Source of the DNA: Candidatus Abawacabacteria bacterium RBG_16_42_10
GTDB lineage: Bacteria; Patescibacteriota; Gracilibacteria; RBG-16-42-10
DNA length: 40,298 bases
Direction of reading: 5' to 3'
Assembly (NCBI GenBank): GCA_001773455.1
Contig: MEWR01000011.1
Span: 26,323-66,620, forward strand
Shown here: piece after piece, positions 1 through 40,298 of the stretch
How positions within the stretch are numbered: position 1 is the first letter of the stretch
Layout: every line of letters starts with the position of its first letter
Position numbers and translations under genes: made by a program
The notes under the pieces: model-generated
What the model saw: the letters and a program-made list of their open reading frames with translations, nothing else
Databases searched by the model: none
What the model was told of the DNA's origin: nothing

Positions 1-363
1 GATCAGCGATCACTGGCTATTGGTAAAAACGGGCAAAATGTACGCCTTGCTTCTCTACTCACCGGTTGGGAAATAGACATTGAGGATTTTGTTCCAACTG
101 TCGGTGCAGAAGCCACTCCTGCTGAAGGCGCAGCTCCGTCAGAAACAGTGGTAAAGGTAGAAGAGATGGCTGTGCAATCACCAAGGGACAGGACAGTTGC
201 GGAGGAAAAAGTTGAAAAGTCCTCTGAAGTCATGCCTCAAGTTACTATCAGAGAAAGCGCTGATGCTCCTCCGACTGAAGTAAAGCCAACAGAAGAAAAA
301 CCCAAGAAAAAGACTCGCAAAAAGAGAGCGGCAAAAAAAGAAACTCCTGAAGTAGGAGCTTAA
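1..363 (+). CDS. nusA: Transcription factor NusA, C-terminal fragment (5' end lies outside the window)
   Basis: Frame 1 is open from nt 1. It translates to [27 protein letters not shown], the KH-domain GxxG region typical of NusA. A K/E/P-rich tail follows, ending at TAA 361-363. Confidence 0.7.
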
Positions 364-396
364 GTACTTGCAAAATGAACTTGTATCACGTATATA

Positions 397-966
397 GTGG
401 TCTTCTTCTTAATTTTATCATTATTATTATTTCAGTGTATGAATGAATCGTTAGAGCACCAAGACATTGAAGAGCCAAAAGTATCTTACGCTCAAGATAG
501 CGGCTGTATGTTGCTGTATATTGAGCTTGAAGGGAAGCTGAAATTGGAAGGAAGTGTTTCATATCCATATCTTCCCAGGAGTAAACGGAGGGATTATGAA
601 AATGGCATGGCGGAAATTCAGGGGTTTTCGATAGGTCATTCTCTAAGTCCTACGGTTGGAGAAATTGGCTTGAGGAAAGTGTTTTTGACCTTTTTACAAA
701 ATATTGCAAATTTATCCGCTAATAAATTAACGTTCAGACTTCATCCCAATCATCCTGAATGGTTAATAGAAGGACTTATCGCTTTCCCAGATAGTTACGG
801 TCTTGAATTAGACAGTATACAAAGTGTGAGATCGTCATCAACAATCGAGAGAGATAAATTCATGAAAAATGCCAGAAATTATTTGCCGGCAGTATTGGTG
901 GCAAATTTGAGCAAAAATGCCCGTTTCCGATTACAGCAAGTTCTTGGTACTTCGGAACAATCTTAA
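397..966 (+). CDS. Hypothetical protein with hydrophobic N-terminus
   Basis: 189-aa ORF with GTG at 397 (alternative ATG at 439). The N-terminus LILSLLLFQC looks signal- or lipoprotein-like but is not a canonical lipobox. I recognise no family. Confidence 0.35.
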   Translation: MVFFLILSLLLFQCMNESLEHQDIEEPKVSYAQDSGCMLLYIELEGKLKLEGSVSYPYLPRSKRRDYENGMAEIQGFSIGHSLSPTVGEIGLRKVFLTFLQNIANLSANKLTFRLHPNHPEWLIEGLIAFPDSYGLELDSIQSVRSSSTIERDKFMKNARNYLPAVLVANLSKNARFRLQQVLGTSEQS

Positions 967-3900
967 AGGTTTATTTCGTTTCTTCTCTCTCTCCGATCTC
1001 GGTCAGAAGATGATATCTCTTCAATGTTCGGATTTTTGACTTCGATGCTTCTTTTGAAACGAGTGACATTGTCTTGACTGTCATAGGCGCGAACAAGTAA
1101 TTCATGAAAACCCTCGGTGGTATCTATGGGAATCATAAACGATGTAATGTAGGGGCTATTTTCCAGAGTGATGATGGGACTACCGTCGAAGAAAAACTCA
1201 GCACGGCTTATTGCTTTGTCATCAACAATAATTGCATTGATTTGAAATACCTCTCCTGGGGTGAATATCTGATTTTCCCGCGGTTCTAGAATATTGATTT
1301 CCGGTGGTGTGGCGTCATCAGAGACCACAATACCTGCATGGACGCTTACTTGTTTTCCATCGCGAAGTTCAAAGATAAAACGTACAGTATGGATTGAGCC
1401 AAGAGGACTTTCGGGCACATTGATAAACATGCTGTCAAAAGGTGGACTTTCTTGCATGGCGGATATTTGTCCATCAAAGTAAGCGGTGATTTTGCTGATT
1501 TCATATGGATCATTGATAGAAAAGGTTGCTTTATTTAAACCAATACGAACTTTGTCGCCCTCTCCTGGTTTCAAGAGTGTAATGCCCATCTCGTGAGCCT
1601 GTATGACATTGCACGGCTCCGTAGGAATTTTATCCGGAGAGTCCACGTACACAATTGGCGTTGTTGGGGGACCTCCCTCTACAGGGTTGGATGTGGGTGT
1701 TGGTACCGGGGAATTTCGTACACCATACGCCCATTTTTGTACTGCTTCCTCCCATCGAGGAAGCGCCGGATCATCTGGACGGAGATAATAGAGAATACTG
1801 TGAAAATTTTGATAGACGTATAATGCAACATTTTCTGAACAATATTCAGTTGCTAATTTCCCGGAAATTTGATCGACGCGTGCAGAAGCAAAACCTTGAT
1901 CATAGGTCGTTGGTACACCATAATCTGGAAACAGTTCGGTGCGGATCTTATCTGGAGGGGTTGCTCTACTGGGTAAGAATCCCGAGAGTGTACTGACTGC
2001 AACTTCTTTGATTTTGTCAGGTCGAGGAAATTCCTCATTAGCTTTTCCTGCCAAAGCCTTCACCATAAAAGGTTTCCAAATGCTGGCGGCATTTGTTACG
2101 CCGTCCGCTGTAAGGGCGCTGATTTCTCCTTTGTTGTTACCCACCCACACTGCAGTGACAATATTTGTGGTATAGCCAATGGTCCAGAGATCTTTTGGTT
2201 TTTTGACATTGTTCACGATATTGATCGAAGTTCCCGTTTTGACAGCAACAGTGTGATCAGGGATAAAGAGATTCACCCAATGGGCAGGTCGTGCATTGTT
2301 ATCTGAAAGGATATTGTTGATCAAATACGCAGCCTGAGGATCAAGCACTTCTTCGGCTACTGGAGTTGTTCGTTCCCAAAGGACTTTTTGCTGGTCATTG
2401 GTGATTTTCGAAATTGCAGCTACGGGAACTTTTTTCCCATTGTTAGCAAATACACTGTAAGCCTCTGCCATATCAATCGGGGCAATTTCCTCTACGCCAA
2501 GTGCTAATGCTAAACCATTTCGATCAGCCGCAGTTTTATCCAGATATTCAATTCCCAGCTTGTTAATAAGTGTCAGCGTATCATCCAATCTTGCCAAGTA
2601 CTGAGCGGCAACAGCAGGAATATTAAGGGAGTTTGCTAGGGCATAACGCACAGTTACCGGCCCGCGATGCTTTCCATCGTAATCAGCCGGTATATATTTA
2701 TTACCAAAATCTGTTTCTACATCATAAAAGACTGTTCCTGTACCAAAACCTTTTGTAAAAAGTGTGGCGTACGTGAGGGGTTTGAAAGACGATCCTGGCT
2801 GTCGCTTGGAGGTGATTATATTTACTTTACCGTCGACACTGTCATCAAAATAATCTCGTGAGCCAACCATCACCAATATTTCGCCTGTTTTGGGATCGAG
2901 GCTGACTAAGCCGGCATTGGCAGCACCATGACTTTTTTCATTTTTTAAGGCACCTTCTTTGACAATCTTTTCTGCCTCTTCTTGCAATGTAGGATCAAGA
3001 GTAGTGTGAATGTTGAGTCCTTGTAGGTCCGTCCCAAAGTTTTTTTCCAATTCCTGCATGACATAGAACACAAAATGTGGCGCACGGATAGTCGCTTTAT
3101 ATGGTGCAAATGCCAATTCGTCCTTACTTGCCTTATTGTATTCACCATCATTCAGCATGTTTAACTTGTACATGCGATCCAGAATGTATTTTTGCCTAGA
3201 GAGCAATGTGTCTTTGTTGTTATATGGTGAAAATCGTGTGGGTGACTGGGGAATTGAGGCGAGAGCGGCACTTTCCGCAATGGTTAGGTTCTTAGCATCT
3301 TTATTGAAATATGTTTTAGCAGCTGCTTGTACGCCATATGATTGAGAGCCATAGAAGATTTTGTTGAGATAGAGTTCCAAAATCTTTTCTTTACTGAAAT
3401 TTTGTTCCAGTTCAACCGACAAAATGAGCTCGCTAATTTTGCGTCTTAGTGTTCTTTCTGGTGTTAGAAAGGCATTTTTAACGAACTGCTGGGTAATAGT
3501 AGAGCCTCCTTGAATACCTTTTTCACCAAACAGCTTTCCAACTGTGTCCGAATACACTGCTCGCAAAATACCTTTCCAGTCAAAACCAGGATGAGTAAAA
3601 AATTCATCATCCTCCGCTGCGAGAGTGGCATTGATCATATGTCGTGAGATTTGATCATATGGCACGACAGTTCTCCTCTGACCTTCATTGCCAGCCTCAT
3701 ACAGCAAAGAACCATCTCTGGCATAGATTTTTGTCGTAGATACAAGTGAATAATTCGCCAGTTCTTCAGGGCTCGGAAGGTCTTTTAGAATCCAGAGAAT
3801 ATAAACAAATATAGTGGCAGAAAAAATGAGAATGCTCCCAAGAACTGCTAAAACTACATACCAAATATAGGTCTGCCATGTTGCCTTTCTTTGTTTTGAA

Positions 3901-3977
3901 AGGGGCTTTTTATTAAAAGTGACAGGTGTGGCTGATCTAGGTGTTTGTGGATGTTGACGGTGGGGTGGCTTTTTCAT
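963..3977 (-). CDS. Class A penicillin-binding protein (GT51 transglycosylase + transpeptidase) with C-terminal Ig-like repeats
   Basis: GT51 motifs AAEDDEFFTHPGFD and GGSTITQQ. Transpeptidase motifs SSFKP (SxxK) and KTGTS. N-terminal TM segment. Start taken at ATG 3977 (MKKPPH), which shortens the overlap with the upstream ORF to 41 nt (3937-3977). The last ~320 aa form two beta-rich repeats. Confidence 0.9.
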   Translation of the reverse strand: MKKPPHRQHPQTPRSATPVTFNKKPLSKQRKATWQTYIWYVVLAVLGSILIFSATIFVYILWILKDLPSPEELANYSLVSTTKIYARDGSLLYEAGNEGQRRTVVPYDQISRHMINATLAAEDDEFFTHPGFDWKGILRAVYSDTVGKLFGEKGIQGGSTITQQFVKNAFLTPERTLRRKISELILSVELEQNFSKEKILELYLNKIFYGSQSYGVQAAAKTYFNKDAKNLTIAESAALASIPQSPTRFSPYNNKDTLLSRQKYILDRMYKLNMLNDGEYNKASKDELAFAPYKATIRAPHFVFYVMQELEKNFGTDLQGLNIHTTLDPTLQEEAEKIVKEGALKNEKSHGAANAGLVSLDPKTGEILVMVGSRDYFDDSVDGKVNIITSKRQPGSSFKPLTYATLFTKGFGTGTVFYDVETDFGNKYIPADYDGKHRGPVTVRYALANSLNIPAVAAQYLARLDDTLTLINKLGIEYLDKTAADRNGLALALGVEEIAPIDMAEAYSVFANNGKKVPVAAISKITNDQQKVLWERTTPVAEEVLDPQAAYLINNILSDNNARPAHWVNLFIPDHTVAVKTGTSINIVNNVKKPKDLWTIGYTTNIVTAVWVGNNKGEISALTADGVTNAASIWKPFMVKALAGKANEEFPRPDKIKEVAVSTLSGFLPSRATPPDKIRTELFPDYGVPTTYDQGFASARVDQISGKLATEYCSENVALYVYQNFHSILYYLRPDDPALPRWEEAVQKWAYGVRNSPVPTPTSNPVEGGPPTTPIVYVDSPDKIPTEPCNVIQAHEMGITLLKPGEGDKVRIGLNKATFSINDPYEISKITAYFDGQISAMQESPPFDSMFINVPESPLGSIHTVRFIFELRDGKQVSVHAGIVVSDDATPPEINILEPRENQIFTPGEVFQINAIIVDDKAISRAEFFFDGSPIITLENSPYITSFMIPIDTTEGFHELLVRAYDSQDNVTRFKRSIEVKNPNIEEISSSDRDRRERRNEINL

Positions 3978-4521
3978 GAGATGGTTTGCGCTCATTATAA
4001 GCGCTGTAGCACATAAGAGCGCTGCCAGCAACGACTAGAAATATACCATATTGAGGGCCGGCCAAAGGAGAATTGTCAAAAACAAAGTTGAAGAGTTGCA
4101 GAATACTTGTTATAGCAGCGACGATAGCCAATACAAAGTGTATTTGTGCCATAGGAAATGGTATGGCGGGAATTTTTACATTGAATTTTGGTAACAATAC
4201 CAACAGGAGAACAATAATAGCTGCAAGAAAAGTAACCCAACCTAAACCTCGAAGATTATTGAAACTGATACTGTAATATAAATTGCTGAATGCAAATGCA
4301 GGCAAAAAACTGCTGATAATTACAAGCAGAGCTCCGCCGCCTGTTAACTTTTCAAAAATAGACAATTTTTTGAGTTCACCTTGTACTTTTCCTTGGGCAC
4401 CGCTCCATTGATCTTTGAGCTGCTTGCTTAAATCTGTAGTATTTGCTTTTGCTTGCCCCGCATCCGCGGTGGTAGGTTCAGTAGGTGCTGGAGGGGGATT
4501 TGTGGAATCTTGTTCTGCCAT
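3937..4521 (-). CDS. Hypothetical multi-pass membrane protein with P/T-rich N-terminus
   Basis: ORF with internal ATG at 4521 (MAEQDSTNPPPAPTEP). About 4 hydrophobic segments. No recognisable family. Confidence 0.45.
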   Translation of the reverse strand: MAEQDSTNPPPAPTEPTTADAGQAKANTTDLSKQLKDQWSGAQGKVQGELKKLSIFEKLTGGGALLVIISSFLPAFAFSNLYYSISFNNLRGLGWVTFLAAIIVLLLVLLPKFNVKIPAIPFPMAQIHFVLAIVAAITSILQLFNFVFDNSPLAGPQYGIFLVVAGSALMCYSAYNERKPSHEKATPPSTSTNT

Positions 4522-4585
4522 AGGGTAAATGAATAGCACGTGTATAATAACAGAATATGTTATACTGAAGAAGGACTCTTTCACT

Positions 4586-4861
4586 ATGTCTGATCAGGCT
4601 CAAAAAATCGCTGCACTTAGCTATGTTCCGCTTCTCAGTATCGTCTGTTTATTCGGTCGGGAAGAACATTTTATCCGTTTCCATGCCAGACAAGCACTGG
4701 TTGTTCATATTTTTCTTATCCTGTGGCTTTTTCTTCCCTGGTGGTGGCTGACAATTATTCTTGAGATGGGCAGTTTCATTTTACTTATCTATGGATTCTA
4801 TTATGCTGCCATCGGTAAAGAACATTCCCTCCCAATAGTAAAGCAGCTATTATCAAAATAA
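4586..4861 (+). CDS. Small membrane protein, DUF4870/Tic20-like
   Basis: MSDQAQKIAALSYVPLLSIV...FHARQAL pattern plus two further TM segments, typical of the DUF4870 family. ATG 4586 preferred over 4529. Confidence 0.5.
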   Translation: MSDQAQKIAALSYVPLLSIVCLFGREEHFIRFHARQALVVHIFLILWLFLPWWWLTIILEMGSFILLIYGFYYAAIGKEHSLPIVKQLLSK

Positions 4862-4890
4862 TAATAAAGATTAATACTTAATATAAATAG

Positions 4891-4929
4891 TAATTTTTAA
4901 TTTTACATTTTACACTTTACATTTTACGT
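4891..4929 (+). promoter_or_regulatory. Heptad array, dialect I (TTTTACA / revcomp AAAATGT), abutting ATG 4930
   Basis: taatttttaattttacattttacactttacattttacgt is 7-nt phased. A 26-nt core is the exact reverse complement of 33349-33374. TACATT lies 6 nt before the ATG. Confidence 0.5.
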
Positions 4930-5172
4930 ATGTTTGATCCCAACGCTCAAAGTGAACACGATGATGAAATCGAATTAAACGAAGCTGAAGTTTGGTTGGA
5001 AGAACTTGAAAATATTGCTGGTTCACCGGTCGATGCTGATCCGGAATATATAGAGCTTCGTACTCAGTTGACCGCTTACGTCGATGGTCATCAAACAGAT
5101 ATAGAAAACCTAAAAGAACTGGTGAAGCGTGTGCAGCGCTACCTGAAACAGCAGAATCTTGAGAATGAGTGA
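4930..5172 (+). CDS. Hypothetical small acidic protein
   Basis: 80-aa ORF, very acidic (DDEIELNEAEVWLEELE). No recognisable family. Confidence 0.4.
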   Translation: MFDPNAQSEHDDEIELNEAEVWLEELENIAGSPVDADPEYIELRTQLTAYVDGHQTDIENLKELVKRVQRYLKQQNLENE

Positions 5173-5205
5173 CTTATAAGCACTGATACGGTATTTTATG
5201 CGAGT

Positions 5206-5475
5206 TTATAAATTGTAGATGTCTTTGCGGTGCTTGATGCGCAGAATCTTCAATAGATATATGTTCCCCTGACGATCCGTATCAAAAATGGCTCTGTAAT
5301 CTCCTATACGAAACCGGTAAGCCCCTAGATCAGTATTTGTTAGTCTCTTCGCGAATGCGAGGGGATCTTTTTGATTGGCAAAAAACAAAATCTTTTTAAG
5401 AATTCTTTTTGCTACGCTATAGTCAATGTTTCTTAAATCTTCATTGGCTTTCTCAGTATATATGACTTGGTGCAT
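5206..5475 (-). CDS. Type II toxin, RelE/ParE family
   Basis: 89 aa. The YRFRIGDYRAIFD....IYLLKILRIKHRKDIY pattern is typical of the RelE/ParE fold. It lies 2 nt downstream of an antitoxin-like ORF. Confidence 0.8.
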   Translation of the reverse strand: MHQVIYTEKANEDLRNIDYSVAKRILKKILFFANQKDPLAFAKRLTNTDLGAYRFRIGDYRAIFDTDRQGNIYLLKILRIKHRKDIYNL

Positions 5476-5477
5476 GA

Positions 5478-5729
5478 CTATAAAAGACCAAATTCCTTCA
5501 TAATTTGTTCCTGAGTATAGACCTTGCCTTTTTTGATCTGATCCCGTGCCTCTTTGATTTCTGATTTTAGTTTTTCTAAGGCGAATGTCTTTTCATCTAT
5601 CGGTACAACCTCAAACATTGGTACATTCTTTTTTAATATGATGAGTCTAGTATTTTTCTTTCTGGCTTCTACTGTGTAGGTAGCTATATTATCTCTAAAT
5701 TGCTTGAGTCCGATGAGTTTTATGGTCAT
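5478..5729 (-). CDS. Type II antitoxin, Phd/YefM-like
   Basis: 83 aa. N-terminus resembles Phd/YefM (IGLKQFRDNIATY....LIILKKNVPMFEVVP). Sits directly upstream of the toxin. Confidence 0.65.
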   Translation of the reverse strand: MTIKLIGLKQFRDNIATYTVEARKKNTRLIILKKNVPMFEVVPIDEKTFALEKLKSEIKEARDQIKKGKVYTQEQIMKEFGLL

Positions 5730-5749
5730 TCTTTGTTTATTAAGTTCAT

Positions 5750-5782
5750 CTTAAGTGTACACTTAAGAAACATCCTTGACAA
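5750..5782 (-). promoter_or_regulatory. Candidate TA promoter with 18-bp perfect palindrome operator
   Basis: CTTAAGTGTACACTTAAG at 5750-5767. On the minus strand: TTGTCA (5782-5777), 17 nt, TACACT (5759-5754). The palindrome overlaps the -10. Confidence 0.5.
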
Positions 5783-5787
5783 GAAAT

Positions 5788-6423
5788 CTAATGTAAGTAC
5801 TTTTTGAACCATACAGCTGCCAGTTTTGCAACTTCTTTCAATGTTCCTGTTTCTTCAAATAAATGTGTGGCTCCTGGAATAATTTCTAATTTCTTTGTCG
5901 CAGGGATTTTTTTATATGCCGCTCTATTGAGTTCAATAACTTCATGATCATTGCCGCCTACGATAAGCAAAGTGGGTGATTCGACATTGACTAGGAATTT
6001 TCCAGCTAAATCTGGTCTGCCGCCACGCGAAACTACAGCTTTGATATCTGTTCCTATATTTGCCGCAGCAATGAGGGCTGAGGCAGCTCCAGTACTGGCT
6101 CCGAAATAGCCAATAAAGAATCTCTTTGTGCTTTCTTGTTGTTGTATCCAATCTGTAGCAGTCAGCAACCGTTCAGTAAGTAAATCGATGTTAAAACGGG
6201 TTTGATAAATACTATCTTCTTCCTCGGTCAGTAAATCAAAAAGTAAAGTGGCAATGTCAGCCTTGTTCAGCTCTTCAGCTACGAAAACATTCCTGGGACT
6301 TAAACGACTACTGCTGCTGCCATGTGCAAAAATTACCAATCCCTTTGCTTTGTCGGGTACGGTTAAATTTCCCTCCAAAGATTTTCCTCCACCGATAGGA
6401 ATTTGTACCAAGAAATTCTTCAT
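5788..6423 (-). CDS. Alpha/beta hydrolase, dienelactone-hydrolase-like
   Basis: 211 aa. Nucleophile elbow GASTG (GxSxG). Downstream GGNDH and GATHLF are consistent with a Ser-Asp-His triad. Confidence 0.7.
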   Translation of the reverse strand: MKNFLVQIPIGGGKSLEGNLTVPDKAKGLVIFAHGSSSSRLSPRNVFVAEELNKADIATLLFDLLTEEEDSIYQTRFNIDLLTERLLTATDWIQQQESTKRFFIGYFGASTGAASALIAAANIGTDIKAVVSRGGRPDLAGKFLVNVESPTLLIVGGNDHEVIELNRAAYKKIPATKKLEIIPGATHLFEETGTLKEVAKLAAVWFKKYLH

Positions 6424-6425
6424 GA

Positions 6426-6935
6426 TTACGAAAATATTTTGATGGCAAAACCGACTTCTTCACAAATTCCATCGATGCATTCATATTTTTTGACTTCCTC
6501 ACTATTTACCCAAGCATGATCGGTAAAAGCACCTTCTTCTATAGTGACATCACCACTCTTATATTGAGCAGCAAATTTTACCAAAACTACTGGCACGCCA
6601 TCTGGGCGAATGAAGGCGACACTATTTACATATTTTAAATGTGGATGAATCTCTATACCAGCTTCTTCTTGCACTTCTCGTCGCAGTAATTCTTCCACAG
6701 CATCTGGATAATCAAGAACATCACCATTGATCCTGCCAGGTTGATCAATATTCATTTGTTCCCATTCCATTTTTCCACCCACTACTCCATATCTTCCGGG
6801 ATGTACTTTTTCATCATCGCTCCTTCTCAGAATAAGGCAGCGACCATCGCTGTCACGATAGACAACGACATTGGCTACGAAATAAAAGAGTTTATTCTCC
6901 TTGGCTTGTTCGAGACTGATTTTATCTGCTGGCAT
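6426..6935 (-). CDS. NUDIX hydrolase
   Basis: Nudix box GGKMEWEQ....RREVQEEAGIE, with a longer than usual insert between the G and the RE..EE.G part. Confidence 0.8.
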   Translation of the reverse strand: MPADKISLEQAKENKLFYFVANVVVYRDSDGRCLILRRSDDEKVHPGRYGVVGGKMEWEQMNIDQPGRINGDVLDYPDAVEELLRREVQEEAGIEIHPHLKYVNSVAFIRPDGVPVVLVKFAAQYKSGDVTIEEGAFTDHAWVNSEEVKKYECIDGICEEVGFAIKIFS

Positions 6936-6973
6936 CTTAGAAATTAAAAATTTAAAATTAAAAATGTAAAATT
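6936..6973 (-). promoter_or_regulatory. Heptad array, dialect I, abutting the NUDIX start codon
   Basis: Plus strand aaattaaaaatttaaaattaaaaatgtaaaatt. On the coding strand: TTTACA (6970-6965), 18 nt, TAATTT (6946-6941), 5 nt, ATG (6935). Confidence 0.45.
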
Positions 6974-7313
6974 AAGAACGTAAGATTTCTGATTGGAAAT
7001 ATTGCTCTTGAAACAATGTTGCTTGCTGTATTTTTTCATCACTTACTGCCAATCCTTCCGGAACTACAATTAACTTATCATCATTATCATTTGTTCGATG
7101 AATAATGGCAATACATTTTCCTCTAAAAGTTTGTAGTGGTTCACTGATACCTAATATATAAGCATCTATTTCTTCGCCATCGCCAGATTTTGTCCCAGGA
7201 ATAAATCCATAATTGACCGGATATGCCCAATCAAACTTCGGATGCTTGGAACCCAAAGGACGATCGATAGTGACGTTCACTGTATGCTGAAGGAAATCGA
7301 TTGCCCTGGTCAT
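6972..7313 (-). CDS. Truncated inorganic-pyrophosphatase-like protein (family I PPase core only)
   Basis: 113 aa. YPVNYGFIPGTKSGDGEEIDAYIL and NDNDDKLIVVP match the PPase core YPxNYGFIPxT..DGDPxD / D...DxK. The ~50 N-terminal residues of canonical PPases are absent. Confidence 0.6.
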   Translation of the reverse strand: MTRAIDFLQHTVNVTIDRPLGSKHPKFDWAYPVNYGFIPGTKSGDGEEIDAYILGISEPLQTFRGKCIAIIHRTNDNDDKLIVVPEGLAVSDEKIQQATLFQEQYFQSEILRS

Positions 7314-8029
7314 CTTTTTGCAGGTGGGATATACAATGAACCATCCAATATAAGTTTAAACTTCTTTCCCAATATGTGTCCTAGTCGTAAGGCAAGGTGA
7401 ATTTTTTCTTCCCAGGAATTTGTATCGTTTACTTCATTTACAATCTTAAACATCTCAGGAGATCGTCGTAAAAAGTCTTGTAAGCGGTCTTTAGGCCGAG
7501 GTAACCAGGTGTTACTTAGGCGATAATAATATCTTACAAATTCATTGATTGCATGGTTGATCAAAAGAAGAGCAGCGTTGTTGTCATGTAAACAGTCTTC
7601 TAAATCGTGAATATACATAGCAATGTCATAGCTAATGAAATTTATATCGTTTTTTGAAAGTTTATTCGGCCCTTTTTTCCATAATCTTTTTGCTAGCGAC
7701 TGTAATCTCTGCAGATCCTTTTGTTTATTGTCTTTAATTATTTGCCCAGAAGCAAACATAAAGACCATGACACCTCTTCCTCCGCTCGCATCACTTTTAA
7801 ATTCTTTTTTTATTGCAACCACATCATTACAAAAGATTTCTAATAAATGATCGTCCACTTTCCAGCTTTTGCGCCAACGTGGCTTGCCTTTTTTTAGAAG
7901 TACATGAAAATCCCAGTCTGCATTCTTGGAATGTTTCCCCAAGACACGCGAGCCAGTCAATAAAATGCCCTCATTATTCTTAATCGCTTGAAGATTGTTT
8001 AATATTGAAGTTGGGATGTCTATTTTCAT
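7310..8029 (-). CDS. Nucleotidyltransferase-domain protein (KNTase/ANT-like, Pol-beta superfamily)
   Basis: GSRVLGKHSKNADWDFHVLL is a GS..(D/E)xD NTase motif, followed by a helical C-terminal domain. Start taken at ATG 8029 (MKIDIP). The stop overlaps the PPase-like start (ATGA at 7310-7313). Confidence 0.6.
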   Translation of the reverse strand: MKIDIPTSILNNLQAIKNNEGILLTGSRVLGKHSKNADWDFHVLLKKGKPRWRKSWKVDDHLLEIFCNDVVAIKKEFKSDASGGRGVMVFMFASGQIIKDNKQKDLQRLQSLAKRLWKKGPNKLSKNDINFISYDIAMYIHDLEDCLHDNNAALLLINHAINEFVRYYYRLSNTWLPRPKDRLQDFLRRSPEMFKIVNEVNDTNSWEEKIHLALRLGHILGKKFKLILDGSLYIPPAKR

Positions 8030-8039
8030 AATGGTCGAA

Positions 8040-8151
8040 TGTATAGCCTGCCAGCCGAAGCTCTGCAAAAGATCTGTCCTCCTGCGCTGCAGCTCCAGAG
8101 GACGCACTGCGCTGCCTGCTCGCTTCACTCACAGAGCGCAGGCTGGCAGGC
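8040..8151 (-). other. GC-rich ~105-nt rod-like hairpin element directly fused to the tRNA-Trp 3' end
   Basis: 11-bp perfect inverted repeat gcctgccagcc (8046-8056) / ggctggcaggc (8141-8151). Inner stems GCTCTG/CAGAGC and GTCCTC/GAGGAC. GC-rich in an AT-rich context. Confidence 0.55.
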
Positions 8152-8217
8152 CCAGTAGGAATCGAACCTACATCAACGGTTTTGGAGACCGTTGTTCTAC
8201 CGTTGAACTATGGGCCT
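8144..8217 (-). tRNA. trnW: tRNA-Trp (anticodon CCA), CCA end encoded
   Basis: Hand-folded cloverleaf. Acceptor AGGCCCA/TGGGCCT, D stem GTTC/GAAC, anticodon stem ACGGT/ACCGT with loop CTCCAAA, T arm GTAGG-TTCGATT-CCTAC, discriminator G, then CCA. Confidence 0.9.
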
Positions 8218-8277
8218 AAATGCAGTACTTGATATAACAAACTATCTATATCATAGCAAGAAATGGAGTTCCTATAA

Positions 8278-8538
8278 TCAATATATTTGATTGTGAGTGC
8301 CGATATCTAACATCAGTACAATCACATAGTTGTTATATTCCTCAAATATGATTCTCAGGTTTCCTGTCACTGATATTGCCCTCTTGCCCTTTAATCTGCC
8401 TGTTAATGGGTGGTTCCGTAATGAAGAATGGGTTGGTTCTTGAATGAATCTTGCAATAATAAATTTTGTTTTTTGTTTTAATTTCTCTGGTAGAAGTCTG
8501 AAGTGTTTCTCAAAGTTTTTGTGATAGCGGATTTGCAT
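8278..8538 (-). CDS. Type II toxin, YafQ/RelE family mRNA interferase
   Basis: 86 aa. Pattern MQIRYHKNFEKHFRLLP....LRNHPLTGRLKGKRAISVTGNLRIIF.....IGTHNQIY is typical of YafQ-type toxins. Confidence 0.8.
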   Translation of the reverse strand: MQIRYHKNFEKHFRLLPEKLKQKTKFIIARFIQEPTHSSLRNHPLTGRLKGKRAISVTGNLRIIFEEYNNYVIVLMLDIGTHNQIY

Positions 8539-8545
8539 TTATAGA

Positions 8546-8815
8546 TCAATCAAGATATTCAAGCGCTTCTTTGTGAGAGAGCGGTTTGGTTACATTTTTA
8601 CCCTTTTTTGCTTCTTCGGACGCTTTTAGAATGTTTCGTTCCTGTTCAAGTGTTAAACCATTTTCAGTAAGGAGTTGTAGGGGGATGCCATTCCTGATAG
8701 CTATTTGCTTAAGATACATCTTTATTGCTGCACTCATGTCCAATCCTAATTCATCTAGTACTTTCTTTGCCGTATTCTTGGTTTTTTCATCAATTCGGAT
8801 TTGAATCGTAGTCAT
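8546..8815 (-). CDS. Type II antitoxin, RelB/DinJ family
   Basis: 89 aa. IQIRIDEKTKNTAKKVLDELGLDMSAAIKMYLKQI is a ribbon-helix-helix DinJ signature. Directly upstream of the YafQ-like toxin. Confidence 0.8.
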   Translation of the reverse strand: MTTIQIRIDEKTKNTAKKVLDELGLDMSAAIKMYLKQIAIRNGIPLQLLTENGLTLEQERNILKASEEAKKGKNVTKPLSHKEALEYLD

Positions 8816-8837
8816 TGTAGAATGTTAATCTCCATTC

Positions 8838-8867
8838 ATTGTAGTGCTAAAGTAACTACAATGTCAA
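8838..8867 (-). promoter_or_regulatory. Candidate dinJ-yafQ promoter with inverted-repeat operator
   Basis: Minus strand: TTGACA (8867-8862), 18 nt, TACAAT (8843-8838). 9-bp inverted repeat CATTGTAGT (8837-8845) / ACTACAATG (8855-8863). A third CATTGTAG copy lies at 8813-8820 over the start codon. Confidence 0.55.
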
Positions 8868-8990
8868 TACAAGAAAAACAGGATCATGAAAATACTATAC
8901 TTCATGAAAAATGAAATAATTCTCTTTGACAAAAATTTACATAACAAGGAACAAGCATGTAACTGTGTTAGAATAGATGAGTAAAATTTT

Positions 8991-9440
8991 TTGGAGATGC
9001 GTGTAACAATCTTACGTGGTATTTCTGGTGCGGGAAAGACGACTTGGGTAAAAGATCATGTCGCAGATGCGGTTGTAGTCTCAGCAGATCATCATTTTAC
9101 GATCGATGGTGAATATAAGTTTGATCGATCTAAACTTCAGGAAAATCACAATAAGTGTTTCAAAAAATTTCTTGAGGCTATCTTGAAGTCTGAACTTTGG
9201 ATTATTGTTGATAATACCAATATTGAAACATGGGAATATGCTCCTTATGTTCTTGCAGCAAGGGCGTATGATTATGAAGTTGAATTAATAACCTTTATTT
9301 GTTCAGTTGAACTTTCTCAATCCAGAAAAGATCTTGTCCCCACAGAACAACTCCAAAACATGCAGAAAAGGCTTGATGAGGAAACAGAATATATGCCGCA
9401 ACGTTTCAGATCAATTCACCGAGTCATAAATATCTGTTGA
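8991..9440 (+). CDS. P-loop kinase, AAA_33 / polynucleotide-kinase-like
   Basis: Walker A GISGAGKT. C...L....WIIVDNTN resembles the PNKP/T4 Pnk kinase-domain pattern. Start is TTG 8991 or ATG 8997. An extended -10, TGtTAGAAT, lies at 8966-8974. Confidence 0.6.
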   Translation: MEMRVTILRGISGAGKTTWVKDHVADAVVVSADHHFTIDGEYKFDRSKLQENHNKCFKKFLEAILKSELWIIVDNTNIETWEYAPYVLAARAYDYEVELITFICSVELSQSRKDLVPTEQLQNMQKRLDEETEYMPQRFRSIHRVINIC

Positions 9441-9444
9441 TTTC

Positions 9445-9476
9445 AAAAAAGCCAACAGTCGTTGTGACGTGTTGGC
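9445..9476 (-). terminator. Rho-independent terminator (minus strand)
   Basis: Stem gccaaca (9451-9457) / tgttggc (9470-9476). On the minus strand it is followed by TTTTTT (complement of 9445-9450). Confidence 0.55.
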
Positions 9477-9500
9477 TCTAAAAAGAAACTTAGGGCACTG

Positions 9501-9584
9501 TTATCTTTTTTTCTTACCAGCTTTTTTCTTTGCCGGTTTCTTGGCCTTCTTTTTTGTTGCGGCCTTCTTTTTCTTTTTAGGCAT
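9501..9584 (-). CDS. Candidate 27-aa lysine-rich micro-ORF (MPKKKKKAATKKKAKKPAKKKAGKKKR)
   Basis: ATG (complement of 9582-9584) to TAA (complement of 9501-9503). Below the 60-aa cut-off of the ORF track. Lies between the ligD stop and the terminator at 9445-9476. The composition could also be chance in an A-rich spacer. Confidence 0.3.
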   Translation of the reverse strand: MPKKKKKAATKKKAKKPAKKKAGKKKR

Positions 9585-9672
9585 GTAAAAAGAGTTAAAA
9601 ATATTTGAACATTTTCATCTTATAGTATGTGAGAAAATTTTTAATATCTCAACCCAAATCCTCATAGACATC

Positions 9673-12048
9673 TTACTGTTTGATTTTCTTCCACTCTTTC
9701 TCCAGTTTCTTAAGTGCTTTCTCCATATCGATACCTTTACCTAAAACTTTTTTCCAAATATCACCGATTCTTTTTAGTCTTTTGAAAATTGTTTTGATGG
9801 TAAACTTTTTTGGATCCAAGCCGATTTTTACCTCTTGCCAATGCAGTGGAGTTGATACTGGTGCGCCGGGTCTTGGACGCGCTGAATAGGGTGCAACCAT
9901 ATTTTGTCCGCGTCGATTTTGTAAATAATCGAGATACACTTTTCTGTTTCTTTTTGCCGGCATTCTTTCGATGCTTGTTGTCTCAGGTAACTTTGCATGA
10001 ACAATAGTTACTAGTATTTTTGCAAACTCGATAACTTGTTTGGTGGAATACTTTGCTTCCATGGGTACATAAACATGAAGACCGGTCGCTCCCGATGTTT
10101 TGCAAAAACTTTTTATGCCTGCTGAATCTAAAACTTTTTTCACTGTAAGAGCAGTCTCAATCACTTTAGTGAAAGAAATATTGAGTGGATCAAGGTCAAA
10201 CAACAAATAATCTGGTTTATCAAGATGTTGTTGGCGACTATTCCAGGGATGAAATTCGATGCAACCTAAATTAGCCAAATAAAGGAGATCGTATTTATTC
10301 TGACAGAGAGCGAAATTAATTTCTTTGTTTTTGGATGTTGAGAAAATTTTTACTGTTTCCAAACCTTCGGGGATAATATTGATGTTCTTTTGGAAAAAGT
10401 TTTCGCCGGTAATGCCGTCGGGAAAACGATGTAAGGCTTGAGGACGATCTTTTAAGTATGGCAGTATAAATGGTGCGATCTTGTCATAATAGATAATCAA
10501 ATCTTGCTTGGTATATTTTTCTTGTGGCCAAAAGATTTTGTTGAGATGGGTAAATTGTGAATTTGTTTTATAATTTTTATTAACTGGAAATATATTTTTC
10601 TCTTTCGTTACTTCCATTGGATTTTTGTCTTCGCGAATACCGAGGAATACTGGATGACGCATCATGCCTTCCTGAGTCCACTCGGTAAAACGAATTTCAC
10701 AAACCACCTTGGGTTTCAGCCATTGTACCGGAGCATTTGTTACCGGTTCTCTCTTGAATGGACACTTCTTAGTGATCAGCGGTTTTAGCAGGGATTTAAT
10801 TTCTTTTAGTAAACTTTCGTTAAATCCTCCACCAGTGTGACCGATATAAATTAGCTTTCCTTTCTCATAGACTCCCAAAACCAAAGCACCGAATTCTTTC
10901 CTGCTCCCACGTGGTGCGGTAATGCCACATATTACTGCTTCTTGTTGCTGAAGATTTTTTATTTTGAGCCATGATTTGCTTCTTTCACCGATTTGATAGG
11001 TGCTGGCTCCATCTTTGGCCATAATACCTTCAATACCAGCCTCAACTGCGGTAGCGAAGAGTTCTTTGCCATGCTCAATAATGTGATCACTGTATTTGAC
11101 GCGAGCAAGTATTGGTAGAACATGTTTAAGAATTTTTTTTCTTTCCAGCAATGGCAAATTGCGCAAATCTTGTTTTTTGTATTCTAAAATATCGAAGACA
11201 TAATAAACCAGATTACCTTTGCCGGTTTTTTTGTAATTTTGAATTCGTTGAAAATCTGCACGACCATTTTCATCTAAAACCACTATTTCACCGTCCAGAA
11301 TCATTTCTTCGGATATCTTGGCTAATTCTTTGGCGATAGGTGGAAATTGTTGATTGAGTGATAAACCGTGCCGAGAAAGAAGTTCGACTTTAGTGTTTCT
11401 TATTTTACCAATAGCCCTATAGCCATCCCATTTAATTTCGAAAATCCAATCTGCCTGATCAAAGGGTTTATCAGCTAGATGCGCTAGCATCGGTTCAATT
11501 GGCGCAGAAAAGTTACTAAAAATCTTTACTTTGGGTTTTGTTGATGGTTTGGCACTGAAAATGTCAGACTTTTTTATCAGTAGCCAATTTTTAGATTTTT
11601 TCATTTGGATCAAAGCAAATTCACCATGCAGTTTTTTGCCATACAAAATAAAAGTTATATGGCCTTTCTTGAGCCCAACCAGAAGACTCTTTTCACTTTC
11701 CTTTCTATCATTGGTATTAATCGCTTCGTACGTGCCGTGATCCCATATCTTTACTTTACCCGCCCCATAATTTCCTTTGGGAATAGTACCTTTGAAAGTG
11801 GCATATGCTAGAGGATGATCTTCAACATGTACTGCTAATCTTTTTTCCTCCGGATTTGTTGAGGGTCCTTTCGGTACTGCCCAACTTTTCAATACTCCAT
11901 CCACCTCGAGACGAAGATCATAATGCAAATGCGAAGCATGATGTTCATGCACTACAAATTTCAAAGTTCCTTTGCCTGGGATTTTTTTGCCCTGAGGTTC
12001 TGGAGTGCGAAGAAATGTTCTTTTCTTTTGATAAATCTTGAGGGACAC
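9673..12048 (-). CDS. ligD: Multifunctional NHEJ ligase LigD (phosphoesterase + ATP-dependent ligase + primase-polymerase)
   Basis: N-terminal PE motif FVVHEHHASHLHYDLRLE..VLKSWAVPKGPS. Ligase adenylation motif EIKWDGYR. C-terminal AEP motifs FDLDP and KTSGATGLHVYVP. GTG start. Confidence 0.9.
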   Translation of the reverse strand: MSLKIYQKKRTFLRTPEPQGKKIPGKGTLKFVVHEHHASHLHYDLRLEVDGVLKSWAVPKGPSTNPEEKRLAVHVEDHPLAYATFKGTIPKGNYGAGKVKIWDHGTYEAINTNDRKESEKSLLVGLKKGHITFILYGKKLHGEFALIQMKKSKNWLLIKKSDIFSAKPSTKPKVKIFSNFSAPIEPMLAHLADKPFDQADWIFEIKWDGYRAIGKIRNTKVELLSRHGLSLNQQFPPIAKELAKISEEMILDGEIVVLDENGRADFQRIQNYKKTGKGNLVYYVFDILEYKKQDLRNLPLLERKKILKHVLPILARVKYSDHIIEHGKELFATAVEAGIEGIMAKDGASTYQIGERSKSWLKIKNLQQQEAVICGITAPRGSRKEFGALVLGVYEKGKLIYIGHTGGGFNESLLKEIKSLLKPLITKKCPFKREPVTNAPVQWLKPKVVCEIRFTEWTQEGMMRHPVFLGIREDKNPMEVTKEKNIFPVNKNYKTNSQFTHLNKIFWPQEKYTKQDLIIYYDKIAPFILPYLKDRPQALHRFPDGITGENFFQKNINIIPEGLETVKIFSTSKNKEINFALCQNKYDLLYLANLGCIEFHPWNSRQQHLDKPDYLLFDLDPLNISFTKVIETALTVKKVLDSAGIKSFCKTSGATGLHVYVPMEAKYSTKQVIEFAKILVTIVHAKLPETTSIERMPAKRNRKVYLDYLQNRRGQNMVAPYSARPRPGAPVSTPLHWQEVKIGLDPKKFTIKTIFKRLKRIGDIWKKVLGKGIDMEKALKKLEKEWKKIKQ

Positions 12049-12057
12049 AAAGTCGAT

Positions 12058-12849
12058 TTAATGTATGTGTGAGGTCTTCCTGTGGGCTTTGTGCAAACTC
12101 TTTCGTAACGCCGCTAACAAATCAGGAACCTGAGTTGCAGAAACTTCTTTCATTTTTGGTATATGCATTTTTTTACCTTTCCTTTTGTTCTCAATTACTT
12201 TCTCAAGTTTTTCAGTATGGGTATCATGATATTTTTCAGGATCGAAATGTACTGAAAGTTTGTCGATGAGCTCTATCGCCATTGCCAATTCACGACCTGG
12301 TACTGGTGTTTTCTTGGGCAAACTCTCTTTGGGCGGATGTCGTAATTCTCCCGAGAGTCTTAATGTGTTCAAAACCAAAATACCTTTTTCGGCCTTAAGG
12401 GCGACGAGGTGTTCTTTTTTTTGGAAAACAAATTTACCTAAGCCGATCTTTCCTGTCTTTTTTAATGCTTCAAGTAAAAAATTGTATATACGATCAGATT
12501 TCTGATCTGGGCCAATGTAATATGGCTTCATATACAGCATTGGATCGATTTCTTTTTCATCCACGAAATCTTCTATGGCAATAACTTCAGATCTCTTTAA
12601 GGCTGCATGACGGAAATCCTCATCACTGAGTATCACAAAGTCACCCTTGTCATATTCATAGCCACGTACGATTTCCGGCCAGGAAACTTCTTCACCGGTT
12701 GCTTTGCATACTTTTACATAGCCAATAGGACAAAGATCTTTTTTACGGACATATTGAAACTTTGGTGTATTTTCTCTGGTTGCCGAATACAGTGTAACCG
12801 GAATATGGATAAGACCGAAACTGATTGCACCCGACCAAATGGAACTCAT
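12058..12849 (-). CDS. ku: Ku DNA end-binding protein
   Basis: MSSIWSGAISFGLIHIPVTLYSATRE is the canonical bacterial Ku N-terminus. 263 aa. Ends 9 nt upstream of ligD. Confidence 0.9.
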   Translation of the reverse strand: MSSIWSGAISFGLIHIPVTLYSATRENTPKFQYVRKKDLCPIGYVKVCKATGEEVSWPEIVRGYEYDKGDFVILSDEDFRHAALKRSEVIAIEDFVDEKEIDPMLYMKPYYIGPDQKSDRIYNFLLEALKKTGKIGLGKFVFQKKEHLVALKAEKGILVLNTLRLSGELRHPPKESLPKKTPVPGRELAMAIELIDKLSVHFDPEKYHDTHTEKLEKVIENKRKGKKMHIPKMKEVSATQVPDLLAALRKSLHKAHRKTSHIH

Positions 12850-13085
12850 ATATTTTTGCTTTTTGATATTCTTATCATTATATCACGAGATTGATCTTGG
12901 GAGTATTTAAAAAATATGTTAAAAAATGTGCAGAAATCTGCATTATGGACATGGCACAAAAATACAATCATGAATATGTTGATTGGCTGAGGTCGCTCCC
13001 GATGAAATTACTCGTGTATACCGTGGCACTGTTCAGGAGTAACAAACTGCACAAAATTTACCTGTGGAGTAAATGTACCGAAAAG

Positions 13086-13094
13086 TGTTATAAT
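13086..13094 (+). promoter_or_regulatory. Candidate extended -10 promoter (TGtTATAAT)
   Basis: tgttataat lies 25 nt upstream of ATG 13120. There is no good -35. Confidence 0.4.
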
Positions 13095-13119
13095 GGTATG
13101 AAGCTAAAAATAAAACTCT

Positions 13120-13590
13120 ATGTCAAAACCAAAAATAAGTTACAAGAAAGTGGGGTATTCTCGAACATCACAACCGAGCGTTCGTGCTGTAAGAAATATT
13201 GATAAAAGCCATTTGACCGAAGGGCTCAGTAGAACTGAAAAAGACACAAATGCTGCTCCAAAAGATTTCTCCGCATTGGTCGCCAAAATCAATGGGGTTC
13301 TCGAAAATGGTGAATACTCACAAGAATTAGTGGAAGCAGATACTATGCATATAGTGAAGCTTTTGGGTGTGAAGGACTGTAAGGCTATGGGAGACAATGC
13401 GCGTCTTACTATTGAGATGGAAGTCATGAAAAAGGGACCTAAGCATCCGGAAACTATGAAGGTAAAGACAATGATATTTATGCTGACTTGTAATCCTGAT
13501 ACAGCTGCAGTTTCCACCGATTATAAGGGTGATCATGGTGCGCTTATTGAGAAATTTGTTGCATCCGTGAGAAATGTACTCAAAAAATAA
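13120..13590 (+). CDS. Hypothetical protein, first gene of the subtilase operon
   Basis: 156-aa ORF ending 6 nt before the subtilase start. No recognisable family. An antisense ORF at 13140..13517 overlaps it. Confidence 0.45.
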   Translation: MSKPKISYKKVGYSRTSQPSVRAVRNIDKSHLTEGLSRTEKDTNAAPKDFSALVAKINGVLENGEYSQELVEADTMHIVKLLGVKDCKAMGDNARLTIEMEVMKKGPKHPETMKVKTMIFMLTCNPDTAAVSTDYKGDHGALIEKFVASVRNVLKK

Positions 13591-13596
13591 AAAAAT

Positions 13597-14931
13597 ATGT
13601 CCAAAAATAAATTTTCTGGGTATTTACTGGGTGGTGTGATACTCGTTTGTGCCTTTTTGGTTGGTATGATCTATTTGGATGCGATACAAGGTTTGGGTTT
13701 GGCAACAGTAATTAATAATGATATCGGTTCTCTTGTTGATGCGCAGGGAGTTTCTGATCGTGCCATTCCCGGTCAGTACATTGTGGTACTCAAAGAAGAT
13801 GCTGGGACTATGGTATATGCACAGAGTGTTGCTGATACCTATAAAGTATCTCCTTCATTTACATACACCAAAGCAATCAATGGTTTTGCTGCGAGCCTTA
13901 CACAAACAAACCTCAGTAAAGTAAAGAGTGATCCTCGAGTTGCCTATATTGCTCAAGATCGAACGGTCAAAGTGTCTAGCCATGCAAGGAAAACAGTGAA
14001 TGTGTCTACTGTTTCAAAGCAAACACTTCCTACTGGGGTTGATCGGATTAATGCGGAGAACAAAACAAACAAAGGCAAAGATGTAAACATTGCTATTCTC
14101 GACACTGGTATTGATTTCAATCATCCCGATCTCAAAGCTAATATTGCCGGTGGTAAAAATTGTTCTACCGGCACAACATACAATGACGGTCACGGTCATG
14201 GCACTCATGTTGCTGGTACTGTGGCTGCTCTCGACAACACTATCGGTGTGGTGGGTGTGGCTCCCGAAACGAAATTGTGGGCTGTGCGTGTGCTGAATAA
14301 TAACGGCACAGGTAGTTGGTCATCGCTGATATGTGGTATAGATTTTGTCACATCAAAAGCGCCTAAAAATGGAGGGAAAATTACTCTCGCAAATATGAGC
14401 CTCGGTGGCTCTGGTACGAGCGACAATAATTGTGGGAAAACGAATAATGATCCACTTCATCAGGCAATTTGTCGTTCTCGGGATGCCGGTGTGACATATG
14501 TAGTGTCTGCAGGCAACGAAGGTGTGGATGTGAGTCGATCTGTGCCGGCGGCATATGATGATGCTGTCATAACTGTTTCTGCTCTTGCAGATTCTGACGG
14601 TAAGTCAGGAGGGACAGGTCCTAAAACAAGTTATGCCCCCGATGACACATTTCCATCGTTCAGTAACTACGGAAAGACAGTTGATCTTGCTGCTCCGGGA
14701 GTAAGAATAAATTCCACATGGAAAGGAGGAGGGTTGCGTGCCTTAAATGGTACAAGCATGTCTACTGCTCATGTTACCGGTGTTGCCGCGCTGTATGTCA
14801 AAAACAATCCTGGCAGTACATGGAAACAGGTCCGCGATGCTTTGATTTCTCTTGGTGAAAAACTCAATGATGGTCATAAGGATCCATCAGGAAAACATCC
14901 AGAGCCGGTAGTAAGAGCGGATACTCTGTAA
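13597..14931 (+). CDS. Subtilisin-like serine protease (S8) with I9 propeptide, paralog 1
   Basis: N-terminal TM/signal segment. I9-like IPGQYIVVLKED...INGFAASL. Catalytic Asp AILDTGID, His HGHGTHVAGT, Ser GTSMSTAHVTG. Confidence 0.9.
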   Translation: MSKNKFSGYLLGGVILVCAFLVGMIYLDAIQGLGLATVINNDIGSLVDAQGVSDRAIPGQYIVVLKEDAGTMVYAQSVADTYKVSPSFTYTKAINGFAASLTQTNLSKVKSDPRVAYIAQDRTVKVSSHARKTVNVSTVSKQTLPTGVDRINAENKTNKGKDVNIAILDTGIDFNHPDLKANIAGGKNCSTGTTYNDGHGHGTHVAGTVAALDNTIGVVGVAPETKLWAVRVLNNNGTGSWSSLICGIDFVTSKAPKNGGKITLANMSLGGSGTSDNNCGKTNNDPLHQAICRSRDAGVTYVVSAGNEGVDVSRSVPAAYDDAVITVSALADSDGKSGGTGPKTSYAPDDTFPSFSNYGKTVDLAAPGVRINSTWKGGGLRALNGTSMSTAHVTGVAALYVKNNPGSTWKQVRDALISLGEKLNDGHKDPSGKHPEPVVRADTL

Positions 14932-14933
14932 AA

Positions 14934-15071
14934 AACTCAGGTGATGAAAGGCGATAAGAAAACTCAGGTGATGAAAGGTGATAAAAGGTGAAAAGGGTAA
15001 ATCCTCCCACCTGCATAGCTCACTATTCACCTGCATTTATGCGAACTCAGGTGATAAAGGGCGATAGATGT
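14934..15071. repeat. CAGGTG/CACCTG repeat module A (3 direct units + 2 inverted half-sites)
   Basis: AACTCAGGTGATGAAAGG(C/T)GATA units start at 14934, 14961 and 15044. CACCTGCAT occurs at 15008-15016 and 15028-15036. Confidence 0.7.
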
Positions 15072-15079
15072 GGTACAAT
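15071..15079 (+). promoter_or_regulatory. Candidate extended -10 (TGgTACAAT) for subtilase paralog 2
   Basis: tggtacaat lies 24 nt before ATG 15103. Repeat unit 3 (15044-15068) covers the -35 region. Confidence 0.4.
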
Positions 15080-15102
15080 TTAACGATGCTAACAAAAATA
15101 AA

Positions 15103-16524
15103 ATGCACAAACACAAAATAAAACTTTACAGTGTTTCTGGTATATTTGCTCTCTTTGGTGGACTTTCCGGTGCCTACTATGGTGATGATTTGGGACGAGG
15201 ACTGTATGCCATGTTGGGTGCAGAAAACTCACAGAATTCTGATATGAGTGTGGTCAGCCAAGCGGCATCAGAAAAAGATCGTGTCCCCGGACAATATATT
15301 GTTGTTTTCAAAGATGATGCCGGGCAAAATGCCTCTGCTCAAAGCTTTGTTGAATCATATAGTGTGGAAACTACTCACACATATAGCAAAGTTTTCAAAG
15401 GTATGGCTGCACGTATGTCTACTGCTTCCTTGGCCAAAGTTCTGAGCGATCCACGAGTAGCATATGTTGTCGAAGACAGAATAGTAAAAATGAGCAGTAC
15501 AACTAAAAAGCCTAGTACCACCAAATCTACTCCCACCCTCATCTCTAAACCTACCGCTACTCCTAAATCCACTTCTTCTACTGCAAGGCCCGCCCCACAA
15601 GCAAAAAATAAGCAAACACTTCCCACAGGTATCGATCGTATCAATGCCGAAAAGAAAATAAATACCGGAGCAGATATCAATGTTGCTGTTGTGGATACAG
15701 GCATCGATTTGAATCATCCCGATCTCAAAGCTAATATTGCCGGTGGTAAAAATTGTTCTACCGGCACAACATACAATGACGGTCACGGTCATGGCACTCA
15801 TGTTGCGGGAACCATTGCTGCACTGGATAACCTATCTGGTGTTGTCGGTGTCGCACCCAATGCAAAACTCTGGGCTGTGCGTGTGCTGGATAATAATGGT
15901 TCAGGCACGTGGTCTTCAGTGATTTGTGGTATTGATTTCATTACTTCCAATGCTCCCGCAAATGGAGGGAAAATTACTCTCGCAAATATGAGCCTCGGTG
16001 GCTCTGGTACGAGTGATAACAATTGCGGAAATACAAATAATGACCCATTTCACAAGGCTATTTGTCGCTCTCGTGATGCCGGTGTGACATATATCGTTGC
16101 AGCCGGTAATTCTGGGACGGATGCAAGTCTTTCAGTGCCTGCTTCGTATGATGATGCTGTAATCACTGTTTCCGCTTTGGCAGATAGTGACGGAAAGGCT
16201 GGAGGAACCGGAAAAGAGGTAAGTGGTTATAAGGATGATACCTTCCCAATATTCAGTAATTTTGGCAAAGTCGTAGATATTGCAGCTCCAGGAGTAAATA
16301 TTCTTTCGACCACAAAGGGTGGCGGTACGAAGTCTCTCACAGGTACAAGCATGGCAACTCCCCATGTGACAGGTGCTGCTGCACTATATTTAAAAACTAA
16401 TCCGGGCAGTTCCTGGACTCAGATTAAAGATGCATTGATCTCTTTAGCTGAAAAACTTGGCGCTGGCCATACCGATCCATCGGGAAAACATCCAGAGCCA
16501 GTTGTAAGAGCAGACACACTGTAG
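15103..16524 (+). CDS. Subtilisin-like serine protease (S8) with I9 propeptide and S/T/P-rich linker, paralog 2
   Basis: Same D/H/S motifs (VVDTGID, HGHGTHVAGT, GTSMATPHVTG). Linker SSTTKKPSTTKSTPTLISKPTATPKSTSST. Start taken at ATG 15103 (MHKHKIKLYSVSGIFALFGG); the track uses GTG 15070. Confidence 0.9.
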   Translation: MHKHKIKLYSVSGIFALFGGLSGAYYGDDLGRGLYAMLGAENSQNSDMSVVSQAASEKDRVPGQYIVVFKDDAGQNASAQSFVESYSVETTHTYSKVFKGMAARMSTASLAKVLSDPRVAYVVEDRIVKMSSTTKKPSTTKSTPTLISKPTATPKSTSSTARPAPQAKNKQTLPTGIDRINAEKKINTGADINVAVVDTGIDLNHPDLKANIAGGKNCSTGTTYNDGHGHGTHVAGTIAALDNLSGVVGVAPNAKLWAVRVLDNNGSGTWSSVICGIDFITSNAPANGGKITLANMSLGGSGTSDNNCGNTNNDPFHKAICRSRDAGVTYIVAAGNSGTDASLSVPASYDDAVITVSALADSDGKAGGTGKEVSGYKDDTFPIFSNFGKVVDIAAPGVNILSTTKGGGTKSLTGTSMATPHVTGAAALYLKTNPGSSWTQIKDALISLAEKLGAGHTDPSGKHPEPVVRADTL

Positions 16525-16537
16525 ATTAAGACAAATA

Positions 16538-16641
16538 TTCACCTGCGTTCATAAAAACTCAGGTGATAAAAGGTGCTAAAACAGGTGAGGAGGCTCAGCC
16601 TTACCACCTGCGAAGCTCACCTTTCACCTGCATTTATTTGA
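16538..16641. repeat. CAGGTG/CACCTG repeat module B; includes the likely terminator shared with convergent rpmG
   Basis: Unit AACTCAGGTGATAAAAGGTG at 16556. CACCTGCG at 16540 and 16605. CACCTGCAT at 16625. Hairpin CAGGTGAGGAGGCTCAGCCTTACCACCTG at 16582-16610. The ~37-nt 3' part is homologous to 15004-15040. Confidence 0.65.
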
Positions 16642-16824
16642 TTATTTCGTTTCCACAAATTCAACGTGTTTGCGTTCTACTTTTGAAAACTTCTTAATAC
16701 GGATCTTTTCCGTAGTATTCTTCTTGTTTTTTACAGAAGTCATTCGCTCGCTGCCAGTTGTCCCATCGACACGCTTAAACTTGTGTTCAAGAGTTATCCA
16801 GAGACGATTTGTTTTCTTGGCCAT
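16642..16824 (-). CDS. rpmG: 50S ribosomal protein L33 (zinc-free C- form)
   Basis: MAKKTNRLWITLEHKF....KNKKNTTEKIRIKKFSKVERKHVEFVETK matches the L33 pattern (..KN....KLELKKYCP..RKH..H.E.K) with the Cys residues replaced. Internal ATG 16824 chosen. Confidence 0.8.
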   Translation of the reverse strand: MAKKTNRLWITLEHKFKRVDGTTGSERMTSVKNKKNTTEKIRIKKFSKVERKHVEFVETK

Positions 16825-16883
16825 AATGGGTTTAAAAAGCGTCAGTAAGCTACAATAAAATGTTCGAGAAGTAAAGATAAATA

Positions 16884-16972
16884 ATAACAATTGAAAATTA
16901 ACAATTATCAATTAACAATGGGAATCAGAACTCATAAAATAAGGAGCATTAATTATTGTTAATTTTATATGA
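16884..16972. repeat. Heptad array, dialect IV (ATTAACA/ATTGAAA), plus inverted partner
   Basis: aataacaattgaaaattaacaattatcaattaacaat (16884-16918). 10-bp inverted partner attgttaatt near 16955-16965. Shares a 21-nt exact match with 22518-22538. Confidence 0.6.
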
Positions 16973-18086
16973 GCTTTTTCTGATAAAATTCATTATACAT
17001 TTGCCATTTGGTCATGATATGTGCACCGAGGCCGATGAGGATGACGACGAAGCTAAAGAAGCCACCTATCACAGGAAGTAAACCGATGAACTCTATGACC
17101 ACGATGCTGAGGAAGAGCATTCCTGCTGCCGACCATTTGTTATGGTCTTTTGCAAATTCGATACCGCTTAATTTTTGCATCAAATAAAATGCAAAAAGCA
17201 GTTTGGAAACATAGAGAAGTATGAGCAAGATAGCTCCTCCGATGAGTGCCAAAGGGAAGCCAATAATAGTAATTGCCAGAATAAAAAATCCAATAACAGC
17301 GGCAATCAGAGATACAAAGCCGAGCCCCAAACTTTGCCAAAACTTATTTCCCAAATTATCAACATGTCTCTGAAGTGCGCGAGGGATCAGTGCTAAAACA
17401 ATCAAGCCGAGAATCCAATAGGAAATTGAGCCGAGAAGCTTTCCGATCCAGAAATCCGGATTGCTATATGGTGAACGTAAATTTTGTTCTTCTCGTGGAA
17501 GGATGATTGTTTTCCCATGAATTTTTGCTGAAGACATCACATTTGGTTTATTGGGTGAGCTATATTTGAAGTCTCCTGCAATTGAGGCTTTGTTTTCCAA
17601 ATTAATTTCCTCAGCTTCTATCCTCGTAGATCCGCTGATGGAATTGTCCAAAGTGAAAGTTCCCCCGGTTACAACGACATTCCCGTCTACAGGGCCATTA
17701 ATTTGCACCTCTCCCGCAAAAGCTTTGATATTTCCATTAATCTTACCGTTGATCATGATTTGCCCTCCCGCCAGGAGCAGATTTTTGCCGACACTCGCGG
17801 TCTCATCGATGATAATAGAGCCACCTGCAGCGATGACATCGCCAGCGATCAGTCCGCTAATCTGTACTTGTCCCCCAGCCACAATCAAGTCTCCCTCCAC
17901 TTGTCCATTAATCCTGATCATGCCTGCAGCCACAATGAGGTTATCGGGAACAATATCATTACTGTCGAGTATATATTTCTCCGCTGTCTGAATTTCTGCA
18001 GCTTGTGCTGAGGACACAAAAACAAAACTGAAACTAAGTGCCAAAGTACAGATAATACTTAAGCGAAATAAAGTGCGTCGAAACAT
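16965..18086 (-). CDS. Exported bactofilin-like beta-helix repeat protein with C-terminal multi-pass membrane domain
   Basis: Signal peptide ...FVSSAQA/AE. About 150 aa of G-x-[IV]-x-G-[DN]-[IVL] repeats (GDLIVAGGQVQISGLIAGDVIAAGGSIIID...). Then about 5 TM segments. Confidence 0.6.
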   Translation of the reverse strand: MFRRTLFRLSIICTLALSFSFVFVSSAQAAEIQTAEKYILDSNDIVPDNLIVAAGMIRINGQVEGDLIVAGGQVQISGLIAGDVIAAGGSIIIDETASVGKNLLLAGGQIMINGKINGNIKAFAGEVQINGPVDGNVVVTGGTFTLDNSISGSTRIEAEEINLENKASIAGDFKYSSPNKPNVMSSAKIHGKTIILPREEQNLRSPYSNPDFWIGKLLGSISYWILGLIVLALIPRALQRHVDNLGNKFWQSLGLGFVSLIAAVIGFFILAITIIGFPLALIGGAILLILLYVSKLLFAFYLMQKLSGIEFAKDHNKWSAAGMLFLSIVVIEFIGLLPVIGGFFSFVVILIGLGAHIMTKWQMYNEFYQKKLI

Positions 18087-18130
18087 GGGAAAATGTTAAA
18101 AAGACATGTGGAGAATATCATAGAGATCAC

Positions 18131-18162
18131 ATTCTGAATCCTGAATCTTGAATTCTGAATTG
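18131..18162. repeat. Heptad array, dialect III (CTGAATC/CTGAATT), in a divergent promoter region
   Basis: attctgaatcctgaatcttgaattctgaatt, immediately followed by TTGACA (18160-18165). Confidence 0.6.
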
Positions 18163-18224
18163 ACACTATTTCCCATTTTTTATTCTCTGCGCTATGATGC
18201 GGACGATTTGTAATCACCATCGAG

Positions 18225-19619
18225 ATGGCGCTTAGCAGCAGTCAAAAGAAATTTATTGCCATTGTGGGTGGTGTTGTCATCGTTTTTGTCCTGGCATTTT
18301 TGCTTTTTGGGCGTGGTGGCGGTGGTGAAAAACGAACAATTAACCTGACAATCTGGGGGGTTGGAGATACCCAAAGTGATATTCAACCAATCATTACTGA
18401 ATTTGTGAAATATGCGAAAAGTACTGATGCGTATGCGGGAGCCGCTTTGCTTATAGATTATCGAACATGGCGAGAAGATGAGTATGAGGATATTTTACTC
18501 AATCAAATGGCAGAGGGACGTGGACCAGATATTTTTTATATTCACAATACTTGGTTACCTAAATACCACAATAAATTAGTCGCATTGCCTGCCGATCAAA
18601 TGACTCGAGATCAATTTCGTAGTTTGTTTCTTCCGGTAGCTGCAGAAGATCTTATATATGATAATAAGATTTATGCTCTACCTCACTATGTCGATACATT
18701 AGCGCTGTATTACAATACCCAACAGTTTCAGTCATCAGGCACGGGCAGTACACGTCCTACAGCTACCTGGAGTGCATTCAAGGCTCAGGCTGCCGCTCTG
18801 ACGAATAAATTTGGTACTTCCATCACGAGAAGCGGTACAGCACTTGGTACAACAAAAAACATCAAGCATGGTGTCGATATTTTTTATCTCATGACATTGC
18901 AAAGAAATGGAAAAATCTGCCGTGATGAGAAGTGCGCAGCAGTTTTTTTGGCAGATAATAAGGAAGCCCTGCAATCAATGAACGAATATACAAGTTACAG
19001 TGATTCAAAGAGTACAAATTATACGTGGGACAGTAATTATCTCAAAGGCATGGAAACAAGCAATATTTTTAATGATATCGATGCATTCATTCGAGGTCGT
19101 GTCAGTAGTATATTTGCATATGCTGATGACTATGATCAAATCAGTGTGTTAGGCAAAAATAGCGGACTTCGATTTGAAATTTCTGAAATTCCACAGACTG
19201 ATGAGTCGGCAGCGAATGCTGAAAATATTGCTTTTGCCAGTTATTGGGCTCCGGCTGTTTCACGAAACAGCAATTATCCTCAATTAGCATGGGATTTTGT
19301 TAAATATATGACAAGCAAAGATGTACTCACCGAGTACTACAAACGCCGTCCCCGACCTCCTAGTAGGGAAGATCTGATGAATACTGACCAAGAAAATCCC
19401 TTGCGTGTATTTCACAGACAGGCAAAATATGCCCAAAGTCTCGTGATTTTCGATAAGACTCGATTTACACAGGCCTTTTCTGATGCTTTGGAAACTGTCG
19501 CTGACAAGGCTATGTCATCTTTTAATGCCTTACGTAAGCTGGAAACTGACCTCAATAAGATCATTGATCCATATTTGCAAGTAGAAGGTGAGGAAGTAAC
19601 TGAATCTGGTGTTCAATGA
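18225..19619 (+). CDS. Extracellular solute-binding protein (ABC-type, family 1-like) with N-terminal membrane anchor
   Basis: TM anchor followed by INLTIWGVGDTQ...PDIFYIHNTWLPKY...ALPHYVDTLALYYN, typical of SBP_bac_1 sugar-binding proteins. No permease or ATPase gene is adjacent. Confidence 0.65.
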   Translation: MALSSSQKKFIAIVGGVVIVFVLAFLLFGRGGGGEKRTINLTIWGVGDTQSDIQPIITEFVKYAKSTDAYAGAALLIDYRTWREDEYEDILLNQMAEGRGPDIFYIHNTWLPKYHNKLVALPADQMTRDQFRSLFLPVAAEDLIYDNKIYALPHYVDTLALYYNTQQFQSSGTGSTRPTATWSAFKAQAAALTNKFGTSITRSGTALGTTKNIKHGVDIFYLMTLQRNGKICRDEKCAAVFLADNKEALQSMNEYTSYSDSKSTNYTWDSNYLKGMETSNIFNDIDAFIRGRVSSIFAYADDYDQISVLGKNSGLRFEISEIPQTDESAANAENIAFASYWAPAVSRNSNYPQLAWDFVKYMTSKDVLTEYYKRRPRPPSREDLMNTDQENPLRVFHRQAKYAQSLVIFDKTRFTQAFSDALETVADKAMSSFNALRKLETDLNKIIDPYLQVEGEEVTESGVQ

Positions 19620-19630
19620 TAATCTTAACT

Positions 19631-19660
19631 TTGACTTCTATATGCGATTTGTAGTACAAT
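19631..19660 (+). promoter_or_regulatory. Candidate sigma70-type promoter for the pilin-like gene
   Basis: TTGACT (19631-19636), 18 nt, TACAAT (19655-19660). The downstream gene has a clear SD, AAGGGGGTGA, at 19741-19750. Confidence 0.45.
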
Positions 19661-19755
19661 ATAACGAAACTAACACAAAAAACATGTCCAAGTTTCTATC
19701 TGTAGAACATAACAATCTTGCTCATAAATCTGCGCATCGAAAGGGGGTGAGCACG

Positions 19756-20115
19756 ATGAAACGTCTCACTCAAGGTTTGGCAAAAGTACTATTTGCTGTA
19801 ACCGTTTTGGTTCCTCAAGCAGTATTTGCTCAGGGTGGCTTAGGTACTTCAACTCTTCCTTTGCCAGAAGCTCTTCCTTCTCAAACCAGTTTTCTTGATC
19901 TCTTAACATTTATTATCAACTTCTTCTTAGGATTAGTTGGTACTGTTGCTATTTTGATGTTGATATACGGAGGTTTCCTGTATCTTACATCTGCTGGTGG
20001 CGAAAATATCAAGAAAGCTAAGAACACAATTATGTATGCCATTATTGGTATAGTTGTGATCCTTCTTTCATACGCGATCGTAAATACTGTAACCAGTACT
20101 TTAGCAGGTCGTTAA
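19756..20115 (+). CDS. VirB2/TrbC-like type IV secretion pilin-family protein
   Basis: Signal peptide MKRLTQGLAKVLFAVTVLVPQAVFA. Then two TM helices with LTFIINFFLGLVGTVAILMLIYGGFLYLTSAG....KAKNTIMYAIIGIVVILLSY, typical of the CPR T4SS_pilin family. ATG 19756 chosen because of the SD. Confidence 0.6.
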   Translation: MKRLTQGLAKVLFAVTVLVPQAVFAQGGLGTSTLPLPEALPSQTSFLDLLTFIINFFLGLVGTVAILMLIYGGFLYLTSAGGENIKKAKNTIMYAIIGIVVILLSYAIVNTVTSTLAGR

Positions 20116-20142
20116 AAGTTTTATTCATCATTTGATTTGGGG

Positions 20143-20180
20143 CCTTAGTGAATATATGATCACTAAGGTCCTTTTCATAT
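20143..20180 (+). terminator. Rho-independent terminator
   Basis: 9-bp perfect stem ccttagtga / tcactaagg, followed by the T-rich tccttttcatatttt. Confidence 0.6.
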
Positions 20181-20183
20181 TTT

Positions 20184-20627
20184 ATGTACAGTTGGCATTA
20201 TTTAATTAGCGGGTTTACCACTGGTGGATTTGATCGTCCACCCGCACTGTCGGAAGATATCGATTTTGTCAGTTTACTGAGCACCATCGTCAATTATTTT
20301 TTGGGTTTTATCGGTACTTTTGCTTTCATTATTTTCCTTTGGGCTGGTTTCTCTATCCTGACGTCTGCCGGAAATGCCGATAGGGTGAAAAAAGCACGCA
20401 CGGCAATGATTTATGCCATTATCGGCATCGTAGTTATTCTTTTGGCCTATGCCGGGGTGACGACATTGGTAAACTATTTAGAAACTGGGGAAATTAATAT
20501 AGAGGGTACTGGAGCCGGAGTAGCTACTCCCACACCTCGGACTACTAATACTGTTCTTCCAGGTACTACGATTGAAGTAAACCCCACGATTCTTGGGAAT
20601 CCCGGAAGATTTGTGGGCGGCCTGTAG
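20184..20627 (+). CDS. VirB2/TrbC-like pilin-family paralog without obvious signal peptide, with P/T-rich C-terminal extension
   Basis: The core LSTIVNYFLGFIGTFAFIIFLWAGFSILTSAGN...KKARTAMIYAIIGIVVILLAY parallels the previous gene. The N-terminus MYSWHYLISGF is not signal-like. Confidence 0.5.
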   Translation: MYSWHYLISGFTTGGFDRPPALSEDIDFVSLLSTIVNYFLGFIGTFAFIIFLWAGFSILTSAGNADRVKKARTAMIYAIIGIVVILLAYAGVTTLVNYLETGEINIEGTGAGVATPTPRTTNTVLPGTTIEVNPTILGNPGRFVGGL

Positions 20628-20691
20628 AAAAGATGAAGGGAATAAGATGAAGATGGAGGATACTTTCTTTTCTTCATTTCCATCTTATTCC

Positions 20692-21615
20692 TTATTTGTG
20701 GTATTTCTCATGTATCTCTCTTAGTCTTGTATTCGTGAGATGTGTATAGACCTGTGTGGTCGTAATGCTGGCATGGCCGAGAAGTTCTTGTACGGCACGG
20801 ACATCCGCACCATTTTGGAGTAAATGTGTAGCAAAAGAGTGTCGCAGTGTATGTGGGGTGACATGCTTAATGATGCCTGCCTTTTGGGCATATTTTCGAA
20901 TCATGTTTTGAACGCTCAAAGCAGTCAGTCTTCTGTTTTCTCCTAATGTGACGCTCCCCGTACTTCGTGGATGACGATAATTGATAAACAGTGGTTTCCA
21001 CGTGTCTTGGCGGGTAGCTAAGTAATCTTCTAAGACTTTTTTGGCTTGATTGCTGACAAAAACAATTCGGGTCTTGCTGCCTTTACCCCGAACCATAAAT
21101 TCCTTTCGCTTTAGATCAATTTTATCTCGATCCAGACCAATTAATTCACTCACACGTAAACCGGTGGAATAAAGAAGCTCTACAATTGCCAAATCACGCA
21201 GTCCTGCAGGGTTTTTAGTTGCTATCGTCCCTAGTAAACGATCTAATTCCTCCTTTTGTAAGAATTCGACGCTTCTTTGCGGTAATTTACCAACTTCAAT
21301 CTTTTCCGGACTCAAAGTGGGGATATCCATCTTCAGCAAATATTTTAAGAATGCTCTCAGGGCAATAATGTGATAACTCTGTGTCTTTTTGCCGAGTGAT
21401 TGGCCGTGTTTGTCATTGATTCTGTTTAAGTACAAGCGATATTTCTGAATCACCGGTAAAGTGATTTGTTCTGGTCGCAGCATGCCCGCAAAATCGACAA
21501 AACGCATCAAATAATGCTGATAATTGATGATAGTTTTCATCGACTGATTTTTCTCTATCTCAGCATGTTCGAGGAACTCGGTGATGTAGTCGACAATAGT
21601 CTTAGGAGATTCCAT
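20692..21615 (-). CDS. Tyrosine recombinase XerC/XerD family
   Basis: C-terminal catalytic region HTLRHSFATHLLQNGADVRAVQELLGHASITTTQVYTHL (R..H..R/H..Y). ATG 21615 preferred over the TTG at 21702. Confidence 0.85.
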   Translation of the reverse strand: MESPKTIVDYITEFLEHAEIEKNQSMKTIINYQHYLMRFVDFAGMLRPEQITLPVIQKYRLYLNRINDKHGQSLGKKTQSYHIIALRAFLKYLLKMDIPTLSPEKIEVGKLPQRSVEFLQKEELDRLLGTIATKNPAGLRDLAIVELLYSTGLRVSELIGLDRDKIDLKRKEFMVRGKGSKTRIVFVSNQAKKVLEDYLATRQDTWKPLFINYRHPRSTGSVTLGENRRLTALSVQNMIRKYAQKAGIIKHVTPHTLRHSFATHLLQNGADVRAVQELLGHASITTTQVYTHLTNTRLREIHEKYHK

Positions 21616-21746
21616 AGAGAATGTGTGTTTATAATCTATAACACGTATATAGGATAAGGAATAGTGATTAGGGCTTTTTTTGTTCTGTTTTCTAAAAAAC
21701 AAAAAAGAAACCCTCCATACTACTCCTCATCCTATTCACTAATTTG

Positions 21747-21755
21747 TGCTAGAAT
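21747..21755 (+). promoter_or_regulatory. Candidate extended -10 (TGcTAGAAT) for tRNA-Gln
   Basis: tgctagaat ends 13 nt before the tRNA 5' end. Confidence 0.45.
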
Positions 21756-21768
21756 CTCGTCGCTGTAG

Positions 21769-21842
21769 TCGGGGATCGTCTAATGGTAGGACAACAGCCT
21801 CTGGAGCTGTGAGTTGGGGTTCGAGTCCCTATCCCCGAACCA
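21769..21842 (+). tRNA. trnQ: tRNA-Gln (anticodon CTG), CCA end encoded
   Basis: Acceptor TCGGGGA/TCCCCGA with the U1:A72 pair typical of bacterial tRNA-Gln. Anticodon stem ACAGC/GCTGT with loop CTCTGGA. T loop GGTTCGAGTCC. Discriminator A, then CCA. Confidence 0.9.
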
Positions 21843-21877
21843 ACCTGCGCCCTTCGGGCTTCGGTTGGCAGGCCAAC
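21843..21877 (+). other. GC-rich tRNA-Gln 3' trailer element (GCTTCGG..GGCAGGC family)
   Basis: acctgcgcccttcgggcttcggttggcaggccaac. GGTTGG (21863-21868) can pair with the tRNA end CCAACC (21840-21845) or with the downstream CCAA (21873-21876). Confidence 0.5.
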
Positions 21878-21896
21878 TAACTTAAATTCTTAATCT

Positions 21897-22511
21897 ATGG
21901 ATAAATGGAGTCAATTAGCCAGTAAAGAATCAATTGAAACAACTATTGCGGTGCTCAAATCTCACAATATCGAGGCCATTTTGGTGGAGAATGGCGAAGC
22001 AGCCAAAAAGAAAGTATTAGAAATGTTGCCTGAAGGTGCGGAAGTAATGACGATGTCCTCGACGACATTGCAACAGATAGGATTAGTAGAAGAGATAGAG
22101 AATTCTCCCAAATATGACGTGGTGAAAAAGAAATTGTCTGCTATGGATCGGGCTACGCAAAGTCGAGAAATGCAAAGGATCGGTGCCGCTCCGGAATGGG
22201 CGATTGGCAGTGTCCATGCTGTCACAGAAGATGGTCATGCTATGATTGCTTCCAATACTGGCAGTCAATTACCGGCATATGCTTACGGAGCTGGTCATGT
22301 GATCTGGGTCGTAGGTACGCAAAAAATTGTTAAGAATATCGATGAAGGAATGAAGCGTATTTTTGAGCATAGTTTGCCACTAGAAAGTGAGCGTACACAC
22401 AAAGCTTATGGCGTTCCGGGTAGTGCTGTGAATAAAGTATTGCTTGTGAATAATGAAGTGCAATCACAACGCATTACTATGATACTCGTGAATGAAGTAT
22501 TAGGTTTTTAG
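21897..22511 (+). CDS. LUD-domain protein (LutC/YkgG-like)
   Basis: 204 aa. Overall pattern (N-terminal ...IETTIAVLKSHNIEAILVENGEAAKKKVLE, C-terminal ...VLLVNNE) resembles the DUF162/LUD family. Recognised by eye only. Confidence 0.55.
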   Translation: MDKWSQLASKESIETTIAVLKSHNIEAILVENGEAAKKKVLEMLPEGAEVMTMSSTTLQQIGLVEEIENSPKYDVVKKKLSAMDRATQSREMQRIGAAPEWAIGSVHAVTEDGHAMIASNTGSQLPAYAYGAGHVIWVVGTQKIVKNIDEGMKRIFEHSLPLESERTHKAYGVPGSAVNKVLLVNNEVQSQRITMILVNEVLGF

Positions 22512-22541
22512 AAATTAACAATTAACAATTGAAAATTAACA
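22512..22541 (+). repeat. Heptad array, dialect IV, abutting ATG 22542
   Basis: aaattaacaattaacaattgaaaattaaca directly precedes the ATG. Fills the whole spacer between the LUD stop and the thpR start. Confidence 0.6.
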
Positions 22542-23072
22542 ATGAACTCAACCAGGTTATTTGTTGCTCTGGCACTATCAAAACAGTTAAAAGATAAAAT
22601 TATTGCATGGGAGCATGGAAATAACCTTCCTGTGCGTTGGATAATTCCGGAAAATTTGCATATTACATTGTTGCCTCCTTGGGAGGAGAATGATGTGGAA
22701 AAAGCGAAACAATTATTCAAAGATAGTCTCAAAAACACCAAAAGCGTAATACTTCAGTGTCAAGATATTGCGTATGGTCCCGAACCATCATCACCTCGGT
22801 TGATTTGGATCAATTGTGAGTCCTCTTCTGCACTTAGAATTTTAAAGTCGCGATTAGAGGATATTTTCCCAAGTCCTCGCGAGAACAGGCCTTTTGTTCC
22901 ACATATCACATTAGCTCGTTTCCCTCGTCGCAAATGGAAGAAGCTCCAAGCACATGAACTCAACGTTGCTTTCCCTTGGGAAGAAAAGATTCAGGCTATC
23001 CAACTCATTGAATCCAAGCTTCTACCAGAGGGAGCGAAGTATCAAGTGATTGATAATGTTGATCTCGATTAG
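22542..23072 (+). CDS. thpR: RNA 2',3'-cyclic phosphodiesterase (2H family, LigT/ThpR)
   Basis: Two H-x-T/S-x motifs, NLHITLLPPW and PHITLARF, at the expected spacing. 176 aa. Confidence 0.8.
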   Translation: MNSTRLFVALALSKQLKDKIIAWEHGNNLPVRWIIPENLHITLLPPWEENDVEKAKQLFKDSLKNTKSVILQCQDIAYGPEPSSPRLIWINCESSSALRILKSRLEDIFPSPRENRPFVPHITLARFPRRKWKKLQAHELNVAFPWEEKIQAIQLIESKLLPEGAKYQVIDNVDLD

Positions 23073-23272
23073 TCACCCCGACCGATATCATAGATATGAT
23101 CCGGATCTGGATTATCGTCACTATTTGAATTGCATTGAGAAAACAAAGCAACACCGCCGGCAATTGCCAATACCAGGAATATGGCAGTGCGATCGTATTG
23201 TCTCTCCAACCTTTCTCGCTCTGCACGATCGTATTTTGATTCAATGATAAATAATGGTTTTCGTACTCTCAT
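23069..23272 (-). CDS. Hypothetical small single-TM protein
   Basis: 67-aa ORF with one hydrophobic segment (AIFLVLAIAGGVALF). No family recognised. Confidence 0.3.
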   Translation of the reverse strand: MRVRKPLFIIESKYDRAERERLERQYDRTAIFLVLAIAGGVALFSQCNSNSDDNPDPDHIYDIGRGD

Positions 23273-23275
23273 AGA

Positions 23276-23509
23276 TCAGACATATTGTGGCACTCCATAG
23301 CGATCCTCCTTGTCGTATATCAAGCTAAGGAAAAGTCGATTGCTTACTTTTTCTGCCATTGTTTCGGCAATGAACCGTGCAATGAGTGAAGTATTACCTT
23401 GTTTTCGAATTTGTGGCAACTTTTCATTGTAATCAACTTTTGGCAGGATTTGGTCTTCCGGAATCACACAAATATCATCAACCACACCCTGCGCAATAGC
23501 GATATCCAT
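23276..23509 (-). CDS. Hypothetical protein
   Basis: ORF downstream of the methyltransferase. ATG 23509 avoids overlap. No family recognised. Confidence 0.3.
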   Translation of the reverse strand: MDIAIAQGVVDDICVIPEDQILPKVDYNEKLPQIRKQGNTSLIARFIAETMAEKVSNRLFLSLIYDKEDRYGVPQYV

Positions 23510-23525
23510 GCAGGAAAACCCAATA

Positions 23526-24692
23526 TTACCGTATTTGAATGGCAATGAACTTCAGATGATTAGATTCGGGATAATTGACTAGTATAGGAAAGTCCTTATC
23601 AGCATGAGCTTTGTGGACGATTGTGTAGTGTTTCCTTAGAGACTTGAACATGCCATTTAGCATCGATAGAAAATCCTGCCCTGACCATTGGGTGTAGTTC
23701 GTGGAACAGACGAGAACACCATGAGGATTAAGGAGAGGAATACTTTCTTTGATTAATTCTTCATAGTTTTTATTCACTGAAAATGTGCCGGTTTTCTTCT
23801 TGGCAAAGGTCGGTGGATCGAGAATGATCATGTCATAACGAATATTTTTGCGCTGGCAAAATTGAAAATGATCAAAAGTATCATTGGTAATGATGTGATT
23901 TTTCTTTAGATCTAAGCTGTTTAACACAAAATTTTCTTTGGCCCAATCATTATACGTCTTGGAAATATCGACACTGGTGGTCTCTCTTGCTCCACCCATG
24001 GCACAAGCAATGCTTAAGCTAGCTGTATAACTGAATGTGTTACAGATGCTTTTCCCTTTGCACATGGTCTTTAACCAAGCACGATTTGCTCTCTGATCAA
24101 GAAATAGTCCCGTCATGAGACCGCTATTTAACCTGACGATAAACCGGCCTCCGTTCTCGTTAATAATTAAATTTTCTGGTGCAGGTTCGCCATAAATCAC
24201 CGTTGTTTCCGGTTTTTTGGGTGTAGGAGTTCGGTCCTTGGCATACATGCCATTCAAATGAGGCAAAGAGATTCTTAACGCAGCAATGAGATCATTCTGA
24301 TAATGCTCTATACCGTGATTGAAGTTGGTAATGACGGCATAATCATTGAAGATTTCAATGTGGATTCCGGGAACGCCATCAGCCTCACTGTGAATTAATC
24401 GATAAGCTTCTGGGAATTTAGGAAATATTTTTTTTCTTTTCTCCAAAGCCTGTTGCAGTTTTTTTTTCAGAAACTCACCGCTCAAAGGTTTATCAATCAC
24501 ACATACATCGTTTTTTTGTGATCTTCCAGAATACCCAAATGCTAATGATTTCCCGTTATGAATTATTTCGAAACATGCCCCTTCTTCTGGCAGAACCTCC
24601 AGGAAGTCTTGCTTTGTTAAATATGGTATTCCCTTATTGAGTTGTAATATCCCTGTTTTGCGAATCTCGCAGGTTGACAAAAATGTAAGCAT
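23526..24692 (-). CDS. Class I SAM-dependent rRNA methyltransferase, RlmI/RlmK-like (PUA-like N-domain + MTase)
   Basis: Motif IV DMIILDPPTFAKKK, with a preceding Rossmann segment. Size (388 aa) and architecture match RlmI-type m5C methyltransferases. Confidence 0.75.
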   Translation of the reverse strand: MLTFLSTCEIRKTGILQLNKGIPYLTKQDFLEVLPEEGACFEIIHNGKSLAFGYSGRSQKNDVCVIDKPLSGEFLKKKLQQALEKRKKIFPKFPEAYRLIHSEADGVPGIHIEIFNDYAVITNFNHGIEHYQNDLIAALRISLPHLNGMYAKDRTPTPKKPETTVIYGEPAPENLIINENGGRFIVRLNSGLMTGLFLDQRANRAWLKTMCKGKSICNTFSYTASLSIACAMGGARETTSVDISKTYNDWAKENFVLNSLDLKKNHIITNDTFDHFQFCQRKNIRYDMIILDPPTFAKKKTGTFSVNKNYEELIKESIPLLNPHGVLVCSTNYTQWSGQDFLSMLNGMFKSLRKHYTIVHKAHADKDFPILVNYPESNHLKFIAIQIR

Positions 24693-24701
24693 CTCTGAAA
24701 A

Positions 24702-24741
24702 GAGTTCTAACTTAGAACTTTGAACTTAGAATTTTGAACTT
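24702..24741. repeat. Heptad array, dialect II (AACTTAG/GAACTTA)
   Basis: gagttctaacttagaactttgaacttagaattttgaactta fills the spacer between the TIM-barrel stop and the methyltransferase start. Confidence 0.6.
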
Positions 24742-25534
24742 ATTTTTCTTCCTTCTCGTCATCATCTTCGCTGCTGCCACCGCCTACATCTACTTCTTTC
24801 TTGAGGAAATACTCTTCATAAAATTCTTTTGCCTTACGGAGATTGTCCATGACTTTAGTTTTGTCTCCTGCTCCCATAGCTTCGAGGCTGAATTTGATAC
24901 AAATTGGTTTGTTGAAATTGTCTTTTCGTAGATGTGTCAGGAAACTTTCCAGTGGTATTTCTCCTTCATCCAAAGGCTGGTTGTACATGCCATTGTGGAA
25001 GTTTGAAATGTATACGAACTCTAAGCGCTTTCGAATGATTTTGTAGACACGAAGAAGAGGAAGTTTCTGTGAGGCCAAATGTGCAGTATCTAAACAAATA
25101 TAATCAAAGCGACGTAAATCTTCGATATTGCGGAGAGAGTATTGAGGCAAGAAAATACCGGTAGTTGCTGGTGGATTTTCAATACAAATCTTCACCTTGG
25201 TCTTTTTCTGAATTTTAGGAATTTCATTCTTGAACCATTGTGCGTAGCGAATATTCGTAAAAAGCGGAGGGCGAGCATTGAGCAAGGGGACGCCGACAGT
25301 TTCGGCTATTTCCAAGGCAGATTGGAAACGTTTTGGTGACGCATCTGAGGTCAAAGAGAGGCTGACAATGGGAATTTTGAAAAACTCCTGTAAACGAAGT
25401 AAATAATCAGGATCTCGAGTATCAAAAATATCATTCAAGATGATATCGACCCCTTCATAGCCAGCATCTTTTGTGAATTCAAATATTCGATTGAGTCCGT
25501 ATTTGTAGAGACAGCCGGAAGATAAACACAGCAT
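24740..25534 (-). CDS. Sugar phosphate isomerase/epimerase (xylose-isomerase-like TIM barrel) with acidic tail
   Basis: 264 aa. Pattern GYEGVDI....LDTAHL...ISNFH resembles the AP_endonuc_2 / TIM-barrel family. Recognised by eye. Confidence 0.6.
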   Translation of the reverse strand: MLCLSSGCLYKYGLNRIFEFTKDAGYEGVDIILNDIFDTRDPDYLLRLQEFFKIPIVSLSLTSDASPKRFQSALEIAETVGVPLLNARPPLFTNIRYAQWFKNEIPKIQKKTKVKICIENPPATTGIFLPQYSLRNIEDLRRFDYICLDTAHLASQKLPLLRVYKIIRKRLEFVYISNFHNGMYNQPLDEGEIPLESFLTHLRKDNFNKPICIKFSLEAMGAGDKTKVMDNLRKAKEFYEEYFLKKEVDVGGGSSEDDDEKEEK

Positions 25535-25632
25535 AAAATAGTGGCAGAAAAGTAATATACATGACTATATTAGCAATAAGTGAAATAAAGATAAAGCGGG
25601 TTATCTTCACCTTGTTTTAGTGCTATACTTAT

Positions 25633-25857
25633 ATGAATACCAAAAATAAAAATAAACATAAAATGCTTCGGGACAGGAATTATTATTTGCGAAAAACTTC
25701 TTTGTGGATGCTGATTATGATCATGATCATTTGGTTAGGCGTCTACCAGGTTGTGATCACGGGTGCTTTTTCCAGATCTTTCTGGGCAAGTATTATCGGT
25801 GTACAACATTCATCTCTCATGAAACATGAACCGATTGAGAAACTGACACTGAAGTAA
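25633..25857 (+). CDS. Hypothetical small membrane protein (start uncertain, possibly ATG 25663)
   Basis: 74-aa ORF with one TM segment (LWMLIMIMIIWLGVYQVVITGAF). An extended -10, TGcTATACT, lies at 25621-25629. Confidence 0.3.
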   Translation: MNTKNKNKHKMLRDRNYYLRKTSLWMLIMIMIIWLGVYQVVITGAFSRSFWASIIGVQHSSLMKHEPIEKLTLK

Positions 25858-25859
25858 CT

Positions 25860-25961
25860 GGTTCTAAATTCAAAGTTCTAAATTCTAAGTTAGAAAACCA
25901 ACAACTTTGAACTTAGAACACTTCGATGCACTCAGTGCAAGCCTAGAACTTAGAACTTGAG
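25860..25961. repeat. Heptad array, dialect II, in both orientations around a TTCTAAGTTAGAA centre, interrupted by a GC island
   Basis: gttctaaattcaaagttctaaattctaag / ttagaa...ctttgaacttagaac [GC island 25919-25943] tagaacttagaacttgag. Confidence 0.6.
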
Positions 25962-25998
25962 TATGTTATCTTTCGCGGGAATTTAACTCAATGTTTTT

Positions 25999-28044
25999 AT
26001 GCAATACGCTGTTTGGTATGCCCTGATTGCCAGTGTTATCGCTTTGATTGCTGCTGGTATTTATGTCTATCTCATCATGAAAGTGAAGGTAACTGATGAG
26101 AAAATGAATGCTATTTCTCTAGCCATCCGTGAGGGTGCCCAGGCGTATTTATGGAGACAGACAAAAACAATTGCGGTTTTTACTGTGATTGTCTTTCTTC
26201 TTCTAGGGTTCACTTTACAGTGGTTATTGGCTGTTGGTTTCTTGGTTGGGGCAGTGCTTTCTTTGGCTGCCGGATATATTGGCATGACAGTATGTAGCCG
26301 TACCAATGTGCGAACCGCATTTCTCGCTAGAGAGGGTATGAATCCCGCACTGACTATCGCATTTCGTGGTGGTTTGGTGACTGGACTCGGGATTGTGGGA
26401 CTCGCTTTGTTTGGCGTAAGTGGTTTCTATTTGGCTCTGCAATTTATGGGTGTTGCGATGAAAAATATCCCAACGATATTGATTGGTCTGGGTTTTGGAG
26501 CTTCGCTTATCAGTCTTTTTGCTCGTGTCGGTGGCGGCATATTTACCAAAGCTGCTGATGTGGGAGCGGACCTCGTGGGTAAAGTAGAACAAGGTCTTCC
26601 AGAAGATGATGAAAGAAATCCTGCTGTTATTGCTGACAATGTCGGCGACAATGTAGGGGATGTGATGGGCATGGGTGCTGACCTTTTTGAGACATATGCC
26701 GTTACTCTTATTGCAGCGATTGTTCTTGCTGCAGCTATTTTTAAAGGCAATTTAGCTCAGGTCGGCATCGAATATCCTTTGGTTTTGGGCGCTGTAGCTA
26801 TCGTAGCTTCGATTCTCGGTAGTTTCTTTGTCCGTTTAAGTGCAGGCAGTAAAAATATTATGGGAGCTTTATACAAGGGACTTATAGCTACTAGTGTTTT
26901 TTCAATCATTGCTTTCTACTTTGTTACTCAGGCCATGATCGGTGATATGAAAATTTTCTATGCAACTTTAGTAGGTATTGCTCTGACCATCTTGATGAAT
27001 GTGATTACCGAATATTATACCTCAACCAAATATAAACCCGTACAAGATATTGCTGCTGCATCTGAAACCGGTGCAGGTACTAATGTCATCATCGGTATCG
27101 CTTATGGACTGCGCAGTACATTTTTGCCGATTATGGCAATTGTTGGTGCTATTATTTTGGCCTTCTGGCTTGGTGAACATTCCAGTTTACATAGCGGTGT
27201 ATTTGGAATTGCCGTTGCTGCAGTCGCTATGCTTTCTACAACAGGCATGGTCATTGCTATGGATGCATATGGGCCGATTACTGACAATGCCGGTGGCATT
27301 GCTGAAATGTCTGCTCAATCTGAAAGTGTCCGTGAAATTACTGATGCCCTTGATGCGGTGGGTAATACAACAAAGGCAGTTACCAAAGGCTATGCTATCG
27401 GTTCTGCTGCACTTGCTGCTTTAGTTCTTTTTCAGGCTTACAGTGAAGAATTTACGAAACTGGGACACAAATTAATGCTAAAAATCGACGATCCTCTGGT
27501 TCTTGTTGGTTTATTCATCGGAGCATTACTCCCTGCATTATTTTCATCTTATTGTATGCAGGCCGTCGGTCGTGCTGCACACAAAGTGGTTGAAGAAGTA
27601 CGTCGTCAATTTAGAGAAATACCAGGAATCATGGAGAGAAAGACCAAACCTGAATATGGCACGTGTGTAGATATTGTCACGAAGGCGGCACTATATGAAA
27701 TGATTGCGCCAGGACTTCTTGCAGTACTTGCTCCTTTAGCTGTTGGGTTTATCTTGGGAGCAGAAGCCCTTGCAGGTTTACTTGCTGGTGTGATCGTTTC
27801 TGGCTTGGTTATCGCTATATCAATGTGTACCGGCGGTGGAGCTTGGGACAATGCGAAAAAATACATTGAACAAGGCAATTTCGGTGGCAAAGGATCAAAT
27901 GCTCACAAAGCTGCTATTGTCGGCGACACTGTAGGTGATCCATACAAGGATACTGCCGGTCCGGCTATTAATGCGCTCATCAAGGTGATCAATACGATTT
28001 CGCTCATTATTGCGCCACTGATTGCCGCGCTGTTGATGAAATAA
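25999..28044 (+). CDS. hppA: Membrane-bound proton-translocating pyrophosphatase (K+-independent type by motif)
   Basis: [46 protein letters not shown] and [14 protein letters not shown]. 681 aa with about 16 TM segments. Confidence 0.95.
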
Positions 28045-28055
28045 ATCTCCGTAAA

Positions 28056-28073
28056 GGCGCAAGATCTTGCACC
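28056..28073 (+). terminator. Near-perfect 18-nt palindrome after hppA (possible terminator; no T-run)
   Basis: ggcgcaagatcttgcacc, with a perfect GCAAGATCTTGC core. Confidence 0.35.
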
Positions 28074-28152
28074 TCAACTGTATTGTGTAGCGGGAATATC
28101 AATAGTCTCGCTCATCACTCTATGGTAAAATAAAGAGTAGTCTAAAACAAAA

Positions 28153-29118
28153 ATGATCAGAAAATGGCGCACATGGATATGGAGTTTCCTCTTATTGATT
28201 TGGACGACGGTAATTGCCGTGTCTTTGATAGTTTTGTTTACTGCGTATTATGGTTTGCTTCTGGCCTTTGTTCTTCTTCTATTGGCAGAAACCATTGTTT
28301 TCACTGTGCTGTGGTTCAAGAGTGAGAAAGCATCTCTGCCGAAAGAAAATACATCAGGTGAAAGAGAAGCTCCATTGGACGCAATTCGTATCAATACAAG
28401 CTTGGCAATTGCGGAAAAAATTCAAAGGCAGTTACTCCCTCGAAATCTTCCTGAAATACCCGGTCTGGATGTGTATGTGAAATCTCGTCCTTCAGATGAA
28501 ATCGGTGGAGATTTTTATCAGATATTGTCTTTGCCCAATGCTACACTTTTTGCGATCGGTGATGTGGCCGGTCATGGTCTGCCATCAGGCATGGTGAGCA
28601 TTATGCTCGACACACTCCTTCATGCGTTCGGACCGGATTTGCGACCGAAAGATGTGCTCACAGAAATGAATAGAATACTCTATCGACGTATAGATCCCAG
28701 CCTGTTTTCCACACTGCTTTTATTATATTGGGATCATGAAAATCAACGTTTGATGTTCTCGTCTGCCGGGCATGGTTATTTACTGCATTACGACAATGGC
28801 AAAAATATGTTGAATGCGCGTAAAAGTGGGGGAATTGCTCTGGGCATGATCCCGGATATTTCTGCTCATGTTCGAGAAGAAGAAATGAGTTTTTTACCGG
28901 GAGATGCATTGGTTGTATGCACAGATGGTATTATTGAGATGCGTAATTCTCATGGGGAGTCACTAGGAGCAGAGAAGTTTCACCATATCGTCACTCAACA
29001 TGCACCACTTGATTCAGCTCAAAAAGTTTTTGATAACGTATCTCAAGATATCCTTAGCTTTGCTGGTACAGCCAAACAAATTGATGATTTAACGCTCATG
29101 GTACTCAAACGAATATAG
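28153..29118 (+). CDS. Membrane-anchored PP2C/SpoIIE-family serine phosphatase (RsbU-like)
   Basis: Two N-terminal TM segments. SpoIIE motifs IGGDFYQI, IGDVAGHGLPSG and VVCTDGIIE. Confidence 0.85.
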   Translation: MIRKWRTWIWSFLLLIWTTVIAVSLIVLFTAYYGLLLAFVLLLLAETIVFTVLWFKSEKASLPKENTSGEREAPLDAIRINTSLAIAEKIQRQLLPRNLPEIPGLDVYVKSRPSDEIGGDFYQILSLPNATLFAIGDVAGHGLPSGMVSIMLDTLLHAFGPDLRPKDVLTEMNRILYRRIDPSLFSTLLLLYWDHENQRLMFSSAGHGYLLHYDNGKNMLNARKSGGIALGMIPDISAHVREEEMSFLPGDALVVCTDGIIEMRNSHGESLGAEKFHHIVTQHAPLDSAQKVFDNVSQDILSFAGTAKQIDDLTLMVLKRI

Positions 29119-29120
29119 CT

Positions 29121-29573
29121 ATGATACGAACTATCTCCCATACCTGGAATATCAAACCAGCTGATTATCATGCTTCTGACATACGCAAGGATATTGATGC
29201 TTTTCTCTCGAATCAGGGATTTGATAAAAAATGGCGTCATCGACTATTGGTGATTGCTTGTGAATTGATCGCCAATGCATGTATGCACGCATTCAAGGCT
29301 CGTCATGTGATTTTTGCCATTAAATGCATACACTACTCGTATAAGAGTTCGGTGCATATGAATATTGAAGATGATAGCAAGATCCTGCTCAAAGAGAGAT
29401 ATGATAATTTGGCTCATGCAGTGCAAGCTCGACGTCTGAGAAGGCCTTATCAAGGCATACACGGAAGAGGCTTACATATCATTGTTCTCTGGACAGATCG
29501 TGTACAATTTAGTAAAAAGCGGACAGGAGGATTAAAAGTGAGCACGATAAAGGACATCCTTACAAAGAAATAG
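29121..29573 (+). CDS. RsbW/SpoIIAB-like anti-sigma-type serine kinase (HATPase_c_2), G1 box degenerate
   Basis: N box ACELIANACMHAF and G2-like GIHGRGLHII. The G1 position reads NIEDDSKIL instead of DxGxG. Confidence 0.65.
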   Translation: MIRTISHTWNIKPADYHASDIRKDIDAFLSNQGFDKKWRHRLLVIACELIANACMHAFKARHVIFAIKCIHYSYKSSVHMNIEDDSKILLKERYDNLAHAVQARRLRRPYQGIHGRGLHIIVLWTDRVQFSKKRTGGLKVSTIKDILTKK

Positions 29574-29575
29574 TT

Positions 29576-29941
29576 ATGACAAAATTTGCTTTCGACATAA
29601 GTGATGCACAGTTTGGAAAGACCCCCGCGAAGCATATAGTCATGCGTGGTGAATTGGACGAAAGCAATGTCGATCATCATGCAGAAACCATGTATGAGGC
29701 AATTCGCTTGGTCAAACCCGGAACCTATTTTATCTTTGAAGGTAGTGGACTCAGCTATATTAATAGCAAAGCTATAGGTTATCTCACTGATTGGTACAAT
29801 AAACTCAATGAAAAAGGTGGGAAAATCATTATCGTCGGCCTAAAACCGACCATATTCGACATTCTCGATGTCGTCGGCATTACACAGATCATTCCCGTCT
29901 ATAAGAATCTTGAAGAAGCAGAGAAAGAACTATTGAAGTAG
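29576..29941 (+). CDS. STAS-domain anti-sigma-factor antagonist (RsbV/SpoIIAA-like)
   Basis: 121 aa. GELDESNVD....GSGLSYINSKAIGYL, with Ser in the phosphorylation position. Begins 2 nt after the kinase-like gene. Confidence 0.8.
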   Translation: MTKFAFDISDAQFGKTPAKHIVMRGELDESNVDHHAETMYEAIRLVKPGTYFIFEGSGLSYINSKAIGYLTDWYNKLNEKGGKIIIVGLKPTIFDILDVVGITQIIPVYKNLEEAEKELLK

Positions 29942-30011
29942 TGCAGAGTTCAGAGTGCTGAGTTGTGAGTTAAAAACTCTGAATTCTGAACTTATAACTC
30001 TGAACTTGAGT
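29941..30011. repeat. Heptad array, dialect III, as an imperfect inverted repeat between convergent genes (probable bidirectional terminator)
   Basis: gtgcagagttcagagtgctgagttgtgagtt / aactctgaattctgaacttataactctgaac. About 21 of 31 positions are complementary. Confidence 0.55.
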
Positions 30012-30698
30012 TTATTCTTTTATCTCCATCCGTATTCCTGGGCCCATGGTGCTTGTTAGAGTTGTGCTTAGGATATAATTACCTTTGATTCCGGTAGGAC
30101 GAGCGCCTCTTACCGCATTGATGATGACAGCGACATTTTCAGCGATTTTTTCTTTGCCAAAAGAGAGTTTGCCGCCGATTGCATGAAGATTGCCTTGAGG
30201 ATCGTTGCGAAACTCAATACGACCTTTTTTGATTTCGCCTATTGTGCCGGCAATGTCTGTCGTTACCGTGCCTGACTTGGGATTTGGCATGAGACCTTTG
30301 GTACCGAGGATTTTACCCAGTTTGGCAATTTTGGGCATCATTTCTGGTGTAGCTACAGCCACATCGAAACCTGTCCAATTTTCTTTCACTACTTTTTCCA
30401 TAAGATCTGTGTTTCCAGCGAAGTCAGCTCCAGCTTTCTTGGCTGCAGCTACTTGGTCATCATTGACGAAAGCTGCGATAATTTTGCTCTTACCGCTACC
30501 GTGCGGAAGAGATACTGTGCTTCGGATCTGTTGATCGGGATACTTAGGGTCGATATTGAGATGAAAATGTACTTCTACCGTACTGTCAAACTTGGTGGTA
30601 CCTGTGTCAACGAGAAGGCCACAAGCTTCCTCGAGAGGATACTTTTTTTGACGGTCGAACTTGGCACTAGCGGCTTTATACTTTTTGGAACGTTTCAT
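30012..30698 (-). CDS. rplA: 50S ribosomal protein L1
   Basis: MKRSKKYKAA....FDSTVEVHFHLNIDPK....IRSTVSLPHGSGK is a canonical L1 sequence. Confidence 0.95.
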   Translation of the reverse strand: MKRSKKYKAASAKFDRQKKYPLEEACGLLVDTGTTKFDSTVEVHFHLNIDPKYPDQQIRSTVSLPHGSGKSKIIAAFVNDDQVAAAKKAGADFAGNTDLMEKVVKENWTGFDVAVATPEMMPKIAKLGKILGTKGLMPNPKSGTVTTDIAGTIGEIKKGRIEFRNDPQGNLHAIGGKLSFGKEKIAENVAVIINAVRGARPTGIKGNYILSTTLTSTMGPGIRMEIKE

Positions 30699-30709
30699 AA
30701 AATAGGGGA

Positions 30710-31135
30710 TTAATCTTCCACCGTTATTCCCATACTACGTGCAGTGCCAGCGATCATTCGAATAGCCTGATCGACGGAGGTGGTGTTGAAGTCAACCATT
30801 TTGACTTCAGCGATTTTACGTAATTGGGCTTTGGTGATTTTGCCGACTTTCGTCTTATTAGGCTCACCAGAACCTTTGGGGAGATTGATTTCTTTGAGAA
30901 TCAGGTCAGACGCGGGAGGAGTTTTGAGTATGAAATCAAAGCTACGATCTTGATAAATGGTGATAATTGCAGGAATGAGCACATCACCCATTTCTTTGGT
31001 CTTGTCATTAAACTGCTTACAAAACTCTTGAATATTGATGCCATGAGGACCAAGAGCCGTACCGATAGGAGGTGCGGGATTGGCTTTTCCAGCCTTTGCT
31101 TGCAGCTTAACTTTTACTAATACTTTCTTTGCCAT
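30710..31135 (-). CDS. rplK: 50S ribosomal protein L11
   Basis: [43 protein letters not shown] is a canonical L11 sequence. Confidence 0.95.
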
Positions 31136-31177
31136 AACTGAAATTTAAAATGTAAAATTTAAAATGTAAAATTGAAA
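31136..31177 (-). promoter_or_regulatory. Heptad array, dialect I, abutting the rplK start: TTTACA-17-TAAATT-6-ATG
   Basis: Coding strand: TTTACA (31170-31165), 17 nt, TAAATT (31147-31142), 6 nt, ATG (31135). The 29-nt stretch 31140-31168 is identical to 39544-39572. Confidence 0.5.
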
Positions 31178-31720
31178 TTAAACTTTTTTAATCTGGGTGA
31201 ATTCCAATTCTACCGGAGTTTCACGGTTGAAGATAGAGACAAGTACTTTGATCTTTCCTTTGTTTTCATCGATTTCACTGATGGTACCTTGATAACCGGC
31301 AAATGGGCCTTCAGTAATAGCAACGATTTCACCCAAAGTAAAGTCTGCTTTGAATTTGGGCTCTTTGACACCCATGCGCTTACGTATGCGCTTGATCTCA
31401 TCGTCAGTGACAGGGACCGGTATGGTGCCGGAACCGATAAATCCGGTCACATTGGGGGTGTTTCGCACGACATACCATGATTCATCGGTCACAATCATAT
31501 TTACGATGACATATCCGGGGAACATGCGCTTTTCAACCAATTTTTGTTCGCCTTTTTTGACTTCAATTTGGGTTTCTTTCGGAACAATGACATCAAATAT
31601 AAAATCCTGCATATTCATCGTCTCTGTGCGTTGGCGGAGGGCCTCAGCTACAGCGTCTTCATATCCGGAATATGTGTGAAGGACATACCATTTGCGTCCT
31701 TGGCTCGTTTGTTTAGACAT
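31178..31720 (-). CDS. nusG: Transcription antitermination factor NusG
   Basis: KWYVLHTYSGYEDAV (NGN domain) and C-terminal KOW GEIVAITEGPFAGYQGTISEID. Confidence 0.95.
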   Translation of the reverse strand: MSKQTSQGRKWYVLHTYSGYEDAVAEALRQRTETMNMQDFIFDVIVPKETQIEVKKGEQKLVEKRMFPGYVIVNMIVTDESWYVVRNTPNVTGFIGSGTIPVPVTDDEIKRIRKRMGVKEPKFKADFTLGEIVAITEGPFAGYQGTISEIDENKGKIKVLVSIFNRETPVELEFTQIKKV

Positions 31721-31729
31721 ACTGCTTAT

Positions 31730-31930
31730 TTAAACTCCTCCAGCTAAAAAAGTGGAGAGGGACTGGTAACCATAACGGAAAAATGCATCCAAAAGTGTAA
31801 TGACAACTGTCGTTGCCAATGTTATTCCCAACACTATGAGAGTGCTGTCGACAGCCTGTTTTCGTGTGGGCCAAGCGACTTTTCGTAACTCCTCGATAGA
31901 ATTTTTGACGTAATTCGTTAGGCGGCTCAT
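31730..31930 (-). CDS. secE: Preprotein translocase subunit SecE
   Basis: 66 aa. ELRKVAWPTRKQ followed by one TM segment. Conserved position upstream of nusG. Confidence 0.8.
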   Translation of the reverse strand: MSRLTNYVKNSIEELRKVAWPTRKQAVDSTLIVLGITLATTVVITLLDAFFRYGYQSLSTFLAGGV

Positions 31931-32052
31931 AAAGATTTTTAAAAAGCCCTTCCGGGCTCTTAAGCGTCCGTATATTAAATGGTTATAGATAATTACGCAA
32001 GGTCTTTTTTCTTATCTTGCAACTCTGACCCCATTTGTGTTTATTTCTATTG

Positions 32053-32080
32053 TTGTCATACGAATGTAAGTGCGTATAAT
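32053..32080 (+). promoter_or_regulatory. Candidate sigma70-type promoter for the FNR-like gene
   Basis: TTGTCA (32053-32058), 16 nt, TATAAT (32075-32080). The predicted ~65-nt leader contains the dialect II heptad array. Confidence 0.5.
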
Positions 32081-32106
32081 CGATTCAGAATTTTATGTGA
32101 GATTAT

Positions 32107-32147
32107 TGAATTCAACTTTTAACTTAGAACTTAGAATTTAGAACTTT
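32107..32147. repeat. Heptad array, dialect II, abutting ATG 32151
   Basis: tgaattcaacttttaacttagaacttagaatttagaacttt. The 26-nt stretch 32121-32146 is identical to 33417-33442. Confidence 0.65.
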
Positions 32148-32150
32148 CTT

Positions 32151-32852
32151 ATGCCCGCTTTTGATATTCGTGCCAAAGTCGTCTCCAATGTCCGCGTTAC
32201 TGACAATGTATGTGTTCTTACTTTTGCTATGATCGAGCCGCAAGAATTGCAATTTAAAGCTGGTCAGTATCTTTTTGTTCACGCTTCTGAGCGAGTACTT
32301 CGTCCTTTTTCTATTTCCTCATCGCCTGATAACATCACAACTTTTGAATTCTGTATTGAAGTCATCCCCGACGGAGTTGCTTCCAATTACCTATGGAATT
32401 TGAAAGAACATGATGAAGTCCTGCTCAAGGGAGTCTTTGGCAGTTTTGTCTATCATAAAGATCCGGATATTGAAGAAATCTTCATGATTGCTACCGGTAC
32501 CGGGATCGCCCCGATAAAGTCCATGTTGTTGTATGAATTGAATCACGGTGAAAAGCGCCCCACACATCTGCTTTTTGGTGAAAGCATGGCAAAAGATTTT
32601 TATTATCTCGATATTTTTGCGGAATTAATAAAGAAATATCCCAATTTGACGTGTGATCTATGCGCTTCCCGCGACCAAAAAGAAGGCTATATAAACGGTC
32701 GTGTTCAGACCGCTCTTGAGAAATATTTTCCCATCGGCAAAAAATCCAGTTTTTATATTTGCGGAGGCAGACAAATGATTATGGATGTTTCTGATTTGAT
32801 TATCAAAAATGGTGGTGACGCGAAACACATTTATCACGAAAAATTCTTTTAG
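32151..32852 (+). CDS. FAD/NAD(P)-binding oxidoreductase, ferredoxin-NADP reductase family
   Basis: FAD motif RPFSISS (RxYS type), NAD(P) motif IATGTGIAP, C-terminal FYICGG..M. Confidence 0.75.
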   Translation: MPAFDIRAKVVSNVRVTDNVCVLTFAMIEPQELQFKAGQYLFVHASERVLRPFSISSSPDNITTFEFCIEVIPDGVASNYLWNLKEHDEVLLKGVFGSFVYHKDPDIEEIFMIATGTGIAPIKSMLLYELNHGEKRPTHLLFGESMAKDFYYLDIFAELIKKYPNLTCDLCASRDQKEGYINGRVQTALEKYFPIGKKSSFYICGGRQMIMDVSDLIIKNGGDAKHIYHEKFF

Positions 32853-32915
32853 AGTGCAGAGTTCCCTCCTTCGCAAGAGCTTCGGCGGGCAGGCAGAGTG
32901 CTGAGTGTTGAGTGA
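32851..32915. repeat. Heptad array, dialect III, split by a 30-nt GC island (32864-32893)
   Basis: agtgcagagtt [ccctccttcgcaagagcttcggcgggcagg] cagagtgctgagtgttgagtg. The flanks match the uninterrupted array at 29941-29971. Confidence 0.65.
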
Positions 32916-32923
32916 AAATTCGA

Positions 32924-33337
32924 CTACTCGCTGATTTCTGTGATTTTGATCGCTTTTTCTTCCACTTGTTCACGAGGAATGACGATTTTCAAAATGCCGT
33001 CTTTGAAGAAGGCTTTGATTTTTCCAGGGTTGAGGTTAAACGGAAGAATTAAGCTACGAGAGAAACTACCCCAATAACATTCTTTCAGTAGATAATCAGA
33101 TTCGGAAATCTCATCTTCATGAGTTCGTTCACCTTTGATCGTAAGTGTATTATCACTGATCGTGATATGAATATCAGCCAATTTTACTCCTGATACTGGT
33201 GTGCGAATAACAATTTCTTTCGGTGTTTGATAAACATCAACAACCAATTGTCCTTCTTGTTTATCCTGTCCTCCAAAAGAAAGTGGTTCTGCAGAGGTGT
33301 TCGGTAAATCTTTCTTACGCTTAAATAATGAAGGCAT
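32924..33337 (-). CDS. Small heat-shock protein, Hsp20/alpha-crystallin family
   Basis: QLVVDVYQT...IVIRTPVSGVK..DIHITISDNTLTIKGER....FSRSLILPFNLNPGKIKAFFKDGILKIVIP is a canonical ACD. Confidence 0.9.
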   Translation of the reverse strand: MPSLFKRKKDLPNTSAEPLSFGGQDKQEGQLVVDVYQTPKEIVIRTPVSGVKLADIHITISDNTLTIKGERTHEDEISESDYLLKECYWGSFSRSLILPFNLNPGKIKAFFKDGILKIVIPREQVEEKAIKITEISE

Positions 33338-33378
33338 GGCTCAAATTTAAAATGTAAAGTGTAAAATGTAAAATAAAG
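33338..33378 (-). promoter_or_regulatory. Heptad array, dialect I, abutting the hsp20 start: TTTACA-17-TAAATT-6-ATG
   Basis: Coding strand: TTTACA (33372-33367), 17 nt, TAAATT (33349-33344), 6 nt, ATG (33337). Confidence 0.5.
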
Positions 33379-33443
33379 TTTTGAATTGTGAGTTTAGAGT
33401 CTTGAGTTTCATTTTGAACTTAGAACTTAGAATTTAGAACTTG
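33379..33443. repeat. Heptad arrays, dialect III then dialect II
   Basis: ttgaattgtgagtttagagtcttgagtttc, then attttgaacttagaacttagaatttagaactt. Confidence 0.6.
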
Positions 33444-33479
33444 CCATTATCCTAACAGAGGACATTGTTGTTGTAAAAA

Positions 33480-36071
33480 TTAAACTTGTTGAATGACCCT
33501 CAACATCTCTTCTGCGGTTCGCTTCCAGCTGAATTCTTGGCTGCGAGCTACAAGATTTTGGGAGAGTCTTTGACGTAAAACTTCATCTTCGAGAAAGAGG
33601 CGCAATTTTACTTTCATGTCATGAATATCATATGGGTCGAAATAGAGACAATCATCCTTGGCAATTTCTTTTAAGGAAGAATTAGGTGTTGTTATCACTG
33701 GTATGCCGCAAGCAAAAGCTTCCAAGATCGGCAGGCCGAAACCTTCATAGAGGCTAGGTAGGACAAAACCAGTGGCTCCGTGCAGCAGATAGGGCAAATC
33801 CTGATCGGGTACATAGCCTGTGAAAATAACCTGTTTTTCTAAGAGAGTACCGGCTATTTCACTGAAGATTTCCTTATAATACCAACCTTTTCTGCCTACG
33901 ATGACTAATTGATAATCCTTTTGTAATTGCGCCGGGAGCAGTTTGTAGGCTTTTATGAGGCGTACCAGATTTTTGCGAGGTTCTAGGGTGCCAATGAACA
34001 ATAAATAATGCTGACTAATACCGTAGTCTTTTTTTAATTGTTCGGTCATAGCTGGGTCGCGAGGTACAGAAAATTGTTCGCGAGCTGCCTCAGGGATGAC
34101 AGTGATTTTTTCGGGAGCGATGTCAAAGAGTCGTTCGATATCTTTCTTCGTGTTCTGTGAGACAGCGACGATAGTTGTGGAATGTTCCAGAGTTCTCTTG
34201 AGGGTAAATCGTTCAATGGTAGTGGCCTTGGCTTGATGGCGTCTGGGAAAAAGGAAAGCAATAGTGTCGTGAATGACGGTGATGACTTTTGGTTTCTTGC
34301 CCATGAGTAAACTGGGCACGATATAACTCGCTGTTGCTAAGAGAATGTCGATTTTGTATTTGCGAATTTGCCACATGAAATGAGGATGCCAAAGTAAGAG
34401 GGGCATCTTTCTCTCGATAATGTGAAAATTATTCGGCAGATTGATGTTTTTTACCGGATGACGAGTAAAAAGGAAGTAGTCATTGTCTTTATCTATATTT
34501 CCTAGAGCAGTTAAAAGGCTTAGGGTATACCATTCTTTGCCGGTACGTTCGCCACTGATACCACGAATGTCGATAGCTATGCGCAATTTTTGTCCGGGAA
34601 GTGGCGCCGGTTTATTGAGAAAAAATCTTTGCCAGAGCACTTTGCTGAGATCCGTAGACAGGCCACCAGTTTTGGTAAGCAAGAAAATATAGAGGATGCC
34701 GGCGGTAAAAAAGGCTGTAGGAAGGCTTAAATATACTGACCAGTGGCTAAGTGCTCCTTTGATGAACCACAAGTATATACCTGTAATAATAACTGAAAAA
34801 AGAGTTGCAAAAGTCGCTTTCCAGGAAAGTTTTATTGGTCGTATTCGTGCAACACCCCAAGTCACTCCGAAAAAATTGATGGTTTGAGCAACGACGATAG
34901 CCCAGGCAGCTGCACTTGCCTGACCAAAAGGTGGGGGAAGAGGAATGAGAATATATGCAAAGATTATGGCGATAACAGCTTCCAGAAGTGCGATCGCAAA
35001 GAAAACTTTGACTCGATTAAGACTGACAAGGACATACTGAAAAAGACTGGAAAGAAAATTAAAAACACTGGCAATAGCCAAAATCCTCATGAGATTGGCT
35101 GCGGGCGCAAAATCACTGCCAGTGGAAATCAGACGAATCATCTCTTCAGCCATGATGAAACTTCCCACACTCATGCCAAGCCCGGTCATGACCAAAACAT
35201 CCCATGATTTTTGAAAGAGTGAAGAAAACTTTTCCGTGTGAATATTCTGGGCAAGACTTGGAAGAATAGAATTCATGAAACTGAAAGGTATGAGGAGTAA
35301 CAACTCAAAACTACGCAAAGCTATACCAAATACACCGACAACATTGTCGCTGGTGAATTGGCGTAGCATGATCGTATTTATACGCAGGTAAATAGATCCA
35401 AAAATTAATGCTGCACCATAGACGGCGCTTTTTTTCAGTAGTCGCCAGATTTCTTCTCTATCGAAATAAAGTTTGATGGGGAGTAAACGATGAGAAGCAT
35501 AAGTAGTGACTCCGGTGACAAAAAGGTTGTTGATGAGGCCTGCAATGATCAGATGCAGAAAACCCCAGCCGAAAAATGCGGTCAAAGCGATATATCCCAC
35601 CATCAAGATCTTGCCGATGATAATTGCATAGGCATTGATGGTCATTTTGAGATTTACCTGAAGTGTTGCTGCTACCGTGCTCGAAATCAGATTTGCAGCG
35701 ATACCAATAGCTGCAATGATCACTGCTATCGACATGACCGGTGTGAAGTTGGGGATCAAGAAAGCGCTCGCTGTAGTGATAGTTCCGATAATGAGAATAA
35801 GAATAAGCCTGAGTCCCAATATGGATCCAAGCACTCTCTGCATGCGCTCCTTGGTTTTTGCCATTTCATCAACAGCAATAGTAAACAGACCGAGATCACA
35901 GGCTATGCCAAAGAAACCGACCAATTCATACACAAGGGTGTATTGTCCATATCCTTCTGTTTTGAGGTAATGGGTGATGATCTTGATAATAACCACGCTC
36001 AAAACCGCATTGAACATCTTGGACAATATTTGGGCAATGGTATTGGAAGCGATCTTTTGTGCTTGTTCCAT
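33480..36071 (-). CDS. Fusion protein: Wzx/PST-type MOP flippase (N, ~480 aa) + GT4-family (GT-B, Glycos_transf_1) glycosyltransferase (C, ~380 aa)
   Basis: The N-terminal half has about 12-14 TM segments with a Polysacc_synt-like start (NTIAQILSKMFNAVLSVVIIKIITHYL..EGYGQY). The C-terminal half has LFIGTLEPRKN....PSLYEGFGLPILEAFACGIPVITT (EX7E motif). Confidence 0.8.
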   Translation of the reverse strand: MEQAQKIASNTIAQILSKMFNAVLSVVIIKIITHYLKTEGYGQYTLVYELVGFFGIACDLGLFTIAVDEMAKTKERMQRVLGSILGLRLILILIIGTITTASAFLIPNFTPVMSIAVIIAAIGIAANLISSTVAATLQVNLKMTINAYAIIIGKILMVGYIALTAFFGWGFLHLIIAGLINNLFVTGVTTYASHRLLPIKLYFDREEIWRLLKKSAVYGAALIFGSIYLRINTIMLRQFTSDNVVGVFGIALRSFELLLLIPFSFMNSILPSLAQNIHTEKFSSLFQKSWDVLVMTGLGMSVGSFIMAEEMIRLISTGSDFAPAANLMRILAIASVFNFLSSLFQYVLVSLNRVKVFFAIALLEAVIAIIFAYILIPLPPPFGQASAAAWAIVVAQTINFFGVTWGVARIRPIKLSWKATFATLFSVIITGIYLWFIKGALSHWSVYLSLPTAFFTAGILYIFLLTKTGGLSTDLSKVLWQRFFLNKPAPLPGQKLRIAIDIRGISGERTGKEWYTLSLLTALGNIDKDNDYFLFTRHPVKNINLPNNFHIIERKMPLLLWHPHFMWQIRKYKIDILLATASYIVPSLLMGKKPKVITVIHDTIAFLFPRRHQAKATTIERFTLKRTLEHSTTIVAVSQNTKKDIERLFDIAPEKITVIPEAAREQFSVPRDPAMTEQLKKDYGISQHYLLFIGTLEPRKNLVRLIKAYKLLPAQLQKDYQLVIVGRKGWYYKEIFSEIAGTLLEKQVIFTGYVPDQDLPYLLHGATGFVLPSLYEGFGLPILEAFACGIPVITTPNSSLKEIAKDDCLYFDPYDIHDMKVKLRLFLEDEVLRQRLSQNLVARSQEFSWKRTAEEMLRVIQQV

Positions 36072-36073
36072 AC

Positions 36074-37162
36074 TTAGGTGTAAGACAAAATAAGCTGAGC
36101 GATTTGGTCACAACTTTTTTCACATGAAAATGCTGCCAACTTTTCATTGTCGTAGTGTTTCTGTTCTATGTGCATGAGTTTGTCGAGTGCAGCAAAGAAC
36201 GTGTCTGTCGTAATATCTTGCTCTTCCAAAACAGCGATATTAGTTAAATCCTTTACCAAACGTGCATTGACGATCTGATCACCTCGACTTTGGGCTTGGG
36301 TAAGGGGTACGAGTAACGCCTTTTTCCTGAGTGTCAGGATTTCTGCGAGAGTAGTAGCTCCTGCGCGGGACACAATAATATCCGCTGCTTGATACAGATC
36401 TGCCAACTCAGGACCAAGAAATTCAAACGGATGATAACCTTCTGGATGAGTATGAAGAGTGTTTTTATTTGGTCCTGTACTGTGAACGACAGTAAACTTT
36501 TGCAGCAATGCAGATACATTTTGTGTAATGAATTTATTGAGAGATGCAGCGCCGAGACTTCCTCCCAAGATCAACAGAATTGGTTTGCTTTTTTGTGCTA
36601 TTTGTAAAAACTGTAAACCACTTTCTCCTGATCCATGAAGAATACTTTCTCTCAGTGGAATGCCAGTGAATACTAATTTCTCCGGATGATTTTTAAAATA
36701 CTTTTTACTCGTTTCGAATCCCAAAAATTGCTTAGTCACAAAAGGAAAACAGAGTCTTGTTGTTAGTCCGGGGACTACATCTGATTCATGTGCAATGATG
36801 GGGATTTTACGTAAATGACCTGCGTAAACCACAGGAAAACTGACATAACCTCCTTTGGAAAAAATAAGATCTGGTTGTAATTTACCCAGTAGCCACCAAG
36901 CTTTGATAATACCAACGGCCGTCTTAAATAGGTCAGTGAAATTATATAAGGAAAAATACCTTCTCCATTTACCTGCCGGTACGTGATGAAAGGGGACGCC
37001 TTGGTCTTGGCTTGTCTTCATCTCGCTTCCTGTTTTTGACCCAAGCCAATAAACGGTGAGACCATTTGTTGATGAAATTGCCTTTTTTTTGAGCTGGGAT
37101 AGTACGGCGACTAAAGGTTGGATGTGCCCCCCACTGCCCCCGCCGGTAATTACTAGTTTCAC
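36074..37162 (-). CDS. murG: Lipid II synthase MurG (UDP-GlcNAc:lipid I transferase)
   Basis: VKLVITGGGSGGHIQPLVAV is the G-loop GGTGGH. C-terminal SRAGATTLAEI. GTG 37162 chosen as start; the track begins at TTG 37195. Confidence 0.9.
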   Translation of the reverse strand: MKLVITGGGSGGHIQPLVAVLSQLKKKAISSTNGLTVYWLGSKTGSEMKTSQDQGVPFHHVPAGKWRRYFSLYNFTDLFKTAVGIIKAWWLLGKLQPDLIFSKGGYVSFPVVYAGHLRKIPIIAHESDVVPGLTTRLCFPFVTKQFLGFETSKKYFKNHPEKLVFTGIPLRESILHGSGESGLQFLQIAQKSKPILLILGGSLGAASLNKFITQNVSALLQKFTVVHSTGPNKNTLHTHPEGYHPFEFLGPELADLYQAADIIVSRAGATTLAEILTLRKKALLVPLTQAQSRGDQIVNARLVKDLTNIAVLEEQDITTDTFFAALDKLMHIEQKHYDNEKLAAFSCEKSCDQIAQLILSYT

Positions 37163-38318
37163 GAGTGTGGCGTGAGATATTAAGAAGAATGGCAATAGCG
37201 ATAGTCTTACTCAGGAGAGAAGAACCGCCATAACTGATGAATGGCAGGGTAAGTCCTGTGTTTGGAAGTATCGCCATGATTACGCCCATATTAATGAATG
37301 CTTCGATGCAAATCCAGCTGACAATGCCGGTAGCCAAGTAACGAGCAAAGCGATCAGGAGCATTTTCGGCGATTTTCATACCGCGCCAAGCAATGATGAT
37401 GAATGCAATAATGATAAGTGTGACGCGAATGAATCCTAGTTCTTCAGCTGCTACAGCAAATATCGCATCTCCCTGAGCTTCCGGTAAGTATGCGAATTTT
37501 TGGCGAGAATTACCGAAGCCATACCCGAAAAATCCTCCCGAGCCGATAGCGATGAGAGCTTGTTGGATCTGGTAGCCAATACCGCTTGGGTCACTTCCGG
37601 GATTTAAAAATGCAGTAAATCTTTGAACGATATATTTTTTTTGACTCATGATGCTGATAAAAAGCACACTGCCAAATGTTGCAGCACCTACCATATGCCA
37701 CATATTGCCATTGGCTACGAAGAACATGCTTATCGCAATGAGTCCATACAACAAAATACTTCCAAAATCCGGTTCAGCGATGAGGAAGATGAGGAAAAAT
37801 CCCACAATGATGATAAAAGGCAGAAAACCTTCTTTCAGGTCACGCAGCCTACCGCCCATCTTATCAAAAAGACCAGCCAGATAAATAATGAAACCGATCT
37901 TGGCAATTTCTGATGGTTGTATGGAAGGAAGAAAAGGGATATTCAGCCAGCCACGGGCGATCGTCCCATAATCAGAACGTAAAGGGGTAAAGACGGTTGC
38001 AAGAAGTAAAAGGGAAAAAATAACTATAGGTAGACGATAATTGTACCAGAAGCGATAGGGTATTCTCTGTACAATTATCCACGCGATAAGAGCGATAATC
38101 AGTGAAGAAAGCTGATTCCAGAAATAATAGTCTGTGGCTTGGCCTTTTGTATTGAAAAAAGAATTAATAGCACTTGCGCTACTGATCATAATCACACCAA
38201 AAAGCATCAATCCAAAAACCGTAATTGCCAAAACTCGGTCAAATTTCGCTGCCTCAAGAGACTGAAATTTTTTAGCGACTAAATGTTTTTTTCGCCTGGA
38301 GAAGAGTTTTGAAGACAT
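36969..38318 (-). CDS. ftsW: SEDS-family peptidoglycan polymerase FtsW/RodA with ~70-aa basic C-terminal tail overlapping murG
   Basis: 10-TM SEDS pattern (QPSEIAKIGFIIYLA, PDFGS, LPEAQGDAIFAVAAEELGF, GLTLPFISYGGSS). The frame stays open to 36969, which is 194 nt inside murG. Confidence 0.9.
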   Translation of the reverse strand: MSSKLFSRRKKHLVAKKFQSLEAAKFDRVLAITVFGLMLFGVIMISSASAINSFFNTKGQATDYYFWNQLSSLIIALIAWIIVQRIPYRFWYNYRLPIVIFSLLLLATVFTPLRSDYGTIARGWLNIPFLPSIQPSEIAKIGFIIYLAGLFDKMGGRLRDLKEGFLPFIIIVGFFLIFLIAEPDFGSILLYGLIAISMFFVANGNMWHMVGAATFGSVLFISIMSQKKYIVQRFTAFLNPGSDPSGIGYQIQQALIAIGSGGFFGYGFGNSRQKFAYLPEAQGDAIFAVAAEELGFIRVTLIIIAFIIIAWRGMKIAENAPDRFARYLATGIVSWICIEAFINMGVIMAILPNTGLTLPFISYGGSSLLSKTIAIAILLNISRHTRETSNYRRGQWGAHPTFSRRTIPAQKKGNFINKWSHRLLAWVKNRKRDEDKPRPRRPLSSRTGR

Positions 38319-39225
38319 TCAGAAGGAAATACAGAAATGGTTTTAAAATGAAATGATACGTGCCCGCATAACTATACACCGATCCGCCAAGCTTTTTTTT
38401 GAAATCAGTAACACCCTGCCAAGGATGATTTTTGCCAGCATTTTCCGGAGCTATCCCCAAGAAGTCATACACATGATATCCCTCACTCTTTGCGGTCGTA
38501 ATGACATGCCATTGCAGCCCATATGTAGCCATGGTCTCCCTGCTTTTGTTTGCTGAAGCACCATAATAATAAGTGACTGTATCGTCAAAAAATACGGCTA
38601 GAATTCCAGCTACAACGGTGTTGTTTTTATATGCCAGAAATAATCGAGCCTGGGATGATAATGTTTTTAAAAGGTTCCGATAATATTCAACATCATGTAT
38701 TCCAAAATGATCCCGCTTTGCCGTCTCTTCGAGCATCTTATAAAAGTCTTGGAGAGCTTTATCAGATCCTTTTTCTTTTTCAGTAAATACTTGGTACGTC
38801 ACGCTGTGCTTTTTGGCAATTTTAATATTATACCGACCTTTTGGTTTCATTTGTTTTAAGAGTTCGTGCTCTGATTGTGTTAGGTCCAGTAATAAAGTTG
38901 TGTCCGGTTGAGTTGCCAATGATGTTTTTTTAAACCCTAATTTTAGTAATTCTTCTTTATAGGGTTCGTTTTTCTCCCAAGGTGGCTCAACTTTGATATA
39001 AAGGCAACGATGTCTGTTGGCAATGTCTAAGAGTTGTGGCCAGAATGGTTTTAGTGACCTGACCGGGCCGCGATTAACGTACAGATAATTATGTCGAAAA
39101 ACAGTTGGGATGGTTGTCCAGTATAACTTTTCTCCATCTTTTTCAATATATCCCGTTTTTCTGCCTGATAATGTTTTTTGGAAGTTCTGCCACTGCTGAC
39201 TTTGGAAGAAATTTTTATTTCCCAT
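38272..39225 (-). CDS. FemAB/FemX-family peptidoglycan interpeptide aminoacyl-tRNA transferase
   Basis: FFQSQQWQNFQKT at the N-terminus and ...YYYGASA....ATYGLQWHVI...YDFLGI, typical of FemX/MurM-like enzymes. Confidence 0.8.
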   Translation of the reverse strand: MGNKNFFQSQQWQNFQKTLSGRKTGYIEKDGEKLYWTTIPTVFRHNYLYVNRGPVRSLKPFWPQLLDIANRHRCLYIKVEPPWEKNEPYKEELLKLGFKKTSLATQPDTTLLLDLTQSEHELLKQMKPKGRYNIKIAKKHSVTYQVFTEKEKGSDKALQDFYKMLEETAKRDHFGIHDVEYYRNLLKTLSSQARLFLAYKNNTVVAGILAVFFDDTVTYYYGASANKSRETMATYGLQWHVITTAKSEGYHVYDFLGIAPENAGKNHPWQGVTDFKKKLGGSVYSYAGTYHFILKPFLYFLLNVFKTLLQAKKTFSR

Positions 39226-39538
39226 GATTTTCTTCCTTCATCCTTTCTTTATAACGTTGTAATTGTACTTTTAGCTTATCATGAGCCAAATCAATAGCTT
39301 CTTCCACTGTCACGCCCTTGGTTTCCGACATGAACGTTTTTTTGCTCACAATAATTCTTACACTGATGTTAACGAGATTGCTTGAACGCTCTTTGTTTTG
39401 GCTGATTTCGATATTAGCGGTGCTGGTATCATCATCCCCGACATTATAATATTTCTTGAGATTCATAATTTTCTTTTCTATATAGTCACGAGCGCTTTCG
39501 TTGAGACCGATGCCTTTGCTGTGGAAGTGGATGAGCAT
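39215..39538 (-). CDS. hpf: Ribosome hibernation promoting factor (short HPF/RaiA family)
   Basis: MLIHFHSKGIGLNESARDYIEKKI..L.KYY...............V.............E..G......AIDLAHDKL..QL...KE matches the S30AE/HPF pattern. Confidence 0.85.
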   Translation of the reverse strand: MLIHFHSKGIGLNESARDYIEKKIMNLKKYYNVGDDDTSTANIEISQNKERSSNLVNISVRIIVSKKTFMSETKGVTVEEAIDLAHDKLKVQLQRYKERMKEENHGK

Positions 39539-39575
39539 AGAGTGAAATTTAAAATGTAAAATTTAAAATGTAGTT
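39539..39575 (-). promoter_or_regulatory. Heptad array, dialect I, abutting the hpf start: ACTACA-17-TAAATT-7-ATG
   Basis: Coding strand: ACTACA (39574-39569), 17 nt, TAAATT (39551-39546), 7 nt, ATG (39538). Confidence 0.45.
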
Positions 39576-39640
39576 CAGAGTTATGGGTGAATTTTGAACC
39601 CTTCGATGCACTCAGGGCATGCTTAGAATTTTGGAACTTG
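39576..39640. repeat. Dialect III/II heptads interrupted by a GC island (39599-39622)
   Basis: cagagttatgggtgaattttgaac [ccttcgatgcactcagggcatgc] ttagaattttggaacttgag. Homologous to 25905-25961. Confidence 0.6.
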
Positions 39641-40298
39641 AGTTAATAATGTGAACTTCCTCCACCAGCTGTATCCCAAATTTCTCTTGAACAGTCTTCT
39701 TAATGTGAGCCGCGAGCATCATAACATCCTTGCTTGTGGCTTTTCCAGTATTGGTCAAGAAATTAGCATGTTTCTCTGATACCTGGGCTCCGCCGATTTG
39801 AAAGCCCTTGAGTCCTGCTTGATCAATGAGATAACCGGCTGATGTGTCAGGTGGATTCTTGAAGAATGATCCTGCCGTAAAGCCTCCTGGTTGTTTTTCT
39901 TTGCGCCAATTCTTTGTGTCTGCCATCAATTGCTGAATTGCTTCGGGATTTCCCGGAGTGAGCCTGAGCGTACAACTCACTATAAACTGCGGATGTTTCT
40001 TAAATTTGCTTTCCCGATAATCAAACTCCAATTCTTTTGGAGATGCGATTTCTAATCGCAAATCATCATTGATAAATGTCACATCTTTGAGTACATCGCT
40101 GATAGATGTTTTGTGAGTTTCGGCATTGCCGCGAATGGCACCACCAATGCTTCCTGGTAAGCCAAATAATCTTTCGATGCCGGAGAGTGATTCTTTTTGT
40201 GCGTATTGAGCAAGACTTGTTGTATATGCACCGGCACCGACCCGTAATTCATGGCCATCTTTCTCAATAAAATTAATGCTGTTTTTGATCACCAGTCC
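39612..40298 (-). CDS. murB: UDP-N-acetylenolpyruvoylglucosamine reductase MurB, C-terminal part (5' end outside the window)
   Basis: The frame is open to the window edge. GLPGSIGGAIRGNA, YRESKF, GSFFKNP and GGAQVSEKHANFLTN are MurB motifs. Confidence 0.85.
   Translation of the reverse strand, partial: GLVIKNSINFIEKDGHELRVGAGAYTTSLAQYAQKESLSGIERLFGLPGSIGGAIRGNAETHKTSISDVLKDVTFINDDLRLEIASPKELEFDYRESKFKKHPQFIVSCTLRLTPGNPEAIQQLMADTKNWRKEKQPGGFTAGSFFKNPPDTSAGYLIDQAGLKGFQIGGAQVSEKHANFLTNTGKATSKDVMMLAAHIKKTVQEKFGIQLVEEVHIINSSSKILSMP

Follow-up and report, generated by a model that had tools for sequence, protein, structure and literature searches.

The five heptanucleotide arrays found before start codons in the window (the whole stretch of DNA analysed, 40,298 nucleotides) are tentatively read, with a probability of about 0.45, as fast-evolving, microsatellite-like 5'UTR or intercistronic elements at the ribosome-loading position. 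They would be young heptanucleotide microsatellites, growing and shrinking in 7- or 14-nt steps and occasionally copied between loci, that have accumulated, in a CPR bacterium with Shine-Dalgarno (SD)-independent initiation, on the 30-40 nt immediately preceding certain start codons. We infer that transcripts start upstream of the arrays, from ordinary sigma70 promoters lying farther away, so that each array would be transcribed as 5'UTR or intercistronic spacer, and that the proximal unit aids initiation. The array RNA would supply a G-free, unstructured, U/A-rich stretch, the final unit of which, UUUUAAAUUUC(A)-N3-5-AUG, would lie where a ribosome-binding site would be and is probably a landing or standby site. 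Selection would act on this proximal unit and on its register, and the upstream copies would largely be an echo of slippage.

The host is an uncultured member of the Patescibacteria (CPR), Peribacteria/Abawacabacteria-like, with the standard genetic code. The best named relatives of its NusG, among the matches listed, are from Candidatus Gracilibacteria and Abawacabacteria MAGs (91-92% identity), and a 98% relative, also among the matches listed, occurs in a MAG labelled Candidatus Peribacteria. The window carries the gene strings secE-nusG-rplK-rplA and murB-hpf-femAB-ftsW-murG, an H+-pyrophosphatase gene, a SpoIIE/anti-sigma/STAS trio, Ku and LigD, and two toxin-antitoxin pairs. The arrays, which form one heptad family (dialect I), are located as follows:

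4891-4929, plus strand: ORF80 array, coding strand TAATTTTTAATTTTACATTTTACACTTTACATTTTACGT, then ATG
6936-6973, minus strand: NUDIX array, coding strand AATTTTACATTTTTAATTTTAAATTTTTAATTTCTAAG, then ATG; occupies a 36-nt spacer
31136-31177, minus strand: rplK array, coding strand TTTCAATTTTACATTTTAAATTTTACATTTTAAATTTCAGTT, then ATG; occupies the entire 42-nt nusG-rplK spacer
33338-33378, minus strand: hsp20 array, coding strand CTTTATTTTACATTTTACACTTTACATTTTAAATTTGAGCC, then ATG; in a 142-nt spacer, at its proximal end
39539-39575, minus strand: hpf array, coding strand AACTACATTTTAAATTTTACATTTTAAATTTCACTCT, then ATG; in the 73-nt murB-hpf spacer, at the end next to the ATG

On the coding strand each array consists of 4-5 heptads of the types TTTTACA, TTTTAAA, TTTTTAA and CTTTACA and ends in TTT, 5-6 variable nucleotides and the ATG; the final unit of the ORF80 array is TTTTACG. 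The rplK array is built as (TTTTACATTTTAAA)x2 plus TTTCAGTT up to the rplK ATG, and the NUDIX array as TTTTACA TTTTTAA TTTTAAA TTTTTAA TTTCTAAG. TRF assigned period 7 or period 14, with 4-5.6 copies, to every one of them. When the 17-mer TTTTACATTTTAAATTT was searched with up to 3 mismatches, 15 matches were obtained, every one within the five arrays; the same search in dinucleotide shuffles gave 1.0 +/- 1.0 matches, and 15 were reached in 0/100. A regular expression for at least two dialect-I heptads returned the five sites and no further copy on either strand of the window. The T-rich strand is the coding strand in 5/5 arrays, and each array ends 5-7 nt from the ATG, at the positions and in the orientation given by the first-pass annotation. 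Taken alone, the single orientation corresponds to p ~0.06 (two-sided), and since the NUDIX and rplK spacers are nearly all array, ATG-proximal placement is independently shown by the three longer spacers only. Two pairs share exact sequence, as had been claimed: the 29 nt of the rplK/hpf pair (31140-31168 = 39544-39572) stood as described, and the ORF80/hsp20 pair, given as 26 nt, is really 27 nt long with coordinates that had been off by one base (4900-4926 = reverse complement of 33348-33374).

Three technical or structural explanations of the arrays were rejected. An assembly artefact is ruled out by identical arrays in many independent ENA and JGI assemblies. A MITE-like mobile element was discarded on comparison of the flanks of the 27-29-nt shared copies, which are without similarity outside the arrays; ectopic conversion between arrays would fit better than such an element. 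A terminator U-tract was rejected on finding no hairpin before the rplK or NUDIX arrays and a weak one before hpf.

The position of the arrays relative to genes and to promoters of conventional type was determined from Pfam matches, gene calls and promoter scans. The relevant features around the rplK and hsp20 arrays are these:

30710-31135, minus strand: rplK (ribosomal protein L11; Pfam matches and gene calls), downstream of the 31136-31177 array
30012-30698: rplA, after rplK
31178-31720: nusG, before rplK
31730-31930: secE, before nusG
31972-32000, minus strand: secE promoter TTGCGT-17-TAATAT, followed by a conserved hairpin and T-run and then by a leader of ~45 nt
33449-33477, minus strand: promoter-like TTTACA-17-TAGGAT (with TG), ~105 nt upstream of hsp20
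32053-32080, plus strand: TTGTCA-16-TATAAT (11/12), the top promoter match in the 10.5 kb scanned, with a leader of ~65 nt to the ATG at 32151
32121-32146: AACTTAG heptad array within this ~65-nt leader, ending 4-5 nt before the ATG at 32151

The secE promoter is of sigma70 type, is kept in the related sequences L127, L128, L129 and L184 (L numbers designate individual contigs or strains), and is the likely source of a secE-nusG-rplK-rplA transcript. The upstream hexamers of hsp20 and their spacing are identical in L127; if TTTACA-17-TAGGAT is active, the hsp20 array lies in a 5'UTR. A sixth gene, nusA (L175, just left of the window), has a promoter TTGCCA-17-TATAAT with a leader of ~110 nt in the divergent spacer that it shares with an efflux gene, and a second promoter, TTGACA-17-GATAAT, lies in the same spacer; conservation in L181 and L182 (three species in all) covers the nusA promoter and ~60 nt at the start of its leader. 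Promoters in this lineage thus appear, from sequence comparison, to be of the canonical sigma70 type, with leaders of 20-110 nt, at operon starts.

Inside the nusA leader, a single non-repeated TTTTAAATTTCATAT precedes the ATG in the same register as the array ends. Six sites therefore carry the proximal motif (rplK, hpf, NUDIX, ORF80, hsp20 and nusA). The first four each follow co-directional genes, and hsp20 and nusA each lie 105-110 nt downstream of a conserved canonical promoter. Since transcription is already provided by an upstream gene string or a conserved canonical promoter, none of the six needs a promoter of its own, and all six need a translation start signal; together with the single-copy nusA motif inside a conserved-promoter leader, this argues for a role of the proximal unit in ribosome loading. 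ORF80 (4930-5172) is a real gene: it encodes an acidic protein of 80 aa whose conservation in two further species is ~85%, and synonymous changes are seen between them.

In the window, T[AC]AATT ends 6 nt before the ATG at rplK, hsp20 and ORF80 and 7 nt before it at hpf, and the same register is found at the single-copy nusA motif of the window lineage, at NUDIX of L182 and at rplK of L128. The probability of chance phase agreement across independent genes, as calculated by us from the observed spacings, is ~0.002 to 0.01. The phase at any one site is kept by 7-nt steps; for agreement across genes, selection must act or the junction with the start codon must have been copied too.

The hexamers previously reported before the array genes proved to be correctly spaced at all five. 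The arrangement is TTTACA-17-TAAATT-6-ATG at rplK and hsp20, as also at NUDIX of L182; ACTACA-17-TAAATT-7-ATG at hpf, with a weak -35-like hexamer; TTTACA-18-TAATTT-5-ATG at NUDIX in the window, the 5 nt lying outside the leaderless range of 6-8 nt; and TACATT-6-ATG at ORF80, again with a weak -35-like hexamer. A -10-like TANNNT ending 6-8 nt before the start codon is present at rplK, hsp20, hpf and ORF80; a -35-like TTTACA 16-18 nt upstream of the -10-like hexamer is present at rplK, hsp20 and NUDIX and absent in strain L004 and at the single-copy nusA site. Relative to the A of the ATG, TTTACA spans -35 to -30 and TAAATT -12 to -7, exactly so at rplK, hsp20 and L182 NUDIX and within 1 nt at hpf and the window NUDIX; all starts are ATG, and such a geometry would place +1 on the A of the ATG. 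Of the leaderless-promoter cassette that the first-pass annotation had proposed on this basis, the orientation, the register, the near-identical copies and the sigma70-like geometry hold up, and the promoter function is neither shown nor favoured.

We consider it unlikely that the arrays are leaderless or near-leaderless internal promoters, at which a housekeeping sigma factor would recognise TTTACA-17-TAAATT/TACATT and start on the A of the ATG, with copy number tuning or switching the output. Equally unlikely is what would follow, namely that rplK, hpf, hsp20, NUDIX and ORF80 have SD-independent transcripts of their own. The proposal keeps its standing because the geometry is exact, and it is further consistent with T[AC]AATT-6/7-ATG at six window-lineage genes and at the L182 NUDIX and L128 rplK arrays, with spacers of 36 and 42 nt that just accommodate -35 through +1, with the use of canonical sigma70 hexamers in the lineage, and with the T-rich heptads that belong to the real ctxAB promoter of Vibrio cholerae, as described in bioRxiv 10.1101/2021.05.14.444153. 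Against it stands the origin of the hexamer pair in the heptad itself: since 3x7+2 = 23 = 6+17, every TTTTAMA run holds TTTAMA-17-TAMATT, and at least 9/12 is reached by 21 of 148 AT-rich heptad classes (14%). The coding strand of the arrays scores 9/12 only, the antisense strand 9/12 (TTTAAA-17-TAAAAT) and 10/12 (TTGCCA-18-TAAAAT), and sites of such quality number 34 in the 10.5 kb scanned, as opposed to 22.4 +/- 4.9 in shuffles. The TTGATAA heptad scores higher (10/12), yet its array in L128 lies between two converging genes, a place with no use for a promoter. Conversely, the AACTTAG heptad has a promoter score of 5/12, and its array nonetheless ends a few nucleotides before an ATG, a finding that favours the ribosome-loading position over a promoter. 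Consensus promoter scans, as these values illustrate, over-call AT-rich periodic DNA on both strands.

Further evidence against promoter function comes from the distribution of the sites. The rplK array of strain L004 and the single-copy nusA site are without a -35; the orthologous spacers of relatives leave no room for a promoter; hsp20, nusA and secE-nusG-rplK are already served by conserved upstream promoters; the lineage has no -10 peak at leaderless distance, the sites being operon-internal or downstream of other promoters; and reverse-oriented (A-rich) dialect-I heptads precede start codons in L043 (same MAG as L128), in L168 and at nusA of L182. A stronger version, in which the heptad would be a self-contained and self-propagating promoter module, at least 4.3 TTTTAMA units carrying their own -35 and -10 and firing on the A of the ATG, is regarded as quite doubtful. 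If it were true, leaderless promoters inside operons would be created, adjusted or removed through slippage and ectopic copying, and an SD-less CPR bacterium would possess a phase-variable, copy-number-coded layer of transcription control.

Signals around start codons were tallied over 112 genes, drawn from the window and from three related species. The absence of SD sequences at the array genes, which had been noted before, is borne out, and SD sequences are nearly absent across the lineage too: SD-like tetramers show no peak before the starts of the 112 genes. The G content of the same set is 6-12% from -14 to -1, and T reaches 56% at -1. TANNNT occurs 6-7 nt before the start in 11/112 genes without a peak, four of the 11 being the arrays, and neither T[AT]AATT nor TANNNT was found as a general start-proximal signal outside the arrays in the genes of the window and the related species. 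RNA of the arrays lacks G and has essentially no structure, its folding energy over 75 nt amounting to -3.7 to -5.3 kcal/mol, the same as in shuffles. The missing SD, the depletion of G from -14 to -1 and the lack of structure are consistent with ribosome loading at the proximal unit. Several points count against this assignment: a strict register of 6-7 nt is seen more typically between a -10 box and the start, or with base pairing, than with loose A/U-rich enhancers; other genes of the lineage do not generally have T[AT]AATT at this distance; and the sigma70-like geometry is exact in the three cases given above. Among known RNA families, two tRNAs only were found in the window, with no L1/L11 leader and no rRNA.

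Turnover of the arrays was followed in strains and sister species. The strains were compared through contigs that are 99.2-99.7% identical across the 30-40 kb half, in which heptad-unit indels are two only, namely the loss of 14 nt from the rplK array (L004) and the gain of 7 nt at 32859 (L002, L004, L005); apart from these, one base is deleted and one inserted in compensation at 38653/38656, and there are no further indels. The nusG-rplK spacer takes the following forms:

Window lineage: 42 nt, dialect-I array
Strain L004: 28 nt after loss of one 14-mer; a -35-like hexamer is no longer present (6/12)
L128: 29 nt, (TTCTAAA)3 plus TTTATTTT
L127: 30 nt, AATTATA-type units
L129/130, L131/132, L183/184, L185/186 and L187: 17-20 nt, no repeats

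The murB-hpf spacer likewise measures 73 nt in the window versus 10-26 nt in L127, L129 and L131 and 33 nt in L186, these relatives being without such an array. As the spacers are this short in relatives, rplK and hpf are expressed in most of the clade without a spacer promoter; the rplK and hpf arrays are recent additions. Unit-step length changes among strains and species turnover at the rplK site agree with a microsatellite in a transcribed spacer, and since relatives do without the array, it can bring no more than a modest benefit to translation. At NUDIX, L182 has an orthologous array (protein 88% identical) with a different heptad count and a retained register, the two arrays differing at two places: an extra TTTTCAA in L182 and an extra 7 nt beside the ATG in the window lineage. 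Before ORF80, a 21-nt block that includes an irregular CTTTACA unit and is identical to part of the hsp20 array is missing from L182, and this identity points to copying between loci.

The same observations bear on the arrays being neutral repeat DNA, which we hold to be improbable. Slippage and ectopic copying would then be very active, arrays would persist where they are harmless, and the shared orientation and register would reflect a common origin (the junction having been copied too) together with phase-preserving 7-nt steps. In favour of neutrality, closely related genomes differ sharply in how densely they carry arrays, the population is polymorphic for copy number, 27-29-nt exact copies that include the CTTTACA unit occur at unlinked loci, and the 21-nt block has been inserted before ORF80 relative to L182. 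To be set against this are the five arrays, and no others, that are ATG-proximal in one orientation and one register, the single-copy nusA motif that keeps the register without an array, and the low probability of chance phase agreement. The occurrence of such heptads elsewhere also lends neutrality some support. A scan of genome contigs for (TTTTAMA)3TTT gave at least 120 loci in many phyla, with Saprospiraceae and other Bacteroidota, Ignavibacteria, Cloacimonadota, Firmicutes and several Patescibacteria, though not the source genome, among the matches listed, and a scan of metagenome contigs with an alternating 24-mer gave 40 loci, mostly from unrelated organisms. Orientation toward a start codon in both scans pooled, among the 144 matches listed, was 34 versus 23, a weak bias, from which it follows that the array pattern is specific to this lineage and not universal.

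A further alternative is a DNA operator (like that of ToxR/H-NS on the ctx heptads) or an RNA target (Csp-, CsrA- or S1-like) of a dedicated repeat-binding regulator, which would unite rplK-rplA, hpf, hsp20, NUDIX, ORF80 and perhaps nusA in a growth/stress regulon; we regard this as highly improbable. A hibernation factor, a small heat-shock protein, L11/L1 and NusA are loosely growth- or stress-related, and in GCA_021733565.1, a sister genome, hpf and NUDIX have another start-proximal motif in common, AACTCTTAACTT..CT.TT-ATG, a hint that the element co-varies across these genes. This co-variation, however, concerns two genes only, no candidate binding protein was identified, and presence/absence and copy number turn over too fast for an essential regulon.

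Proposals of regulator binding have been made for two comparable sets of repeats, which lends the regulon some support by analogy. In marine Beggiatoaceae, direct intergenic repeats of TAACTGA (2-6 copies, mostly forward) lie a few nucleotides from SD-less starts, also in ribosomal-protein operons, and a translational role as well as binding of a regulator have been proposed for them (MacGregor 2015, PMC4679880). These heptamers are the closest precedent of the present arrays and, by analogy, favour ribosome loading: both are tandem intergenic 7-nt units (at least 2 copies) in one orientation (5/5 in the window), a few nucleotides from the start and without SD. Unlike them, the present units are TTTTACA/TTTTAAA, G-free and found in a small-genome CPR host; several heptad dialects coexist here, whereas one heptamer dominates there and related ones are rare; the register is 5-7 nt here and mostly 1 nt there; and sigma70 promoter mimicry is a feature of the present array and not of the Beggiatoaceae repeats.

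In Nostoc PCC 7120, (TTTTGAA)3 occurs near start codons, some cyanobacterial heptamers lie within 100 nt of starts or -10 boxes, their deletion alters reporter output, and regulator binding has again been proposed (bioRxiv 10.1101/2022.06.06.494920). The cyanobacterial repeats resemble the present ones as abundant intergenic heptamers of several sequence families; they differ in phylum and sequence, and no fixed ATG register is reported there. The STRR heptanucleotide repeats of cyanobacteria were reportedly described by Mazel et al. in 1990. The ctx repeats of V. cholerae lie upstream of the -35 and overlap it, serving as binding sites for ToxR/ToxT/H-NS, and the mRNA has a normal leader and SD. 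The number of TTTTGAT repeats at ctxAB varies between strains and affects promoter activity (bioRxiv 10.1101/2021.05.14.444153). The likeness consists in T-rich heptad direct repeats; unlike at ctxAB, the present array stops just 5-7 nt short of the ATG, and neither a leader nor an SD intervenes.

Leaderless promoters of Actinobacteria and Deinococcus have a -10 TANNNT ~6-7 nt before the start, genome-wide, at operon starts. The arrays share with them the TANNNT-like hexamer 6-7 nt before the ATG and the lack of SD; in contrast, there is no lineage-wide peak here, and the sites are operon-internal or below other promoters. Contingency loci with simple sequence repeats, as in Haemophilus and Neisseria, have promoter or 5'UTR repeats of 1-5 nt units at surface-antigen genes. 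Copy-number polymorphism in unit steps within a population, in an expression-control region, is common to both; here, unlike there, the unit is 7 nt, and housekeeping or stress genes take the place of those for surface antigens. New in the present case are the CPR host, the many coexisting heptad dialects, the strict register and a heptad that encodes a sigma70-like hexamer pair. A literature search on leaderless mRNAs or anti-SD sequences in CPR found nothing specific to this lineage, and to our knowledge almost nothing is known about initiation of transcription and translation in CPR/Patescibacteria. A fixed-register element at the ribosome-loading position gives a concrete handle on SD-independent initiation, whether it is an RNA landing pad or a -10 box, and heptad repeats, since they evolve on the timescale of strains, would be a plausible source of rapid expression change.

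Dialect I is one member of a general heptad-repeat phenomenon in this genome. TRF detected ~17 period-7 arrays in the 40-kb window; of its 31 intergenic spacers that measure at least 15 nt, about a dozen contain them; the density is 9 in 9.5 kb in L128 and just 1-3 per 20 kb in L127, L129 and L131. The 40 kb contain no fewer than six unrelated heptad families (TTTTACA, AACTTAG, AATTAAC, TAACAAT, ATTCTGA and AGTGCAG/AACTCTG), and dialect I is the sole family here whose copies all adjoin a start codon in a single orientation. Inverted heptad pairs form strong hairpins at two places:

29936-30015: inverted heptad pair at a convergent junction, -25.4 kcal/mol, z = -3.5
25855-25925: inverted heptad pair after a small ORF, -17.2 kcal/mol, z = -4.5

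Gene callers are misled by the repeats, rpmG in the window lineage being called at 89 aa through a TAACAAT array. In the same connection, MurB was recorded at 292 aa in the window lineage and at 283-293 aa in relatives.

The window contains a second family of heptads, AACTTAG/AACTTTG/AATTTAG, in both orientations. Its arrays are located as follows:

24709-24742, AACTTAG-family array
25862-25958, AACTTAG-family array
32121-32146, AACTTAG-family array
33416-33442, AACTTAG-family array

The array at 32121-32146 stops 4-5 nt short of the ATG at 32151 and lies within the leader of a promoter matching the sigma70 hexamers at 11/12 positions. The gene starting at 24692 is likewise preceded by an array of this family, and hsp20 carries one upstream of its dialect-I (TTTTACA/TTTTAAA) array.

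Heptad arrays were also found as inverted pairs, and a hairpin of a different position was located in the secE leader:

29936-30015, inverted heptad-array pair (CAGAGTT.../AACTCTG...) at a convergent gene junction, strong predicted hairpin
25855-25925, inverted heptad-array pair (TTCTAAA.../TTTGAAC TTAGAAC) 3' of a small ORF, strong predicted hairpin
31935-31965, minus strand, terminator-like hairpin and T-run, AGAGCCCGGAAGGGCTTTTTAAAAATCTTT-ATG, directly 5' of the secE ATG at 31930

For the pair at 29936-30015, folding energies of -25.4 kcal/mol (plus strand, z = -3.5) and -19.0 kcal/mol (minus strand) were calculated; the value for 25855-25925 was -17.2 kcal/mol (z = -4.5). Both look like terminators made of heptad repeats. 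The AGAGCCCGGAAGGGCTTTTTAAAAATCTTT hairpin lies downstream of the conserved promoter of secE and ahead of the start codon of that gene, and the hairpin with its T-run is conserved in the relatives whose region was inspected (loci L127, L128, L129, L131, L185, and L187). It may act as an attenuator or as an RNA-stabilising element. In one strain (contig L002, 8657-9991), the FAD/NAD-binding gene is separated from secE by an insertion sequence with an rve integrase, and the gene call fuses the ORF of the element with SecE. Contigs of the window lineage also terminate in a Transposase_mut gene immediately past murB.

One gene call is traversed by a repeat:

16642-16911, minus strand, rpmG (L33), called as 89 aa with a TTG start

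The call runs through a TAACAAT/ATTGTTA heptad array (16885-16919), and the true start is likely the ATG of MAKKTNRLW, approximately 30 codons further downstream; the repeat therefore appears to lengthen the gene call. The 3' end of murB in the window (39612-39640; AACTCAA GTTCCAA AATTCTA) looks like heptad-like sequence. MurB has 292 aa in the window lineage versus 283-293 aa in relatives. The gene calls of two related MAGs join murB and hpf into a single fused ORF of 402 aa (L185, 242-1450; L187, 1550-2758), unlike those of the related locus L186, which keep the two genes separate.

Across the clade, heptad arrays are common, yet their sequence and location vary among genomes. The related locus L128 carries a TTGATAA array (4146-4245) at a convergent junction, this unit being the most promoter-like heptad possible (10/12); in L185 and L187, TTGTAAT/TTCCTAA units stand immediately upstream of the secE -35 hexamer. 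Among the matches listed (L007-L126 and L133-L172), TTTTACA and TTTTAAA microsatellites are widespread across unrelated phyla, with Saprospiraceae, other Bacteroidota, Ignavibacteria, and Cloacimonadota as notable carriers. Within this same set of listed matches they often have neighbouring arrays of further heptads, such as CATCTCA, CTTCCGA, and CCCTAAT, and several of the TTTTACA and TTTTAAA microsatellites stop a few nucleotides 5' of an ATG.

Elsewhere in the window, two tandem subtilase (Peptidase_S8) paralogues (13597-16641) share approximately 75% DNA identity, and the spacer 3' of each contains a different repeat family. These repeats comprise a 27-nt unit (AAAACTCAGGTGATGAAAGGCGATAAG, two copies) with AGGTGATAAA units, and TTCACCTGCATTTAT, a partial reverse complement of the 27-nt unit, is also present. 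Ku and a full-length LigD (ligase, primase-polymerase, and phosphoesterase) are encoded at 9673-12849, giving this small CPR genome a complete NHEJ pair; toxin-antitoxin pairs of the RelB/YafQ and ParE types are found nearby.

What the first reader, a model, noticed from the sequence alone, without database searches (positions are those of the whole stretch)
32864..32893. Filled-site versus empty-site evidence that a 30-nt GC island inserted into a heptad array
Array 29941-29971 reads GTGCAGAGTT|CAGAGTGCTGAGT... At 32853-32906 the same flanks (10/10 nt on the left, 13/13 nt on the right) are separated by ccctccttcgcaagagcttcggcgggcagg. This island shares GCAAGAGCTTCGGCGGGCAGGC with the distal arm of the tRNA-Trp hairpin (GCAGAGCTTCGGCTGGCAGGC), and CCTTCG..GCTTCGG..GGCAGGC with the tRNA-Gln trailer. 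A 30-nt GC-rich module containing UUCG-type tetraloop hairpins (GC-TTCG-GC) thus appears at three unrelated sites. This is consistent with a miniature mobile or templated insertion, or with a reusable RNA structural module. I see no target-site duplication.
Basis: seen in the sequence. Interest (0 to 1): 0.6.

Follow-up and report, generated by a model that had tools for sequence, protein, structure and literature searches.

The report
Tiny 30-base palindromic insertion element
The 30-base GC-rich island is one copy of a very small hairpin-forming DNA element that drops into repeat arrays, the flanks of tRNA genes and even the middle of protein genes, and that occurs in almost the same sequence in many distant bacterial groups.

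Summary
Window 32864-32893 is a 30-nt GC island between flanks that match the uninterrupted heptad array at 29940-29963.

- **Copies in this genome:** it is one of three near-identical copies, all in CAGAGTK heptad arrays in the same register.
- **Sister species:** all three orthologous spacers lack it.
- **Consensus unit:** CCCNCC-TYC-GC-YRAR-GC-TWC-GGN'GGG-CAGG.
- **Distribution:** 61 of 401 genomes of the class, 0 in the reversed control. By record titles, also many other phyla, including three cultured strains.
- **Structure:** covariation supports a hairpin.
- **Insertion behaviour:** precise 30-nt insertions without target duplication, twice in a duplicated tRNA-Asp fragment. It sits in frame as 10 codons in QueA, absent from 5 of 5 orthologues. 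It also lies in other conserved genes, in both orientations.
- **Relatives:** related modules begin at the CCA of tRNAs. They also sit in 23S rRNA and in a ComM-like gene.

Best reading: a REP/RPE-like miniature insertion element. The mobilising enzyme is unknown, and Y1 transposase genes are not flanked by copies. No Rfam family or paper matched.

The parts
32864..32893 (+). 30-nt GC-rich palindromic unit (the island): CCCTCC TTC GC AAGA GC TTC GGCGGG CAGG. The outer stem is 6 bp with one T.C mismatch. It encloses a 3x3 pyrimidine internal loop and a GC/GC inner stem, and is followed by an unpaired CAGG tail.
   Evidence: Sequence. Predicted local hairpin. Best hit of covariance model R1 in the genome, 46.6 bits, E 2.4e-7. 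Structure supported by covariation in 135 copies.
32853..32863 (+). Left heptad flank AGTGCAGAGTT, directly after the TAG stop (32850-32852) of the oxidoreductase gene.
   Evidence: The same 11 nt precede the C14 copy, and the C20 copy differs by one base.
32894..32914 (+). Right heptad array CAGAGTG CTGAGTG TTGAGTG. It is in phase with the left flank once the 30 nt are removed.
   Evidence: C11:59216-59236. The phase argument was read directly from the sequence.
29940..30011 (+). It lies between the STAS-domain gene and the ribosomal protein L1 gene.
   Evidence: The fold has z -3.51, and 0 of 200 shuffles fold as well. Pfam.
21840..21875 (+). tRNA-Gln trailer module of the related subfamily: CCAACC TGC GCCCTTCGGGC TTC GGTTGG CAGGCCA. 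The first three bases are the tRNA's own CCA.
   Evidence: R1 hit at E 0.0048.
8046..8146 (-). tRNA-Trp trailer, the long form. The outer module is CCAGCC TGC GC..GC TTC GGCTGG CAGGC, starting at the tRNA's CCA. A second hairpin of about 70 nt is nested in its loop.
   Evidence: The same long form follows tRNA-Glu (C16) and tRNA-Ser-cga (C18), and lies further downstream of tRNA-Pro-tgg (C20), whose CCA is abutted by a short module.
32151..32852 (+). Upstream gene: FAD/NAD-binding oxidoreductase. The island lies 11 nt after its stop codon, in the sense orientation.
32924..33337 (-). Convergent Hsp20 gene. Its stop codon lies 30 nt from the island.

Best explanation
The island is a copy of a miniature, non-coding, palindromic DNA insertion element with a 30-bp unit: CCCNCC-TYC-GC-YRAR-GC-TWC-GGN'GGG-CAGG.

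Shown:
- It is a discrete repeated unit with fixed ends.
- It folds on either strand into a 6-bp stem, a 3x3 internal loop, a 3-bp stem and a 2-nt loop, with a 4-nt tail.
- It occurs at sites that are uninterrupted in orthologues or paralogues.
- It inserts as exactly 30 bp, with no duplication beyond one ambiguous C.
- It lies in either orientation.
- Because 30 is a multiple of three and the unit mostly lacks stop codons, it survives inside protein genes as a 10-residue loop.
- It also sits in tandem heptad arrays, next to or fused with the ends of tRNA genes, in an rRNA hairpin loop, and nested inside other copies.

Inferred:
- The three copies in this genome descend from one another. They share an unusual AAGA/AGGA loop and a T.C mismatch in the stem.
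- They spread into CAGAGTK heptad arrays at one register, after GAGTT.
- Spread most likely goes through a single-stranded hairpin handled by a trans-acting enzyme that is not yet identified.
- Once inserted downstream of a gene, the unit is transcribed as part of the 3' region. No function for that RNA has been shown.
For: 1. Discrete repeated unit. Three copies are in the genome at 44-47 bits. The pattern with up to 2 mismatches is in 61 of 401 genomes of the class, with 0 hits for the reversed control in every row. These span many phyla by record title and include three cultured strains. It also gave 21 viral contigs.
2. Fixed ends. In 133 copies, position 0 is C in 120 and position 30 is C in 95. 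No flanking position beyond these exceeds 57 of 133.
3. Hairpin. On 135 copies, 95.6% of cells are paired against 88.9% in shuffles, and 0 of 500 shuffles reach the observed covariation. The variable stem pair reads GC 39, UA 31, AU 16, GU 10, CG 4, other 35. The loop-closing pair reads CG 70, UA 45, UG 8, other 12.
4. Filled versus empty sites.
   - The G001 orthologous spacer of the window copy has heptads but no island.
   - The spacers orthologous to the other two copies also lack it.
   - In L045 an intact tRNA-Asp lies beside a duplicated 3' fragment. That fragment is interrupted by two units of exactly 30 nt, in what would be the anticodon loop and the T loop.
   - QueA of G079 carries PPSPRLRRAS, which is absent from 5 of 5 orthologues.
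   - In this genome a related module gives a 15-residue insertion in a ComM-like gene, absent from 4 of 4 relatives aligned.
5. Intragenic copies. Of 10 spanning ORFs tested, 8 have Pfam families. The unit lies inside or between the domains: QueA, a type I methylase, chorismate synthase, a MurG-like protein, RmlD, DUF2298, a class I tRNA synthetase and a glycosyltransferase. Three are sense and five antisense.
6. Phase. Removing exactly 30 nt restores the heptad phase in the 3 copies of this genome (read). The same holds in 4 of the 5 foreign arrays that passed the test.
7. Heptad arrays. 36 of 161 copies lie within 10 nt of a tandem repeat of period 5-12, against 6.2% of the bases of the same loci.
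Against: - No transposase is linked. The three Y1_Tnp (HUH) ORFs of this genome have no copies in their 300-nt flanks. Across 23 Y1_Tnp loci (68,107 bases, 6 genomes) there was one weak copy.
- No presence/absence allele was seen in the contigs of 4 metagenome runs. Contigs drop rare variants.
- The sister species' spacers for two of the three copies carry different heptads altogether. Those are replaced regions rather than clean empty sites.
- All 3 copies here lie 10-16 nt after a stop codon, in the sense orientation of the upstream gene. That also fits a transcribed functional module, or copying of a larger cassette.
- The unpaired positions (internal loop, CAGG tail) are conserved across phyla. 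This needs a reader of sequence, whether enzyme or RNA partner, and none has been found.
- The 86-nt RNA context of the island does not fold better than shuffles (z +1.29 and +1.67).
Confidence: 0.7

Rival explanations
1. A reusable functional RNA module. The hairpin is kept by selection because, once transcribed, it defines, protects or processes RNA 3' ends: the 3' regions of mRNAs here, and tRNA and tmRNA trailers for the CCA-linked subfamily. Its spread is secondary.
For: - All 3 copies in this genome lie 10-16 nt after a stop codon in the sense orientation.
- The related subfamily starts exactly at the encoded CCA of 8 of the 44 tRNA/tmRNA genes here (8 of 18 motif hits).
- In relatives, 8 of 8 hits of the 3' motif follow a tRNA or tmRNA CCA: 7 in G002 and 1 in G001.
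- The stem changes to TGG to pair with CCA.
- Unpaired positions are conserved across phyla.
Against: - Both orientations occur inside protein genes, 3 sense and 5 antisense.
- Copies sit in a tRNA pseudo-fragment and, in antisense orientation, in a 23S rRNA insertion.
- There is no T-run terminator and no Rfam match.
- The RNA context folds no better than shuffles.
- The sister species does without it at all three loci.
Confidence: 0.2
2. Within this genome the island did not transpose. It was copied from one heptad array to another by homology-driven gene conversion or templated repair, using the near-identical heptad flanks. The 30-nt unit rides on a larger cassette.
For: - BLAST similarity between the three loci runs over 56 nt (95% and 91%), which includes 11 nt on the left and about 15 nt on the right of the unit.
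- All three sit at the same heptad register, after GAGTT.
- The three share private variants: an AAGA/AGGA loop and a T.C mismatch.
Against: - The flank homology is short and imperfect on the right side, with 4-5 differences in 14 nt.
- Elsewhere the same unit lies in unrelated flanks with no shared sequence, inside genes and in a tRNA fragment. The family therefore does not depend on flank homology.
Confidence: 0.2
3. A classical REP mobilised by a RAYT (Y1/HUH) transposase.
For: - It is a short imperfect palindrome with a conserved 4-nt tag at one foot (CAGG, or CCTG on the other strand), dispersed and often between convergent genes.
- This genome has 3 Y1_Tnp ORFs with HUH and Tyr motifs.
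- In the class sample, Y1_Tnp is present in 46 of 61 genomes with the unit against 134 of 340 without. This is my cross-tabulation, and kinship is not corrected.
Against: - The tag is neither GTAG nor CGTC (definition from PMC3733652).
- There is no REPtron: 1 weak copy in 68,107 bases around 23 Y1 genes.
- 15 of 61 carrier genomes have no Y1_Tnp hit, among them G056 and G321, whose copies all lie on contig C1 at coordinates up to about 1.2 Mb and 0.97 Mb.
- Near-identity across phyla is unlike species-specific REPs.
Confidence: 0.12
4. Chance resemblance of short GC-rich hairpins.
For: Short GC-rich hairpins are common, and a loose structural descriptor gave 68 hits against 31-49 in shuffled genomes.
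Against: - 3 exact motif hits in the window against 0.14 expected.
- The reversed control gave 0 in 401 genomes against 61 genomes with hits.
- A 29-mer with 21 fixed bases recurs in at least 120 stretches.
- The covariation is strong.
Confidence: 0.01

Closest known systems
REPs: repetitive extragenic palindromes, the GTAG- and CGTC-tagged stem-loop repeats of Di Nocera et al. 2013 (PMC3733652; abstract and passages read)
   Same: - A 20-40 bp imperfect palindrome with mismatches in the stem.
- A conserved short tag at one foot.
- Dispersed, often downstream of genes and between convergent genes.
- Sometimes inside genes, and sometimes in tandem or nested groups.
   Different: - The tag is CAGG/CCTG, not GTAG or CGTC.
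- Copy numbers are low: 3 here, and up to 9 per genome at 2 mismatches or fewer.
- No RAYT gene is flanked by copies.
- The sequence is nearly the same across distant phyla, whereas the paper describes REP families as mostly restricted to species or groups.
Rickettsia palindromic elements (RPE). Named in PMC3733652 (passages) as inserted in frame in ORFs; lengths are recalled.
   Same: A palindromic repeat that inserts in frame into conserved protein genes and into RNA genes without destroying them.
   Different: - The unit is 30 nt rather than roughly 100-150 nt (recalled).
- There is no CGTC end.
- It is not confined to one genus.
MITEs (Correia/NEMIS, RUP, ERIC, Nezha)
   Same: Non-coding, dispersed, hairpin-forming, and co-transcribed with neighbouring genes.
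   Different: - No terminal inverted repeats of 15-30 bp around an internal segment.
- Far below 70-300 bp.
- No target-site duplication.
GC clusters of yeast mitochondrial DNA (recalled, not searched)
   Same: Short GC-rich palindromic units scattered in AT-richer DNA. They are found in intergenic regions, in rRNA genes and inside one another, and are thought to be mobile.
   Different: - A different sequence and a different host compartment.
- Those are reported with short target duplications (recalled).
- Here there is no duplication beyond one base.
'Class 4' multicopy sites of Geobacter metallireducens (Aklujkar et al. 2009, PMC2700814; passages and a figure legend read)
   Same: [quoted passage not shown] The unit here contains CCCTC/CCTTC and its complement. 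Relatives of Geobacter (Geomonas, Geomesophilobacter) carry it.
   Different: The authors read those sites as binding sites of a global regulator.

Membership tests
REP (GTAG/CGTC-tagged palindromic repeats) | Short (20-40 bp) imperfect palindrome able to form a stem-loop | tested here: met
   A 30-nt unit. 95.6% of cells are paired, with covariation beyond 500 of 500 shuffles.
REP (GTAG/CGTC-tagged palindromic repeats) | GTAG or CGTC tetranucleotide at one end | tested here: not met
   The ends are CCC... and ...CAGG (CCTG on the other strand) in 133 copies.
REP (GTAG/CGTC-tagged palindromic repeats) | Cognate RAYT (Y1 transposase) gene flanked by the repeats (REPtron) | tested here: not met
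   Three Y1_Tnp ORFs in this genome have no copy in their 300-nt flanks. 23 Y1_Tnp loci of 6 genomes hold 1 weak copy in 68,107 bases.
REP (GTAG/CGTC-tagged palindromic repeats) | Many dispersed copies per genome | tested here: inconclusive
   3 copies of the island type, and 15 R1 matches at E <= 1, in this genome. 1-9 copies per carrier genome at 2 mismatches or fewer. This is far below the hundreds typical of REP-rich species.
Rickettsia palindromic elements (RPE) | In-frame insertion into functional protein genes | tested here: met
   A 10-residue insertion in QueA, absent from 5 of 5 orthologues. 8 of 10 spanning ORFs tested are Pfam-recognised genes. A 15-residue insertion in a ComM-like gene of this genome.
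Rickettsia palindromic elements (RPE) | Element of about 100-150 bp ending in CGTC, in Rickettsia | tested here: not met
   A 30-nt unit with no CGTC. The hosts are other phyla. The RPE length is recalled.
MITE | Terminal inverted repeats around an internal segment, 70-300 bp, with a target-site duplication | tested here: not met
   The whole unit is one 30-nt hairpin. The flanks show no duplication beyond one C.
IS200/IS605-derived palindrome-associated elements | Insertion 3' of a fixed tetra- or pentanucleotide target, with no duplication | tested here: inconclusive
   No duplication: met. The upstream flank is unconserved apart from the C at position 0, with T at -1 in only 50 of 133. Strand bias relative to replication was not tested.
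Intrinsic (Rho-independent) terminator | GC-rich hairpin followed directly by a T-run | tested here: not met
   CAGGCAGAGTG follows the hairpin. The scan of 29800-33400 reports no terminator-like site at either array.
Any Rfam 15 RNA family | Covariance-model match | tested here: not met
   In the window at gathering score, only 2 tRNAs. In 32780-32980 at E <= 10, 0 matches. In the tRNA trailers at E <= 1, only tRNA, tmRNA and chance hits on the tRNAs themselves.

The most novel reading that the evidence does not exclude
The 30-nt unit is a minimal mobile hairpin of a kind not yet described. It keeps nearly the same sequence across bacterial phyla because it depends on a conserved insertion or copying machinery that is still unidentified and is not a flanking RAYT. 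It prefers structured single-stranded DNA: heptad arrays, hairpin loops and the ends of tRNA genes. In this lineage a CCA-pairing derivative has been taken over as the standard trailer of tRNA and tmRNA genes, which makes it a candidate 3'-end processing signal.
Probability: 0.3. Interest if true: 0.85.

Novelty: new variant of a known kind. Interest (0 to 1): 0.7.

Why it matters
Short palindromic repeats (REP, RPE) are known, but they are usually specific to a species or genus and are tied to their own transposase.

Here a 30-bp unit with about 21 fixed bases recurs in candidate-phyla bacteria, Verrucomicrobia, Acidobacteria, Planctomycetes, Bacteroidota and Proteobacteria. Cultured Geomonas strains carry it too. 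It inserts cleanly into conserved enzymes, tRNA-related sequence and rRNA.

If this holds, three things follow:
- It points to an unrecognised and widely shared way of moving or copying very small DNA hairpins.
- It explains recurrent 'orphan' decapeptides (PPSPRLRRAG, PSFAKASEGR, LRQGFGGQA, RRSFSEGG types) in predicted proteins of metagenome genomes.
- It gives a marker for recent insertions in organisms that cannot be grown.

Because cultured carriers exist, mobility and any RNA role can be tested directly. The link to tRNA and tmRNA 3' ends in this lineage bears on how genome-reduced bacteria mature stable RNAs.

Tried and rejected
- **Rfam.** No family matched the island or the tRNA trailers. 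The only other Rfam hit was 23S rRNA around one related copy.
- **Terminators.** The simple terminator scan found nothing at either heptad array.
- **RAYT link.** Flanks of the three Y1_Tnp ORFs of this genome, and 20 Y1_Tnp loci of five copy-rich genomes plus those three, gave one weak copy. I therefore dropped the REPtron idea. The 46/61 against 134/340 association is confounded by kinship and I do not lean on it.
- **Transposon with the unit as ends.** The inverted 53-nt pair in L167 encloses an ORF without a Pfam family and an RHH protein. Its right arm lies inside a PD-(D/E)XK nuclease gene. It is not a recognisable transposon.
- **Population polymorphism.** No RNA holder was listed. Contigs of four DNA runs show the island and no joint that skips it. 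Contigs cannot show rare alleles, so this neither supports nor refutes mobility.
- **tRNA with the unit in its T loop.** ARAGORN finds only the intact neighbouring tRNA-Asp, before and after in-silico removal of the two units. The interrupted copy is therefore a partial duplicate, not a working tRNA.
- **Phase test.** My first two versions were too strict and gave 1 of 131 and 0 of 131 usable arrays. The third gave 9 of 131 with a periodic flank, and 5 of those scored well.
- **Structural descriptor.** The loose descriptor is unspecific: 68 hits against 31-49 in shuffles. I picked true members by their GC-rich arms and tail.
- **Other collections.** Plasmids gave 2 weak unannotated Sinorhizobium hits. 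Viral contigs gave 21 and were not followed up.
- **Literature.** The word searches, the six DNA strings and the six peptide strings found no description of this family. Only the open-access library was searched.
- **A failed count.** A count of the GGTCGCCTSAGGCGACC mini-hairpin failed because my script did not expand the letter S. I give no count for it.

Full report
**The observation**

The window reads TAG-AGTGCAGAGTT at 32850-32863. The 30 nt ccctccttcgcaagagcttcggcgggcagg follow at 32864-32893, and then CAGAGTGCTGAGTGTTGAGTG. The array after the STAS-domain gene reads AGTGCAGAGTT-CAGAGTGCTGAGT with nothing between the two parts. So the flanks match 11/11 on the left and 13/13 on the right.

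The 3' motif GCTTCGGNNGGCAGGC occurs three times in the window: in the island, in the tRNA-Trp trailer and in the tRNA-Gln trailer. The expectation was 0.14, and 0 of 100 shuffles reached 3.

Its weak point is that the 'empty site' is a paralogue. The 1.1-Mb genome in which the window lies has 139 heptad arrays by a loose expression, of which I saw the first 80 rows. It has 13 uninterrupted arrays of the same SWGARTK family.

**Copies in this genome**

The island occurs three times: C11:59186 (the window copy), C14:26289 and C20:28072.

- Each copy follows AGTGCWGAGTT and is followed by CWGARTG heptads. Removing exactly 30 nt restores the heptad phase in all three (read).
- Each lies 10-16 nt after the stop codon of the upstream gene, in that gene's sense orientation.
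- The three share a loop (AAGA or AGGA) and a T.C mismatch in the stem. Both are rare in the wider family. They therefore descend from one another.

**Orthologous sites**

- In the same-genus genome G001, the oxidoreductase-Hsp20 region aligns over the whole 1038-nt query at 73% identity. Its spacer has heptads of the same kind but no island.
- The spacers orthologous to the other two copies also lack the island. They carry different heptads, so they are replaced regions rather than clean empty sites.
- None of the 7 other genomes of the family has the unit at 2 mismatches or fewer.

**The family**

- The pattern CCTCCTYCGCNNNNGCTTCGGNGGGCAGG, with up to 2 mismatches, hits 61 of 401 genomes sampled from the class, with up to 9 copies each. 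The reversed pattern hits none.
Of these, 80 were listed.
- Their record titles name several candidate-phyla groups, Verrucomicrobia, Kiritimatiellae, Acidobacteria, Planctomycetes, Bacteroidota, Proteobacteria and Babeliales. Three are cultured strains: Geomonas oryzae S43, Geomonas paludis Red736 and Geomesophilobacter sediminis Red875.
- Most records are metagenome bins, so single cases could be binning errors. The cultured strains and the number of cases argue against that as a general explanation.
- The pattern also hit 21 viral contigs.

**Anatomy**

In 133 copies the conserved stretch runs from a C at position 0 (120 of 133) to CAGG, followed by a C at position 30 (95 of 133). No flanking position beyond these exceeds 57 of 133. 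Tandem copies join as CAGG|CCC, which gives a 30-nt unit.

On 135 aligned copies the structure is a 6-bp stem, a 3x3 internal loop, a 3-bp stem and a 2-nt loop.
- 95.6% of cells are paired, against 88.9% in shuffles.
- 0 of 500 shuffles reach the observed covariation score.
- Every slid control is far lower.

The pattern fixed most positions. The informative pairs are therefore the free ones:
- the variable stem pair: GC 39, UA 31, AU 16, GU 10, CG 4, unpaired 35;
- the loop-closing pair: CG 70, UA 45, UG 8, other 12;
- the pair outside the pattern: CG 121, UA 8, UG 5, AU 1.

The TTC of GCTTCGG is half of the internal loop, not part of a UUCG tetraloop.

**Insertion behaviour**

1. Locus L045 holds an intact tRNA-Asp and, about 60 nt downstream, a duplicate of its 3' part. 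The duplicate is interrupted by two units in opposite orientations. Each is exactly 30 nt and lies where the anticodon loop and the T loop would be. Nothing is duplicated beyond one ambiguous base.
2. I tested ten long ORFs that span a copy. Eight are recognised genes: QueA, a type I methylase, chorismate synthase, a MurG-like protein, RmlD, DUF2298, a class I tRNA synthetase and a glycosyltransferase. Two have no Pfam family. The Pfam match of RmlD and of DUF2298 breaks at the unit. Three copies are sense and five antisense.
3. QueA of G079 has the ten residues PPSPRLRRAS, which are missing from all five orthologues aligned.
4. In foreign heptad arrays that passed my phase test, removing 30 nt restores the phase in 4 of 5 and 29 nt in the fifth.
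5. 36 of 161 copies lie within 10 nt of a tandem repeat of period 5-12, mostly 7. Only 6.2% of the bases of the same loci do.

**The related tRNA-linked subfamily**

The window's tRNA-Gln and tRNA-Trp trailers have the form CCA-NCC TRC GC...GC TTC GGN'-TGG CAGGC, and the first CCA is the tRNA's own.

- The 5' half of this form occurs 18 times in the genome, 8 of them at the CCA of a tRNA.
- In relatives, 8 of 8 hits of the 3' motif follow the CCA of a tRNA or of the tmRNA: 7 in G002 and 1 in G001.
- The model built from island-type copies alone finds these trailers at E 8e-5 to 5e-3 per genome.

Other members of this subfamily in the genome:
- One lies in a 51-nt insertion in a hairpin loop of 23S rRNA.
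- One gives a 15-residue in-frame insertion in a ComM-like gene, absent from the four relatives aligned. The G001 gene is broken between contigs at that place.
- One lies in reverse orientation against the 5' end of tRNA-Glu.
- Some are nested inside long forms.

**Mechanism**

Taken together, the pattern is that of a selfish insertion element of the REP/RPE kind:
- a fixed 30-bp unit;
- either orientation;
- no target duplication;
- no conserved target beyond a C;
- survival inside genes, because the length is a multiple of three and stop codons are few.

The enzyme is not identified.
- The genome has three Y1/HUH ORFs, but copies do not flank such genes here or in five copy-rich genomes.
- 15 of 61 carrier genomes have no Y1_Tnp hit.
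- Within this genome, copying between heptad arrays through their short homologous flanks is a possible route.

An RNA role cannot be excluded and may coexist, above all for the CCA-pairing trailers. However, the island's own RNA context folds no better than shuffles. It has no terminator T-run. The sister species lacks it.

**What is known**

The closest described kinds are the GTAG- and CGTC-tagged REPs and the Rickettsia RPEs (PMC3733652, abstract and passages). This unit fails the tag test and the RAYT-flank test. It is far shorter than RPEs. Unlike either kind, it is nearly invariant across phyla.

A possible earlier sighting is the 'class 4' multicopy CCYTC sites of Geobacter metallireducens, said to resemble sequences in many genomes (PMC2700814, passages). 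I could not open that alignment.

No Rfam family matches. No paper in the open library holds the DNA or peptide strings I searched.

I therefore file it as a new variant of a known kind, with a mechanism still to be found.

Noticed in passing
Genome-wide; not in the window. Examples: L004 (C28:33230-33620), L005, L006: A second, AT-richer conserved trailer follows most tRNAs and the tmRNA. It reads CCA-NAAACC-ACTCGCnnnGCTCG-GGTTTN'-TGG-CNNG-CCA. About 30 nt of AT-rich spacer follow, then AGTGGTTTN'TG, which is complementary to the start of the trailer. Last comes a hairpin CAGTGAAC...GTTCACTG.

- There are 21 pattern hits in G000, 16 of them exactly at the CCA of a tRNA or the tmRNA.
- G001 has 9 hits. 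The other 6 genomes of the family have 0-1.
- N and N' covary.
- No Rfam match.
- The two alternative pairings look like a switch or like terminal inverted repeats.
   Followed up: partly
G003 loci L087-L116: In another genus of the family, the tRNA trailers are again alike within the genome but differ in sequence from those of G000. They read CCA-CGATCGC-nnnn-GCGATCG, then a heptad array, then CGCGATCG, then the complementary heptad array. Conserved trailers specific to each genome seem to be a trait of this lineage.
   Followed up: partly
Whole genome; in the window for example 25864-25891, 31146-31173, 33341-33368 and 39550-39570: Intergenic arrays of degenerate heptads in at least three sequence families (CTAAGTT/CTAAATT, TAAAATG/TAAAATT, CAGAGTT/CTGAGTG). 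They often occur as inverted pairs that form long hairpins between genes. A loose expression finds 139 arrays. The one at 29940-30011 folds with z -3.5.
   Followed up: partly
G000 C9:24744-24917, C8:82623-83027, C5:23524-23688 (L001-L003): Three diverged ORFs of about 175 residues with Y1_Tnp (HUH ... Y) motifs. None is flanked by obvious repeats.
   Followed up: partly
G000 C23:35700-36500 (L308): The 23S rRNA gene carries a 51-nt insertion in a hairpin loop, at model positions 1218/1219. The insertion includes a GC module in antisense orientation.
   Followed up: partly
G000 C26:26173-27738 (L320): The ComM/Mg-chelatase-like gene has a 15-residue insertion (LPHEAPKGAQYGPAT) between the conserved NPCxCG and CxC motifs. 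The insertion is encoded by a GC module plus a small neighbouring hairpin. In G001 the same gene is split between two contigs at this point.
   Followed up: yes
Window 8278-8538 (-) and 20692-21702 (-): A YafQ-family toxin ORF lies just upstream of tRNA-Trp. A tyrosine recombinase (phage-integrase family) ORF ends 67 nt before tRNA-Gln.
   Followed up: no
Trailers and leaders of several tRNAs (for example the tRNA-Met trailer on C8 and upstream of tRNA-Ser-tga on C11; output), and C10:28648: A 17-nt perfect mini-palindrome GGTCGCCTGAGGCGACC (or ...CTCAGG...) recurs near tRNA genes and inside another GC module. My count of it failed.
   Followed up: no
L142 (a Flammeovirgaceae bin by record title), positions 156-366: Three copies of the 30-nt unit are spaced 87 nt apart inside a tandem repeat. 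A fourth copy lies 5.6 kb away.
   Followed up: no
Class-level search: In several genomes of the class, the best Y1_Tnp matches contain 1-15 in-frame TGA codons (for example G029, G224, G382). This suggests that part of the class reads TGA as a residue.
   Followed up: no
bin 32865-32895: In the four metagenome runs, 31-mers that differ from the island by 4 letters reach a word depth of up to 50, well above the flanking depth of about 4. Other organisms of these samples therefore carry related units.
   Followed up: no
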